The notes under the pieces: generated by a model
The model's database searches: none
Told to the model about the DNA's origin: nothing
The model's input: only the letters and a program-made list of their open reading frames with translations
Source of the DNA: Heteronotia binoei
Taxonomy: Eukaryota
Assembly (NCBI RefSeq): GCF_032191835.1
Contig: NC_083241.1
Location: 372,001-436,000, forward strand
DNA: 64,000 nt
Direction of reading: 5' to 3'
Translations under genes and position numbers: made by a program
In this document: piece after piece, positions 1-64,000 of the stretch
Layout of the letters: every line of letters begins with the position of its first letter
Position numbering within the stretch: position 1 is the first letter of the stretch

Positions 1-29
1 GGTTCAATCTTAGTTCTGAAATGCGGCTA

Positions 30-34
<5 letters not shown>

Positions 35-81
<47 letters not shown>
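35..81. repeat. (AT)n microsatellite
   Basis: Uninterrupted ATAT run. Confidence 0.95.
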
Positions 82-84
<3 letters not shown>

Positions 85-86
85 GC

Positions 87-370
87 AGGGCTGCCCCTTG
101 AAACTGATCCAGAAACTCCAGCTGGTTCAGAATGCAGTGCAGCAGGTTCTTACAAGAACCGCAGGGAGACTCTGCATAAAACCGTCGCTCCACCAGCTGC
201 AGTGGCTCCAGATTGAATGCCAGATCAGGTTCAAGGTTTTGGTATTAAACTCTAAAGTCCTATGCAGTCTGGGACTGCCTGTCCTGGTATATCCCCCAAA
301 GAACACTGCATTCAGCTGACAACAACCTGCTAGTGATTCCTGGCCCAAGGAATGTCCAGCTGCCCTTGAC
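87..370 (+). mobile_element. L2-clade LINE 3' fragment (degenerate)
   Basis: Translates to KLQLVQNAVQQVLT...LHQLQWLQIECQIRFKVLVL, the C-terminal motif typical of L2 ORF2. Confidence 0.7.
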
Positions 371-579
371 CAGACACATGGCATTTTTGGCCCTGCCCCC
401 AGCCTGATGGGACTCTGTACTGGGGGTGAAATCCAGGCCTTGCAGCACTTGATGCAGTTCCACAGGGCTGTTTCGCCAGGCCCATGGCTGAGGACGGACT
501 ACTGCAAGCCAGGCTGACTTTCTCCTTCCATCCTTTTTCTTCCCATCTTTTCTCCCTCCCCCTCTTGCTGGCTGGATAT

Positions 580-790
580 GGAGTCACAGAGTTGGAAGGG
601 CCCGTAGAGGCCATGTTGTGCCCCGGCTCCCGAGCTGCATTTGGACCACCACTGATCTAGGCCATGGCTGTGCTTAGAACAGTCCACCTTAAGGAAGGGG
701 ACTTGCTTGGCTCCTGCTTTGGAGGGACGAGTGGTTGTTACAGAAGTATTGGGCCATTTGAACAGCATTAGCCTTTGTTTCTGGAGCACT
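580..790 (-). mobile_element. CR1 LINE 3' end fragment
   Basis: cacagagttggaaggg...gccatg is the reverse complement of the squamate CR1 3' terminus. Confidence 0.5.
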
Positions 791-1744
791 GAAGGTGCAT
801 CAAAGGATGACTGCTGTCAGATGTTAGCTTAGGAGTATCTTTCCTCAGCTCCAAATTTCTTCAAATCTTGGATATACTTGGTAGTCTTGTCCATGACCAA
901 GCTGCATACTGTACTTTCAATTTCCCCCTCTGCATTTTATTGTCATTTGTGCTGCTACTTGTAAGTTTTTTGCTGTGTCTTTGTGTCAGTAAGGAAGGCG
1001 TTCCCTGCTGCTGTCACAGCCCATTGTGGACATGGCCTCACCCCATCAAGACGCAGGCTGTTTTGCCTTCTAGACCTTTTGTGCCCAGCTCAGATTCTCT
1101 TTTCTTCTGCTTGATCCAGCAGTTTCCCTGCAATGTGTTAAAGTACAGCTTTCTCCTGAGAAGGAACCCTTGATGTTTTTTCATTCAGTGCTGTACTTGT
1201 GCATTTTGCACACCTGCTGTCTTGCTGCCCACAGATAGGGGAACATAATCAGAACATTCCCAACCCACATTTCTTAGGGTCAGCTGCCATTGAAGGTTTT
1301 TCCTTTCTGTTCAGTAGAGGCCTCATGGCTTACTTGATATGCTGGTCAAGAGGTGTCCCTGTAGCTTTTGCTACCTGTCCCTCCCTCCTGGATTATCTCC
1401 TTGTTCAGCTCTGTTCCCCTGCAGCCCCCCCCCCCAACCTTGTGTTCCCAGAACTTCTTGAAATGTTGCACTCCTTGACCAAGAGGTCAGGGGATTGAAT
1501 CTGGGATCAGAAATGTGCAGCTGGAGAGTGAGGTTGAGGCCTTATTGATTTTTTACTTCTGTATATAATTATTTTGCTGTTAATAAACATGTTCTGTCAA
1601 GAGATATAAATTCACAGTTTGAGAACTGCTAAATTAACATCTCTGGTGGTGTCTTTTAGGAAGACATGTTTCTGAGTTATAACATATCTTTCTTTTAGAG
1701 TAGTGTTTTCCTTTAATAGTATTGACCAACAATCAGTTTATTTT

Positions 1745-1960
1745 TAAACCATTGTTACCCGCCCTGCCTGTGAATTTAACTGGAACTGTGTCCTCAGGGT
1801 GTCCCCTTTAACTGGTGCTGAGGGCGGGGCTGGGCAGCGTCCTTTCCTTAGTTGCACGAGGCTGCTTGGAAGTCGCAAGCGCTGCCCCCTGCAGGCTGCT
1901 TATCCTGGCCCCTTGGCAAGAGACAAGGAAAGGCAGGTAGCCTGCTTCTGAACAGAAGTC
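1745..1960 (-). mobile_element. L2 LINE 3' tail fragment
   Basis: ttgttacccgccctg and downstream sequence resemble an antisense L2 3' end. Confidence 0.4.
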
Positions 1961-2301
1961 TTCTTTTGTATAAACATTTTTATTCAAGGTATAATAAATG
2001 TACAAGTTACAAAAGTATGTAAACAATATAAACATTCCTTCCCCCCTTTCAACTTCAGTCTCCCTTCATAAAACCCCAACAATAACGAACGATTATAATA
2101 ACAATACTAACAGTATCACCAAGAGCAAAAGGAAGATTAGCTGTATTTGAGCAACTTTCAGTCTAATAACCAAAGTAAGACTTCAAGGAAGGAAACCTTG
2201 CTCTCTACATTAGAAGAGGATAGTATCATCTTCCCAGGAGAATCTTAGGGGACCCAGCAGGAAGCAGCAGCAGAGTGACATTTCCCCCAACTGTGTTGTA
2301 G

Positions 2302-9383
<7,082 letters not shown>

Positions 9384-9644
9384 GGGGCCTCCTCGGAGCC
9401 CGCTTGCCTGTGGAGTAGCCCGCTGGCCATCGCGGGCAGACCAATCGTGCAGCAGCAGCTGTCGGAAGGCGCGAAGAAGCCACTGGGGGGTGGATGAGAG
9501 GGGCCCCAAACTGCTGCCGTTCCGTTTCCTTTTCTGCTCCCTCTTCTCTTTGCTGCACTGGCCACGGATGCCGCCCTGGACTGGTTGAGGGTGGGGGTGG
9601 GGGGGCTTGTTTTCTAATGTTTTGTACATTTGGAGGAGTGGAAA

Positions 9645-9650
9645 AATAAA
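9645..9650 (+). promoter_or_regulatory. PDIA3 polyadenylation signal
   Basis: AATAAA about 260 nt after the stop codon. Confidence 0.65.
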
Positions 9651-12534
9651 CTACCCCCAATCCCGAGATGGGCTGTGCTTGATGAAGTGGCCCAGAGCCC
9701 TGCAAGAGCGTCAGTGGGGAGAGGACAGCCTGCTGAGGGAGCGGAGGGGGGGCGGGGGGAATATGGAGCTTTTGGCCTGGCCAGGTCTGGCCGGGGGAAC
9801 AGCTTCCGAGGGCAGCAGGAGACCAGTGGGCCCCCTATCCAGGGACGAATGGAGCTGCAACTCTCCTGAGCCCAGACCTTGGGACTCGCTTCAGGTGCTC
9901 CGGGGCTTGCCAGTGTTGCTGTCCTTGGGGAAATCCCTGCTGGGGGGGGGCGGGGCTGCTCCCTTAGCTTTTTTTAAAAGGGAGCAGGTGTGTGCCTGCT
10001 CCAGGAGGGGGATGTCCTGAAGCAGGGCTGCTGCCTAAAGACTGCGGAAGGGGAGAAGCTGACTTCCCCAGCTCACGGGGCATATTCTCCTCTTCCTATC
10101 CCTGGGCAGAGGGGGACTGGATGTTCCATGGCCCTAGACACATCTGCCACTCAATTCAAAAACAAGGGAAGAAGAACTAAGTCTGAATACAGCTTGAGAC
10201 ACCCTGGGGTGTACAACGCTTGTGTCCTTTGCAAGAGATGTGTTTCTAGTTCTCAGATCAAATGGCATCTGGTTTTTGCTGCATGTCGGGCCAGAGAATG
10301 GGGAAAGTCTGTCAGAGTCTGTCTGGCTGCAGCTGCTATCTCCTTCTAAGCTCTGTGCTTTCCCAGGAAGATGCCCGAGTGGCTGAAGCCTCTGCCAGCA
10401 AGGCATCTCTGCAGAAAGGTGGAGGAGCTGACGCTTTCCTGGGCTCCCGTCTGCTAAAACGTGTGCCACAGTTAGCTTTGTTTCCACACCACAGGAGAGG
10501 GGACAGAGTTCAGCTGAGCGTCTGGGGCCCTCCCTGCAGTCAAGGAAGCGCAGGGGGGAAGCCGGCACTCTCTGGCCTTCAAGGACAGTGGGTGCTTCGC
10601 TTGCAGAAGGGCAGCACGCCCAGCAACATACGAGGGGGTGAGGAGAAGAGGCACGAGCAGCCTGCACCCCTGGTTAGTGCCAAGGTGGCAGCAGCTTCCT
10701 TTCCCAGAGGGGTGTGCCCAGCGGCAGGCACAGACTGCAGCCTGAAGCCCTGGGCTGGTTGGACTGGCTCCTCCATCAGCCTCCAGGGGGCGGAAGGCTT
10801 TGCCGCCTTTCAGGGGAAGAGCTTTTGGGGCGGCTCCCAGCAGCCAGGGAGCAGTGCCTCTTCTTCCCAGCAGTGCTGGCCTTGCCTGCCAAAGGAAGCA
10901 CCTGGCTTCAGTGGGTGGGTGTGGCTGACATCCAGAGGAGGGGGAGGGCTGCCTGTCCCTCCCTGGTGGCTTCTGCTCCCGCACCTGGCCCAGATGGGGT
11001 CTCCAGTCACTCTCCACTCAGTGAGAGTCCCTGAGGGATGGGTCAGAACCAACGCAGTCCCAACTTTGCTCGGTATGTTCTGGGTGGCAGCACACAGGTG
11101 CCCCTGATGCTCAGTAGAGTCCCTCCCTGAGCCCCCGACTGCTCTGAAGCTGGGTGGATGCTGGGGTTAAAGCAGGATGTCTGAGGGAAGCTCCTGAGAG
11201 CCTCTTTCCTGGGTGGCCGGAGGATGCTGAGGCAGAAGGAAGCGTAATTACCTTGTTCTGCAACACCACACAGAATAAATGGCAGATCTCAGAGCTGCGA
11301 GATGTGAATGTCGGATGTTTGAGAGGAGCCAGACAGGAAGGGAGGCAAATAGATGGGGAGGGGGAGGTGGGAAGCAATTTTAAATGCCTCCTTCAAGCTG
11401 CTGGCTGGCTTGGCTGGGAGAAGTGCTTTAAAGAGAGCTGGGCGGGGGGGGGGGGCTTTGAGAGCCACCATTTGGCCACCCCCCTTTTAGGCTCGGCAGG
11501 TCTAGAGGGGAATCCCAATTCCAGGCAAAGCATGAGGAGGAATGCTTTCATCTTTTCTGTTCTTCAGAACGGAGAAACAGGTGGGGAATTGTGCATCGTT
11601 GCTGGTACTTGCTGGGGTTGGCTGCGTCTTAGGTGCAGCGGGCACAGGCTGGAGAAGGCTTACCCTAATGGGCTCATCAGTGCAGTAATGGGATTAGTGC
11701 CCTCGCTGCTCATGGTGCCTGCTGGCTCAGCCCATCTTGCTTCCGGCCGCTGTCTGCAGATGCCAAGAGCTGCCTTCTCCTTGCTGTTGATGTCTTGGGG
11801 GAAGGGGGGGAGGAGGGGGGGTGCCACCTTTGGGCCATGCTTGGCAAAGGGAGATGAGAGGGAGAGAGCAAGCAGCGGCCCCCACCGGGGTTGGAGAGTC
11901 CCCTTCCTGCTGCCCCCTATGGCCATTCGGGGGCCCCACCGCAGGAGGAGGAGGGCCTTCTACCAGCGCGTGGAACGCTTGCTGGGGGCGACCGGGGCTG
12001 ACTTCAAGTGGTTGTTTGCTGCTGACGGCTGGCAGGACCTGCTGGGTGAGATACGGGGTGGGGAGGGGGGAGGCATTGGAAAAGCAGGCCTGCTTCCCAG
12101 CAGCAGAGGCGGCAGTGTGGCAGGAAGGCTGGGGGGGCCACTGATGCCCCACTTTGCGTTAGGTCATCTGGGGACGCTGGCTTCCTCTGGCAAGCCCAGG
12201 ATCTGGCCCGGGGGGGGGGGCGGGTTGCACTTCAGCATTTCCTGGCACAGCTTTGCTGCTTGGGCAGCCCCCAGCCTTTCCGTGTTGCAGGTGGGTGATT
12301 CATACCCTCCCTCCCCCCCCGCAAAGAGTGCCAGGAGCTTCCCTGCAACTCCGGTGGGGGGACAAAGGGCAATTAACCGGGGTCGGGGGAGCTTATGCTG
12401 CCCCCAGTCAAGGTGTTACGTGGCTGCCACTCCTCCCCCCCCCCAAGTGGCTGTGGGGAGTGAGACTGCAGGGGGCCCCCTCACTGCCCTTTCCCCCCTT
12501 GGGCAAAGGGGAAGGTTTTCCCTCTGGCTCAGAG

Positions 12535-12751
12535 GAGGAGATGGGATTTATACCCTTGCCCTTCTCTGAGTGGCTCACCATCTCTTTTCCCTTCCTTTTG
12601 TGAAGAGACACCCTGTGAGGCAGGTGGGGCTGAGAGAGCAGCGCTTCCGAGAACTGTTACTGGCCCAAGGTCACCCAGCAGCTGCACATGGAGGAGTGGG
12701 AAATCAAAGCTGGTTCTCCCAAACTAGAGGCAGCGCTCCTAACCACCACCA
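12535..12751 (-). mobile_element. Squam3-like tRNA-derived SINE (older copy)
   Basis: Homologous to the SINEs at 26916-27188 and 59467. Confidence 0.75.
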
Positions 12752-13520
12752 GGGGTGTTGAACTCATTTGTTAGGAGGGCCGGATGTGCCCCAAATGGGA
12801 CTTCGTGGGGCCAGGCCCTGTGTGTCTTAAAATGAAAAGCCAGAGAAACTTTATAAAGGACACAGACAAACACAATTAAATATATGTTTTAACTTAAAAT
12901 ACAAACATGCTTAAAACTCTTCAAATATTTTGTTTAGAATGAAAAGGTGGAATGGTGGGATTTGGCAATGCAATTTTTAAAAAATAAAACAGGATCACAG
13001 CGGAAATTAAAAATATAAAATGCTCTAAGCTTGGGAAAACAGTGAAATGGCATTGCAAGCTTCTTCCCCCCCCCAAAGGGGGGGTCTACTCAGAATGGCA
13101 ATGGCTCTCCAGTGTAATATCCCCCTTTGACTGTGGGTCCCCAGGTTAGAGTTCTCAGTAGGTCAGGTCCATTCAGCAGAGACAAGAAGCTCCAAGAAGC
13201 ATGAGCTTCAGATGTCTATATAGGAACACTGAATGTGAAATTGGTCTCCACTCCATTGAAACACCCTGCAGAAACAGATAAAGTTGCAAGGAAAACATGG
13301 AATGGTTTTTCCTTTAAGGTCTCTGGGCACAGAGACCTTAATGGAAAATCCACTCCCCATTTTCCTGGTAGCTTTGCTTCCTGCTGCCGAGAACTGAAGG
13401 AGCAGGGAACTTAGTCAGCCTTGGAGCTTCAAAGGGTGCGGACAGGAGGGGGGGAGAAAAGAGCCCTGTGGGCCTGATTAAAACCCTGGGTGGGCCAGTT
13501 CCAGCCCCCTTCCCTGACAT
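12750..13520 (+). mobile_element. hAT-type MITE, copy 1
   Basis: Begins caggggtgttgaactc (Charlie-type TIR) and aligns by eye over ~700 bp with 20229-21070. Confidence 0.65.
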
Positions 13521-14176
13521 CCAGAAGCTCTCTTCCCTTGTGAAGAAAGAAGAGGCACCTGGAGGGCTGCCATGGCTAGGAGTGGAGCCAGGGTGGGTAC
13601 AGCATCTCCTGTTGCCCCGTCCTATCCACAATCTGGGGGGGGGGGTGTTCCTGGAAGCAGAATACTTGGCCACAGGACTCCCCCCTCTGCCTGCTGCCTC
13701 CTCACCTTGGTGGCCGGTTCCAGCTGGAGGGCTCTCTTCAGCAGCTCTGTGGCCGCCTGCTCCGCCAGCAGCTGAACAGAGAAGGAGGAGGAGGTCAGCT
13801 CTTTGCTGCCTCCAGCTTCCCCCCTCCCCGCGTCCGTCCTTCCATCCCTGCCAGGAGGCGCACCTTGCCTTTCCAGAAGAGGGCCTTGGGGGTGTGGGGA
13901 TCCAGGTGCAGGGCCTCATCGCAGGAGGCCAGGGCTTCCTCCCACAGCTGCAGCTGGGCGGCTGTACAGTTATTGAGACACTTGCCCCGGAGCTGTGGAT
14001 GTGAGCGGCAGAGCAACGGCAGCAGGGAGGGGGCCTGAGGTGGGTGTCCCTGGGAGGAGGAGAAAGAGGGGGCCTTCTGTCTTTTTTTTTGGGGGGGGGG
14101 GGCTCCTACCCAGCCTCATTGTCTACAATGGATCCATCGGCCCCCGCTTTCCTTCCAGTTCCCCCACTCCAGTCTA

Positions 14177-14360
14177 GGGCTGCCAATGTTGGGGGTGGTG
14201 GTGGTGGTCTGGAGCTCTACCCGAATTAGAGCTAATCTCCAGATTAGAGATCACTTTTTAGGGTTGCCAGCCTCCAGATGGGGCCTGGAGATCACCCAGA
14301 ACTCCTCTGGAGAAAATGGCTGCTTTGGAGAAAATGGCTGTCTCTCTCTCTGGCCTTGCA
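14177..14360 (+). mobile_element. TAGGGTTGCCA-type hAT-derived repeat fragments
   Basis: tagggctgcca / tagggttgcca termini. Related pieces occur at ~21515-21690 and ~42920. Confidence 0.4.
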
Positions 14361-14974
14361 CCCCACAGAGGTGCCCCCCCTCCCCACATTTCCAGGAGCC
14401 CTCCAGATGCCCCATTGCTTGCTGGGGGTCAAGGAGTGGGGGGGGGGGAAGGGGAGCAGTTGGGGGGCCCCCAAGAGCCTTCCCTCCTGGAGCTGAGCCA
14501 GGTGTCTCCTCCTCCGCCCCCTCCCTCAGGCTCTTCACGCTGAACTCTCCAGAATGGCTGGGCAGCAGAGGGGGGGCCAGCTGGCACTTGGAAGGGATTC
14601 ACCCGGACTGGCCAAGGGGGCAGACCCCCCAGTGGGAGCCAGGAGCCCCTGGAGTGCCCTCCCGCCCGAGTGAATCATCGCTGTTGCCTCCTGGGCAGGT
14701 GCTGGGAAGGCTGCGCCAGATTCTCCCAGGTAGGTAGCCCTGCTGGCTTCTCCGCAGCTGATCTGCGGCTCCTCTGAGCTCCCCCAGAAGTGGCTGGGCA
14801 GCCCTGGGCTGTGCAACTCCCTTCCTGGCAAGGAGGAAGGCTCCCCCCAGGCTGCCCCATGGGGGATGCATTGCAGAGGGGGGAGCAGCTGGGAGGCAAG
14901 GGCCTGGGGTCTCCCTTCAGTCACAGCCCCCTCCCCACATTGCACTTTTGATCCATGAAAAGGGAGCACAGCAG

Positions 14975-15495
14975 TAGGTTCTAATGGGATCAACATATCT
15001 ACAGGACCACCTCTCCCCCCATGTACCCCAAAGATCATGGAGATCTGGCTCACAACACCTACTGACTGTCCCTGGCCCTCAACCGGGGCCAGGGCCTTTT
15101 TGGCCTTGGCCCCAGCCTGGTGGAATCAGCTCCCTGTGGAGATCTGGTTCCTTACTGAACTGCTACCTTTTTGTAGGGCCTGTAAAACAGAGCTATTCCG
15201 CTGGGCCTTCGGTTGAGGCAGCGGGCGTCCTATTCTACCGCCTGGCCCCTCTGCTATGACATCACTTCTGCTGCGTTACCACCGTCTAAATTTCATTACA
15301 GTTAGACCTCAGTATGTTGTGAAATATATCCAACGATGCCACCATCTATAATTTGTTATAATTTGTATATAGCTTATTTGACTGTTTTATAATATTGCTT
15401 TTAATTGTATATTTTAAATTGATATTTTATTATGTTGTTATCCGCCATCAGCCCATTTCTGGGAAAATGTGGAATACAAATTAACTAAAATAAAT
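14975..15495 (+). mobile_element. L2 LINE 3' fragment with A-rich tail
   Basis: Encodes ..ALAPAWWNQLPVEI..FCRACKTELFRWAF, followed by an AT-rich tail. Confidence 0.7.
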
Positions 15496-16310
15496 AAAAA
15501 ACCGTCCAGCAGTTCAGCTACCTGGGGTGCATCATCTCCTCAGATGCTAAGATCGACAAGGAGATTGACAACAGGCTGGCAAAGGCAAACCGTGCGTTTG
15601 GCCGACTGCACAAAAGAGTATGGAGCAACAAGCATCTGAAAAAAGGCACAAAGATCAATGTTTACAAAGCGGTTGTGATGACAACCCTCATCTACGGCTC
15701 CGAATCGTGGGTTTTATACCGTCATCACCTGCGACTCCTTGAGCGCTTTCATCAGCGCTGCCTTCGCACCATCCTCAACATCCACTGGAGTGACTTTGTG
15801 ACCAACACTGAAGTTCTCAAGCGGGCGGAGGTTACCAGCATCGAGGCACTGCTGTTGAAGACGCAGCTGCGCTGGGCAGGGCATATTTCTAGGATGGAAA
15901 ACCACCGCCTTCCCAAGATTGCCCTGTATGGCGAACTCTCCACCGGCCATCGAAATAGAGGGGCACCAAAGAAGAGGTACAAGGACTCCTTGAAGAAATC
16001 CCTTGGCACCTGTCGCATCAACCATCACCAGTGGTCTGACCTAGCCTCAGATTGCAAAGCATGGAGGCACACCATCCACCAGGCTGTCTCTTCTTTTGAG
16101 AACGCACGCATAGCTGGTCTTGAGGACAAAAGGAGATTGAGGAAGAATCGCACTGCTACAGCACCAACCCCAAATCAGACTTTTCCCTGCAGCCACTGTG
16201 GCCGGACCTGCCTGTCCCGCATTGGTCTTGTCAGCCACCAGCGAGCCTGCAGCAGACGTGGACTATTGCACCCTTCTTAAATCTTCATTCGCGAAGCCAA
16301 GCCGAGAGAG
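15496..16310 (+). mobile_element. RTE-clade LINE, 5'-truncated, open reading frame intact
   Basis: Stop-free frame 15498-16280: TVQQFSYLGCIISSD..LIYGSESWVLY..QLRWAGHISRM..RLPKIALYGEL..GAPKKRYKDSLK, ending in the zinc knuckle CSHCGRTCLSRIGLVSHQRAC. Confidence 0.92.
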
Positions 16311-17189
16311 AAAATAAATTAAATAAAATTGCTTTGCTCGGTGCACAGCCGCTGGGACTTTCTGCATGACAGACTAGTCAGGCCGATGGCTCTTTCACCC
16401 CAGCAAAAGGAAGAGGGGAGAGGTGAACAAACGAGGGTCACCATCTCCCCGGCAGGAGCAGCCTCTCCGCTGGAGACCGTGTGGTTTTCTGTGCTGCAGC
16501 CTGTTTGGACTCCTGCCTGCCCTGAAGACTGCAACTTCCACACCTGCGCAGCCTCTGCTGCTTGCACCTGAGAGCCCCCCGGGAGTCCTGAAGGGAAGAG
16601 GGCTGACTGCAGCCCTGCTCTGAAGCTCTCTGTGCATTTTGGATGAAGCAGGAACACTCTTTCACTGGCTGGTTATGGGATGGCAGGCTTCATACACCCC
16701 TGTGAGAGCAGGAGGCGTCTTCCTAGCAACACCCTCTCTGGAGAAAGCCGCCTTCCTTCAACTTTTGCCTGCTGGGGCCTTCCTGCTCTAGTTAAGTCCA
16801 CAGGAGGAGGTGGGAGTGACTCTGTGTAAGATCGCTTCATCAGAAAGACCACCTCCTTCACCTTCTCAAGCAGCTGCAGGCTGATTTCTTCTCAAAAGAA
16901 AATCAACAGGGGGTGGCCTGGCCTCCTCGGGGTGGGAGCCCAGCCATTGGTCTCCTGCCAGCGGACCAGTGCCCCTCAGCCAGCGGAGCCAGGGGGAGGG
17001 AGGCTTCTTCATTGCCCCAGACATCCTCTGTCAGGAGTCGGATTTCCGTGCCTAAGTGCCCTTAGCATTGTGAGGGACAAGGATGGGGGTGCATTTGGGG
17101 CTAGTCTGCTCTGTCCTCCCCCCTCCTGTCAACCCCCCCACCCCCAGAGAGCTTGCAGAAGACCCCAAGTGCCTGACGTCATTTCCCCC

Positions 17190-17326
17190 TTTTATCCTCA
17201 CAATGACCCCTCCCTGCAAGGTAGGCCACGCTGAGAGCATGTGACTGGCCCCCCAGGAAGCTTCCGTGTCACGAGTTGGGATTCGAACCTGGTTCTCCCA
17301 GAGCCTAGTCTGCACTGAAACCACAA
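17190..17326 (-). mobile_element. Degenerate Squam3-like SINE
   Basis: gattcgaacctggttctccc (antisense B-box region) and ttttatcctcacaa tail. Confidence 0.55.
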
Positions 17327-17790
17327 TGGCAGGCGGGCTCTCTGCACCACGTAGAGAAGCAAGCACTGGGGGGGGGGGAACCTGCAACATCCCCATCCTC
17401 CCCCTCTGAGGGCATGCAAGCCTCTCTCAAAGCAAATCCCACCTGTGTGTCCGTCCAGGGAAATCCGGGGGCAGAACCGGACCCCGCAGCAGCTTGAAGC
17501 CAACGGCTGCTTCACATCGTGGTGCAACTGAACCCCCTGATGCTGTCATCATCCCCCAAGGCTCCCTCTGCCAGAGCCCACCGGGGGGGGGGCCCTGCCC
17601 CTCTGCCCTCTTGAGAAGGGCTGGGATTCTAGGCTTCCTGCCCCACCCCCAACACAGCACAGAACCCCAAAGAATGGGCCCTGCTTGGGAAACAGGCTCA
17701 CAAAGCTCGTGAGGGTGCACAGCCCCCACCCCACCCCCACCCCTCCTGGGGAAGAAGACAAGGAAGGCAGGCAGCAGCACAGAGCATGAC

Positions 17791-17796
17791 TTTATT
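17791..17796 (-). promoter_or_regulatory. SERINC4 polyadenylation signal
   Basis: AATAAA on the minus strand about 400 nt after the stop codon. Confidence 0.6.
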
Positions 17797-18189
17797 AGTA
17801 GGCCTGGCTGGATGTCCATGACCACAGTCGTCCTCCCCTCTGTCTTCCTCCACCACCACTGGTGCCCCTGGGGGGAGAGGGAGGAAGAGCGCCCTTCACC
17901 AGCATCACTCTGCCAGGACAAGGAAACCCCTCGGTTCTCCCCTTGGGTCCGGGGCTCCTCCTGCCACTGTGTTTTCTCTGCTCTCCCTGCTCCCCTTTAA
18001 CTTCTGCTGCCCACTCCGGGAGCAGCAGCCACGTCCTTCCCCGGTGCCCTCTGCCAGCTCCTCCCGGCTGGGAGCAGCAACACTGGTGCCCTTGGCACAG
18101 GAGGGTGGGGCTGCTGAGACCCCTCCCTGGGCACTCCCCCCCCCCCCCCGCGGGAGGTGCTGCAGGCAGCAAGAGTCTCTGGCCCCAGG

Positions 18190-21100
18190 CTATGCAGCTA
18201 CGCCAACCGGGTGAAGCACACATCGCCGCTGCCGCCGCCTCCGTATAATGCGCTGCCTGGGGTGGCGGGGCTTGCGAAGAGAGTCTGCTAGGCAGAGAGG
18301 AGCCAGCAGCAGCCAGAGGTAGAGCAGAACGCAGGCCCAGCCAGAGGCCACCTTGACCCAGAAGGTGGACCAGCTGCCGTGGGTGAAGGCCGTCTCCAGC
18401 TCCACACTCTCGTAGCTGCGGGGAGAGCGAGAGGCTGGTCAGAGGCCCCAGAGAGCCCCCTGCGGGTGGAGGGGCAGCCAGGAACCCTGCCTACCTGAAC
18501 CAGTTGGTGAGGGTCATCATGACGTACAAGGAGGCCAAGAAGAACACAAAGTGGAAGGCTGAGTAGCTGTAGACCACCCGGTCAGCCTCGTCAGAAGGCC
18601 CTGGGCCAGGGACAAAAACCCCTTCTCCTCCTCAGAACACACGCTCAGCTGGCCCCCTGCCTCTCCTGGGGCACGAAGGGAGCCAGCCAGGAGAAGCTGG
18701 GAAGCTCCTCCCACTCAGCCTGCGCCTGCGCCCCCTCCGCACTCACCTGCCCGCTCCTCCTCTTCCCTTCGGGCTGGGCAACAGAAGCAGCAGGAGGCCT
18801 CCTGCAAGGGGAAGAGTTCCACTCAGAGCCACAGGAGGGGGGCAGGGGCAGGACTCCAGCTCACAGTGGGAAAAGGAGGAACCCCCCTGCCTCCCCCCCC
18901 CCACAATGGTACAGATTGGTCTGGCAGCGAAGAAAGCAGGGCGCACACAGCTTACCTGGCACACACGTGGACCAAACCATTCCTGCAAGGGGCAATGGGC
19001 GCAGGCTTTGGCCCACGTTTGCAAGTGTCATGCAGGAGTGAGCACATGGCCTGTGGGCAGAACAGACCAAGGACCCACCAAGAGCAGCAGGCAGCCCCAC
19101 CCACCTTGACTTCCAAGCTGTAGACCTTGACCATCCACAGAGGCCCAAAGAGCTCCGCCAGGAGAGAGGCTTCGTTGCTGCAGTCAGAGGAAAAGGGTGA
19201 GGAGGAAGGGAGCCACCCCTGGGGCTTGGGGCCAGGCCTCCTCTCGACCCGCCGGCCCTGGACAGCATCCCAGCAGAGCAGCTGGGACAGACCCCCCTCA
19301 GGTGGCTCAGCTCAGCAGTGGGGAAAGGAGGCTGGGGTCAGTTTAGCAAGGAGAGTTGCTCCAGGGGGAAACTGTCATGAGGGGAGGAAGGCTTCCCCCG
19401 CTCCATCCCCCTCTCTCAAGCTTCCTTCTTCCCCACTCCAGGAGACAGAGGGCAGCACCCACCAGGCCAAGAGGACGCAGGCATACATGACTCCTGCTCC
19501 CAAGGCGGCCACAGCCGTGTTCTCCCTCTGCATCCCGTTCCCATCCCTGCCGATGCTGGGGAAGCAAATGGTGAGGTTTTGCCCCTGGTACTGCACTGTG
19601 GGTGAGAAACGAGACAGGCGGTGAGCAAGGCTGAGGATCCGGCCCTTCAGAGCTCTCTGGGAGGCAGCGGCTGTGTGCTTCTCCCTGTTGGCGTAGCTGC
19701 ATAGCCTGGCGCCAGAGACTCTCCTGCAGGGAGTGCCAAGGGAGGGGTCTCAGCAGCCCCGCCCCCCTGTGCCAAGGGCACCAGTGCTGCCGCTCCCAGC
19801 CAGGAGGAGCCAGCAGAGGGCGCCAGGGAGGGACGCGGCTGCTGCTCCCGGAGTGGCAAAGGGAGGTGAGAGAGACTCGGACCTTTCTCCGGAGGCCGGC
19901 TGGAGAGGGCGGAGAAGGTCAGGTACATGATGTAGCAGCAGATGATGGAGGCCTGCAGGGGCCCCGAACTAGCTGGTCCTGGGGGCAGAGGGGGAAAGAG
20001 TCAAGCCCCCCCAGCAGCCACAGCATCTGGACAGAACTCACAAGGGCCCTCCTGCTGGAGGTGGACATGGCAAGAAGACGGGGCCTTTGAAGCCACAACC
20101 CCTGAGATTCAACCCCCGCTGCCCAGTTCCACTCCAAGGGTCCAGCCCGCCAGCTCCCTAAAGAGACTTATGCTCATGCAAAGCAAGGGAATGCTGGGTG
20201 TTCTCCCCACCCCCCTTTCGACACATCACAGCGCTGCTGAACTCACTTGTTACGAGGGACATAAATGGGGTTTTGTGGGGCTGGGCCACGTGTGTCAGAA
20301 AATCTCATGCCAGCTGGCAAATATGTGAACTTCATAAAGAATACAAACACAGTTATATATACAAATGCTTAAAACTCTTGTTTAAAATGAAAAGGTGGGG
20401 GAATAGTGGGATTTGGCTAAGCAATTTTTAAAGCAAAGCAGCAAGAAAAAGCACAAGGATCACAGCAGAAACTAAAAATATATACTAAAAATATAACATG
20501 CTCTGAGGCTAGGAAAACATGAAATGGCTGGGCACTGCAAGCTTCTCCCCTCCCCCCATCCCCTGGTCTACCCAGATTGGCAATGGCTCTCCAGTGTAAT
20601 ATCCCCCTTTGGCTGTGGGTTCCCAGGTGAGAGTCCTCACTAGGCACCAGTTCTCAGATGCATTCAGCAGAGACAAGTTGGCTCAAAGCATCAGGCCTTT
20701 GTTTGCAAGGAGACAACTTCAGGAAGCAACAGCTTCCACTGGCCATACAAACACTGGAAAGTGAAACTACTTGAGCTCCACTACATTGAAATACTTTGCT
20801 GCTGAGATAAAGTTGCAATGAATATGTGGAATGGATTTTCCATTAAGGTTTCTGGGACCAGAGTGCTCTATCTGGGTACAAAGACTTTAGTGGAAAATCC
20901 ATTCTGTATTTGGCTGCAGCAGGCAAAAGGAGCTGGGAATTTCAGCAGCCTCCTCAGAGCTTCAAAAGGTGAGGACAGAAGGGGGTGGGGGCGGAGGAAA
21001 AAGCCACAGGCCCGACTGAAGCCCTGGGTGGGCTGGCTGCGGCCCGCAAGCCCTACGTTTGACACCCTTGCATGACATTTACATGCATATTTCCCCCTTG

Positions 21101-23313
21101 TCCTACTTAGCACTGATGCAGCCCTTCCTGCCCTCCTCCTCATGATCTGCCCAAGTTCACAGAATCAGCTTTGTCGTCAGATGGCCATCTAGCCTCTGCT
21201 TAGAAACCTCCAAGGAAGGAGAGCCCACCCACCACCTCCCAAGGAGAAAGCCTGTTCCACTGAGGAACCGCTCTAATGGCCAGGAAGTTCTTCCTAACCT
21301 TTAGCCAACAACTCTTTTGATTTAATTCAACCTGTTTGTTCTGGTCTGACCTTCTGGAGCCACAGAAAACAGCTCCACACCATCCTCTACAGAACAACCC
21401 TTCAAGGCATACCCGAACTGACCAGATCACCTCTCAGCCGCCTCCTCTCCAGGCTACACATGCCCACCTCCTTCAACCTTTCCTCATAGGACTTGGTCTC
21501 CTTGCCGCTGAGCAGCCTTGCCAACCTCCAGGTGATAGCTGGAGATCTCTTGGGACAGAAAGAGATCACCTGGAGAAAAGGGCTGCTTTGGAAGGTGGAC
21601 TCTGTGGCCTTAGACCCAACTGAAGTCTCTCTCCTCCCCAGGCTGTGCCTCCAAATTCTCCAGGTGTTTCCCAACCCAGAGCTGGCACCTCCACTGCTGG
21701 ATGAAATCCAGGGTTCCCTGGAGGAAGGCCCAACCCCCCAGGACGTCTCTGGCTTTGAGGAGGGGACCACTCACATGCCGCCAAGCCCCCTCCCCCAGCA
21801 CTCACGGAGGCGGGCACAGGGTGTGACGGACACCAAGGACACCAGGAGGCAGAGGCTGCCGTTCAGCGCCAGCAGCCCCTTGTTGAGGACGCAGCCGCCA
21901 GGGTGGGTGTAGAAGTGGCACAGGAAGGCGAAAGCCGTGACGGCCACCGTGTAGAAGCCCAGCGTGGCCAGGAGCACTGCCAGGCACCAGCGCTTGTCTC
22001 TGGAGGCGCCCGTCAGCCTGGCAAGGGAAAGGGCGTCAGAGGGCCTCGCCCACCCCAGGGAGCCCTCTCCTCCCTCCCTCCCTCGGAGCAGCCCTGCCCC
22101 CTCACCAGTTCTTGTTCCAGGTGTGGGCAAAGGCTGTGATCAGCACCAGCTGCACCAGGATGAAGGCAAAGCCGCCACAGACCCCCACCAAGTGCCAGGC
22201 TGCAGGGGGCAAAGCCACATAAGACGGCAGAGCTCAGCCCCGCGGCCCTTCGCCTCAGAGCGGCCTCGCCAGGCTTTCCGGCTCCCGCTCAGGAGGAGGA
22301 AGCAGGGGTGCTCCTTGCGTACCTCGGATGAAGCGCCGGTCAGGAATGAAGAAGGCTGCTGCCCAGAGACCCACCAGGATGAGAAGCTTGAGGAGCCAGA
22401 ACCTGCAAGAGCCCCCGCCCCGGTCAGACACCTCCCCCACTCCAAAGGGCTAGGAAGTGCCCCCCCCCCCGTCCAGAGCCGCCCTCCTCCTTCCCCTCCT
22501 CACCCGTTGTGCAGCAGGGCTCGGAAGTTGGTGCTGGACTTGACGTTGACCAGGAAAGCGGCCTGGCCCAGGTGGAAGCAGGCGGTGCCAAAGCAGACTC
22601 TGTAGACAGCTGAGTAGCCCACCGGGAGGTTGCAGCTGGGCCCTCCCTGGAGATGCTCACACAGCACTGCATAAAGAGGCACCTGGGGGGGAAAGGCAGC
22701 CTGGGCTGTTGGGCGGCTGCTGCCGGTAGAGGCCGGCTTGGGAGGCAGGGCTGAGCGCTGAGACAGGCAAGTGCAAGGGAGAGCCAGGGGTCATGGGGCA
22801 TGAGCAGAGGGCCACCGCTGGGGACAGCAGCACCAGGCCTCCCCCCACCCCCACTCACGTTCTCTTGGAGGGCTTCCACCACCGTGCGAGAGAGCAGGAA
22901 GCAGCAGACAGCACAGGCCAAGACATGGAAGAGCACGTAGAGGAGCCGCGTGGCCGTGGACACCTTCAGGTGGAGGCTGCAGCAGCAGCGGCAGGGGCAG
23001 GAGGCACTGCAGGGAGCTGGGCTGCAGCAGCAGACCTGAGCGGGGGGAGAGAGGCACGGGACCGGGGGCAACTCCTTTGGCTCACTCCTTCTCCGGGACG
23101 GACTGCAGGGCCTCCCTCCCCCGCAGCAGGTGGGCTTACCTGGCTACACATCTCGCAAGAGGGTCTGCACCTCGACCCCTCAGCCCACAGGACTCTGGCC
23201 AGCCCACCCCACAAGCTCCTCAGCCCCAGGGGGCCGCCTCTGCGCCAAGGATTAGGGGGGATTGGGAGGCTCAGCCGCCATCTGCTGCTGGAGGGGGGGG
23301 GCTGGGCCAGCAT
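18190..23313 (-). CDS. SERINC4: Serine incorporator 4
   Basis: Minus exons: exon 1 ends at 23140 (ATG at 23313 or 23151, uncertain), then 23035-22859, 22682-22504, 22402-22323, 22199-22106, 22017-21806, 19978-19883, 19595-19463, 19177-19105, 18801-18747, 18600-18495, 18415-18190. Motifs [86 protein letters not shown]. Confidence 0.95.
20229..21070 (+). mobile_element. hAT-type MITE, copy 2 (in SERINC4 intron 6)
   Basis: Degenerate TIRs (..ctgaactcacttgtt and gtttgacacccttg). Shares its body with 12750-13520. Confidence 0.65.
21160..21500 (-). mobile_element. CR1 LINE 3' fragment
   Basis: Minus strand encodes [22 protein letters not shown], a CR1 ORF2 C-terminal motif. Confidence 0.85.
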
Positions 23314-23754
23314 GCCCCCTCCTCCCCACCAGCTGCTCCAGGGCAAAAACACACCGGCAGCCCTGGGAGGAGGCAGGGGTCAGAAATCAGCCTCCCCTTC
23401 CACCTGGTTAGTGCTCAGCCCCCCACTCAAGAGACGTCCTCCCTGTCTGGGCAGATCAAGGGGCTCCCTCCCTTCCTTCCGGCTGGCGGGGAGGATATTT
23501 GCCGCCTCGGCACTGTCTTCTGACCCATCTCCCCTGCCTCCTTCCTGCCCAAAGGGAAAGGCTCTGTGGGACCCCCCCTCCAGCTGCCGAGGTGGCTGGG
23601 GAAGCCAGTGGAGGGGGGGGAGGCAGAGCTCTCAGAGCCCCCAGCCATCCCGATNNNNNNNNNNNNNNNNNNNNNNNNNNNNNNNNNNNNNNNNNNNNNN
23701 NNNNNNNNNNNNNNNNNNNNNNNNNNNNNNNNNNNNNNNNNNNNNNNNNNNNNN

Positions 23755-26090
23755 CTGGGGGGGGGAGGGAGTGGGGGGGGCTGGGCACCTGTGGGGGGGC
23801 TTCCCTCTGCCTGTAGCAGCCATGGGGGAGAAAGGGGGAGGGGAAAGGAGAGGGGAGGGAGGGGGCCTGGGCACCTGGCTGGGGTCATGCAGGTCTGGGG
23901 GGGGGAGGGGAGTGGGGGGGGCTGGGGCACCTGTGGGGGGGCTTCCCCTCTGCCTGTAGCAGCCATGGGGGAGAAGGGGGGAGGGGAAAGGAGAGGGAGG
24001 AGGGGGGCCTGGAGCACCTGGCTGGGCTCTTGCAGGTCTGGGGGGGGAGGGAGTGGGGGGGGGCTGGGCACCTGTGGGGGGCTTCCCCTCTGCCTGTAGC
24101 AGCCATGGGGAGAAAGGGGGAGGGGAAAGGAGAGGGGAGGGAGGGGGGCCTGGGCACCTGGCTGGGTCATGCAGGTCTGGGGGGGGGAGGGAGTGGGGGG
24201 GGCTGGGCACCTGTGGGGGGGCTTCCCCTCTGCCTGTAGCAGCCATGGGGGAGAAAGGGGGGGAGGGGAAAGGAGAGGGGAGGGAGGGGGGCCTGGGCAC
24301 CTGGCTGGGTCATGCAGGTCTGGGGGGGGAGGGAGTGGGGGGGGGCTGGGCACCTGTGGGGGGGCTTCCCCTCTGCCTGTAGCAGCCATGGGGGAGAAAG
24401 GGGGGAGGGGAAGGAGAGGGGAGGGAGGGGGGCCTGGGCACCTGGCTGGGCTCTTGCAGGTCTGGGGGGGGGAGGGAGTGGGGGGGGGCTGGGCACCTGT
24501 GGGGGGGCTTCCCCTCTGCCTGTAGCAGCCATGGGGGAGAAAGGGGGGAGGGGGAAAGGAGAGGGGAGGGAGGGGGCCTGGGCACCTGGCTGGGGTCATG
24601 CAGGTCTGGGGGGGGGAGGGAGTGGGGGGGGGCTGGGCACCTGTGGGGGGGCTTCCCCTCTGCTGTAGCAGCCATGGGGGAGAAAGGGGGGAGGGAAAGG
24701 AGAGGGGAGGGAGGGGGGCCTGGGCACCTGGCTGGGCTCTTGCAGGTCTGGGGGGGGGAGGGAGTGGGGGGGGCTGGGCACCTGTGGAGGGGCCTTCCCC
24801 TCTGCCTGTAGCAGCCATGGGGGAGAAAGGGGGGAGGGAAAGGAGAGGGGAGGGGAGGGGGGGGGGCCTGGGCACCTGGCTGGGCTCTTGCAGGTCTGGG
24901 GGGGGAGGGAGTGGGGGGGGCTGGGCACCTGTGGAGGGGCTTCCCTCTGCCTGTAGGCAGGGCACATGGGGGGGGAGAGAGAGGGGGGGAGGGGAAGAGA
25001 GGGAGGGGAGGGGAGGGGGGGGGCCTGGGCACCTGGCTGGGCTCTTGCAGGTCTGGGGGGGGGAGGGGAGTGGGGGGGGCTGGCACCTGTGGAGGGGCTT
25101 CCCCTCTGCCTGTAGCAGCCATGGGGGAGAAAGGGGGAGGGGAAAGGAGAGGGGAGGGAGGGGGGCCTGGGCACCTGGCTGGGCTCTTGCAGGTCTGGGG
25201 GGGGGGAGGGAGTGGGGGGGCTGGGCACCTGTGGAGGGGCTTCCCCTCTGCCTGTAGCAGCCATGGGGGAGAAAGGGGGGGAGGGGAAAGGAGAGGGGAG
25301 GGGAGGGGGGCCTGGGCACCTGGCTGGGCTCTTGCAGGTGGGGGGGGCTTCCCCTCTGCCCATATGAGCCATGGGGGGGGGGCCTGTGAGGGAGCGGGGG
25401 AGGGGGATGGGGAATGGGGGGGGGCCTGGGCACCTGGCTGGGCTCATGCAGGTCTGGGGGGGTTCCCCTCTGCCCTAGCAGCCGGGGGGGGGGGAGAGGG
25501 GCCTGGGCACCTGTGGGGGGGCTTCCCCTCTGCCTGTAGCAGCCATGGGGAGAAAGGGGGGAGGGGAAAGGAGAGGGGAGGGAGGGGGGCCTGGGGCACC
25601 TGGCTGGGCTCTTGCAGGTGGGGGGGGGCTTCCCCTCTGCCCATATGAGCCATGGGGGGGGGGCCTGTGAGGGAGCGGGGGAGGGGGGATGGGGAATGGG
25701 GGGGGGCCTGGGCACCTGGCTGGGCTCATGCAGGTCTGGGGGGTTCCCCTCTGCCCTAGCAGCCGGGGGGGGGGGAGAGGGGCCTGGGCACCTGTGGGGG
25801 GGCTTCCCCTCTGCCTGTAGCAGCCATGGGGGAGAAAGGGGGGGGGGAAAGGAGAGGGGAGGGAGGGGGGCTGGGCACCTGGCTGGGCTCTTGCAGGTCT
25901 GGGGGGGGAGGGAGTGGGGGGGGGCTGGGCACCTGTGGGGGGGCTTCCCCTCTGCCTGTAGCAGCCATGGGGGAGAAAGGGGGGAGGGGAAAGGAGAGGG
26001 GAGGGAGGGGGCCTGGGCACCTGGCTGGGGTCATGCAGGTCTGGGGGGGGGAGGGAGTGGGGGGGGCTGGGCACCTGTGGGGGGCTCCCC
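23755..26090. repeat. G-rich minisatellite (VNTR), unit ~140-143 bp, about 16 units visible
   Basis: Recurring gcaggtctggggggg..ctgggcacctgtggg..cttcccctctgcctgtagcagccatggggg..gggcacctggctggg at ~142-bp spacing. The left end is hidden by a 100-N gap. Confidence 0.95.
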
Positions 26091-26099
26091 GAAGCCTTG

Positions 26100-26640
26100 C
26101 TCTCCCCTCCCCCCAAACGGCCCACCCCTGAGGGGAGCGGGGGCGTGGCCTAAGCCGCAGACCCCGCCCCCGGAGCTGCCGGCCCCCCGCAGGGCTGTCA
26201 CTCAACCCCCGGTTTCCGGAGGCGGGGAGAGGAAGTCCCGCCCTCCCCCTGCGGCGAGGCGGCTGCCGGAAGTGCGCGTCTTCCGCGACGGAAGCTGCGC
26301 TGTGGTGGGCGCGGGGCGATGGCGGCCGAGGGCGACGTGGAGCTGGAGCTGGAAGCGGAGCCGAATGGTTCGGCCACGGGCGGGGATGGCGCCGGGGGAC
26401 GCCCGGCCGAGAAGCCGCGCAAGCACGACAGCGGCGCCGCCGACCTCGAGCGCGTCACCGACTACGCGGAGGAGAAGGAGATCCAGAGCTCCAACCTGGA
26501 GACGGTGCGCCCGCAGGGAGGGAGGGCGGGGCGGGCGGAGAGGAGAGCCACGCAGAAGAAGCGCCAGACCCAGAAGACGAGGCAGGGAGGGAGGGAGGGG
26601 AGAGGTGGAGAGAAGGCCGCTTTCCACGCATCCTCCAAGC
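26100..26640 (+). promoter_or_regulatory. HYPK CpG-island promoter
   Basis: High CpG density, ETS motifs (ccggaagt, ggaagt) and GC boxes upstream of the ATG at 26319. Confidence 0.75.
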
Positions 26641-29167
26641 TGCCCGCTGCTTGGCTTGGCAAAGTGCTTTCAAGAGAGCGATGGCTTCTCCAAGTCAGCC
26701 GGGGGGGGGGCGGGCTTCGAGAGCCACACAATGTGTGGAGGAGCTCCATGCGGCTCCTGAACCACTGTTTGGACACCCCTGCTATAGACTACCAGATGCC
26801 AATTTTGATCTGTGTTAAGGGGTTGTCAATAAATACAGTAATTCTGCCCTTATACAAACCCCCACTGAGGCCCCATTTGGAATAATGTGTACAGTTTGGG
26901 ATGACACCTTTTAAAAGAAGATATTGGATTTATATCCCGCCCTCCACTCCGAAGAGTCTCAGAGCGGCTCACAATCTCCTTTCCCTTCCTCCCCCACAAC
27001 AGACACCCTGGGAGGTGGGTGGGGCTGGAGAGGGCTCTCACAATAGCTGCCCTTTCAAGGACAACCTCTGCCAGAGCTACGGCTGACCCAAGGCCATTTC
27101 AGCAGGTGCAAGTGGAGGAGTGGGGAATCAAACCCGGTTCTCCCAGATAAGAGTCCGCACACTTAACCACTACACCAAACTGGCTCTCCCCAAACTGGCA
27201 TTGAAGAGTTGGGAACAGGAAAGAAAAAACATGTCTTGCTTTTTGGTTTCAGTAATGGTGATTGAGGTATGAATAATAGAGTTGGAAGGGACCTCCAGGA
27301 CCATCTAGTCCAACCCCCTGCAAAATGCAGGAAACCCACAAATACCTCCCCCCCACACACACCCAGTGACACTTGCTCCATGTAAGAAGATGAGGGCGGG
27401 GGACCTTCCACGGCCCCTGGCCAAACTGGGCTTGAGAAAAATTGCTCCCTGATCCCAAAGTGGCAAACAGTTTCCCTGGGTGTGTGAGAAAGGGCCATGA
27501 GAACTAAGCATGATGCAACCCTTCCTGCCCTCTTCTCACAATCTGCCTAAATTCAAAGAATCGTAACCAAACCAATATAACCCTTTGAACAGCTGCTTCA
27601 AACATACGTTTTTGCTAATACAAATAATATTTTTTCTTACAAAATCTCTCTGATACTTAATTCTATAGTGAATCAGCCTTCTCTACAACACAGAAAGAAC
27701 TTTTCACCTTCTCCCTTACTGGCAGTGGATGTATGACAATGTACTGCTGGACTCAGAGTTGCTTCTGTTTCTTTACACAGTGTGTCGCTGCCTTGTAGGG
27801 CTCACTGCCATGAACTGGGATGAGATGGATTTAAAAAGGGGGTTGGATAGATCTAAGCAGCCCCATGGCGCAGAGTGGTAAAGCAGCAGTACTGCAGTAC
27901 TGTGATCTGAACTCTCAGCTCACGACCAGAGTTCGATTCCAGCAGAAGCTGGATTCAGGTTGCCGGCCCAAGGTTGACTCAGCCTTCCATCCTTCCGAGG
28001 TCGGTAAAATGAGTACCCAGCTTGCTAGGGGGAAGAGTGTAAAAGACTGGGGAAGGCGATGGCAAACCACCCCGTAAAAAGTCTGCCGTGAAAATGTTGT
28101 GAAACGTCACCCCAGAGTCAGAAACAACTGGTGCTTGCACAGGGGACCTTTCCTTTCCTGGATAGATCTGGTTTTGGCTATTAGCCATGGTAGTAAAATG
28201 GAGTCTCTGGATTCAGATGCAGCATCCCTCTGATCATGCTGTGTTGCGGAGCAATCAGCAGGCCCCCATGTGGGCTTTCATCTGGCATCTGAGTAAGGAA
28301 AGAGGACGCTGGACTGTGTGTGTGCGATCCAGCATGGCTCCTCTAAGGGATCTTATGTGTCAAGTATATGATGTGGGTAGTCTGGCAGATGGACACTTGA
28401 TGAATTAATCACACATTCTGGAATCGCCTCTCCCCCCTAACAGGCCATGTCTGTGATCGGAGACAGAAGATCCAGAGAGCAGAAAGCAAGGCAGGAGCGG
28501 TGAGTTCTTCCTGTCATCGGCTGCTTTCTCAGCCACCCCGTAAGAGCTGCCGTGTGCCAGCTGTGGGCTATGAAGGTGGCTTGGTGCCAAAGCTGATCCC
28601 TATAGTTACTGCAAGCGTTTGGCGTTTTCCATAAAGGTTTTACACCTGTTTTAACTGCAGGAGGAGGCTGTACATGTTTCAAATGTTAAGAAATTAGTGT
28701 AACCATAAATCTTTAATTGCATCTTTTTGCTTGCTTTACAGCAGCAGAAACCATGGGGGAGGGCAGGATGTAAGTCAAATAAAATCAAACTTCAGTTTGC
28801 TAGTTCAGCACCAGAATTCTGCTTCTGTTCAGTGTGCTGCAGCCCAAATGCTGCCGGTTGTGGAGCATCAGACTTTATTGTGGAGTTGGATGTTGTCTGG
28901 GGGCCCTGAATAGCTTTTCCTTTTGCTTTCAGAGAGAAGGAACTGGCCAAAGTTACAATCAAGAAAGAAGATTTGGAGCTGATTGTGAGTCTTAGGTTTG
29001 CCAGTGGAAACAGCTTTCTGCAGGTATGACACAGCAGGCGCAGCCCCAACTCTTTTTTGTTTTCCCCACAGATGAATGAGATGGAGATATCTAGGGCAGC
29101 AGCTGAGCGCAGCTTACGGGAACACATGGGAAATGTCGTGGAGGCACTGATCGCCCTTACCAATTGA
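26319..29167 (+). CDS. HYPK: Huntingtin-interacting protein K (129 aa)
   Basis: Exons 26319-26504, 28444-28499, 28933-28984, 29072-29167. KPRKHDSGAADLERVTDYAEEKEI..AMSVIGDRRSREQK..EKELAKVTIKKEDLELIMNEMEISRAAAERSLREHMGNVVEALIALTN*. AATAAA at 29403-29408. Confidence 0.98.
26800..26915 (+). mobile_element. CR1 LINE RT fragment, interrupted by later SINEs
   Basis: ILPLYKPPLRPHLE..CVQF motif. A further CR1-like piece (gatggatttaaaaaggggttggat) lies near 27800-27855. Confidence 0.6.
26916..27188 (-). mobile_element. Squam3-like SINE, full length
   Basis: Reverse complement reads gagagccagtttggtgtagtggttaagtgtgcggactcttatctgggagaaccgggtttgattcccc..gggatataaatccaatatcttc, with A-box, B-box and tail. 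Confidence 0.9.
27275..27560 (-). mobile_element. CR1 3' end fragment
   Basis: atagagttggaagggacctccaggaccatctagtccaaccccctgc. Confidence 0.75.
27857..28159 (+). mobile_element. Sauria/Squam1-like tRNA-derived SINE with RTE(BovB)-like tail
   Basis: A-box tggcgcagagtgg, B-box gagttcgattcc, and tail accccagagtcagaaacaactgg..ggggacctttcctttcc. Confidence 0.8.
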
Positions 29168-30667
29168 GAGCTGATGCACCAAAGGAGAGAATGAAAGAAC
29201 TTTGCCTTTTCTCAGCATATGGTGTACTGTACTCAGCATTAAAGCTACTGGATTAGAAGGTGTTTGAAATGATGCCGTTCACATGGGATTGAACAGGATC
29301 CACTGTATGACCTCTGTCTCTTCAGTGGGGTAACGCTGGTGTTAGCTCTCCCGCATGAATGGAAATCCTTATCAATGTCCAAAATCACATTTTTGTTGAC
29401 TTAATAAAATAACTATAACACAGAACAGTGTGAAAGCTTCATCCAGCTGCATATTACAAAAACAAGCAATACATAAAGTGCAGCAGATTTTCTCAGGACA
29501 TGATCCAAACAGCTGGTTCTTGTTACTGAAATGAATTATGTGGGATTGGCAGATTTAAAATGCTGCTGGTGGTTTGCTGCACTGCTGGCATTCTGGGAGC
29601 AAGTAATAAACAGATTCTTGCCACTGGAAACAAAGGCCAGTGATAAATAGCCCAACAATCTCTAACAGGAGGAAAAGTAGTTGGATCCTTTGGAGGCTGA
29701 GAGGAGAGAAGCACGTGGTGGACTTTCTGCCCAAGGTGGCTCCGGCTTAGCCTGTGCCAATTGGTCAGCTTTACTTCATCTGCAGCATTAAGGGCCACTC
29801 CTGCAACCCTGCAGAGTTGCTCAGCATTTCACTCAGGAGCACAGCAGAAGCAGCTCTTAATATCATACCTGCTTTTATTCTTCCTTGCGTCCAGTCTGCT
29901 GAAGAGTTCTGGAGAACTTGACAGCTCGCAGACAGTGCTGTCATTTTTGAAATTGAGTGAAAGGTATTGTGATGTGGCTTTTGCCTACAACTCCTTCCCT
30001 AACAACTTGTGCATAGAGAGTTTGACTTCCATCAGTCACTCAAGCTTGATTCCACTTTCTGCAGCAGGCCACAGCTCGTATGTTGTGGCATGAAAACGGT
30101 TACACTATTGGCACAGAGGGCCCACCAGCAGTCCCCACTGTCTCAATGTTAACCTATTTCAACATCTGTAAGTGGTCTTACTGAGCATAGTCCTGCTGTA
30201 GACAGAGAAACCTGATGAGGCCTCAGCTCCAGCTGAGTTTTGCCTCAAGCAGTAGAAGCCACTGATCTCACCTGGCCACATCTGCCACCACCAGCAAGCC
30301 TTTGCTGCAGCAGCCGCTGTGACGGCGCTTCCCCCCTTCCACCATTAAGCAGCACAGCAGCAGATTGTAAAAAACCTTTAATATGGTTTCATCTTATTTC
30401 CCCTCCCCCCACATAAAGAACAAAAATAATTTACAATCTGCCAAAAAGCACCCCCCCCCGCATGCTACGAAAAGGACTTGTAGCCAGGCAGCCGTTCTGC
30501 AGCAGGGGGACCAGAAGTTATGGTGCTGGCTGGCTTGTCTGCTGCTCTACCCCACTGAGGCATCCAAGAGGGGAGGACGGGTCTGGCCCACACCTGTGCC
30601 AATACTCCATGACCTCCTCCCCTAAGCATTGGGGCCAATGTCCCATGCCCTGCACTGCTCTCCCCCT

Positions 30668-33600
30668 TCAGTTCACCTTCCGCTTCTTGGCAGAGGGCCT
30701 CTCAAAGACATCCCGCACCCCAGCTGCCTTCTGCTTGAAGAACTTGGTATTTTGTGCACTCTCCTGGCCCCAGGCGGAGTCAAAGGAGGTGGTATCCTGG
30801 TCCACCAAGTGCGTGTATTTAGTTCGCCCAGAACGCCCAAAGTTCTTCACCTGGAAAGCAGAAGAGAATTTTAAGGAAAGGGTAAATTTTGAGCAGTGGC
30901 CAAAGAATCACCTTTGATTTCAGTAAAACTCCAGGCATTGGGGGTGGCGTGGGGGTTATGGATACATAAGGGAAAATTCAAGTTAGCTACAGGTTGTGTC
31001 CCGCCCCTCCAAAAAAAGTGTTCCTCTTTCACCTGCATGACTTTTGGCAAGATGGTCTTGTTGAAGTGATCCTCCAGAGTTGGGGCACTGAAGTCCCTCT
31101 TGTACACATCTTCATCTTCATCCTGGGAGTAAAGAGTCAGGGTTGAGTGGGGGGCAAGGCCTCACACCTTCTCTCCTCTCCATTGGTTTGTGCTGGAGAA
31201 AAATGCCTCTATGGGTAGTTCAGGGAACACTCAAATGAAGCAGAGGCCATTTCTTCTTCCCAGGCCCTGCAGTGATGCCAACAGGCCCACTTCAGGCTCC
31301 TCCCAACACAGCTCCTGCTGCATTCCAGAAGCTTCTCCTCTCCTACAGGTCCCAGGCAGAAAAGGGGCTGTCCCAGCACCACTGCCTGAGATGCCGTGAG
31401 TTGGAGATGCAGATACAGTCCGTGTGCAGACCCTGGACTTCTCTCCCCTCCTCACCAGTGCTCCCCACATACCATGAAGAAGGCCCCCCGATGGTAGTAC
31501 TTCTGCAGGAATTTGTATTTGCCCTTCACTGCCTTGTTGGTGATGACTTTGCCATTTGCTCGGAGCTCTGCGCGGCGTTCCTCCTCTGTCAGATTCCTCA
31601 CACGCTCAATCTCTGCCTTCTCCTTCTCTAGCCTACAGAAAGGTTAAAGTTCCATTCAGGAATCTGTTTCGTTTAATCAATTTATATCCCACCCTCCCTG
31701 CTGAAGCAGGCTCAGGGTGGCTGCACAGATAGCCTCTCCATGCATGCCCCATCTCCCATGGTGGAGAGACTTGCATTTGCCCAGGAAAAAAGCAAACAAA
31801 AACAAGTATTTCAATCAGCTTCCCAACCAATTTATATATTCTCTGAGTCAGCATGCATGCTAGTAAGTTGCCCTGACAATGGTTTGTGACCAATGAGCTG
31901 TCATGCTAACTCTAAAACTTCTGCTGTAACCATATGTGCTGACGTGATTAATCACAATGTTAAAGGTTTCACTTTGGCTTCTACTACAAAAAGATATCAA
32001 ACATTACTTGTCCAAAAAACACTGTGTTCAGAGCTCTCCAGAAGCAAGTCTGGTAACAAGAGCAAGATAAAATCTAATTGTTCCAATTTACACAGTAACA
32101 TAGTTTGACTTGTGTTGTCACGCATAACGCTTATTGTACAGCCTCCTCCATTTAAAACCTACCTTTCTCTCATTTTGCTTGACAGAGGTTCTAATTCATA
32201 TTTAAGAGACTGCATAGGCATTCATATGTTTCTGTTATAGTTTAAAGCTGAATAAAATGTTTAACCAATTTTTAAAAAAGTAATCACATTTTAAAAATCA
32301 AGCTTTAGGTTTTTAAAAATTGGTTTATACTTGCACCTGCTTTCCAAATCATCTACTAAACTCCTTGCCAGATCAAAGGAATCAAATCCCACTAGAATTC
32401 ACCTCAAAAACTCCAGCTCCTCCTCAGTCCAGAAAACTCCCTCGTCTTGAGGCAGCCACCATAGACAAAGCCCTGTTTGACGCTGTGCCTCAGGTATTCA
32501 GAGAAGAAAATGGCCCTTAGCTCTGGCCCAACTACACTTACGCTTCCCGTTCTTCACGGTCCCGCTTGATCCGCTTCAACTCCCGGACTTTCCAGGCCTC
32601 GTATTCTTCCTCATCATTTTCATCATCGGTGTCAAGCGCATCCAGGGCAGCCAAAGACCGCCTGTTTTCCTCCAGCTCTTTCTTCGCTTCCTCTTCCACG
32701 ATCTGCAATGTCAGTCAATGTGGTGAGTTCCTGACCCTGTCTAGCTCTCTGTTCCACCCTCAGAGCAGCATTCTTGTGTTTCCCTCTTACCTTAAGCGTG
32801 TACTTGCGCCTCTCCTCAGCCATCCGCTTCGCCTCCTGCTCCAGTTCTTTCTGCTTCACTGCCTCTGCCTCTCGTTCCTGGACTGTGACTCGGTCCTTCC
32901 TGCAGAGACATTTGTGGTGAGCCCTGTGCTCTTTACTGCCCTACTCTGTGCAGAATGACAGCCATGAAACTGCCCTCTAGAATCCATGCATGAATTTGAT
33001 GAACTCCCCGGCTTCTTCTGGGGAACTCCAGAGACCATGCCTTCTCATGCTACCAACAAGAAGAAACCATGCCAGTGTTGCAAAACAGGGAATGCTTTCA
33101 CAGCAGATTCCCGGCCCCTTCTGATGCCGCCCTAATATGAAATCAGTTGATGAGAATTAACTTCCACCCGCCTCAAAGCAGCAAAGGCCCCTACTTGCGG
33201 ATGAAGACTGGTTTGAGGCGTGGCTCAGTCTCATCCTCACTGTCTGTGTATTCCTCGTATTCCGACTCAGACTCTGACTCCTCCCCAGAGTGGCCTTCAT
33301 CTTCCAGCTCCATCACTTCCATCTCCTCATTCTTCCGCTCCTGGGCACGTTGCCGCATCATGCTACGGCGGCGCTCAATTTCCTAGCAACAGAGAAAGGG
33401 TGAAGCACAGTCCCTGTGGCTGTATTAGAAAGAGATATCTTACATACGCAATTAATAAAAGTTAGACATTCTTCAGAATCTTCAGTTATAAAATCACAAA
33501 TAATGTGCTGAAACTCATGCCAGTCAGACTAGATGACTAGTCTGAGTTGGTATTAGATATTTTTATGTAATAATGTGTTTCTACAAGAAAACATACTTCT

Positions 33601-34667
33601 GAAATTCAGAAGGATGCAGCAGCACAAATGTCCGACCCCTGGCAGTGTTGGAATAACTTTGTTATTTGCAAGCTTCACGTGGTTCCACCCAAAACACAAA
33701 GCCTAAGAGTGTTGGAATCTAGAGTGCAACCAGATCTGTACCTCATCATCAATTTCTTCCTCTTCTTCTTCACTGGTGTCCTCCCGTTCCATGTGCCATG
33801 CCTCTCCCTCCACTTCGGAGTCACTCTCCCCCACCACTTCTGGCTCCACAATCTTACGGTGCCTTGCCAGCCTGGAAAATAAACTCAGTTGTAAGCCAGA
33901 GATTTTGAAACAGCTGCCTCGTCACATGTGCAGGCATAACTTGGCTTCTGTGCCTCTTCCTCTCATCTGCCTAGAAGAGCCACATGTGGTTCTTTCACAC
34001 ATATTGTGTGGCTCTTGAAGCCCCACCCCATTAGCTGACCTGGAAAAGGCATTTTTCTCTTTAAATCACTTCTGCAAACCAAGCCAGCTTGGAGAGTGCA
34101 TTTAAAGTTGCTTTCTTTCCACTCTCCCTCCTTCCCCCATCTATTTGCCTGCCTTCTTTCCGGCTCTCAAACACCTAATGTTTATTCTACGTGGCTCTTA
34201 TGCACCCCTGGCCTAGAGCTTCAGACGATCTTTGGGTGGGTGCCACAGCCCCGGCCAGGCCAACCTCTCCTCCACGTCCTCGCTGATGCGGTTTTGGAGG
34301 CGCCGCAGCCGGGGGTCGCTGGCCAGCTCTTCGTCTTTCTCCTCGGGCTCGAGCTCCTGCTCCTTGGCCTTCTTGATGAACTGGAACTCCTCGTCCTCCT
34401 CGTCGGACGACTCCATGGGCGCGTAGTCGGGCCGCTTGCCGGACACGTAGCGCTTCACCTTCACCTTCTCCATGGAGATCTCGCCTGCGGGGGAGGAAGC
34501 GGCGGCGGTCAGCGCGGCCCCCACCCCACCCCGCCCGCCTCCCCCCACCGGGTCTCCCGCTCACCCTTCTCGTTGCGGACCGGGACGGCGCCGGCCGTGG
34601 ACTGGATGGGGGGCTGCTTCATGAGGGCGCTGGCGCTGCCGCCGCTGCCGCCGCCGGAGCCCGCCAT
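30668..34667 (-). CDS. MFAP1: Microfibrillar-associated protein 1 (spliceosomal B-complex factor), 447 aa
   Basis: Minus exons 34667-34565, 34484-34265, 33871-33742, 33382-33195, 32899-32791, 32702-32542, 31632-31473, 31122-31033, 30850-30668. Total 1344 nt, in frame. [53 protein letters not shown]. Possible ATTAAA at 30377-30382. Confidence 0.98.
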
Positions 34668-35230
34668 GGTGACCGGGAGGGGAGGAGAGGAGCGGCCCGC
34701 CTGCTGCAGCGACGTTGGCGACCACCGCTGAGGCGACCCGGAAGTTTTCCCGCGCGGGTCACGCACTTCCGGCAAGGGGCCGCCAGAGCAGGAAGGAAGA
34801 GTCCCTTGGCGCAGCCCGCTTCCGGAGGCGGGACTTCCTCCTCCTGGCGGGGGCTGAGAGGGCGAGGGACGGAGGGAGGGGCGCGGCTCTGCGTGAGTCG
34901 CTGTTCGCCCCCGCCGCAGAGGGGGAGAGGCGGCCACTCCTCCTCCTCCTCCTCTTCTGGGGCTGCCCTGGAGGAGGGCGCCAGGCTCTCTCGCTTTGGC
35001 AGCCTCGGGTTAGTACCTCTCTCGCCTGGATTCGCACTCGCAACCGCGGCGCTGGACCGCCCCGCCCCGCCCCTGGATGGGGCCGAGACTCCTGCGGCAC
35101 ACGGAGGGCTGGCGGGCGGGCGGCCTGAGAGATCCAGTGGAGGACTGCGGGGCCTTCGAACGTGGTGGTGGGCGCGGGCACAGCCCACCCCCCGCAAGCG
35201 CTGGACAGCGAGGCTTGGGCGGAGCATGAG
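34200..35230 (-). promoter_or_regulatory. MFAP1 CpG-island promoter
   Basis: CpG-rich, with several ccggaagt/acttccgg ETS motifs near 34735-34840 and a strong Kozak gtcaccATGg. Confidence 0.75.
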
Positions 35231-35254
35231 AAGGAGGGCAGGAAGGGATGCGTC

Positions 35255-35505
35255 TCGTCCTTCTCATGGCCCTTTCTTACACCCCCGCAAGGAAATGCTG
35301 ACCCCCACTTTGGGGTCAGGCAGCAGTTTTTCTCCAGGACGGTTTGGCCAGAGATCCTGGAAGGTTTGGGGGGCTTTATGCCACCTTCTTGGAGTAGAGT
35401 AGGGGTCACTGGGGGTGTGGGGGAGGTATTTCTGAGTTTACTGCATTGTGCAGAGGGTTGGACTAGATGACCCTGGAGGTCCCTTCCAACTCTAGGATTC
35501 TGCGA
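35255..35505 (+). mobile_element. CR1 3' end fragment
   Basis: gggttggactagatgaccctggaggtcccttccaactctaggattct terminus. Confidence 0.75.
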
Positions 35506-36863
35506 TTTCCTCTTCTGCCCAGCTAGTAAGGGCACTGGAGTTCTTTCCTTGCCCTGCATCCCTCGAGTGAGTATAACATATAGTGTCTAATTTATTCCGT
35601 TATTTCTAGGCTGCCTTTCTCACTAAGATTGAAGGCAGGTGACACTGTGTGCATCAATGCAAACAGCAGGGTCAGCTATCTAATAAGCAGTGTAACAGGA
35701 TTCCAGCAATCTGAAACAAGGCATAAAATATTAGACTAGATACAAAGCAGGAAATGGTATTAAATATAAAACAATACAGGGACAGCAAGGTTATACAGTA
35801 AACAAGTGACACATACTACAGAGTGGTACAGTTCACAGTCCTGTCTCCTTTATAGAAGTACCTTCCTGAACCATTCTGTTGTAACCATCCCAGCTTGATA
35901 AAAACACCCTCCTAAATAATCCTGTTTAACAGTCTGTGGAGTGACAGAAGCTGGGAGCCTGCATGACCTCACCAGGCAGACCATTCCATAAGGCAGGGGC
36001 CACAGCAGAGAAGGCACCTGTATGGACAGGGTTGATTTTGTTCCTTTGCAGGTTGGCCCCTGCAAAGGCCCTGCTCAGATGAGTGAGCTGGTTGTGGTGA
36101 GCAGAGGAGCCCCCTCCTCCTTCAGCTGAGGCAGCTGGCAGTTCTTAAAGAGCCAGGTCAATGCTTGATAGAGTCCAGTTCCATGACTGTGAATGATTTC
36201 TTGTAAAGGGGCTGAACAACATGGGAGTCAGATTATGCCCCACGGAGCCCCACCAGACAGCTGCCACACTGGAGGTAGCTGGTCTCCAATGGCAGCCTTT
36301 AGAGGAACAATTTAAACCAGTTCCAGGCACACCCACATCTCCAGAGTATGATGTGATGTCCTGTATCAAAGGCTGCAGCTCTCACAAGAGCCACAGAGAG
36401 GCCTGGCCTTTCTCTACCTCCAGACAGAAGAGAGGTCATCAAATAAAGCCGTCAGGGCCATCTCTGCCCCATTGCCCAGCCTGAAAAGAGTCCAGACCAG
36501 ATGAGTCACGCAGGAAGAGCAGGAGTTGTTCGGCTAGAGTCCTGTCAGTCACTTTGCCCAGAAAGGACAGATGAGAGACTGGGTGATAATTGTTGGCTAC
36601 ATCGTTTTTCTGTAGGGATGGTCTTTAAATTAATGAGCAGATAACCTTGTGTTTGAGTGGCCAAGGGAAGGTGCCCAGAGTGATGTACTGTAGACATCAA
36701 GGGCTCATCAGTGTGACTCTTACATGATTTTAGCAGCAGGGGGAAGAGTCAAATACACAAGTTGTGGCCTTCCTGGATCCCAGGATCCTGTCAATATCCA
36801 TCATGGTAACTGGGTCAAAATGCTCTGGAAACCATCTAGATGATGTATGAGATATTTGAAGAT

Positions 36864-37098
36864 GAGTTGGTTTTAAACCCTGCCCTTCAGTACCCAAAGG
36901 GGTCTCAGAGCAGCCTACCATCACCTTCCCTTCCTCTTCCCACAACAGACACCCTCCCTTTGAGGGTCAAGATTGTTCCGAGAGAACTGTGACTAACCCA
37001 AGGTCACCCAGCTGGCTGCATGTGGAGAAGTGGGGAATCAAACCTGGTTCTTCAGATTAGAGTCTACTGGTCTTAACCATGATAGCAAGCTGGGTCTC
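36864..37098 (-). mobile_element. Degenerate Squam3-like SINE
   Basis: cccacaacagacaccct..ccaaggtcacccag..tggggaatcaaacctggttc. Confidence 0.7.
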
Positions 37099-37699
37099 CA
37101 TTATTTGTGTTATTTTGTTTTAAAAAAGCACTTTCTGGCAATGGTGTCACAAAGGTGTTTTTCACTGGAAAAATGTAGAGTCTGAAAACTTTTTCTTAAG
37201 CTATAACTTTTTTTTTAGGGGGGGACTTCCTTTAAGAAGCATTTAACTCATTATGAAAGAGAAAACCTTTCATATGTTTTTTTTCCAGTCTCAAAAAGCC
37301 CCCCCCCCCCGCCCAGACCTTTACATTTCTGTTGCTGCCTGTCCCAGTCATTAGTGGCAAATATCCTGGCTGCTTCTGTTGATCCCATTTATATCTTATG
37401 TACCTCATTTATCCCCTGCCTTTCTACCCAGTGTGTGTGTGGGGGGGTTTCCAAAGCAGTTGCATCTTTTCCCTGTCTCCTGTTTTATCCTCACAACAAC
37501 CCTATGAGGGAGGCGAGGCTGAGAGAGTGTGTGGCCCCAAGCCTCTATGGCGGAAGGGGGGGGGGTTGAATCTGCAGCTCCCACATCCTAGCCTAACATT
37601 CTACGCATCCCACCATGCTGGCTTATGAAGGGGTTTGCATCCAGTTGCACAGCAACTCTACAAAGCAGAGCCACAGTGTGGATCTGTTTTTATAGGTAA

Positions 37700-38450
37700 G
37701 GAAGTATGGCTAAAAGTAGCCCTCCTTAGTGTATTTAGGTGCGTCCTTGTGGACAAGCGAGTCACACGGCTGCAGAACAGACTAATTTGAGTGCTGTCCA
37801 GACCACTAATGCCAAAAAGAATACACATGATGCAGTGACGACGTCAGAAAGAGAGACCAGTTAATCTTCATTCTTTTCAGGGCTGCCCAAATGCTTGCGG
37901 AAGCCGTTCCCGAGGAGAGCACATTCTTAACAAGACCTTTCCCAGAAAAAGCCTGCAGCTTCCTGCAACACAGAACAGGAAGTCCTGAAGGCTGGCGGTT
38001 TTTGAAGTAAGATCTCCCCCCACACCCCCAAACCACTTTAAACATGATGCTGGCCTTATCAAAGAAAATTACCAGATGTTTGTGATTTCCCCTAGCAGAG
38101 CTGACTAATTCTGAGTGTGTTAAGATAATTGCTGGGGTGACTTTCTGGCTGTCTGGCTTGTTTTCAGTAACACCAAAGATACCTGTCTGATTTCCTGCTT
38201 TGATACAGCTTTTGAGGCCTGAGGTTTTGTGTGTGCCCCTTTCACAAACTTTCCTGGAACAGTCACTTCTTGCGTCATGTTTCTACACTGATCCAGTTTC
38301 TGGCCAGAAACCTGCGTGGGACAGATGTCAGTAAAAGCTCAAAGGCACAAACGGAATATGCAAAAGCAGCATTATAAACCAGGGAGGATTAAAAAGCCAA
38401 GGCTACTTTGTACGTGTGTGGTGCATCAAGCGAGATGGTTTGGGTAAAGG
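37700..38450 (+). promoter_or_regulatory. Candidate FURIN distal TATA (P1-like) promoter and non-coding exon
   Basis: TATAAA at 38373-38378, GAS motifs TTCCCAGAA (37939-37947) and TTCCTGGAA (38251-38259), CRE-like tgacgacgtca, CAGAC boxes, candidate donor tgg|gtaaag near 38443. The assignment is inference. Confidence 0.45.
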
Positions 38451-39399
38451 GGACAGGCCTGGCCTCTTGGGGCTCTCTTGCTTCTTTGCAGGTTCTCTCA
38501 AGGAGACCCTCTTGCGGAGCATCTGTCTCCCTCCCTCGGTCTGGGGCAGGTGGGTGTGCCAGACCCTTTGGATAGAGGGGAGGGAGCAGGGCCGCTTGGA
38601 GCCTGTCCCCCAGACAGCTAGCATGAAGGAAGAGCCAGTGCCTGCCAGGGAGCTATACCCCCCCCCCCCCTTGCCTGAGAAGAGGGTCTACCCGCTGGCC
38701 TTTACTCATCGCTTCCAAGGGCTGTGCTTTGTTGCAGAGGAGGCAAGTGGGGAGACCCCGAGAGTGCGTGCCAGCCCGCGGAGCATTGCTAATAGAATGC
38801 ACTGTTGCGTCCACCTGCATAGGGGGCAGGCCCTGGTTTGAGTGACGCCAGCAAGGTTGGGTGAGTTGCTCTGCCAGCACAGGTGGCTGCCTGATGCGGC
38901 AGGGGCTCTCCAAAGCTGCTCTGAGGGTGATGCTGTGAGCGGCAGTCCTCAAGGACTCTCGAGGTGGCCTCAGGCAAGCTGCTTTCCCTGCGGTCAGAAG
39001 AGTGGCCTGCCTTGCAGGGCTCTTGGAAGGATTCTTGTGGTGGTGGTGGGGTTTTCTTGCACACCAAGCTGCTTGAGCTCAGAAAAGGAGGCAGCAATGC
39101 AGTGGTGAGGCAGGGCCTAATCCTGGTCCTCTGAGAGACTGACTGGAGGAGGGGGACTTCTTCTGCCTGTCCTACAAGAGATCCAGAGGGGTGGTTGTGT
39201 GAGTGTGTCTGCGGCAGTGGAGAAGAGGCAGAGTGGCAGGGCCCGGCCAAGGCGGTATCAGGCAGGGGGGGGGGGGGTGGCTGGAGTTCACCCGCCACAT
39301 TTCCCGGGCTGGGGGGAGGGGGGGCTGCTCCACTCTGAGCCCAGGGCCATGGTGAGGGGCTGGTGGGGGGTGGCAGAAAGGCGCCTCCTGGCTGGTGTG

Positions 39400-40200
39400 G
39401 GCACCCTGGCCAGCGGGTGAGGCTCCCGTGGGGGCGGCGGCCTGGCACCTGGAAGGTGTTGGCGGCGGGGAGGCGGGCAGATCGGCGCGGCCGGGCGGAG
39501 GGAGGGAGGGAGGCAGGCAGGAAGTGGCAGCCGCTTGCGCGTCGTCGGGCAGGCTGGCCTTCGGAGAAGGGCTTCGACGAGGAGGAGGAGGAGGAGGAAG
39601 CGGCGGCCGGGGTCAGTCGCCCGGGGGTGGGGGCTGCCCTTCCAGCCGAGCGAGTTGCGGGGTGGGGGGCCTCTCTCTCCCTCCCTCTCCCCGGCCCGGG
39701 GCTGGCTGGCTGGCGGGGCGCCTCGTCGGCGTAAACAAGCGCCTGCCTGCCTGGCCTCGGCTCGCCCGCCCGCCCGGGCTCCGGTGCACAGGGGCTGGCC
39801 AGGCCGGGCGAGGCGAGGCGAGCGCAGCCGGAGGAGCTCCCGGCCCGGGCAGGACGGAGGTGAGCGGCGGGGGGGGGGGGGGCGACCTTGGCTGCTGCCG
39901 CCGCGGCGGGAAGCGCTCCGGAGGGGGGCGCCGGACACCCCCGCAGCAGGGGGCGGCGGCCGGGGCTCCGCGGGGAGGAGAGGCCCGGGGGGTGGGGGGG
40001 GAAGGCCTCTCTGGCTGGCTCGGGGCTCTGGAGGCGCGGCGGGGCTTGCCATTCCTGGCAGCCTCTCCCCGGGGGGAGGGTGGCCTGCCCGCCCCCCCCC
40101 CCCGGGTTTGAGCCTCAGGCTCCCTGCCCAAAGCCCCAGCACTGCCGCCGCCGCCGCGCGGCCCTCGGACCTCCTCCAGGCCCTGATGCTTCCTGCGGGG
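39400..40200 (+). promoter_or_regulatory. FURIN CpG-island promoter with non-coding exon 1
   Basis: Very CpG-rich, with donor ggag|GTGAGC after 39859. The matching acceptor of the first coding exon is at 40955/40956. Confidence 0.7.
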
Positions 40201-41125
40201 TGGGGTGGCTGGAGGCAGGCCGGTCCTTTCAGAGCACAGAGCTCCCTCTGGGGCAGGTGGGGCAAGGCAGGGGCCCCCGCAAGGTCCCGGGTCCAGTGCC
40301 CAGCAGCTCCACTTAAAGGGATCGGCACCAGGGAGGAGACTGGCCTCTGTGGCCCAGGTTGGGGACGGATTGCATGGCCTGTGCCCCCGGTCCATGGATG
40401 TGCACCTGTTGTGGTGAAGAATGAGCTGATGTCTGCTTGGGAACTCCCCTGAGACACTGGCTCACCACAGTCCCTTGGGCACAAAGACCCAGCGTGGTCA
40501 CTGGAGCACGGGCCCCGCACTTGGATACGCCTTGAGCTGCGCATGCATTGGGCTTAACGTGACCATTACTCCACACAGTGTAGAAAGAACCCTCAAGTGT
40601 CCGCTGCCCATGGATTGCAAGGGCATCCCCTGCAACTGGCCAACAGGGCTTGCCCAAGGCTGCTGCTGCCTCACCTCTTTTGCTCTCCCCTCCTCCTCTT
40701 CCTCGGGCAAAGGGATTGGCTTCGGCACACGACTTGCCTTGTGTGGCTGTTGTCCAGGGCGCTCGGGGGGGGGGGGGGGGCTGGTGGCCACGCTCCCTTG
40801 GAAGCTGCTCAGTGCTGCTGACCCTGGGGGGTGGCTGGGGGTGAGGGACACTCTGTGCTTGCATGTGCCTTGGGAGGGCCTGTCCAGAGTCAGGGCAGCT
40901 TATTCTGATAGGAGATGGACTGGATGCAGAGTCTGATGTGTGCTTTCGCCCCCAGGTGCCGTGCAGGTGACCTGGCGCTGAGAGGCTCCGGCTTTTTCCT
41001 CCCCTCCTGCTGCCTGCCTGATCTCCTGCCACATGCTACCTCGGACTGACTGGGGCCTTGCTAGACGGAGCAAGGGTCCCCTCTGAGCTTCCCGGCCTTC
41101 CTCCCCCCACCTGCTCCTGGCTTTC

Positions 41126-44100
41126 ATGGATCTGAGGCCACCTTTGCTTGCTCTTGCTGTGGACTTTTGTGCTGGCTCTGGAACTCCTGGTCGGGGGCGT
41201 GGTGGGGCCAGCACCTCTACACCAACACCTGGGCTGTACGGGTCCCTGCCGGGCCAAAGGAAGTGGAAAGGCTGGCCCGCAAGCATGGCTTTGTGAACTT
41301 CGGCCCGGTGAGTCCCGCTTCTTGGGGACGCGAGTAGCGCCAGGGCTGGGTGTGCAGTGAAGGAGGCTGGATGGGTGGGGGGAGTTCTTGCTGGGCGTAA
41401 AGGACCTCCTTGGCCAAGAGTGGACCGTGGCCACGTGTGACTGACAGGGGCGGTTGCTGCAGGTAGAGAATTCTTCAAGCCCTCTGAGGAGAGGCTGAAG
41501 GACCGGGCAGGGTTCAGTCTGGAGAAGATGAGGCTGGGCTGGGGGGGCCTGAAGGAAGGGAGCCGCTCCTGTCAGCAGCAGAGGGTGGGACTCGCAAGAA
41601 TGGATTTAGATGGACTGGCACAAAGGGCCCGGCTGAACCCATTGTTTTCACTCTAAGAGTAGTTCAGCAGCTGCCTCGCAGATGTGGCACTGTGATGCCT
41701 TTTTGGCACTCCAATCAGGAAACATCATTGGGAGATGCAGGGGGACTCACCTGGGCTTCAGTGCCCGCAATGGGCAGGGCTGCGTCAGGATGATGCCAGT
41801 GGGGATGGGAAAGAGGCAAGGCAGGGCCTGCTTTTTCTCCAGACACTGTCTGTGTTTGGTTCATTATCGGGGGGGGGGGGGCGGAGAGAGCGGGGGTGGA
41901 TGTGCTTGAGCTGGCACGCAGACCTGACTGGAGATAGGGAGGCAAGAGGGGTCAGATAACTTCCCCCCATTTTACTAACGGAAAAATCGACATTTTGGGG
42001 AGCACTGGAGAAAAAACTCCACAACATATTTTCTTTTAGAAACATTTTTTGACAAATCACTCGCTATGCACAGGATGCCTTGCGTAAAACATTCAGTCCT
42101 CAGTATTAGGAGGTGATTATCGCTACAGCATATTTATTGCTCAGATGTGACTAATTTTTCACAATTCATATGCATATGATGGTAAAACATCATTGAATTT
42201 CAGTGTTGTCAGTCTTACAGAGTTGGCACTCGAATAAGCTGCATGCTGGTTGTTCCTGCATGAGGTGGTTTCTGGGCAGATAAGACCTGCCATCCCTACA
42301 AAATTCCCTGGGTTTTGAGTTTAAGCTTTTGTTTTTTCCTACCTCTCAAATGATAAAAAGTAATACTTTCCTGCTAATGTAGTGGAAAGTCCAGCAGTTT
42401 GCAACCTCTTCTTCCTTTAGTTGTGGGCATGCTCAGAATGTTGGTTGTAGAAATCAAAGTCATTTTCATAATTCTGCCAAAGAGCACAATTATCTATGCT
42501 AACAAAGTTATAAATGACGCTTTTTATGGTGAGAAAGAAAAAAAGTTTAGGCTCGATAACTAAGTATTGCCTATGTTTGTGTTTCCCCAAATGCCCCCTT
42601 TTGCCCAGTAAGAAGGGGGCAGAGTGGTTGTTCACTCAGCAGAATGTGCCCCCCCCCCCCCCGCTGATGTGGCAGCCCCAGGCGGGAAGCAGCTTTGTCT
42701 GTTTGCCTTGCCAGTTTGCTCCCCCCCCTCCTCCCCCCTTCTCAGGTGTCTTCCGGGGCAAAGACCAGCCTTCTTTCTGGAGCGGCCTGCGCTCAAAGGC
42801 CTAGCTCGTGTTTCCCCTGCAGGGCTGGTATCAGCCTCCTGGTCACCTGACCCTCCATTCGGTCTGCTTGGGTCGGGTGCTGGACGGGGAGGTCGTGGGG
42901 GAGTGGTGGGCAGGGATGTAGGCTTGCCAACTCCTGGTGGGGAATTCCTGGAGTTTAGAGAAGGGACCTTGGGATTCTGGCAGTTGGGGAGGGCCCTTGG
43001 TGGGGCATAGAGCCGAAAAGCTCCCCTCCCCACTAAAAAGGCCATGTGTTTTATTGGCCAGCTGGCAGGCAGCCTCGGGCTGGGGTGCCTTGAGAAGCAT
43101 CAGGAACGTGAGAGACACTCAGAAGAGGTTACAAAGACAAGAAATAACTGAGTGCAAGGTCAGTGATCCAATTAAATGACATCAAGCAAACCACTTTTGA
43201 ATTTACAAAAGACAACCTCGTTTCCTGTTAATTCAAAGCAACATGGGCAAACCACGGGCTAATGGTGGACCAGGAAAACACCTCAGTTACAAGTCCAAGT
43301 TTCTACAAAGTCTTTCCATGTCATGGCAATTCTTCTGTAGAATTGTGATTGCAGTCATAAATTTCAAACTGGTCTGAAAACCAATCAGTGTAGCTTCATG
43401 TAGTTTAAACCAGAAGTTAAGAATGTCATTTCAAAGTCCAAAACTTGCAAAGGTTTCATCCAGTGGGCTGGCCAGCCCCAATCACACCCTCGTCGCACTG
43501 GAAGCTTTTTCAAAGGATGGCATCTTCAAGTTCAAAACGTTCTGTTTTCTGCAACACGGATAAGAATTGATCCAGGACTAACGTCCCCATTCAAGGAGAT
43601 TTTGCAGTCAATGAGCGCCGCCCCTCTGGTCACTTAGCGAGGGGGGGGGGAATGTGTACCAATGTCGCCTCCCCTTCTGCCCCTCCCTCCCTCGGCTCAG
43701 AGGGGAGAGGCGGGGCCCTGCTTTCTCCTTCTGCTCTGGAGGGGCAGAGTGGGGGAAGGGACCAGATTTGGCCTGCTGTGGCCACGGCCTGGCTCTCTTG
43801 CCTGTTGCCCCAGCAGTCCAGAGCCTGCCCAGGTGCCCCCTCCCATTTCTGCCTCATTGCCTCAGGAGCTGCCTGCCCCACCCCCCGCCGCTTCCCCCTA
43901 CCCCACAGCCAGATCGGAAGCCCCCCAGGGAAGAGGTGGTGGTGAGTGAAGCGTGGCCTGCCTTGACCTGAGCTCCTGGGGTGGCAGCAGCTGCCAGCTT
44001 GTGGGGAGAGGCTTTGTCTCCCCCGCCCCACTCTGCCGGGGGTGGGCAGAGGTCCTTTGAGCACCTCCACTGCTGCCCTCTCTGGTTCCTGGAAGCAGCA

Positions 44101-47100
44101 GCAGCAGCGGCGGCAAGTGCTTGGGGGGCAGCCACTCTCCTTGTGCGGGCAGGGGGCCCTTTTCTGCTCCCTGGGGTGGGGCTGGGTCAGAGGGGGGCAG
44201 CCTTTGAAGGGAGGGCTGCTGGGCTTTTTCTTCTTAGGAGAAGGCTGAGGCCGGCAGAAAGGGCCCTGGCCCTTCTTCTCCCCGTGTGTATGTGGGGGGG
44301 GGCAGTTCCCTTGCCCCGGCACCCCATGGGCTCTTCCTCCTCCTCGGGGCATGGACTGAGCAGCGGGGTGTATTTTGTGTGAGATCTGGGCTGTGGGGGG
44401 CAGGAGAGAGGATTGCCTTCCTTGCTCTGAAGTTGGGGTGGCTGTTTGTGTCTTCCTTTAGGGCCTCTTGCTTGGAAAGGTCTGGCAAAAGAACAGTGGC
44501 AGCACAATATATGAAATACAAAAATACAAAAATACAAATATTGTGCACAAATACTCTTAACTGGTGTAAATAAAGTTCTATTATAATGAAATGAACAGCC
44601 TACAACAGTGGGCATACATTCATACAGTAATAAATAGAAATAGAAAACAACAGTCTCAAAACAAATTCCAAGGAGGACCCCACACAGTCACAGAGTTTTC
44701 AAATTGAGTACAATGACTCAAAAATAAAGTTCCACAGGAGTCCCTCCGTTGTTTGTTGACTTCTGAAGGACAAATTCTAGCCTTCACGCAAACCCCGGAT
44801 TTGATTGCGTTCCGCTGCTCCTGCAGCTTCTCGTAAGTCAACTGTATGTTTTTGTTTAAAATCACTTGGGTTAGGGTGGTTTTTATCGGTCACTTTTGTT
44901 GTTTACAGTTGACTTACGAGGAAGCTGCAGGAGCAGCGGAACGCAATCAAATCCGGGGTTTGCGTGAAGGCTAGAATTTGTCCTTCAGAAGTCAACAAAC
45001 AACGGAGGGACTCCTGTGGAACTTTATTTTTGAGTCATTGTACTCATTTTGAAACTCTCTGTGACTGTGTGGGGTCCTCCTTGGAATATTGTTTTGAGAC
45101 TGTTGTTTTCTATTTCTATTTATACTGTATGAATGTATGCCCACTGTTGTAGGCTGTTCATTTCATTATAATAGAACTTTATTTACACCAGTTAAGAGTA
45201 TTTGTTGCACAATTTTTGTATTTTTGTATTTTGGAAAGGTCTGGGGGCTGGCAGGGGGGGTGGGAACTGCTGCTCCAGGGCTGGCTGTTTTCTGGGCCCT
45301 TGGAGGCCCTCCTGTGCAGGGGAGGGGGCTGGGGGAAAGATCCCTGGCCCAGCTCACCTTTGGGCTTTTGAAATCTTTCTTTTTTTCTCTTGGTTGTGGC
45401 TGTCCCCATCGTCTCCTCCTCCTCCCCCTCCTGGAGCCTGTTGGCATTGCCTCAGCCAGTTGGTTCAGGGGCAGCCCTGATTCTTTCTGTGTGGGGCGCA
45501 GGAAGGGGGGGCAGGAGGATTTTCAGGAGGCTTCTGGGGAGGCCTTATGGAGAGCCAGTTTGGTGTAGTGGTGAAGTTGGCTTACCTGGGAGAACCGGGT
45601 TTGATCCCCCACTCCTCCACTTGCAGCTGCTGGAATGGCCTTGGGTCAGCCAGAGCTCTCTTATCTGGAGAACCGGGTTTGATTCCCCACTCCTCCACTT
45701 GCAGCTGCTGGAATGGCCTTGGGTCAGCCAGAGCTCTCTTATCTGGGAGAACGGGTTTGATTCCCCACTCCTCCACTTGCACCTGCTGGAATGGCCTTGG
45801 GTCAGCCATAGCTCTCTTATCTGGGAGAACCGGGTTTGATTCCCCACTCCTCCACTTGCACCTGCTGGAATGGCCTTGGGTCAGCCAGAGCTCTCTTATC
45901 TGGGAGAACCGGGTTTGATTCCCCACTCCTCCACTTGCACCTGCTGGAATGGCGTTGGGTCAGCCAGAGCTCTCTTATCTGGGAGAACCGGGTTTGATTC
46001 CCCACTCCTCCACTTGCAGCTGCTGGAATGGCCTTTGGGTCAGCCATAGCTCTCTTATCTGGGAGAACCGGTTTGATTCCCCACTCCTCCACTTGCACCT
46101 GCTGGAATGGCCTTGGGTCAGCCAGAGCTCTCTTATCTGGGAGAACCGGGTTTGATTCCCCACTCCTCCACTTGCACCTGCTGGTAATGGCGTTGGGTCA
46201 GCCAGAGCTCTCTTATCTGGGAGAACCGGGTTGATTCCCCACTCCTCCACTTGCAGCTGCTGGAATGGCCTTGGGTCAGCCAGAGCTCTCTTATCTGGGA
46301 GAACCGGGTTTGATTCCCCACTCCTCCACTTGCACCTGCTGGAATGGCCTTGGGTCAGCCATAGCTCTCTTATCTGGGAGAACCGGGTTTGATTCCCCAC
46401 TCCTCCACTTGCACCTGCTGAATGGCGTTGGGTCAGCCAGAGCTCTCTTATCTGGGAGAACCGGGTTTGATTCCCCACTCCTCCACTTGCAGCTGCTGGA
46501 ATGGCCTTGGGTCAGCATAGCTCTCTTATCTGGGAGAACCGGGTTTGATTCCCCACTCCTCCACTTGCACCTGCTGGAATGGCCTTGGGTCAGCCAGAGC
46601 TCTCTTATCTGGAGAACCGGGTTTGATTCCCCACTCCTCCACTTGCACCTGCTGGAATGGCGTTGGGTCAGCCAGAGCTCTCTTATCTGGGAGAACCGGG
46701 TTTGATTCCCCACTCCTCCACTTGCAGCTGCTGGAATGGCCTTGGGTCAGCCAGAGCTCTCTTATCTGGGAGAACGGGTTTGATTCCCCACTCCTCCACT
46801 TGCACCTGCTGGAATGGCCTTGGGTCAGCCAGAGCTCTCTTATCTGGGAGAACCGGGTTTGATTCCCCACTCTCCACTTGCACCTGCTGGAATGGCGTTG
46901 GGTCAGCCAGAGCTCTCTTATCTGGGAGAACCGGGTTTGATTCCCCACTCCTCCACTTGCAGCTGCTGGAATGGCCTTGGTCAGCCAGAGCTCTCTTATC
47001 TGGGAGAACCGGGTTTGATTCCCCACTCTTCACTTGCAGCTGCTGGAATGGCCTTGGGTCAGCCAGAGCTCTCTATCTGGGAGAACCGGGTTTGATTCCC

Positions 47101-50100
47101 ACTCCTCCAATTGCAGCTGCTGGAATGGCCTTGGGTCAGCCAGAGCTCTCTTATCTGGGAGAACCGGGTTTGATTCCCCACTCCTCCACTTGCAGCTGCT
47201 GGAATGGCCTTGGGGTCAGCCAGAGCTCTCTTATCTGGGAGAACCGGGTTTGATTCCCCACTCCTCCAATTGCAGCTGCTGGAATGGCCTTGGGTCAGCC
47301 AGAGCTCTCTTATCTGGGAGAACCGGGTTTGATTCCCCACTCCTCACTTGCAGCTGCTGGAATGGCTTGGGTCAGCAGAGCTCTCTTATCTGGGAGAACG
47401 GGTTTGATTCCCCACTCCTCCACTTGCACCTGCTGGAATGGCCTTGGGTCAGCCAGAGCTCTCTTATCTGGGAGAACCGGGTTTGATTCCCCACTCTCCA
47501 CTTGCACCTGCTGGAATGGCGTTGGGTCAGCCAGAGCTCTCTTATCTGGGAGAACCGGGTTTGATTCCCCACTCCTCCACTTGCAGCTGCTGGAATGGCC
47601 TTGGGTCAGCCAGAGCTCTCTTATCTGGAGAACCGGGTTTGATTCCCACTCCTCCACTTGCAGCTGCTGGAATGGCCTTGGGTCAGCCAGAGCTCTCTTA
47701 TCTGGGAGAACCGGGTTTGATTCCCCACTCCTCCACTTGCACCTGCTGGAATGGCGTTGGGTCAGCAGAGCTCTCTTATCTGGGAGAACCGGGTTTGATT
47801 CCCCACTCCTCCACTTGCAGCTGCTGGAATGGCCTTGGGTCAGCCAGAGCTCTCTTATCTGGGAGAACCGGGTTTGATTCCCCACTCCTCCACTTGCACC
47901 TGCTGGAATGGCCTTGGGTCAGCCAGAGCTCTCTTATCTGGGAGAACCGGGTTTGATTCCCCACTCCTCCACTTGCACCTGCTGGAATGGCGTTGGGTCA
48001 GCCAGAGCTCTCTATCTGGGAGAACCGGGTTTGATTCCCCACTCCTCCACTTGCAGCTGCTGGAATGGCCTTGGGTCAGCCAGAGCTCTCTTATCTGGGA
48101 GAACCGGGTTTGATTCCCCACTCCTTCACTTGCAGCTGCTGGAATGGCCTTGGGTCAGCCAGAGCTCTCTTATCTGGGAGAACCGGGTTTGATTCCCCAC
48201 TCCTCCAATTGCAGCTGCTGGAATGGCCTTGGGTCAGCCAGAGCTCTCTTATCTGGGAGAACCGGGTTTGATTCCCCACTCCTCCACTTGCAGCTGCTGG
48301 AATGGCCTTGGGTCAGCCAGAGCTCTCTTATCTGGGAGAACCGGGTTTGATTCCCCACTCCTCCAATTGCAGCTGCTGGAATGGCCTTGGGTCAGCCAGA
48401 GCTCTCTTATCTGGGAGAACCGGGTTTGATTCCCCACTCCTCCACTTGCAGCTGCTGGAATGGCCCTTGGGTCAGCCAGAGCTCTCTTATCTGGGAGAAC
48501 GGGTTTGATTCCCACTCCTCCACTTGCACCTGCTGGAATGGCCTTGGGTCAGCCAGAGCTCTCTTATCTGGGAGAACCGGGTTTGATTCCCCACTCCTCC
48601 ACTTGCACCTGCTGAATGGCGTTGGGTCAGCCAGAGCTCTCTTATCTGGGAGAACCGGGTTTGATTCCCCACTCCTCCACTTGCAGCTGCTGGAATGGCC
48701 TTGGGTCAGCCAGAGCTCTCTTATCTGGGAGAACCGGGTTTGATTCCCCACTCCTCACTTGCAGCTGCTGGAATGGCCTTGGGTCAGCCAGAGCTCTCTT
48801 ATCTGGGAGAACGGGTTTGATTCCCCACTCCTCCAATTGCAGCTTGCTGGAATGGCCTTGGGTCAGCCAGAGCTCTCTTATCTGGGAGAACCGGGTTTGA
48901 TTCCCCACTCCTCCACTTGCAGCTGCTGGAATGGCCTTGGGTCAGCCAGCAGGCTCTTGCAGTGCTTGTCCTTGAAAGGGCAGCTTCTGGGAGAGCCCTC
49001 TCAGGCCCACCCACCTCACAGGGTGTCTGTTGTGGGGGAGGAAGATAAAGGAGATTGTGAGCCGCTGAGACTCTTGAGTGGAGGGTGGGATATAAATCCA
49101 GTGTCGTCGTCTTCCTCTATCTACACTGCAGCAGAGGCCGCCCCAGAAGCGCCAGTGGTGTCTGTTGGAGGAGGCAGGGGCGAGAGTTTGAGGGGGGGCG
49201 GCGGCAGGGTGCTGTGCGGCAGTTGGCCATCTCCCCTCCAACCAGTTCCCTTGGGGGGCCCCTGCTGCTGCTCCTTGGGGGTCTGTCGCTGGGATCTTCT
49301 TTGGAGAGCAGAGGAGCTGTCTCAGTCCCTGCAGCCTGCTGGGAAGGGGGGCTTAGCTGGGCCGGCACACCCCTTCGGCCACCAGAGGCTGTTACTTGGG
49401 GCACAGCCTGGGGGCCAAATCGGGTGCCCCCTGGGAGGGTGGGGGCCACCCCTCCTGGGAGATGGAAATCGCATGGGAGCAGCCGCTGCCCTTCCTGCAT
49501 TCAGCTGAGCAGGGGGACCGGGCCCAGGTCCAGGAAGGCCTTTGGATAGGCCAGGAGGCTTCCAGCCTCAGTCCGCCCATGGAGCAGCCTGCCTCTTGGT
49601 CTCGATGGGCGTCTCTGACTGCGCCCCCTCTCTCTCTCCCTCCAGATCTTGGATGACTATTACCTCCTGTGCCACCGAGCTGTGGCAAAGCGGGTCGCTC
49701 TCCCCCCACAGAGCCTGGCACAGCTCCTTGAGCAGGGAGCCCGAGGTAAGTGGGTCAGCAAGTGGGGGGTGTGTGTGGCTTCTGGTCTTTGTGTCTGGCC
49801 CCAGCCTCTGCCCCNNNNNNNNNNNNNNNNNNNNNNNNNNNNNNNNNNNNNNNNNNNNNNNNNNNNNNNNNNNNNNNNNNNNNNNNNNNNNNNNNNNNNN
49901 NNNNNNNNNNNNNNNNNNNNNNNNNNNNNNNNNNNNNNNNNNNNNNNNNNNNNNNNNNNNNNNNNNNNNNNNNNNNNNNNNNNNNNNNNNNNNNNCTCTC
50001 GGCTCCCAGCCCTGCATGGAGCATCCTGGAGGGGCCACCTGTTGGCTTTGGGTGCCCCTACCCAGTCTTGCTGAGAGGTTCTGTCTGGCTGCTTTTGAAG

Positions 50101-53100
50101 CCACTGGGCAGGGTGGGCACGGCTTTCTTGGGAAGCCACAGGGGGTGGGCCAGCTCCTGTCCAGTGCCTGGCCTCCATCTTCTCTCCTTTTCTCCTGCCC
50201 TAGAGGGGCTCCAGCCCCGGGCTGCTGGAAGAGTCAAAGAGACCGCGGGTGGGGGGGGGGGAGGCTGTCCAGAAGGGCTGGGGTCCGGGCTTGGCTGTGG
50301 CTGCCGTGGAGGCCGGGGGCTCCTGGAGGAGGCTGCTGAGATGCTGCTGGGCCCGGCTCTTGCAGTTGGGGGGTGGGGGGAGTCCCCAGCTGGCCTTCTC
50401 CTCGGCAGTGCCACCCAAGCCCCAGGAAGCTCGTGCCCCCAAAGGCTGGGGGGAGCAGCCCCTCTCCTCCCCTGCCCCCGGAGAGGCTGCCCATCTGCTC
50501 ATAGGCACCTTCTTCCTTCTCCCTCCCCTGCCCATTGTCTCAGGTGCACTGGCTGGAGCAGCAGGTGGCAAGAGGCGGAGAAAAGAGACCTGTTCCTGGA
50601 GCCGACGGACCCCAAGTTCCCGCAGCAGTGGTACCTGGTAAGTGCAGGTGGGCTGCAGGTTCTCCTGGCGATCTGTTCTGGGTGAACCCCAGGAGGGGAC
50701 CGTAATCCCTCGGCCCTGTGCCCTCATCCCCTGAGCTTGTGCCAACTCCTGAGCCAAGCCCTGCCCTCCCTTGGCTTCCTCTGTTGCAGCTGAAGAGGGG
50801 GCCTTGGCCTGTCCCGAGGGGGCCCTCGGGCGGCTCTTCCCTGCTTTGAAGGGGCACTGCTGAGAACGAGGAGGCAGGGGGGAGCAGAAGCACCACAGTG
50901 GCAACTGGGTCAGGCCCTGCATGGCCCTGGGGGGGGGGGGGAGCCAGTGGGGAGGCTCTTTCTGGCTGGGGTGGGCAGACTGCCACCCGCCACCATCTCT
51001 GTCTCTCCTGAGAAGAAGAGCCTTTGCGCTCTTGGGGGCAGGCAGGCCGAGCAAAGGGCAATGGAGCCACGGTCTGAAGGTTGTGGGGGCTGACGGGGCT
51101 CTGCGGCCTTTCCCTGCAGTCTAACGGGAACCAGCGAGACCTGAATGTGCGGGAGGCCTGGCGGCAGGGCTGCACCGGGCGAGGCATCGTGGTCTCCATC
51201 TTAGACGATGGCATTGAGAAGAACCACCCGGATCTAGAAGCCAATTACGTGAGTGGGTGGGGAGGGGGGCAGCACAGGGCTCTGGGGGCACCTCTGCTTT
51301 TCCTGGGAGCTGCATGGCTTGTGGTGGGGAGGAGGGGCTCAGCAGTCCCCCCCCGCCCCCCGTGGAGGCCAGGCCACAGGACTCCAGGAAACTAAAGGCC
51401 CGAGTTGGCCAGAATGGGAGTGTGTGGAGGGGCCCGAGGCTGTGCTTGGTGTCACCAGGCGGGGCTGACAAACCTGCATTAGGGCTTTTCCTGTATAGAG
51501 CTGAATTGGGGGGGGGGTCCCCAATAGCTCTGGGGGAAGGAGGGCGGTGCTTGACCTCCTCTCTCTGCAGGATCCTGCGGCCAGCTTCGATGTCAACGAC
51601 CAGGATTCGGATCCCCAGCCGCGCTACACCCAGATGAATGACAACAGGTGGGTGTGTCTGGGGGGCTGTGGGGGCCTTGCTGATGGAGTGGGGAGGAAGC
51701 AGGTGGGCGGGACCCAGAATGGGTGCTTGGCCTGCATGCCCCTGAGTGCTGCAAGAGACAGAGCTGCTGTTGGCCAGGCCATGGGGGGGGGAGCCAGCTG
51801 TCCAGCTCACGTCCTTGTCGCTCTGTCCTGCTCCAGGCACGGCACGCGGTGTGCGGGTGAAGTGGCCGCTGTGGCCAACAATGGCATCTGTGCCGTGGGA
51901 GTGGCATACAATGCCAGGATTGGAGGTAAGCAGCCTGCAGGGCCTGCCCACTGAGGGGGGGGGTGTCTATTCTGCGTTAGTGACAGGTCTTTGCGGAATG
52001 CGGCCCCGGCTCTGCTTGTCCCATGGAGCAGGGAGAAGTGGGTGGGCCTTTGCCTCTGAGACCTGCCTCTTTCTTGGCTAGGGGTGCGCATGCTGGATGG
52101 GGAGGTGACGGACGCTGTGGAAGCCCAGTCCTTGGGCCTCAACCCCAACCACATCCACATCTACAGCGCCAGCTGGGGCCCCGAGGACGACGGCAAGACG
52201 GTGGATGGCCCCGCCCATCTGGCCGAAGAGGCCTTCTACCGAGGTGTCAGCCAGGTAGGTGGGTGGGCGGCTCTGGGGAGGGGTGCCGTGGGGCTGCCCC
52301 CTCAGCACAGCTGCCTCTTCTTTCTTCCTTCCTTCCTTGCAGGGGCGCAATGGGCTGGGCTCCATCTTTGTGTGGGCCTCGGGGAATGGCGGCCGGGAGC
52401 ACGACAGCTGCAACTGCGACGGCTACACCAACAGCATCTACACCCTCTCCATCAGCAGCACCACCCAGGCGGGGAACGTGCCCTGGTACAGCGAGGCCTG
52501 CTCCTCCACCCTGGCCACCACCTACAGCAGCGGCAGCCAGAACGAGAAGCAGATCGTGAGTCCTCCCGGGCCAGGGAGGGGGCAGGGGCTCCCAGAACAG
52601 CAGCAGCCCTGCCTCACCCCCTCCCCTCCCCGCCTCCCTCCGCAGGTGACCACGGACCTGCGGCAGAAGTGCACGGAATCGCACACGGGCACCTCGGCCT
52701 CCGCCCCCCTGGCCGCTGGCATCATCGCCCTGGCCCTCGAAGCGAAGTAAGAGGGGGAGGGGGGGCCTCGGGGGAGGGGGCTCTTCAGGGCTGGCTGGAG
52801 GCCAGAGGGGTCACCCCCCCCCCCGGTAACCTCCTTCTTTCCCTCCCTCCCTGTAGCAAGAACCTCACCTGGAGGGACATGCAGCACCTGGTGGTGAGGA
52901 CCTCAAAGCCCGCCCACCTCAACACCAATGACTGGGCCCTTAACGGGGTGGGCCGGAAAGGTAAGCTGGCCTGGCTGCCCCCAGGGCCGGGGCTGGGGGG
53001 GTGGGAGGCTGCAGGCCTGACCTCTGCCCATGTCCTTGCAGTCAGCCACTCCTATGGCTACGGCCTCTTGGACGCTGGGGCCATGGTGGCGCTGGCCAAG

Positions 53101-56088
53101 AACTGGACCTCGGTGGGCCCCCAGCGGAAGTGCGTGGTGGACATCCTCGTGGAGCCCAAGTGAGTCCCAAGGGGGCACACGGGGTGGGGGTGGGGGGGTT
53201 TCCTCCATTGTCCAGCCCCAGACCGGGCAGAGGGGAAGGAGAGGGTGGGGGAGTCAGGGCTGGGGACAGAGGCCCCGGGAGGGCCGGTGGCTGCCATCTT
53301 CCGCCATCCTCCTCTGCTGGGATGTTCAGTTTGCAGGAGGAGGAGGAGGAGTTTTGTGCCCTGCAGAGGGCTGCCCCCAGGGACGGCTGCTGCTGTGGGT
53401 CAGGGTGGGGGGAAGGCCTGGGCCGTGTGGCGGCCGCTGCCCTTGTGACTCCAGGGACTCCCTTTCCGGGGCCTGGGAGAGGTCTGGTCTGTGGCCCCTT
53501 CCTTGACGGGCCGTGCTTGCTGGTGTGTTGCAGAGACATCGGGAAGCGGCTGGAGGTGCGCCAGCGGGTGGAGGCCTGCCGGGGGAAGGCCAGCTACATC
53601 AGCCGGCTGGAGCACGTGCAGGCCCGCCTCACACTGTCCTACAACCGGCGAGGGGACCTGGCCATCCACCTCATCAGTCCCGCGGGCACCCGCTCCACGC
53701 TCCTGGCTGCCAGGTAGGCCAGGCCTCCCCCCTCCCCCTGCAATGGAGGCCTCTCGGCCCCGCAGCCTCTCAGCCCCCCTCCCCATTCTCTTCTGCCCCC
53801 CGGCCAGGCCCCATGACTACTCAGCTGACGGCTTCAACGACTGGGCCTTCATGACAACGCATTCCTGGGACGAGGACCCAGTGGGGGACTGGGGGCTGGA
53901 GATAGAAAACACCAGCGGCGCCAATAACTACGGTACTGGTTGTCCGCCTTCTCCCCTTTGCATTCCCTGTTCCCAGCAGTGCCACTCTCTCTGGGCGGCT
54001 GCGCCCTCCCGCCCTGCTCCCCGCCCCCTGCAGCTGGCTCAACCTTGCCTGCTCTAATCCGTGTGGAGGAGGCTGCAGGGCAGAGTGGGCAGCAGGGGAG
54101 AGGCGGCTCGGGCAAGAGCCTGTCGGGCCTGTTCCTGGCCTTTGGGGGTGGGAGGAAGAGCCAGCCAGCTGGGCCGGGGGGGGGGGGTGCTACGGCCCCG
54201 CCGCCCTTGGGTGATGGGCCCCTCCCTCAGCCCAGAGCACCCACAGCCTCTAGCTCTGGAGGGCTGCCGCTGCCCCCTTTCTTTGAGGGCACTTGGGCCG
54301 GGGGCCCCAAACCTGCCACCTTCCAGGCGGAGGTTTTCCTCTTGGACTCCTCTTGGGGAGCTGCTTTGTGGCCCTCCCCACCTCAGGCCTGGAAGAAGGC
54401 CAGTTGTGTGGCAGCAAGGAGGACTCTGGTGAAGGGGGGGTGGCAGTCCTCCTGCCTGCCTCACCCCCCCCCCTCGTTCTGGCCACAGGGACCCTCACCA
54501 AGTTCACGCTGGTGCTGTACGGGACAGCCACGGACCCCCCCAGCCTCCCCAACCAGTTTGAGAGCAGCGGCTGCAAAACACTGGCTACCGGCCAGGCTTG
54601 CGTGGGTAAGTGCTGAGGCCCTCCTGTCCCCTCCAGAACGGCTGGGGGAAGCGGAGTAGGCTGCAGAGGCCCCCCCACTCGCACCTCTGTTGCTGTCCTT
54701 GTGGGTGGCTGGGTTGGAAGGCTGTCTCACTCCTCCAGGAGAAGTTGGGGGTGTTGCAAAACACTTCCTAGAATCATAGAGTTGGAAGAGACCTCTAGGG
54801 TCATCCAGTCCAACCCCCTGCACAATGCAGGAAACTCACAAACCCCTCCCCCTAAATTCACAGGATCTTCCTTTGATGGGCCCTTCTGACTACATTTCCT
54901 CTGTGCCACTCCTGGTGCCCAACAGTCATTGTTCGGCTGGCTTTCCAGTCTTTGTTAGGGCTGCAGACACCTAGGGTAGTGCCCTCCCCACCCTGGTTTT
55001 GCTTGCTCCCCTCCCTTCTTCCCTGTGCTTCCGAGGAAGGGAGGGCCCTGAGCAGGGGAGGGGCTGCTTCATGCCCAAAAGTCTCTCCCTCCCTCTGTAT
55101 CCCCGGCCTGGTCCCAGACCCCCTGATTCAGAGGCCGAGCCAACTCAAGACTCTTTAAAACATGGCAGTATTTGAACTGTATCAGCCCAGCCAGCCTCTA
55201 AAATCTGTGCCAGGCACCTTGTTTGGGGGCGGGGGAGGGGAGTAGCAGCCTTCCTTGAGGAGGGGGCTGGTTCAGTCATGGCTCCAGGTGATGGATTTCC
55301 TTCTCCCAGGAGGGCCTTGGAGCTGCATAGATATTGGGGGGTGGGGGTGGGGAGAGAGCCCTTGTCTCCACCGTTGTGCTTTGGCGGCTTCTAACTGGTG
55401 TGAGGACACCTTGCAGGGCAGTTGGGTGGATGGGTGCCCTTTCAGCCTTCCGCACCTCAGTGGAGTAAGTGATGCACCAGCTTGCCTTGTGCGGGGGCTG
55501 AGGGCTGTGCCCCCCTTTCTGTGTGTCCCCCCCCTTGCAGTGTGTGAAGAGGGATTCTACCTCCATCAGAAGAGCTGTCTCAAGATGTGCCCGCCTGCCT
55601 TCGCCCCTGGCACCGTGCCCCCACCTCTGGAGAACAGCCTCGACCCGCACCTGAGCCCCCGCCTCTGCGTGCCCTGCCACCCATCCTGTGCCACCTGCGT
55701 GGGCCCCGGGCCCGGCCAGTGCTTGTCCTGCCCGGCCCACGCCCACTACAACGTCCAGGAGCAGACGTGCTCCCACCAGACCCAGAGCAGCCGGGCCTCG
55801 CCCGCCCTGCAGGACGGGGGGGCGCTCTTCACGCCCCCCTCCCACCTGCCCATCCTGGTGGCCAGCCTGAGCTGTGCCTTCATCGTCCTGGTCTTCGTCA
55901 CCGTCTTCCTCGTGCTGCAGCTGCGGTCGGGACTGCGCCTCCGTGGGGTGAAGGTCTACTCACTGGAGAGCGGAGGCATCGTGGCCTACAAGGGCCTTCC
56001 GTCCCACGCCTGGCAGGAGGGGCTGGAGGAGGAGGAGGAGGAAGGGGGGGAGCGGACTGCCTTCATCAGAGACCAGAGTGCTCTTTGA
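41126..56088 (+). CDS. FURIN: Furin proprotein convertase (frameshifting indels in exons 2-4 as assembled)
   Basis: Exons 41126-41307 (exon starts 40956), 49646-49745, 50544-50637, 51120-51248, 51571-51647, 51837-51925, 52082-52254, 52343-52555, 52646-52746, 52857-52960, 53042-53159, 53534-53713, 53808-53932, 54489-54605, 55541-56088. Catalytic motifs ILDDG, HGTRCAG, ASGNGG and HTGTSASAP are intact, followed by the P domain, Cys-rich region, TM helix, YKGL and ..[12 protein letters not shown]. Confidence 0.97.
44472..45244. mobile_element. Palindromic (fold-back) insertion of unknown class with 14-bp TSD
   Basis: Arms ~44514-44846 and 44904-45230 are near-perfect reverse complements around a 57-nt spacer. 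Direct repeat ttggaaaggtctgg at 44472-44485 and 45231-45244. Confidence 0.85.
45550..49118 (+). repeat. Squam3-like SINE with an internal 79-bp tandem array (~43 units)
   Basis: SINE head at 45550. Unit ttatctgggagaaccgggtttgattccccactcctccacttgcagctgctggaatggccttgggtcagccagagctctc repeats 45582-48948, then the normal SINE body and tail run to ~49118. Confidence 0.95.
54768..54870 (-). mobile_element. CR1 3' end fragment
   Basis: gaatcatagagttggaagagacctctagggtcatccagtccaacc. Confidence 0.75.
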
Positions 56089-56937
56089 TGAGCCTGCGGG
56101 CCCCCCCTCCGGCACAGCGGGGGGAGGCCGGCCGGGGGGCCCCAGAGTCTCCGTTTGCTCCCTCCCCCTCCTGGAGCCAAGCTGAGCCCTGCTGTCTGTG
56201 GGCGGATGGATGCTGCTGGAGCTGGCACTCAGTCGCCCCGTTCCGGTTTTAACTCACCAAAGTGTTTTTAAACTGGACCAGTTTGTCTGTCCCCCTTCTG
56301 GTGGGAGAGACGTGGGCAGGCAGGGGGCCACCTCCTGTCCTCTGGAGGGGAAGGAAGGTGGAGAGGAGCCATATTGGGAGGGGGAGGAAAGGCTGGAGAG
56401 CTTGTGACGCCCCCCCCCCCTTGGTGTGTCTTTGGCAGGCACCCGCTCCAGCCTCAGCTGCCCCCTGCCCTGCCAGCCGCTCACTGCTGGGGGCCGCCTG
56501 CTCCTCCTGGCATGTCCTGGCCCCTGGCCCTGCTGCCTTGGGAGGGGGGCTGGGAGGAGGACTGCTGCACCTCTGGAGGAGCCCGGGCCTCCCTCCTGCC
56601 CTCCCTGCCTCTGCCCAAAGTCACTGGAGCTTCCATCTTTCCTCATGTGCCTTGTAGCCCGTCTCCTCTTGGACGACAGACAATCTTCTGCTGGGCCTGG
56701 CCTCCTCCTCCTGCTGCTGCTGCTGCTGGACTCGCCCTCCTGCTGGACACACTGCTGCTGCTGCTGCTGCTGCAGTTGGGGGCGGTGGCGGCGGGGGCAC
56801 AAAACAGGGGCTGCCCGGGACTCTTTTTCTATAACGACTTTTTGGTGCACAAAAATTTCTTGTAATTTAAGCAAGGAGCCGATTCCTGCGGCCAGATTTT
56901 TTTTTAATTTAATGGATGTGGATATAACGCTAGAGAG

Positions 56938-56953
56938 ATTAAAGTTTATTAAA
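56938..56953 (+). promoter_or_regulatory. FURIN polyadenylation signals
   Basis: Two ATTAAA hexamers (56938, 56948) after a U-rich 3'UTR end. Confidence 0.55.
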
Positions 56954-58769
56954 TGGTGGAACTATGCAAATCAGCTTTCTTCGTTGTCGTCATGTCATGT
57001 GCCCACCCTGAGAGTTGTCTTGCTCTTATGCGCTCCTTTCGTAGGACTTCCTTCTGGGTGGGTGACGCACCTTAGCTGACCTTTCAGATACTTGAGGGAA
57101 GCACGTGCTGGGAACTGAGGGGTGCCAGAAGCACTTCTGATGCCAGCTGCTCGGTCTGCGTGATGCATGTGAGAGTCAGAGAGAGAACACCGATGCCTGT
57201 GGCACACAAACCCCCCAAAGTTCCCCACCTTATTCTGAGCAGGGCTGGAGGAGACCTCTGATGGCCGCGGGGGCCTCCCACTGGAGGAAGGAGAGGGGGG
57301 AGCTGTTTCTGCTGTGGGCAGCAGGAACACTCCCTTGCCAATTGACCCTGGCTGCTACAGGAGGGATTGGAAAGGGTGCTCCCTTTAGTGGAGACTAACC
57401 ATAAGGAAGAAAAGCGCCTTGTGTGTGTGCAATTGGAAAGCTAAGGCCAGCAATTCCCCCCTCTCCATATTTTCCAGAAAAAAGCAGATTTAGGGGAGAC
57501 ACAGGCATGCATGCAGGACTTATCAAACCTAAAACGATTCTGCTGCCTGGAGAACAAAATGCATGTTCTAAGTTAGCATGTGAAATGGTCTCATTTGGCC
57601 TATTTCAGGCATTTCTCATATTCCAGGGGCTCGGAAGGGTTCACTCTGGGCATTTCCTGCAGGCTTCTCACATCCTGGGCATGACGGAGAAAGCCTGTCC
57701 CTTGTGCTGCCACCTCAGTGCCACACACACCAATTCCTGCCACCTGGGAGGGTCGAAACAGTAAAAGTCAACTCTATAAGAGAGGAGAGAAGGGTATTCT
57801 TGGAAGAGAAACCGTCCCAAGGGTGGGCACGCTTGGAAAGCAAGTTAAACTTTGTAATAGTGACAATATGGAAATTGTCACCAAATACATTACAATCTGC
57901 CAGAATCCTTCACATTTCAACAATGAACATAACGTTGAAAATACTGCAGTTTCCCTAGGAATGTTCATTCATGCTGTAAGTTGTCTTGCTTATATTTTTT
58001 ATGCTCTTAAAACTGAATGAGTAACACCTTGCCTTTAAAGAGCATTTAACTCATTCGGAAAGGGGGGAAAAAATAGTGCTCTCCCCCACCGGCAACGGGG
58101 GGGGGGATGGCAGGGGTGAGCCTAAGCAGGTATCCCTCCCGAGGGGTCCAGTTTCGGCTTGCTGGGCTTTTCTGCCTTCTGCAGCAGGAGGCTCTGAGCA
58201 GGCCAGCTGAAGGGGAAGCCCCCAGCCCCCCACCTCTGGACACTGGTGCTTGAGACAGGAAAAGAACCCCAGCTGGGGAGGGTCAAGAAATGCAGCCAGC
58301 AGGCTAGCAACAGGGTGTTGTGCAAGAAATGTAAACCCAACGCAGAAAACTGCAGGTCAGGTAATAATATAGCAAAACACACCATGGAACAGTCTTCAGT
58401 GCCTTTTCCTTTCTAAAAAGGCCTTTCCTGCGCCATTCTGTGTTAGAGAACTTGCAGGATGCCAGGAGCGGGGGAGTGTTCATCCGAACCTCCTGGGATA
58501 GGCTGCTCCAAGAGGCCGGGGCCACCACAGAAAAGGGATGTGCATTTTCTTTGTTTGTATACATTTTTAGGCTGCCCTTTCCTGCCAGCAGGGCTCAGGG
58601 CGGTTTGCAACAGGAATAAACATAATGAATTGATTAGAGGTTAAAATCCTACAATAAATAGTGCATATATCAACAATAACTCAATCCAAGGTGGTGAGTG
58701 AACATCATATTTCAAAAGCGGGGTGGGGGGGCTTGCAGAGAACGGTGGGTATGAGAGTGCCAGACTACA

Positions 58770-59300
58770 GGCTGTACTGTCTCTGTCCTCAGCCAGGCGC
58801 GCATGGAGGATTATTGCCCTTGCATGTTTGCAGGGTGGCCCCTGCAGAAGGCCCTGCTCATGGACGCAGACCTGCCAGGGCAGAGGGTGGCAGGAGAAGC
58901 AGTGCTGCCTGCAGGCATCAGGGGCCCATGCTGCAAAGTGCTTTGGATGTGCTCGCCAGGCCGGCGTTCTTCCGCCTACATCAGGCAACTGGCCCCTTTC
59001 CTCTCGCGCCCCAACAGTAATCCATGCAACAGTCACCTCCAGATTAGCTGCCTGCCCTTGAGGCTGACCTGGAAGCTCCAGCTGACCCAGAATGCAGCAG
59101 CGCCAGTCCTGACGGGAACATCACGGGCAACGCATCGACAACCTGTGCTGTGCCAGCTGCACTGGCTCCCCGTGCAGCACCAAGTCAGGTTCAAGGTTTG
59201 GGTGTTGACATTTAAAGTCCTCTTGAGCAGTCGGGGACCAACGTATCTGCAGGAATGGCCCAGAGGCCATGATGCCCTTCAGACAACCCCCTACTGGTGA
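58770..59300 (+). mobile_element. L2 LINE ORF2 3' fragment (degenerate)
   Basis: VIHATVTSRL.. and LTWKLQLTQNAAAPVLTG..LCQLHWLPVQHQVRFKVWVLTFK. Confidence 0.8.
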
Positions 59301-59466
59301 TCCATCCGGGTCCCCCAGATGCCCAGCTTTCCTTGACCAGGGCTTTCTCAGCCCTGACCCCAGCTTGGCGGGACCCTCAGGGCCCTGGAGGACCTTGTGC
59401 AGCTCCGCAGGGCCTGTCAGGCAGAGGGTTGAGGGCAGCAATGGTCACTATTCTGGCCGGCATTCA

Positions 59467-60056
59467 CCAGTTTGGTGTAGTGGTTAAGTGTGTGGACTCT
59501 TATCTGGGAGAACCGGGTTTGATTCCCCACTCCTCCACTTGCAGCTGCTGGAAAGGCCTTGGGTCAGCCAGAGCTCTGGCAGAGGTTGTCCTTGAAAGGG
59601 CAGCTGCTGTGAGAGCCCTCTCCAGCCCCACCCACCTCACAGGGTGTCTGTTGTGGGGGAGGAAGGGAAAGGAGATTGTGAGCCGCTCTGAGACTCTTCG
59701 GAGTGGAGAGAGGGATATAAATCCAATATCTTCATCTACCTCACAGGGTGTCTCTTGTGGGGGAGGAAGGGAAAGGAGATTGTGAGCCGCTCTGAGACTC
59801 TTCAGAGTGGAGGGAGGGATATAAATCCAATATCTTCATCTACCTCACAGGGTGTCTGTTGAGGGGGAGGAAGGGAAAGGAGATTGTGAGCCGCTATGAG
59901 ACTCTTCGGAGTGGAGGGCGGGATATAAATCCAATATCTTCATCTACCTCACAGCGTGTCTGTTGTGGGGGAGGAAGGGAAAGGAGATTGTGAGCTGCTC
60001 TGAGACACTTTGGAGTGGAGGGCGGGATATAAATCCAATATCTTCTTCATCTTCTC
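59467..60056 (+). mobile_element. Squam3-like SINE with four tandem 3' tails
   Basis: Normal head and body, then ctcacagggtgtc..ggatataaatccaatatcttc starting at 59636, 59740, 59844 and 59948 (104-bp period). Confidence 0.9.
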
Positions 60057-61253
60057 CTCCTCCTCCTATTAGATCCCCCATCTTGTCCCCCAACCTGCAA
60101 GGTGATCACAGTCCAGAACGGGGAGAAAGCTGTGATTTGCACCACTTGATGTCTTTTAGATTGCTATTCTAGTATCATTTTCATCTCTGTTTTGTGCTTT
60201 TAATGTTCTTATTGTACATCCCCCGAGCCAGGGATTGGGTGATTCCTACACTGACTATAATAAACAATAGGGCTCTTAAGAGAGTCCGCAAGGGGAAGCG
60301 GAACCCCACTGAAGGCATCCTCCTCCTCATCATCCCCTTTTCCTCCTCAGGATGAAGTTTCAGTGTGTTCCCTCTTCGATGACCCATCATCTCTGTCCTT
60401 ACAGACTGCGCAGTCTGCCCCACTGAGGAGTGGGAAGGGAAGAGGACCAAGAGAGTGAAGTGGGGCAAACAGCTGCCTCTCAGGCAAGTTTCAGGTGGAG
60501 ACCTCAAAAGCCTGCAAAGGGAAGGGCCCCAAGAGGAGGATCTAGTCGAAAAGCAGCCCAGGGGAGGGAAGATCCAACTTGTGGCAAAAGGGAAGTGGCA
60601 GCTCACAAGACAGCCTCCGGTGGAGCAGGCGACTGGCCTGGCGGGAGTGATGCCAGCACAGCACAGCCGAGCACTGCTTCCTCTCGGGGGGCATGGCAGG
60701 GCAAAACAAAACAAAGTCTGGCAGGTTCGGGATTTGGCTAAAGGGCTTGCTGTTTGAAAGAACAAAGGGTTTCCTTTTCCCCTGGGCTTAGGGAAGGAGA
60801 GCTCCCGGTTGCCCCTTGATTGATCGACTGAAGGGAGAGGGAAGGGGGGGAATCCCCAGGGCCTGGCCGGGAGCATTTAAAAGAGAGATGGGAGGGGGAA
60901 TCTCACCGGCAGGGGGGGGGGATGGGCTTGGAGGCCTGGTGGGTTGCCTTCAGTCCCCTGGGATTGATGGGGAAAACTTTAACTGGTCAGTGTGAATGAA
61001 TGCTCTAGAGCTTTGTCTACACCGCACCTTGACCAATTGCCCAGAAGTCCTGATTCCTGGTCTGTGGCCAGAGGAAGGAAGAACAAGACCTTTGTCTCCA
61101 GCACTGAGGAAGNNNNNNNNNNNNNNNNNNNNNNNNNNNNNNNNNNNNNNNNNNNNNNNNNNNNNNNNNNNNNNNNNNNNNNNNNNNNNNNNNNNNNNNN
61201 NNNNNNNNNNNNNNNNNNNNNNNNNNNNNNNNNNNNNNNNNNNNNNNNNNNNN

Positions 61254-61636
61254 GAGAGCACTGAGGTCAGCTGGAAAAAACTTGTTGACCACCCCCGGAC
61301 CAAGAGAGGTGAAGCTGCAATGCACCCGCAATCGGGCCTTCTCCTCTGTAGCCCCGAACCTATGGAACCAACTTCCAGAGGAAATGCGGGCCCTGCGGGA
61401 CCTTGAACAATTCCGCAGGGCCTGCAAAACTTTCCTCTTTCGACTGGCTTTCGCTGACGAAGAAAGTAGTTGCTAATTATTACCGCCATCATAAAAAAGA
61501 ACAAGCAGCACTAGCACTTTTATTATTAATTAATTAATTAATTTTAAATTTATCAGAATTTTAATGTTAAATGTAACTTTGTTTTTTGTATAACTGAATG
61601 ATGTTGTTAGCTGCCCTGAGCCTGCTCCGGCGGGGA
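61254..61636 (+). mobile_element. L2 LINE 3' end
   Basis: TRNRAFSSVAPNLWNQLPEEMRALRDLEQFRRACKTFLFRLAF plus an AT-rich tail. Bounded by N gaps. Confidence 0.85.
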
Positions 61637-62149
61637 NNNNNNNNNNNNNNNNNNNNNNNNNNNNNNNNNNNNNNNNNNNNNNNNNNNNNNNNNNNNNNNN
61701 NNNNNNNNNNNNNNNNNNNNNNNNNNNNNNNNNNNNNNNNNNNNNNNNNNNNNNNNNNNNNNNNNNNNNNNNNNNNNNNNNNNNNNNCTTTGCCTTGCTG
61801 CCAGCAGGGAGCAGGTTTCTGGGGGTGTCAAGACTGGGAGAAGAGCCGGCTGCAGCCGTGCAGATGACCAGGGAAGGAACCCCAGAGCATCATGCACCTG
61901 CCTCTCCAGGAGGAGCAGCAGCGCAAGGCCAGCAGGGCAGAGGGGGGCTGTGGACTCAACGGGCAGTTAAACCGCAGGGCCCTTGTGGGGAAAACCCAAG
62001 GACCAGCAGCCAGGTGCGTGGCCCTGCAGCCACCTGGAAACTTCCTGTGCCCATATCTTTGGGCTTGGGAAGAGACAGGTTGGCCGGGGCAGCAGTGGGT
62101 GTGACTGGCAGGGCCCAGACTTCCCAAGTGGGGGAGGGGGGAGGAATGA

Positions 62150-62440
62150 TGCCAAGCCACAGGACTTCAGCAGACAGAAAGGGTCTTCCACTGGGCACCG
62201 TGAGGTGAGGTGGGGCGGGGCGGGGCCTTTCAAGCCGGTTGGCGATGGCTTCTGGCTCCATGGGCTGGCTCAGCCCATCTATGAGTTTCAGCCTGGGAAG
62301 CAGCAGCCCCAGGGCGGGTGGCGGAAGGGGGATCTTGCAACGCCTGCCGCAGGGCTTGGCGAGGAGGTTTCCTGTTCCTTCTTTGAGCCCCAGCCACTCT
62401 CAGGAGGCCACGGCAGGCTCACCCACAGGAGCAGTACCAG
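62150..62440 (+). promoter_or_regulatory. Candidate FES promoter and non-coding exon 1
   Basis: Tandem GC boxes ggggcggggcggggc near 62212-62225, GGAA/TTCC ETS-type motifs, and donor ccag|GTACGG after 62439. The assignment is inference. Confidence 0.4.
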
Positions 62441-63202
62441 GTACGGGGGGGGGGGCTCTTCCGTGGAGGGCGAGGTAGGCCCTGTCTCCCCCCCCCACCT
62501 CCTTCCTGAGCACTGCTGGGGTGCCGCTGCCCTCTGGGCAGGGGCTGAGAATCCTGCCAGAGGGAAGTGGCCCCCTGGCCGGCAGTCCAACGCTGGATTT
62601 TTTCTCATCCCTACCTTGGAGACTGACTGGGGGGGGGGGGTTGGGGGGGTGAGTTTTCGAGAGCCAAAGCCCCTTGGTCAGCGCTTGGACTCCCAAAAGC
62701 TCCTACTCCCCCCCCAAACGCCCCCATCTCCCTGGTCTCTCAGGTGCTCCTGGGCTTGAATGTAGCCGGAGAGAATCCCCTCCCCTCTGGCTGCCCAGAC
62801 CAGCCCCTTCTTGGCAGGCAGCCTGGCACAGCCCCCTTGCCAAGGGAAGGAGGGAAAGGCTGTGGGGGGGAAGTCACCTGCCCCAGGACTCTGGGCCCCA
62901 TCCAGCACCCGTGCTCGGCTTGGCCTGTCTTGGGCTTGGTCACCAGCCCTGCTTCTCTGGGGACACCGTGCCTTTGGGAGCCCAGCTGCCCCACCAACAG
63001 CAAGGCTTAGCTGGTGACGGTGTCTCCCCCTCCCTGCCTCTCCCTGCCCTGTTGAGGAACCGCTCCCCACCACCCAGGAAATGCAAAGGGGAAGCCACTG
63101 CAGGCCAGGGAGGGAGGGAGGGAGGGTTCTCTGAGCCGCTCTCAAGGCCTGAGGACACCTTGACCATGGCCGGCTTTGTAGGGAGGCAGCACAGCAGGGC
63201 CA

Positions 63203-64000
63203 ATGGGGCAGCCCCTCCACGCTGCGAGCTTCGGGGTGCAGCTCGGCTGCCCCGAGGGCCACAGTGCACTGCTGCAGCTGCAAGAAGCCGAGCTCCGCCA
63301 GCTGGAGGCCCTAAAGAAGTGGATGGGCCAGCGTGCCAAGAGCGACCGGGAATATGCTGCCCAGCTCCACCAGATGTACAGCTTGGCCGAGAAGCAGCAG
63401 GAGAGCAGCCGGCAGCCCAGCCTCGGCCAGATCAGCCAGGTGGGAGCCCCCAACCCCCCCAGGCCTGGATGCAAGCAGGGGGAGGTCCAAGGCTTGGGAG
63501 GGGGAGCTGCCCTGGCTTCCCTCTCTGGTTTGGCATCAGCTCCCCTGCAAGCCAGACAGGGCATACCTCGCCCTCCCTCCCTCCCCCCACCCTGCCCTAG
63601 GGTTGCCAGCCCTTCCCCAACTCCCCGGGCCTAGGCAGTCTGTAAGGGGGGCAGGCCGGGCAGCCCCAGGGAGTGAGCAGCTCCTGCACCAACCCTGCCC
63701 TTCTGGATGCTCCCTCCTTCCTTCCTCCCAGTGCTGGTGGTCGCTGGTGACCCAGACGGAGGCCCTGAGCCAGCTCCTGAAGCAGCATGCCGAGGCCCTG
63801 GTCTCTGGGCCCCTCCACAAGCTGGGCCTGCTTGCCCACAGCAAGCAGCTGCTGCGTCGGACCTACAGTGAGCAGTGGCAGCAGCTGAGCCAGGAGTTCA
63901 CCCGGGTAAGCCTGCCTGCCCCGTACCTGGCAGGGGCTCCAGTGGAGCTCCTCCTCATGCTTCATGCTGCTGGGGCTCTCCCTCCTTTTGCAGGCCACTC
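63203..64000 (+). CDS. FES: Tyrosine-protein kinase Fes/Fps, N-terminal F-BAR exons (continues beyond the window)
   Basis: Exons 63203-63439 (..CPEGHSALLQLQEAELRQLEALKKWMGQRAKSDREYA..), 63732-63905 (..QTEALSQLLKQHAEAL..YSEQWQQLSQEFTR) and the start of the next exon at 63994. The position directly downstream of FURIN is a conserved vertebrate arrangement. Confidence 0.95.

Follow-up and report, generated by a model that had tools for sequence, protein, structure and literature searches.

A probable exon-depleted relic of an FKBP8-like paralogue between PDIA3 and SERINC4 in the gecko Heteronotia binoei

Results

Four exons of an FKBP8-like gene

We analysed a 64-kb window of the Heteronotia binoei genome and found four recognisable exons of an FKBP8-like gene (exons 1, 5, 6 and 7) between PDIA3 and SERINC4. 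SERINC4 is encoded on the minus strand, and HYPK begins at position 26319 on the plus strand. The relic occupies the interval between PDIA3 and SERINC4/HYPK, with exons 1 and 7 on the strand of HYPK and the TPR exons 5 and 6 on the minus strand. The original prediction was silent on this discordance between the minus-strand TPR exons and the plus-strand first and HAELS exons.

Profiles built exon by exon from birds were searched against 2544 six-frame pieces of the window. Their top matches have E-values of 0.002 for exon 1, 1e-11 for exon 5, 0.12 for exon 6 and 0.024 for exon 7, and together with tblastn they place these exons at 12012-12041 (+), 13989-13864 (-), 13771-13706 (-) and 14497-14670 (+), respectively. 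The proposal that the four segments match successive exons of an FKBP8-family gene is borne out, as each bird exon profile peaks at the corresponding segment. Control searches on the reversed window and on four other loci gave best E-values of only 0.15-7. Exons 6 and 7 are not individually significant by these profile values, and we accept them because position, phase and motif agree. All six splice sites are intact with the phases seen in birds: in the gecko, galah, duck and passerine alike, the exon 1 donor has phase 1 and the 5/6 and 6/7 junctions have phase 0. The four exons hold no premature stop and no frameshift, and every indel is in frame. Outside the structural lesions the decay hence looks mild, since both the frames and the splice sites are intact. 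The region is GC-rich and long open frames are common in all of its frames, which tempers the argument from intact frames.

Exon 1 occupies 11790..12045 on the plus strand. From the ATG at 11790 its reading frame stays open for 85 codons, past a further in-frame ATG at 11919, and ends in ...KWLFAADGWQDLL and a G in phase 1 before the donor GTGAGA at 12046. In the tblastn search with galah exon 1, the best match in the window pairs LFAADGWSDL with the gecko LFAADGWQDL at nine of ten residues (E 0.001), and a global alignment counted from the bird start codon has 31 of 73 residues identical. The exon with a WxD motif is therefore genuine, as had been proposed. The gecko exon also carries the family-specific first-exon pattern ..FY.R.E.L...LFA.D.W.DL.G followed by a phase 1 donor. 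None of the searches run matched exon 1 to FKBP8.

Exon 5 (13864..13992, minus strand) covers TPR2 and the start of TPR3 in 43 codons, LRGKCLNN...KALFWKGK; its acceptor is CAG (13995-13993) and its donor GT (13863-13862). Of the natural proteins with solved structures, human FKBP8 matches it best (residues 179-223, E 1.2e-4), in an alignment that spans the whole exon and has one 2-residue gap. Pfam TPR_1 matches it at E 1e-3 and galah exon 5 at E 2.5e-9 by tblastn. The translation reads LRGKCLNNCTAAQLQL--WEEALASCDEALHLDPHTPKALFWKGK, with a two-codon deletion and W replacing R. Upstream, the gecko counterpart of the first ~14 codons of bird exon 5 is unrecognisable. Intron 5 (13772..13863, minus strand) has 92 bp, against 78-81 bp in birds, and leads into exon 6 (13706..13771, minus strand), which encodes helix B of TPR3 and is the best match in the window for bird exon 6 (tblastn E 0.011). 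This exon has 22 codons, an acceptor ttcag and a donor GTGAGG, with phase 0 on both sides, and it continues exon 5. Its opening nine bases, CTGCTGGCG, are as in birds, and 14 of its 22 residues are identical to those of a passerine. The translation LLAEQ----AATELLKRALQLEPATK lacks four codons at the turn between helices A and B, a gap seen against both FKBP8 and the birds.

The original prediction had described in-frame deletions of about two and four residues in the TPR exons and an R-to-W change in KALF(R/W)KGK. Comparison with FKBP8 and with birds confirms both deletions, and the alignment to FKBP8 in the PDB shows the substitution to be real. The TPR2 and TPR3 remnants are FKBP8-like, each lacks its inter-helix turn, and TPR1 is absent. 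Broader searches with the TPR exons were less specific. The exon 5 profile against 1.84 billion representatives gave no family assignment, the best 150 matches being all long multi-repeat TPR proteins, and look-alikes of the TPR exon in the ESM Atlas were generic short TPR clusters only. Word searches with the TPR exon frame and within the long open frame of exon 1 returned nothing under a length window of 0.55-1.75x the query, which excludes full-length relatives of short exons, so that these blanks carry little weight.

Exon 7 (14530..14673, plus strand) encodes the helix after the TPRs and the tail. It reads ALHAELSRMAGQQ... and runs for 47 codons to the stop TGA (14671-14673). The cag acceptor of the exon occupies 14527-14529 and is in phase 0, as is the acceptor of bird exon 7. 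ALHAELSR opens the exon directly after the acceptor, in agreement with the helix (xIHAELSK) that follows TPR3 in the FKBP8 family. Over all six reading frames HAELS occurs a single time in the window, where shuffles lead one to expect 0.06 occurrences. The stop at 14671-14673, which had been listed among the signs of decay, is present and lies near the normal end of the bird gene. It is no defect in itself, because the tail anchor is a feature of FKBP8 that is missing from the bird paralogue. The last bird exon has about 8-12 residues and ends EGAA*, with no hydrophobic tail. We thus exclude from the gene the supposed 'KWL tail-anchor remnant' at 14788..14830 (plus strand), which has no bird counterpart and holds no membrane-spanning hydrophobic stretch in either frame. 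Neither the sequence 3' of the HAELS exon nor the bird orthologue has a hydrophobic stretch that could be a C-terminal transmembrane anchor.

Missing exons, inversion and transposable elements

The PPIase domain and TPR1 are encoded in birds by exons 2-4, and these have no match in the 64-kb window by tblastn or profiles. Among open reading frames of at least 30 aa on both strands of 9.2-21.9 kb there is no Pfam FKBP_C domain, and no second TPR-bearing frame lies in this interval. The nearest N run is at 23655, so that none falls within 9 kb of the relic. What follows exon 1 is 12046..12562, a unique sequence that represents the remnant of intron 1 and has no FKBP_C, TPR or bird exon 2-4 match. 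Next to it are a SINE insertion (12563..12749), with copies at 26957-27173, at 59477-59693 and in an array in a FURIN intron, and a second transposable-element insertion (12750..13507), which has a 65% identical copy at 20229-21045 and an internal hairpin at 13280-13375 (inverted repeat I1). Another repeat fragment lies between exons 5 and 7 (14264..14386), with a 67% identical copy at 21518-21640. Somewhere within 12046-13705 lie both the left inversion breakpoint and the site at which exons 2-4 were deleted; the right breakpoint falls within 13993-14529. Both the inversion and the exon deletion are read from one assembly.

Two candidates in this region were rejected. The repeats at 12750-13507 and 14264-14386 do not form a single exon-carrying element, as 13507-14264 has no homology to 21045-21518. 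An exon-2-like match at 15129-15275 (minus strand) scores 8.8 bits with two gaps and lies within a SINE-like stretch.

The bird gene and its relation to FKBP8

The synteny check, run in birds with HYPK as the anchor for fetching the regions, found an intact gene with FKBP_C and TPR domains at the PDIA3/SERINC4 position. It adjoins SERF2, SERINC4 and HYPK and lies on the HYPK strand in galah (WBNI01000195.1:253620-255200), three passerines and two duck loci, the latter with a 386-residue RefSeq product. This avian gene and the gecko relic are alike in chromosomal neighbourhood, strand, exon 1 signature, intron positions and phases at exon 1 and the 5/6 and 6/7 junctions, the HAELSR helix and the short anchor-free tail. 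The avian gene is intact, with FKBP_C and three TPRs, whereas in the gecko copy exons 2-4 are missing, exons 5-6 are inverted, the TPRs bear the 2- and 4-residue deletions, and transposable elements have inserted.

No natural protein of solved structure comes closer to the relic or to the bird gene than human FKBP8 (FKBP38; PDB 5MGX, 9XJ8 and 2AWG), which we compared solely through PDB search outputs. Among solved proteins it is the best natural single-domain match of galah exons 2, 4 and 5, with E-values of 1.9e-4 for exon 2 (the PPIase domain), 1.3e-10 for exon 4 and 4e-9 for exon 5. The likeness includes KCLNN, SC and KALF.KGK in the TPR2 exon, which is 53% identical over 43 residues, and the HAELS helix after TPR3. 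FKBP8 has a C-terminal membrane anchor, whereas the bird orthologue of the relic has none. Gecko exon 5 has 23/43 identities to human FKBP8 versus 22/43 to the bird gene, and since it is about as close to the one as to the other, it is exon 1 and synteny that support orthology to the bird gene. Human FKBP8 adjoins ELL on 19p13, unlike the region of the relic, which is syntenic to human PDIA3-SERINC4 at 15q15. As had been proposed, the segments appear from sequence comparison to belong to the FKBP8 family without being FKBP8 itself, given the bird synteny and an exon 1 specific to the bird gene. The avian SERF2-adjacent gene may be the FKBP16 of databases. In the literature searched, no paper describes a vertebrate FKBP16 as a paralogue of FKBP8; what is published on fkbp16 there concerns the lumenal FKBP16s of plants, and AIP, which has this name as an alias.

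SERF2 and the wider block in squamates

Neither SERF2 nor ELL3 left a trace in the 64-kb window; SERF2 is 95-100% identical among the sampled birds, and ELL3 sits in this block in human. A SERF2-like match at 11784-11716 (minus strand) fails at E 0.05, is unlike the lizard SERF2 remnant and was put down to chance. We collected HYPK-anchored loci from Zootoca, Sphaerodactylus, Gekko kuhli, Anolis and two phrynosomatid lizards, in which the 10-kb flank extends into or just past SERINC4. At the syntenic position, all that the two phrynosomatid assemblies retain is a decayed SERF2-like exon. We speculate that this chromosomal block may have eroded more widely in squamates and that the relic is one trace of it, though we regard this as rather doubtful. 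Should no SERF2 copy exist elsewhere, the loss in squamates would extend beyond the FKBP8 paralogue to a gene that is otherwise highly conserved.

Discussion

Our data indicate that the PDIA3-SERINC4 interval of Heteronotia binoei very probably holds a decayed, exon-depleted relic of an FKBP8 (FKBP38) paralogue of sauropsids. What disables the gene at its ancestral position is the loss of exons 2-4, the inversion of exons 5-6, the want of an in-frame splice path and the transposable-element insertions. Even with the inversion disregarded, exon 1 ends in phase 1 and is out of frame with both exon 5 and exon 7. The original reading of the locus as a pseudogene is upheld, because exons 2-4 are missing, exons 5-6 are inverted and the remainder offers no in-frame splicing. 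No transcript is expected to unite these exons, and the locus would therefore be without protein function and is a record of gene loss. The relic is probably silent, and the Heteronotia binoei genome seems to hold no intact copy elsewhere. Like unitary pseudogenes, the relic still has introns, stands where the ancestral gene stood, and shows exon loss, rearrangement and transposable-element insertions; unlike them, it has an inverted internal exon block, and its surviving exons are free of stops and frameshifts.

The following history could account for the locus. The ancestral gene would have occupied the site that it has in birds, immediately upstream of SERF2 in the PDIA3-SERINC4 interval, on the plus strand, which is probably the ancestral orientation. 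Its product would have comprised an N-terminal region, an FKBP-type PPIase domain, three TPRs and a short tail that does not enter the membrane. In this gecko the exons for the PPIase domain and TPR1 would have been lost and the exon 5-6 block inverted relative to exons 1 and 7; one inversion plus a deletion could account for the whole layout. A SINE and another transposable element lie inside the gene, and the 2- and 4-residue deletions have removed the inter-helix turns of both surviving TPRs.

Such an arrangement, known from a single assembly of a repeat-rich interval that can confuse assemblers, raises the question of whether a misassembly inverted a piece of ~2 kb and dropped the PPIase exons of a gene that the animal has intact. 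We consider this quite improbable, for the nearest 9 kb are free of N runs, and turning exons 5-6 back still leaves the phase 1 donor of exon 1 without an in-frame exon 5 acceptor. Both TPR deletions would persist as well, and the ~14 initial codons of exon 5 would stay unrecognisable. That the reduced locus is still in use, e.g. through a short exon 1 peptide or through a non-coding RNA driven by the old promoter, is very unlikely in our judgement. Exon 1 does retain its ATG, its 85-codon open frame and its donor, and all splice sites are preserved; however, open frames are frequent in all frames of this GC-rich stretch, and splicing exon 1 to exon 7 leads to a stop after four codons.

The origin of the segments can also be questioned. 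A decayed duplicate of FKBP8 itself, dispersed or segmental, would agree with the 53% identity of exon 5 to human FKBP8 and with the retention of KALF.KGK, which is RALLRRGQ in birds. Yet the relic occupies the place of the bird paralogue beside SERINC4 and HYPK, its exon 1 (LFAADGWQDL, 31/73 overall) matches the bird gene and nothing else, and NNC.AA, EEAL, LLAEQ and HAELSR are common to the relic and the birds but not FKBP8, which makes such a duplicate extremely unlikely. The TPR exon alone also matches many generic TPR proteins and exon 6 alone matches designed TPRs only, as would be expected of chance TPR-like matches in GC-rich DNA. The probability of this explanation is next to nothing and it is in effect already refuted: four independent bird-exon profiles peak within 2.8 kb with splice sites and phases in agreement, the controls are clean, and the motifs are unique in the window.

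A decayed copy of the bird paralogue thus remains the preferred reading, and it explains the TPR-like open frames at this locus that no gene model would unite. The gecko relic would be an ordinary case of lineage-specific gene loss. It would mean that birds and lizards inherited the paralogue from their common ancestor and that it later fell apart in at least one gecko; the paralogue is not known from mammals. This FKBP8 paralogue is almost unstudied. The bird gene lacks the membrane anchor that defines FKBP38 biology, which would be useful to know for its annotation and study.

Exons of the relic and the repeats around them

The four FKBP8-like exon pieces between PDIA3 and SERINC4 are present as originally described, based on their translations and splice sites read in the sequence, two of them running on one strand and two on the other. 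Exon 1 is on the plus strand (11790-12045), with a frame open from the ATG at 11790; its end, ...KWLFAADGWQDLL and a single further base, directly precedes GTGAGA at 12046. The HAELS exon, i.e. exon 7, is on the same strand (14530-14673); it reads ALHAELSRMAGQQ... directly after cag and has a TGA at 14671-14673. Exons 5 and 6 are on the minus strand and separated by an intron of 92 bp. The TPR exon 5 (13992-13864) reads LRGKCLNNCTAAQLQLWEEALASCDEALHLDPHTPKALFWKGK between a CAG acceptor and a GT donor, and exon 6 (13771-13706) reads LLAEQAATELLKRALQLEPATK, flanked by ttcag and GTGAGG in phase 0.

Over its whole length of 43 residues, exon 5 matches residues 179-223 of human FKBP8 (E 1.2e-4, 23/43 identical, one 2-residue gap), which is its best natural protein match among solved structures; its match to Pfam TPR_1 is weak. 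The other pieces had no specific match when searched singly, and in a large profile search with the TPR exon the generic multi-repeat TPR proteins crowded out all else. Word searches with the relic pieces were blank, which means little because their length window disfavours short exons.

The relic gene contains a SINE at 12563-12749, a second element at 12750-13507 and, at 14264-14386, part of a third. The second is paired with 20229-21045 and the third with 21518-21640; the two families are unrelated, and both pair one copy in the relic with one close to the 3' portion of SERINC4, where their order and orientation are kept. We found no homology between the sequence lying between the two repeats on the relic side and that on the SERINC4 side. 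The relic is closely followed by a SINE-like stretch (about 14980-15300) and then by a 260-codon open frame (15498-16277, plus strand) that looks like the C-terminal part of a LINE reverse transcriptase. A long tandem array rich in G and P (23430-26030) lies between SERINC4 and HYPK; its minus strand has an open frame of 867 codons, and it includes a run of N at 23655-23754. The alignable DNA of the window is about 76% identical to each of Gekko kuhli and Sphaerodactylus, and neither aligns over this array.

The bird gene and its neighbourhood

We used HYPK exon 1 (window 26319-26504) as an anchor and took the DNA around HYPK from other species, giving the loci denoted here by L-numbers; in squamates the 10-kb flanks from HYPK reach into, or just past, SERINC4. 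In the galah (L003), a gene with Pfam FKBP_C and TPR matches lies upstream of the 56-residue gene SERF2, which is followed by SERINC4 (-), HYPK (+) and MFAP1 (-). The same gene is found in three passerines (L015, L017, L018), and in ducks (L011, L013) there is a 386-residue FKBP product of which only the last exons reach into the locus. Galah exons 2, 4 and 5 match human FKBP8 with E of 1.9e-4 (to the PPIase domain), 1.3e-10 and 4e-9, respectively, and these matches make the bird gene a member of the FKBP8 family, in a neighbourhood different from that of FKBP8. FKBP8 adjoins ELL on human 19p13, and PDIA3-ELL3-SERF2-SERINC4-HYPK is human 15q15; on these map positions, the old duplicate to be expected would be the bird gene. 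The term FKBP16, in the literature searched, denotes a plant lumenal protein or is an alias of AIP.

Galah, duck and passerine share 95-100% identity in SERF2 exons 2 and 3 (L003:2018-2490; L010:809-1287), for which the whole gecko window gives no match at E 0.05 or better. In two phrynosomatid lizard assemblies, SERF2 is represented only by a decayed piece resembling exon 2, immediately beyond the 3' end of SERINC4; its identity is 50% in one assembly and 34%, with two stops, in the other (L022:155-220; L021:510-614). SERF2 may have been lost or moved in squamates. Human ELL3 is located between PDIA3 and SERINC4; no ELL or Occludin_ELL Pfam match was found between these genes in the gecko (9200-21900, both strands). 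Between SERF2 and SERINC4, birds have a gene of small GTPase type that matches the Pfam families Ras, Roc and Arf (L010:2000-4902 and L013:1740-4984, both on the minus strand; left ends of L005-L008), and no such match was seen in the gecko window at 15.4-21.9 kb. In Sphaerodactylus FURIN directly follows MFAP1 (L002:19884-22884), unlike in human, where FURIN is at 15q26.

Comparison of the relic with the bird gene

Every bird-gecko comparison was run exon by exon. By tblastn, galah exon 1 matches 12012-12041 (+) with 9/10 identical residues (E 0.001), exon 5 matches 13989-13864 (-) with E 2.5e-9 and exon 6 matches 13771-13706 (-) with E 0.011, and exons 2, 3 and 4 have no credible match in the window. 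We also searched all 2544 six-frame pieces of the window with bird profiles; each exon profile combined three to five birds, except that of exon 1, which came from one passerine. The best hits of the exon 1, 5, 6 and 7 profiles (E 0.002, 1e-11, 0.12 and 0.024, respectively) all fall at the predicted pieces, and those of exons 2-4 (E 0.15-1.2) are scattered over unrelated places. As a control, the profiles gave no E below 0.15 on the reversed window and four other vertebrate loci. The motifs HAELS, H[AT]ELSR, DGW.DL and LFA.D.W.DL occur once each in the six frames of the window, where block shuffles predict 0.00-0.06.

In a global alignment, the homology of exon 1 begins at the bird start codon (31/73 identical), and exon 6 has 14/22 identical residues with a 4-residue gap; the 2-residue gap of exon 5 is present against the birds too, and for about the first 14 codons of this exon in birds no counterpart is recognisable in the gecko. 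Splice phases agree at the exon 1 donor and the 5/6 and 6/7 junctions, and the first nine bases of exon 6 are common to gecko and birds. With a TPR pattern of 34 residues, and based on the Pfam alignment, we judge that in TPR2 and TPR3 the two in-frame deletions affect the turn and the end of helix A.

The original prediction expected the architecture of FKBP8, and hence read a KWL tail-anchor remnant and a frameshifted tail. Neither is borne out: unlike FKBP8, the avian paralogue has no C-terminal membrane anchor, and it ends in ...PQEGAA* or ...PEGAA* with a short last exon and a proline- and arginine-rich tail (L010:1-400, L011:1-181, L013:1-151, L003:1310-1545). The stop at 14671 is present, but since about 33-42 residues follow HAELS in birds versus 40 before the stop in the gecko, it lies near the normal protein end and does not in itself count as a lesion.

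Missing exons 2-4 and the inverted exon 5-6 block

No open reading frame of at least 30 residues on either strand of 9.2-21.9 kb has an FKBP_C or further TPR match, and the nearest assembly gap to the relic is at 23655; therefore exons 2-4, encoding the PPIase domain and TPR1, are absent from the gecko copy. In the one assembly analysed, the exon 5-6 block is inverted with respect to exons 1 and 7. The bird FKBP gene is on the strand of HYPK, plus in the window, which indicates plus as the ancestral strand. A single inversion of the block would be the simplest history, with one breakpoint probably in 12046-13705 and the other in 13993-14529, and exons 2-4 may have been deleted with the inversion or beside it.

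Returning the block to the plus strand would still leave the exon 1 donor, in phase 1, without an in-frame acceptor at exon 5, and exon 1 spliced to exon 7 reads into a stop after four codons. The relic locus apparently cannot encode an FKBP-TPR protein. Neither stops nor frameshifts occur in the surviving exons, and their splice sites are all intact, which fits a fairly recent loss, though as weak evidence because every frame is long open in this GC-rich DNA. The comparison with the bird gene, the missing exons 2-4 and the lack of an in-frame splice path support the interpretation as a gene relic of an FKBP8 paralogue. It is a real but ordinary remnant of gene loss, slightly unusual through its inverted exon block.

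What the first reader, a model, noticed from the sequence alone, without database searches (positions are those of the whole stretch)
12046..14529. Internal inversion plus missing PPIase exons inside the FKBP relic
Seen: the first exon (ends 12045) and the post-TPR exon (starts 14530) are on the plus strand. The two TPR exons that belong between them (13992-13864, 13771-13706) are on the minus strand with intact splice sites. I found no PPIase-domain exon on either strand. The left breakpoint interval holds a SINE and a hAT MITE (12535-13520), and the right one holds a hAT-derived fragment (14177-14360). Inference: a local inversion/deletion, possibly transposon-mediated, disabled the gene or followed its loss.
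Basis: partly seen in the sequence, partly recalled or inferred. Interest (0 to 1): 0.7.

Follow-up and report, generated by a model that had tools for sequence, protein, structure and literature searches.

The report
Flipped exon pair in dead FKBP8-like gene
Between the lizard genes PDIA3 and SERINC4 lie three leftover exons of an FKBP8-like gene, two of them facing the opposite way from the third and the enzyme-domain exons gone; this is an ordinary rearranged dead gene, and the flip could not be checked against raw reads.

Summary
The core observation holds.

- **Minus-strand exons:** 13992-13864 and 13771-13706 are clearly FKBP8-like TPR exons. Both have open frames, and a 92-bp GT-AG intron separates them.
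- **Plus-strand exon:** the exon starting at 14530 follows a good acceptor. It opens with ALHAELSRM, the best match in the whole window to the residues that I recall following TPR3 in human FKBP8. That motif comes from memory, not from a tool.
- **Missing exons:** no PPIase (FKBP_C) or further TPR exon was found on either strand from 9.4 to 19.5 kb.

Three parts of the finding are weaker.

- **"First exon" (11919-12045):** its resemblance to FKBP8 is at noise level, so the left breakpoint has no firm bound.
- **Post-TPR exon:** it is better read as the whole last coding exon (14530-14733), with a premature TGA at 14671.
- **Transposon mediation:** there is no support. A SINE and a TIR element are present, but no inverted transposon pair brackets the flipped block.

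One inversion of the TPR2-TPR3 pair, plus deletion of upstream exons, is the most parsimonious history. No N runs lie nearby. No sequencing run was listed and no relative could be fetched, so misassembly and timing remain untested.

The scan also noted this same stretch as s1-328453; its follow-up is withheld.

Interest is low.

The parts
9228..9383 (+). Context: last coding exon of PDIA3 (ends ...KEDL, then stop)
   Evidence: PDB phmmer hit to human PDIA3 chain residues 443-477 of 481, E 5e-12; ORF listing
11919..12045 (+). GWQDLL, GTGAGA donor, ends in phase 1). Relation to FKBP8 is unproven.
   Evidence: Translation. No Pfam family. No relatives by word search. Motif rank at noise level. 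CpG o/e 0.25-0.36.
12563..12749 (+). SINE copy
   Evidence: About 50 blastn hits elsewhere in the window, including 59477-59693, 26957-27173, 36903-37079 and the 45.5-49.1 kb tandem array
12750..13516 (+). Non-autonomous TIR element (MITE-like), starting CAGGGGTGTTGAAC. The 3' end is degraded and the superfamily was not verified.
   Evidence: Second copy at 20230-21045, 66% identity over 861 aligned columns; terminal inverted repeats aligned
13706..13771 (-). TPR3 exon (LLAEQAATELLKRALQLEPATK), phase 0 to 0. AG acceptor, GTGAGG donor. By my recollection of the human sequence it is about 4 residues shorter than human FKBP8.
   Evidence: Translation. FKBP8 motif ILRAALKLEPS has its best window-wide match here: 33 against 25 for the next site, and reached in 2 of 200 null windows. 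Splice sites read.
13772..13863 (-). 92-bp GT-AG intron between the two TPR exons, so this is an unprocessed gene copy
   Evidence: Sequence read
13864..13992 (-). TPR2 exon (LRGKCLNNCTAAQLQLWEEALASCDEALHLDPHTPKALFWKGK), phase 0 to 0. It has a 2-residue deletion relative to human FKBP8.
   Evidence: PDB: human FKBP8 chains 5mgx_E and 9xj8_E, query 1-43 against chain 180-224, E about 1e-4. Pfam TPR_1/TPR_2/TPR_11, below cut-off. Motif KCLNNLAASQLKL scores 48 against 28 for the next site, reached in 0 of 200 null windows.
14264..14386 (+). Interspersed-repeat fragment of unknown class inside the right breakpoint interval
   Evidence: 67% match over 132 columns to 21518-21640, E 2e-6
14530..14733 (+). 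Last coding exon on the opposite strand. Acceptor ccctccctcag, phase 0, starts ALHAELSRM. Premature TGA at 14671-14673, terminal TAG at 14731-14733.
   Evidence: Translation. Best window-wide match to the recalled FKBP8 motif TIHAELSKL: 31 against 21, and 31 or more in 3 of 300 null windows. No PDB or Pfam support.
18193..18631 (-).
   Evidence: Pfam Serinc PF03348, E 3e-14 and 2e-11, profile positions 357-433 of 434

Best explanation
The 8.8-kb space between the convergent genes PDIA3 (+) and SERINC4 (-) holds the unprocessed remains of a TPR-containing FKBP8-like gene. Only three recognisable exons survive: TPR2, TPR3 and the last coding exon.

The gene originally ran on the plus strand. A small inversion flipped the block that carries TPR2, its 92-bp intron and TPR3. 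The right breakpoint lies in 13995 to about 14505; the left breakpoint lies somewhere left of 13704. The exons for the PPIase domain and TPR1 were deleted, either in the same break-and-rejoin event or separately.

The last exon also carries a premature TGA. The locus is therefore non-functional. The inversion is a neutral or disabling lesion produced by ordinary double-strand-break repair, not a transposon-guided event.

Shown: exon identities, exon strands, and the absence of other FKBP or TPR exons. Inferred: the ancestral orientation, that a single inversion was responsible, the order of events, and that the assembly is correct here.
For: - **TPR2 exon:** aligns end to end with human FKBP8.
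- **Motif ranks:** three FKBP8 motifs taken from that tool output each have their window-wide best match in the two minus-strand exons, in protein order.
- **Plus-strand exon:** the exon at 14530 is the window-wide best match (31 against 21) to the residues I recall directly following TPR3 in FKBP8. It starts right after a strong acceptor. A score of 31 or more anywhere in 64 kb arises in about 1% of simulated windows, and here it lies 540 bp from TPR2.
- **Phases:** the exon phases are 0-0-0, so the three exons fit one reading frame.
- **Parsimony:** the present order TPR3(-), TPR2(-), last exon(+) follows from a plus-strand gene by one inversion. A minus-strand ancestor needs at least two events.
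- **No other exons:** no FKBP_C or extra TPR exon on either strand across 9.4-19.5 kb.
- **Assembly:** no N run lies nearer than 23655, so this is not a mis-oriented scaffold piece.
- **Flanking genes:** verified.
Against: - The plus-strand exon rests on a 9-residue motif that I recalled from memory. HMMER found no FKBP8 match for that exon in the PDB.
- By paralogy with the human FKBP8-ELL pair (from memory), the ancestral gene might be expected on the minus strand.
- No reads and no relatives could be obtained.
- The Pfam scans have limited power on single decayed exons.
Confidence: 0.6

Rival explanations
1. The gene ancestrally ran on the minus strand, so the TPR2-TPR3 pair keeps its original orientation. 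It is the last exon that was moved and flipped, for example by two nested inversions or an inverted transposition.
For: From memory, human FKBP8 lies just upstream of ELL on the same strand, and ELL3 lies tail-to-tail with PDIA3. A paralogue next to ELL3 would then be opposite to PDIA3. The plus-strand 'exon 1' has no statistical support.
Against: It needs at least two rearrangements where one suffices. No TPR1 or PPIase exon lies on the minus strand upstream (13993-19500).
Confidence: 0.15
2. Assembly artefact: the block carrying the two TPR exons was inserted backwards by the assembler, and the real genome has all three exons co-oriented.
For: No read-level check was possible (none was listed). 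Long G and C homopolymer runs lie in both breakpoint intervals.
Against: No N runs flank the block. No long inverted repeats that could mislead an assembler bracket it. The missing PPIase exons show the locus is rearranged in any case.
Confidence: 0.12
3. There is no inversion. The relic is just a two-exon minus-strand fragment, either a remnant or a partial duplicate of an FKBP8-type gene, and the plus-strand 'exons' are chance resemblances.
For: HMMER and Pfam give no support for any plus-strand exon. Exon 1 and the KWL motifs are at noise level.
Against: ALHAELSRM is a 10-point outlier over the rest of the window. It lies within 0.6 kb of the TPR exons, directly after an acceptor, in the matching phase, at exactly the next position in the protein. 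The joint chance is roughly 1e-3 or less, if the recalled motif is right.
Confidence: 0.08

Closest known systems
FKBP8 (FKBP38), the TPR-containing, tail-anchored FK506-binding protein
   Same: The TPR2 exon aligns over its full length with human FKBP8, including the KCLNN and KALF.KGK motifs. TPR3 ends ...L.LEP..K. The next exon starts .(L/I)HAELS(R/K)(M/L). Tail length up to the stop is similar: 67 codons here against about 72, the latter from memory.
   Different: About 49% identity in TPR2. Relative to human FKBP8, TPR2 has a 2-residue deletion and TPR3 an apparent 4-residue deletion (the latter from memory). There is no PPIase domain and no TPR1, the exons are on discordant strands, and there is a premature stop. 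The locus is PDIA3-SERINC4, not the ELL/KXD1 neighbourhood (from memory), so it is a paralogue relic and not FKBP8 itself.
Unitary or unprocessed pseudogenes carrying micro-inversions
   Same: Introns are retained, exons are lost, and a sub-2.5-kb block is flipped inside a dead gene. The same genome has another flipped exon in a decayed REV1 copy (scan note s1-340692, not checked here).
   Different: Here neither breakpoint is mapped and no outgroup or read evidence is available.
Inversions mediated by transposons, through recombination between inverted copies or alternative hAT transposition
   Same: A SINE and a TIR element lie in the left interval and a repeat fragment lies in the right interval.
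   Different: The elements at the two sides are not homologous to each other in inverted orientation. No split element or duplicated target site marks a junction.

Membership tests
FKBP8/FKBP38-type immunophilin gene | FKBP_C (PPIase) domain | tested here: not met
   No PF00254 hit at E<=5 in 89 segments of 11500-15000, or at E<=1 in 150 flank segments, both strands. PDB check of 12163-12600(+) was negative.
FKBP8/FKBP38-type immunophilin gene | Three TPR motifs with best similarity to FKBP8 | tested here: inconclusive
   TPR2 and TPR3 are present and FKBP8-like. No TPR1 exon was found.
FKBP8/FKBP38-type immunophilin gene | C-terminal tail with a transmembrane anchor | tested here: inconclusive
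   The start of the last exon matches the recalled FKBP8 tail. The hydrophobic stretch after the premature TGA is short and decayed. KWL motif hits are at noise level.
Unprocessed (unitary) pseudogene | Retains introns and carries disabling lesions | tested here: met
   92-bp GT-AG intron between TPR2 and TPR3. Exons are missing, strands are discordant, and there is a premature TGA at 14671.
Unprocessed (unitary) pseudogene | An intact orthologue at the same locus in other species | not testable with these tools
   No vertebrate genome collection is on hand. All protein word searches came back blank, and the profile search returned only multi-TPR proteins.
Chromosomal micro-inversion | Consecutive exons of one gene on opposite strands in reversed order | tested here: met
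   Order on the plus strand is TPR3(-) 13706-13771, TPR2(-) 13864-13992, last exon(+) 14530-14733.
Chromosomal micro-inversion | Junctions confirmed by reads or by an un-inverted outgroup | not testable with these tools
   The look-up of sequencing runs listed none, so read laying could not be used. ORFs of the region are not on record in other assemblies.
Transposon-mediated inversion | Homologous elements in inverted orientation, or a split element, at the two junctions | tested here: not met
   SINE and TIR element against the right interval, both orientations: scores within shuffle range. The pair 12457-12498 / 14443-14487 scores 19, about the 95th percentile of GC-rich controls.
hAT MITE | Terminal inverted repeats, an 8-bp target duplication, and multiple copies | tested here: inconclusive
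   TIR CAGGGGTGT(T/C)(G/A)AAC is seen at three of four ends, and there are two copies in the window. No clear 8-bp duplication. No transposon library was available to name the superfamily.

The most novel reading that the evidence does not exclude
The flipped TPR2-TPR3 pair keeps open frames and canonical splice sites because it was captured by a minus-strand transcript, for example read-through from SERINC4, which lies upstream on that strand. If so, the inversion created new exons rather than only wreckage.
Probability: 0.03. Interest if true: 0.5.

Novelty: new member of a known kind. Interest (0 to 1): 0.22.

Why it matters
If the inversion is real, it adds structural detail to the loss of an FKBP8 paralogue in this lizard lineage. 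It would also give a marker (two junctions) that could date the loss across geckos. On its own, a small inversion inside a dead gene is ordinary. Its main practical value is as a caution for annotators: exon-by-exon homology can place parts of one relic on both strands.

Tried and rejected
**Searches that gave no usable relative or read evidence**
- Profile search of the TPR2 exon against 1.84 billion representatives: only long multi-TPR proteins, no FKBP8-type sequence.
- Three word-index protein searches, all blank: exon 1 inside the 471-aa open frame, TPR2 inside its 106-aa open frame, and TPR2 alone. No full-length orthologue could therefore be fetched, and no cross-species dot-plot was possible.
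- Exact look-ups of two mechanical ORFs of the region in public assemblies: not on record.
- Sequencing runs: none was listed.
- ESM Atlas: only generic TPR clusters for TPR2; the machine was busy for the last exon.
- Papers: 'FKBP16' returns plant FKBPs and an AIP alias. No paper prints the FKBP8 tail peptides.

**Ideas tested and rejected**
- A direct duplication linking 12436-12520 and 14787-14850 (shared KWL...GK.EG): DNA alignment was not above shuffles.
- A flanking inverted repeat as an inversion signature: not above GC-rich controls.
- A PPIase remnant at about 12350-12440(+): no PDB or Pfam support.
- A twin-priming retrocopy: rejected because the TPR exons keep their intron.

- The spliced exons were never joined. 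Each exon was searched on its own by reference.
Full report
**Setting**

The window carries the last coding exon of PDIA3 on the plus strand at about 9252-9383. Its PDB match to human PDIA3 covers residues 443-477 with E 5e-12. The last two SERINC exons lie on the minus strand at 18193-18631, matching Pfam Serinc profile positions 357-433 of 434. The finding therefore sits in an 8.8-kb space between two convergent genes. The window's N runs are at 23655-23754, 49815-49995, 61113-61253 and 61637-61787; none is near the finding.

**The minus-strand exons are real and FKBP8-like**

Exon 13992-13864 translates to 43 open codons and 13771-13706 to 22. Reading on the minus strand, both have AG acceptors behind pyrimidine tracts and GT donors (GTGCGC and GTGAGG). 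A 92-bp intron separates them.

The first exon's best natural, single-stretch PDB hit is human FKBP8 (5mgx_E, 9xj8_E). Query residues 1-43 align to chain residues 180-224 at E about 1e-4, with a 2-residue deletion in the window exon. Higher-ranked hits are designed consensus TPR proteins that win only by summing many weak repeats. Pfam sees TPR_1, TPR_2 and TPR_11 below their cut-offs.

I took three FKBP8 motifs printed and scored them against all six frames of the 64-kb window:

| Motif | Best site | Score | Next best | Null windows reaching it |
|---|---|---|---|---|
| KCLNNLAASQLKL | 13983(-) | 48 | 28 | 0 of 200 |
| IKALFRKGK | 13890(-) | 29 | 25 | 17 of 200 |
| ILRAALKLEPS | 13744(-) | 33 | 25 | 2 of 200 |

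So TPR2 and TPR3 of an FKBP8-type gene lie on the minus strand, in protein order.

**The plus-strand exon at 14530**

This exon follows ccctccctcag and opens ALHAELSRM. Pfam and PDB searches give nothing for it. That is expected for a match of nine residues.

I recall that TIHAELSKL directly follows ...LKLEPSNK in human FKBP8. This is my memory, not a tool result, and no paper in the library prints the peptide. Against that motif, 14530(+) scores 31 and the next best site in the window scores 21. In 300 first-order Markov windows, a maximum of 31 or more occurred 3 times.

The site lies 540 bp from TPR2, directly after an acceptor. It is also in phase 0, which matches the phase-0 end of TPR3. 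Together these make chance unlikely, roughly 1e-3 or less.

Read further, the frame has a TGA at 14671-14673 and a terminal TAG at 14731-14733. That gives 67 codons, against about 72 from the same point in human FKBP8 (from memory). I therefore read 14530-14733 as the whole last coding exon with one premature stop.

- GWQDLLG is the window's best match to the recalled EWLDILG, but only by 25 against 23 and 23.
- Pfam finds nothing for it.
- A word search using the 471-aa open frame that contains it, scored on residues 250-300, found no relative.
- CpG observed/expected there is 0.25-0.36, so no CpG island remains.
- Hits to the recalled anchor motif IPWKWLFG at 11997, 12436 and 14781 are all at the noise ceiling.

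The left breakpoint therefore has no firm left bound.

**Missing exons**

I cut 11500-15000 into 89 stop-to-stop segments of at least 22 codons on both strands and scanned each against Pfam. Only the TPR2-bearing segment matched TPR families, and FKBP_C did not appear at E<=5. The same was done for 150 segments of at least 30 codons from 9400-11520 and 14980-19500. Only Serinc appeared. A stretch at about 12350-12440(+) that looked faintly like the first PPIase strand found no FKBP in the PDB. The power of these scans on single decayed exons is limited.

**Repeats**

- 12563-12749 is a SINE with dozens of copies in the window.
- 12750 to about 13516 is a TIR element. It has a 66%-identical copy at 20230-21045 and termini CAGGGGTGT(T/C)(G/A)AAC.
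- 14264-14386 matches 21518-21640 at 67%.
- I could not verify that any of these is a hAT element.

Local alignments of the SINE and the TIR element against the right interval, in both orientations, stay within shuffle range. The best flanking inverted pair is 12457-12498 against 14443-14487, with score 19. That is about the 95th percentile of GC-rich control pairs from the same window. Transposon mediation is therefore unsupported, though not excluded.

**History**

The present order on the plus strand is TPR3(-), TPR2(-), last exon(+). From a plus-strand gene this needs one inversion of the TPR2-TPR3 block. From a minus-strand gene it needs at least two events.

There is a counter-argument from paralogy with the human FKBP8-ELL pair (from memory), which would predict a minus-strand ancestor.

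The exons are about 49% identical to human FKBP8, yet they are free of stops and keep their splice sites. This suggests long evolution as a functional paralogue followed by fairly recent death, rather than an old neutral partial duplicate. That is an inference.

**What could not be done**

- No sequencing run was listed, so the assembly could not be checked.
- No orthologue could be fetched (exact ORF look-ups).
- The exons were never joined into a spliced model. Each was searched on its own by reference.

**Verdict**

This is an ordinary rearranged pseudogene, and the inversion still needs read-level confirmation.

Noticed in passing
window 14671-14673: In-frame TGA inside the plus-strand last exon of the relic. 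The frame then runs 19 more codons (IIAVASWAGAGKAAPDSPR) to a TAG at 14731-14733. This suggests the tail and a decayed membrane anchor lie in one exon.
   Followed up: partly
window 15498-16277 (+): 260-codon open frame ending in a zinc-knuckle-like ...CSHCGRTCLSRIGLVSHQRAC... It looks like the 3' part of a LINE ORF2. No Pfam family at E<=0.01.
   Followed up: partly
window 9400-19500: No ELL-family or SERF match between PDIA3 and SERINC4, where human carries ELL3 and SERF2 (human order from memory). Pfam scans show only Serinc.
   Followed up: partly
window 13280-13375: 46-nt arms, 80% complementary, 4 nt apart: a hairpin inside the TIR element. It is also present in the second copy near 20809-20863.
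   Followed up: no
window 11270-11280: An AATAAA about 1.9 kb after the PDIA3 stop codon, a plausible PDIA3 polyadenylation signal.
   Followed up: no

What the first reader, a model, noticed from the sequence alone, without database searches (positions are those of the whole stretch)
44472..45244. 745-bp near-perfect palindrome with a 14-bp target-site duplication in FURIN intron 2
Seen: two ~330-bp AT-rich arms differ by only a few substitutions and indels, surround a 57-nt spacer, and have (GTATTTTT)n-like simple repeats facing outward. There are 28 extra nt on the left, and removing the insert plus one copy of ttggaaaggtctgg rejoins the flanks seamlessly. Knowledge: a 14-bp TSD does not fit Tc1/mariner (TA), piggyBac (TTAA) or hAT (8 bp) and suggests target-primed reverse transcription. 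Inverted 5'-truncated partner copies are typical of Penelope-like elements. I recognise no coding or family motif. Inference: an unclassified, recent fold-back element giving a ~330-bp dsRNA stem in furin pre-mRNA (ADAR or endo-siRNA substrate) and a cruciform-prone site.
Basis: partly seen in the sequence, partly recalled or inferred. Interest (0 to 1): 0.7.

Follow-up and report, generated by a model that had tools for sequence, protein, structure and literature searches.

The report
Two-armed retrotransposon insertion in FURIN intron
A 745-base mirror-image insertion in an intron of a gecko's FURIN gene is real, and is most likely one faulty landing of a copy-and-paste jumping gene in which both cut DNA ends were copied from the element's RNA; this layout is already published for Penelope-like elements, so it is an ordinary find.

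Summary
Window 44486-45230 is a 745-bp, 37% GC insert in 62% GC DNA. It is flanked by an exact 14-bp direct repeat, which no chance match reproduced in 200,000 simulations. It consists of two inverted arms and a 57-nt spacer.

Each arm carries family sequence that the other lacks. The left arm has 36 extra nt at its outer end. The right arm continues into the spacer, as other copies of the family do in public reads. So neither arm was copied from the other. The best reading is one retrotransposition event in which both staggered 3' ends primed cDNA from the element's 3' region, and the two cDNAs joined head to head.

A head-to-head 5'-truncated partner, a one-sided 30-40-nt "tail" and a short target-site duplication (TSD) make up the published insertion signature of Penelope-like elements (PLEs). 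A lizard PLE protein extends both target strands in vitro. However, I found no hammerhead, no reverse transcriptase or endonuclease, and no parent element, so PLE membership is unproven. "Dual priming" by a LINE is the main rival.

Reads did not cover the flanks, so the junctions rest on the assembly alone. The dsRNA, ADAR and cruciform consequences are plausible but untested. Unchecked earlier notes of this scan list many similar fold-back insertions with 12-16-bp TSDs elsewhere in this genome.

The parts
44472..44485 (.). Left copy of the 14-bp target-site duplication TTGGAAAGGTCTGG
   Evidence: Exact direct repeat D7. Neighbouring bases differ, so it is exactly 14 bp. Chance below 5e-6.
44486..44846 (-). 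Left arm (361 nt). It is the element's 3' region, with its sense strand on the - strand and its 3' end pointing outward. It is 5'-truncated at the position equivalent to 44904.
   Evidence: Global alignment with the reverse complement of the right arm: 3 substitutions and 5 one-base indels.
44486..44521 (-). One-sided 'tail': 28 nt plus one extra 8-mer unit (36 nt), present only at the outer end of the left arm.
   Evidence: End gap in the arm alignment. Its length matches the 30-40-bp optional tail of PLE insertions (PMC8557442, PMC3846280, PMC11167929).
44514..44540 (-). Octamer simple repeat, (AAATACAA)3 on the + strand. It sits in the loop of a 9-bp stem, GCACAATAT/ATATTGTGC.
   Evidence: D2 and I11. 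The stem appears in the MFE and centroid folds, but the fold is no better than shuffles (z -0.35).
44842..44846 (.). CTGTA: putative 5-nt microhomology at the head-to-head junction of the two cDNAs.
   Evidence: Two RNA-run contigs of other family copies (X4 records 18 and 19) align from 44937/44935 leftward through the spacer. Both stop at 44842, and their remaining 16 letters do not fit the left arm. This is an inference.
44847..44903 (+). 57-nt 'spacer'. It is the 5' continuation of the right arm in the parent family, not a loop made de novo.
   Evidence: Contigs span the spacer plus the start of the right arm. RNA-contig depth is 184-362 over 44860-44987, against 8-12 over the inner left arm (tables 2 and 8).
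44904..45230 (+). Right arm (327 nt). It is the element's 3' region, with its sense strand on the + strand. It ends inside the octamer repeat and has no tail.
   Evidence: A 2-nt (TT) overlap is possible between the repeat unit and the TSD.
45231..45244 (.). Right copy of the 14-bp target-site duplication.
   Evidence: D7.
41126..41307 (+). Context: first coding exon of FURIN (signal peptide and start of the pro-domain). The insert lies 3165 nt downstream of its splice donor.
   Evidence: Pfam S8_pro-domain, E 7e-7. ATG and donor located.
50544..50637 (+). Context: the next recognisable FURIN exon (VHWLEQQVA...[13 protein letters not shown]). This fixes the host gene on the + strand, so the whole palindrome is in the pre-mRNA.
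   Evidence: Catalytic exons downstream match solved furin structures at E 1e-55.

Best explanation
This is a single retrotransposition event, most likely made by the machinery of a Penelope-like element (PLE).

Proposed steps:
1. The target was nicked on both strands 14 bp apart.
2. Both resulting 3' ends were used as primers for reverse transcription of the 3' region of an unidentified, hammerhead-less retroelement RNA.
3. The + strand end started at the distal start site. It gave the left arm, which carries the 36-nt tail, and stopped after 361 nt.
4. The - strand end started about 36 nt further in, inside the octamer repeat. It gave the right arm plus the 'spacer', 384 nt in all.
5. The two cDNA 3' ends were joined head to head, probably through a 5-nt CTGTA microhomology.
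6. Filling in the 14-nt overhangs produced the TSD.

The palindrome is therefore a by-product of insertion. It is dead on arrival, with no coding capacity, and is not an element that transposes as a fold-back.

Shown: the anatomy, the TSD, the sequence unique to each arm, and the existence of a repeated family.
Inferred: the order of events, the microhomology, and the enzyme.

As a consequence, FURIN pre-mRNA must contain a near-perfect hairpin of about 325 bp. This follows from the gene's strand. No effect of the hairpin was tested.
For: 1. A perfect 14-bp TSD encloses the whole palindrome, so it is one event. The insert is compositionally foreign.
2. Each arm holds sequence the other lacks. 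The left arm has 36 nt at its outer end. On the right, the 57-nt spacer is contiguous with the right arm in other family copies, and those copies diverge from the left arm at 44842 (records 18 and 19 and the depth table). So the arms are two independent copies of a template, not copies of each other.
3. The arms and spacer are hit by many contigs and reads at 85-99% identity in DNA and RNA runs from three other studies, while the unique flanks have zero depth. This shows a dispersed repeat family.
4. The published PLE layout is an inverted 5'-truncated copy adjacent head to head, an optional 30-40-bp tail at one end only, and a short TSD (PMC8557442; PMC3846280).
5. The Anolis Poseidon protein cleaves and extends both target strands in vitro. 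It starts reverse transcription at two adjacent internal sites in a stem-loop, and the tail is the sequence between them (PMC11167929).
6. Here the two outer ends differ by 36 nt and bracket the 3' half of a 9-bp stem.
7. On the outward-facing strand an ATG opens a frame that runs to the element end, 94 nt on the right and 130 nt on the left. In Poseidon_Ac the tail spans roughly nt 85-119 of the ORF.
8. Unchecked earlier notes of this scan list many fold-back insertions with 12-16-bp TSDs in this genome. Several were followed up as two-armed Penelope insertions, and one has a 33-nt one-sided tail.
Against: - No hammerhead ribozyme motif on either strand (Rfam at E<=10; gathering scan of the whole window; regex for the CUGANGA core). 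Canonical vertebrate PLEs carry one in the pLTR, close to the ORF start.
- No RT or GIY-YIG remnant and no protein relatives for the arm ORFs.
- No parent element was found.
- The target is GC-rich, without the ATT cleavage motif reported for Poseidon_Ac.
- The RNA at the start sites would be GU-rich, not AC-rich as in Poseidon_Ac.
- The terminal stem-loop is no more stable than shuffled sequence.
- Whether the 28-nt tail belongs to the family consensus could not be settled from the read tables.
- The ORF open to the element end has roughly a 1-in-5 probability by composition alone.
- The junctions have no read support, because the flanks were not covered.
Confidence: 0.55

Rival explanations
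1. The geometry is the same, but the enzyme is a LINE. This would be 'dual priming' by a stringent-type LINE (CR1- or L2-like) or by a SINE dependent on one. Both nicked target strands primed on the 3' ends of two RNA molecules, or twice on one. One priming event started inside the octamer microsatellite. The other started on a read-through or extended 3' end.
For: - Octamer simple repeats next to a small stem recall the hairpin-plus-octamer 3' end of amniote CR1 (PMC8665684).
- Dual priming was proposed for L1 (PMC2837659).
- Opposite-orientation insertions made by reverse transcription from both DNA ends were seen experimentally for L1 (PMC11702581).
- A 14-bp TSD and an internal microhomology are typical of twin-primed L1 insertions.
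- No hammerhead is present.
Against: - The octamer (GTATTTTT) is not the CR1 motif ATTCTRTG, and in the left arm it is not terminal.
- Classical twin priming uses adjacent, non-overlapping parts of one RNA, but here the arms overlap over about 324 nt.
- No LINE ORF was found in or next to the insert.
Confidence: 0.27
2. Self-priming or a DNA-level inverted duplication. A single 5'-truncated insertion, or its cDNA, snapped back on itself at CTGTA/TACAG and copied itself. Alternatively, a later replication or repair fold-back duplicated one arm.
For: - The 5-nt CTGTA/TACAG complementarity lies exactly at the arm and spacer boundaries.
- PLE inverted junctions have been read as self-priming (PMC3846280).
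- Hairpin-mediated foldbacks are documented for L1 (PMC11702581).
Against: - A snap-back copy can hold only what its template holds. The left arm has 36 nt that the right arm lacks, and the right side has 57 nt that the left lacks.
- Copying back through the right arm would run into inverted target DNA, not into the tail.
- A later DNA-level duplication would not leave an intact 14-bp TSD abutting both outer ends.
Confidence: 0.08
3. A non-autonomous cut-and-paste DNA transposon (a long-TIR MITE or Foldback-type element) that transposes as a palindrome.
For: - Long, near-identical inverted arms with a short spacer and no coding capacity.
- Unchecked earlier notes list other fold-backs of similar size in this genome (732 bp with about 330-bp arms; about 390-bp arms).
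Against: - The termini are unequal by 36 nt, so the inverted repeat is not terminal on the right.
- From general knowledge, a 14-bp TSD fits no cut-and-paste superfamily.
- Contigs from other copies join the spacer to the right arm but not to the left arm.
Confidence: 0.05
4. Assembly or library artefact: a fold-back chimeric long read was built into the contig.
For: - The junctions could not be checked with reads.
- The assembly shows apparent frameshifts in two FURIN coding exons, so it contains indel errors.
Against: - A chimeric fold-back read would invert the flanks too. Here the flanks are unique and collinear and carry a perfect TSD.
- The arms are asymmetric in a biologically meaningful way.
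- The insert sits in mid-contig.
Confidence: 0.03

Closest known systems
Penelope-like element (PLE) insertions with an inverted 5'-truncated partner and a one-sided 'tail' (Evgen'ev & Arkhipova; Craig et al. 2021, PMC8557442; Arkhipova et al. 2013, PMC3846280; Frangieh et al. 2024, PMC11167929)
   Same: - Head-to-head inverted arms with the 3' ends facing outward, all inside one short TSD.
- An optional extension of about 30-40 nt at only one outer end (36 nt here).
- The two ends correspond to two nearby start sites around a stem-loop.
- An ATG about 90-130 nt before the ends, as in Poseidon_Ac.
- A lizard host in which PLEs are reported active.
   Different: - No hammerhead motif, no RT/GIY-YIG and no direct pLTR.
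- A GC-rich target instead of AT-rich ATT sites.
- The start-site region is GU-rich in the RNA and contains an octamer simple repeat.
- No nucleotide similarity to Poseidon_Ac beyond ATGCC, judged by eye on the published consensus.
L1 twin priming (Ostertag & Kazazian 2001) and the proposed 'dual priming' variant (Meyer et al. 2010, PMC2837659)
   Same: - Both target 3' ends prime reverse transcription.
- A TSD of about 12-18 bp is preserved.
- The two cDNAs are joined internally, often with microhomology.
- Dual priming predicts 3' tails at both outer ends, as seen here.
   Different: - Classical twin priming inverts a neighbouring, non-overlapping part of the same RNA, but here the arms duplicate the same 324 nt.
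- There is no poly(A).
- The element is not L1.
Amniote CR1 3' end (hairpin plus octamer microsatellite; PMC8665684)
   Same: An 8-nt repeat unit in 2.5-3 copies near the 3' end, next to a short stem.
   Different: - The motif is GTATTTTT, not ATTCTRTG.
- In the complete (left) end the repeat is followed by 28 more nt.
- No CR1 ORF2 sequence is present.
Foldback / long-TIR MITE DNA transposons
   Same: A palindromic, non-coding insert of about 0.7 kb.
   Different: - Unequal termini.
- A 14-bp TSD.
- Other family copies are not palindromic at this junction.

Membership tests
Penelope-like elements (PLE) | ORF with a PLE-clade reverse transcriptase and a GIY-YIG endonuclease, in the copy or in its parent | tested here: inconclusive
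   The 745 bp contain no domain and no protein relatives. Both arms are 5'-truncated 3' ends, so none is expected. The parent could not be reached with the collections on hand.
Penelope-like elements (PLE) | Inverted 5'-truncated copy adjacent head to head, with the whole unit inside one TSD | tested here: met
   Arms of 361 and 384 nt with their 3' ends outward, inside an exact 14-bp TSD.
Penelope-like elements (PLE) | Optional 30-40-bp 'tail' at one end only, reflecting two adjacent RT start sites | tested here: met
   A 36-nt extension on the left arm only. Whether the tail recurs in other copies could not be settled.
Penelope-like elements (PLE) | Hammerhead ribozyme motif in the pLTR (canonical Penelope/Poseidon, Neptune) | tested here: not met
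   No Rfam hammerhead at E<=10 or at gathering score in the whole window. No CUGANGA or C.GA.GA core on either strand.
Penelope-like elements (PLE) | AT-rich target with an ATT cleavage motif (a property of Poseidon_Ac in vitro, not of all PLEs) | tested here: not met
   The inferred nicks are GGTCTGG^GGGC on the + strand and TTTCCAA^GCAAG on the - strand, in 62% GC DNA.
LINE twin priming (classical) | Inverted and direct segments derive from adjacent, essentially non-overlapping parts of one RNA | tested here: not met
   The arms overlap over about 324 nt.
LINE dual priming (proposed) | Two cDNAs primed from both nicks at the RNA 3' end, 3' tails at both outer ends, TSD kept | tested here: met
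   Both outer ends are the element's 3' region and the TSD is intact. This feature does not separate a LINE from a PLE.
CR1-type LINE 3' end | Stable hairpin followed by a terminal ATTCTRTG-type octamer microsatellite | tested here: inconclusive
   An octamer repeat is present but has a different motif, and it is internal in the complete end. The stem is 9 bp, and the fold is no better than shuffles.
Cut-and-paste MITE / Foldback element | Equal terminal inverted repeats reaching both ends, and a superfamily-typical TSD (2-11 bp) | tested here: not met
   A 36-nt asymmetry of the termini and a 14-bp TSD. TSD lengths of the superfamilies are from general knowledge.

The most novel reading that the evidence does not exclude
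The arms belong to a hammerhead-less retroelement family that is not a canonical PLE. Two versions are possible. In one, it is a CR1- or L2-like LINE or SINE, and the locus is a clean natural example of the so-far hypothetical 'dual priming', with two full-overlap cDNAs from both nicks. In the other, it is a non-autonomous family mobilised in trans by gecko PLE machinery through a 3' stem-loop with an octamer repeat. That second version would show that the PLE two-start-site 'tail' signature does not need the ORF start or the ribozyme.
Probability: 0.3. Interest if true: 0.45.

Novelty: new member of a known kind. Interest (0 to 1): 0.25.

Why it matters
The direct importance is modest. The locus is a tidy, young example showing from sequence alone that both nicked target strands can prime reverse transcription in one event, because each arm keeps template sequence that the other lacks. 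This agrees with the in-vitro behaviour of a lizard Penelope-like protein.

If the family proves not to be a PLE, the locus would document dual priming outside L1.

For the host, it places a near-perfect hairpin of about 325 bp in the pre-mRNA of an essential protease gene. Such a hairpin is a candidate substrate for ADAR or Dicer and a possible site of replication fragility. No effect was tested, and such intronic insertions appear common in this genome.

For annotation, insertions like this should be recognised as two-armed retro-insertions and not be called fold-back or MITE transposons.

Tried and rejected
- **Other copies in the window:** none (blastn, word size 7). The only other long inverted repeat in the window is unrelated (18.0/19.7 kb).
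- **Rfam:** the only hit is a sub-threshold MIR530 match on both strands. It is an artefact of any long hairpin. There are no hammerheads.
- **Coding potential:** all six frames were read. Word searches of a 79-aa arm ORF and of the 43-aa outward ORF were blank. Because of the length filter, a blank says nothing about long relatives. Pfam gave only sub-threshold compositional hits.
- **Public collections:** one metagenome scan with a 24-mer from the most conserved part of the arm found a single 66% GC contig (L001) sharing only 24-27 nt. This is a chance match.
- **Reads:** the four runs laid did not cover the unique flanks. The fold-back junctions, an empty allele, intron expression and editing could therefore not be tested. 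The A>G and T>C differences listed come from paralogous copies and are not evidence of editing.
- **Tail in the reads:** I tried to infer from bin depths whether the 28-nt tail occurs in other copies. The arithmetic is ambiguous because the octamer repeat lies in the same bin, so I dropped the argument.
- **Comparison with Poseidon_Ac:** this was done by eye only, on the published consensus. I saw no similarity beyond the first five bases of the ORF.
- **Large HMMER search:** not run. The operators flagged it as costly, and a 43-aa, probably non-coding query had a low expected yield.
- **FURIN exons:** searched ORF by ORF by reference.
Full report
**Observation**

An exact 14-mer, TTGGAAAGGTCTGG, lies at 44472-44485 and again at 45231-45244. 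The bases next to each copy differ, so the duplication is exactly 14 bp.

Between the two copies lie 745 bp:
- a left arm, 44486-44846 (361 nt);
- a 57-nt spacer, 44847-44903;
- a right arm, 44904-45230 (327 nt).

The arms align over about 324 positions with 3 substitutions and 5 one-base indels. The left arm has 36 more nt at its outer end, made of 28 nt plus one more 8-mer unit. An octamer repeat, (AAATACAA)n on the + strand and (GTATTTTT)n on the outward-reading strand, sits near both outer ends.

The insert is 37% GC in 62% GC flanks. In 200,000 simulations with the flank composition, no 14-mer abutted both ends within 5 nt. As RNA the region folds to -588 kcal/mol, against -184 for shuffles.

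**Gene context**

FURIN is on the + strand.
- A first coding exon (ATG at 41126, donor after 41307) matches Pfam S8_pro-domain.
- The next recognisable exon is 50544-50637.
- Downstream exons match solved furin structures at E 1e-55.

The insert therefore lies 3165 nt into the intron after the first coding exon, and the whole palindrome is part of the pre-mRNA. The exon expected between these two was not found. It may lie under the N run at 49815-49995, which I left as it is. I searched the exons one by one by reference and built no joined model.

Both coding exons I read switch reading frame internally. In an essential gene this suggests indel errors in the assembly. The five one-base indels between the arms may therefore be assembly noise and not divergence.

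**What the reads add and what they do not**

According to earlier notes of this scan, the genome is a gecko, Bynoe's gecko. The four public runs I laid on the region have zero depth on the unique flanks. The junctions, an empty allele, expression of this intron and editing could therefore not be tested.

The arms and the spacer are nevertheless covered by many contigs and reads at 85-99% identity. These come from DNA and RNA runs of three studies other than the probable source sample, whose contigs gave no depth on the arms. The arm therefore belongs to a dispersed repeat family.

Two RNA-run contigs (records 18 and 19) run from inside the right arm through the whole spacer. They stop matching at 44842, and their 16 remaining letters do not fit the left arm. 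Contig depth is 184-362 over 44860-44987 but only 8-12 over the inner left arm. So in the family the 'spacer' is simply the sequence upstream of the right arm.

**Inference on origin**

Each arm holds family sequence that the other lacks: 36 nt at the outer end on the left, and 57 nt at the inner end on the right. Neither arm can therefore be a copy of the other.

This excludes a simple snap-back or a later inverted duplication. Such a duplication would also be unlikely to leave an intact TSD against both outer ends.

One TSD around the whole structure means one event. Both outer ends are the same end of the element, and both abut a target 3' end. The simplest reading is that both 3' ends of a 14-bp staggered break primed reverse transcription of the element's 3' region:
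- the + strand end produced 361 nt, starting at the distal site;
- the - strand end produced 384 nt, starting 36 nt further in, inside the octamer repeat, with at most a 2-nt TT overlap with the target.

The two cDNA ends were then joined. The records that stop at 44842 suggest that the parent reads CTGTA just upstream of the spacer. This would give a 5-nt microhomology with the end of the left-arm cDNA. That point is an inference from two probably non-independent contigs.

**Which machinery**

The layout matches what is published for Penelope-like elements.
- A 31-bp optional tail on one of the inverted pLTRs and TSDs of 8-10 bp are described in rotifers (PMC3846280).
- The Anolis Poseidon protein cleaves and extends both target strands in vitro, unlike R2 and L1. 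It starts reverse transcription at two adjacent internal sites in a stem-loop, and the tail is the stretch between them (PMC11167929).

Here the two ends differ by 36 nt and bracket the 3' half of a 9-bp stem, GCACAAUAU/AUAUUGUGC, whose loop is the octamer repeat. An ATG on the outward strand opens a frame that runs to the element end, 94 nt before the tail-less end and 130 nt before the tailed end. In Poseidon_Ac the tail spans about nt 85-119 of the ORF.

Earlier notes of this scan, which I could not check, list many fold-back insertions with 12-16-bp TSDs in this genome. Several were followed up as two-armed Penelope insertions. One has arms of about 390 bp, a 14-bp TSD and a 33-nt one-sided tail.

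**Against PLE membership**

- There is no hammerhead motif.
- There is no RT or GIY-YIG, and no protein relative.
- The target is GC-rich and lacks the ATT motif.
- The start-site RNA would be GU-rich, not AC-rich.
- The stem-loop folds no better than shuffled sequence.
- The open frame has roughly a 1-in-5 probability by composition.
- By eye, the sequence shares nothing with the published Poseidon_Ac consensus beyond ATGCC.

I therefore describe the locus as working like a PLE two-armed insertion. I put PLE machinery at about 0.55 and do not file the locus as a proven PLE.

**Main rival**

A LINE could give the same geometry through 'dual priming'. This was proposed for L1 (PMC2837659). It is supported experimentally by opposite-orientation L1-mediated insertions made from both DNA ends (PMC11702581).

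The octamer repeat next to a short stem recalls the CR1 3' end (PMC8665684). However, the motif differs, and in the complete end the repeat is not terminal.

Classical twin priming is not met, because the arms overlap fully instead of coming from adjacent parts of one RNA.

A cut-and-paste long-TIR element is unlikely, given the unequal termini, the 14-bp TSD and the non-palindromic family copies.

An assembly chimera is also unlikely. It would invert the flanks too and would not create a TSD.

**Age and consequences**

With three substitutions in about 324 nt and a perfect TSD, the insertion is young. No date is given, because the two templates may have differed and because hairpin-directed correction may have erased differences.

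These are a roughly 325-bp dsRNA stem in FURIN pre-mRNA as an ADAR or Dicer substrate, and cruciform proneness. The A>G and T>C differences in the read tables come from paralogous copies.

**Verdict**

The locus is an ordinary two-armed retro-insertion of a known kind, from an unidentified family without a hammerhead. It is not a new class of fold-back element. The scan has noted the same kind of structure on other DNA of this genome.

Noticed in passing
window 41126-41307 and 50544-50637: Both FURIN coding exons I read change reading frame internally. The first exon goes from MDLRPPLL... in one frame to ...[11 protein letters not shown] in another. The second goes from VHWLEQQVA to [19 protein letters not shown] across the propeptide cleavage-site codons. 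In an essential gene this most likely reflects indel errors of the assembly in GC-rich or homopolymer stretches.
   Followed up: partly
window 49815-49995: An N run lies just upstream of exon 50544-50637. The expected second pro-domain exon of FURIN was not found anywhere in the intron and may lie under this run. I left it as it is.
   Followed up: no
window 45550-45800 (continues to about 49118 according to note s1-328530): A SINE-derived tandem array starts 300 nt downstream of the insert. Summed contig depth there reaches the tens to hundreds of thousands in all four runs, and many contigs skip one or two repeat units of about 80-90 nt. It is therefore an extremely abundant repeat.
   Followed up: no
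window 18011-18138 and 19729-19856: The only other long inverted repeat in the window: 128-nt arms, 91% complementary, 1590 nt apart, GC-rich. Matching ORF fragments lie on opposite strands.
   Followed up: no
window 44860-45051: The inner 190 nt of the family (part of the spacer plus the first part of the arm) has 5-20 times more RNA-contig depth than the rest of the arm. This part may be shared with a more abundant or more highly expressed relative.
   Followed up: no
L001:1244-1270: A 66% GC metagenome contig shares an exact 24-27-mer with the arm and nothing else. It is a chance match and not a relative.
   Followed up: yes
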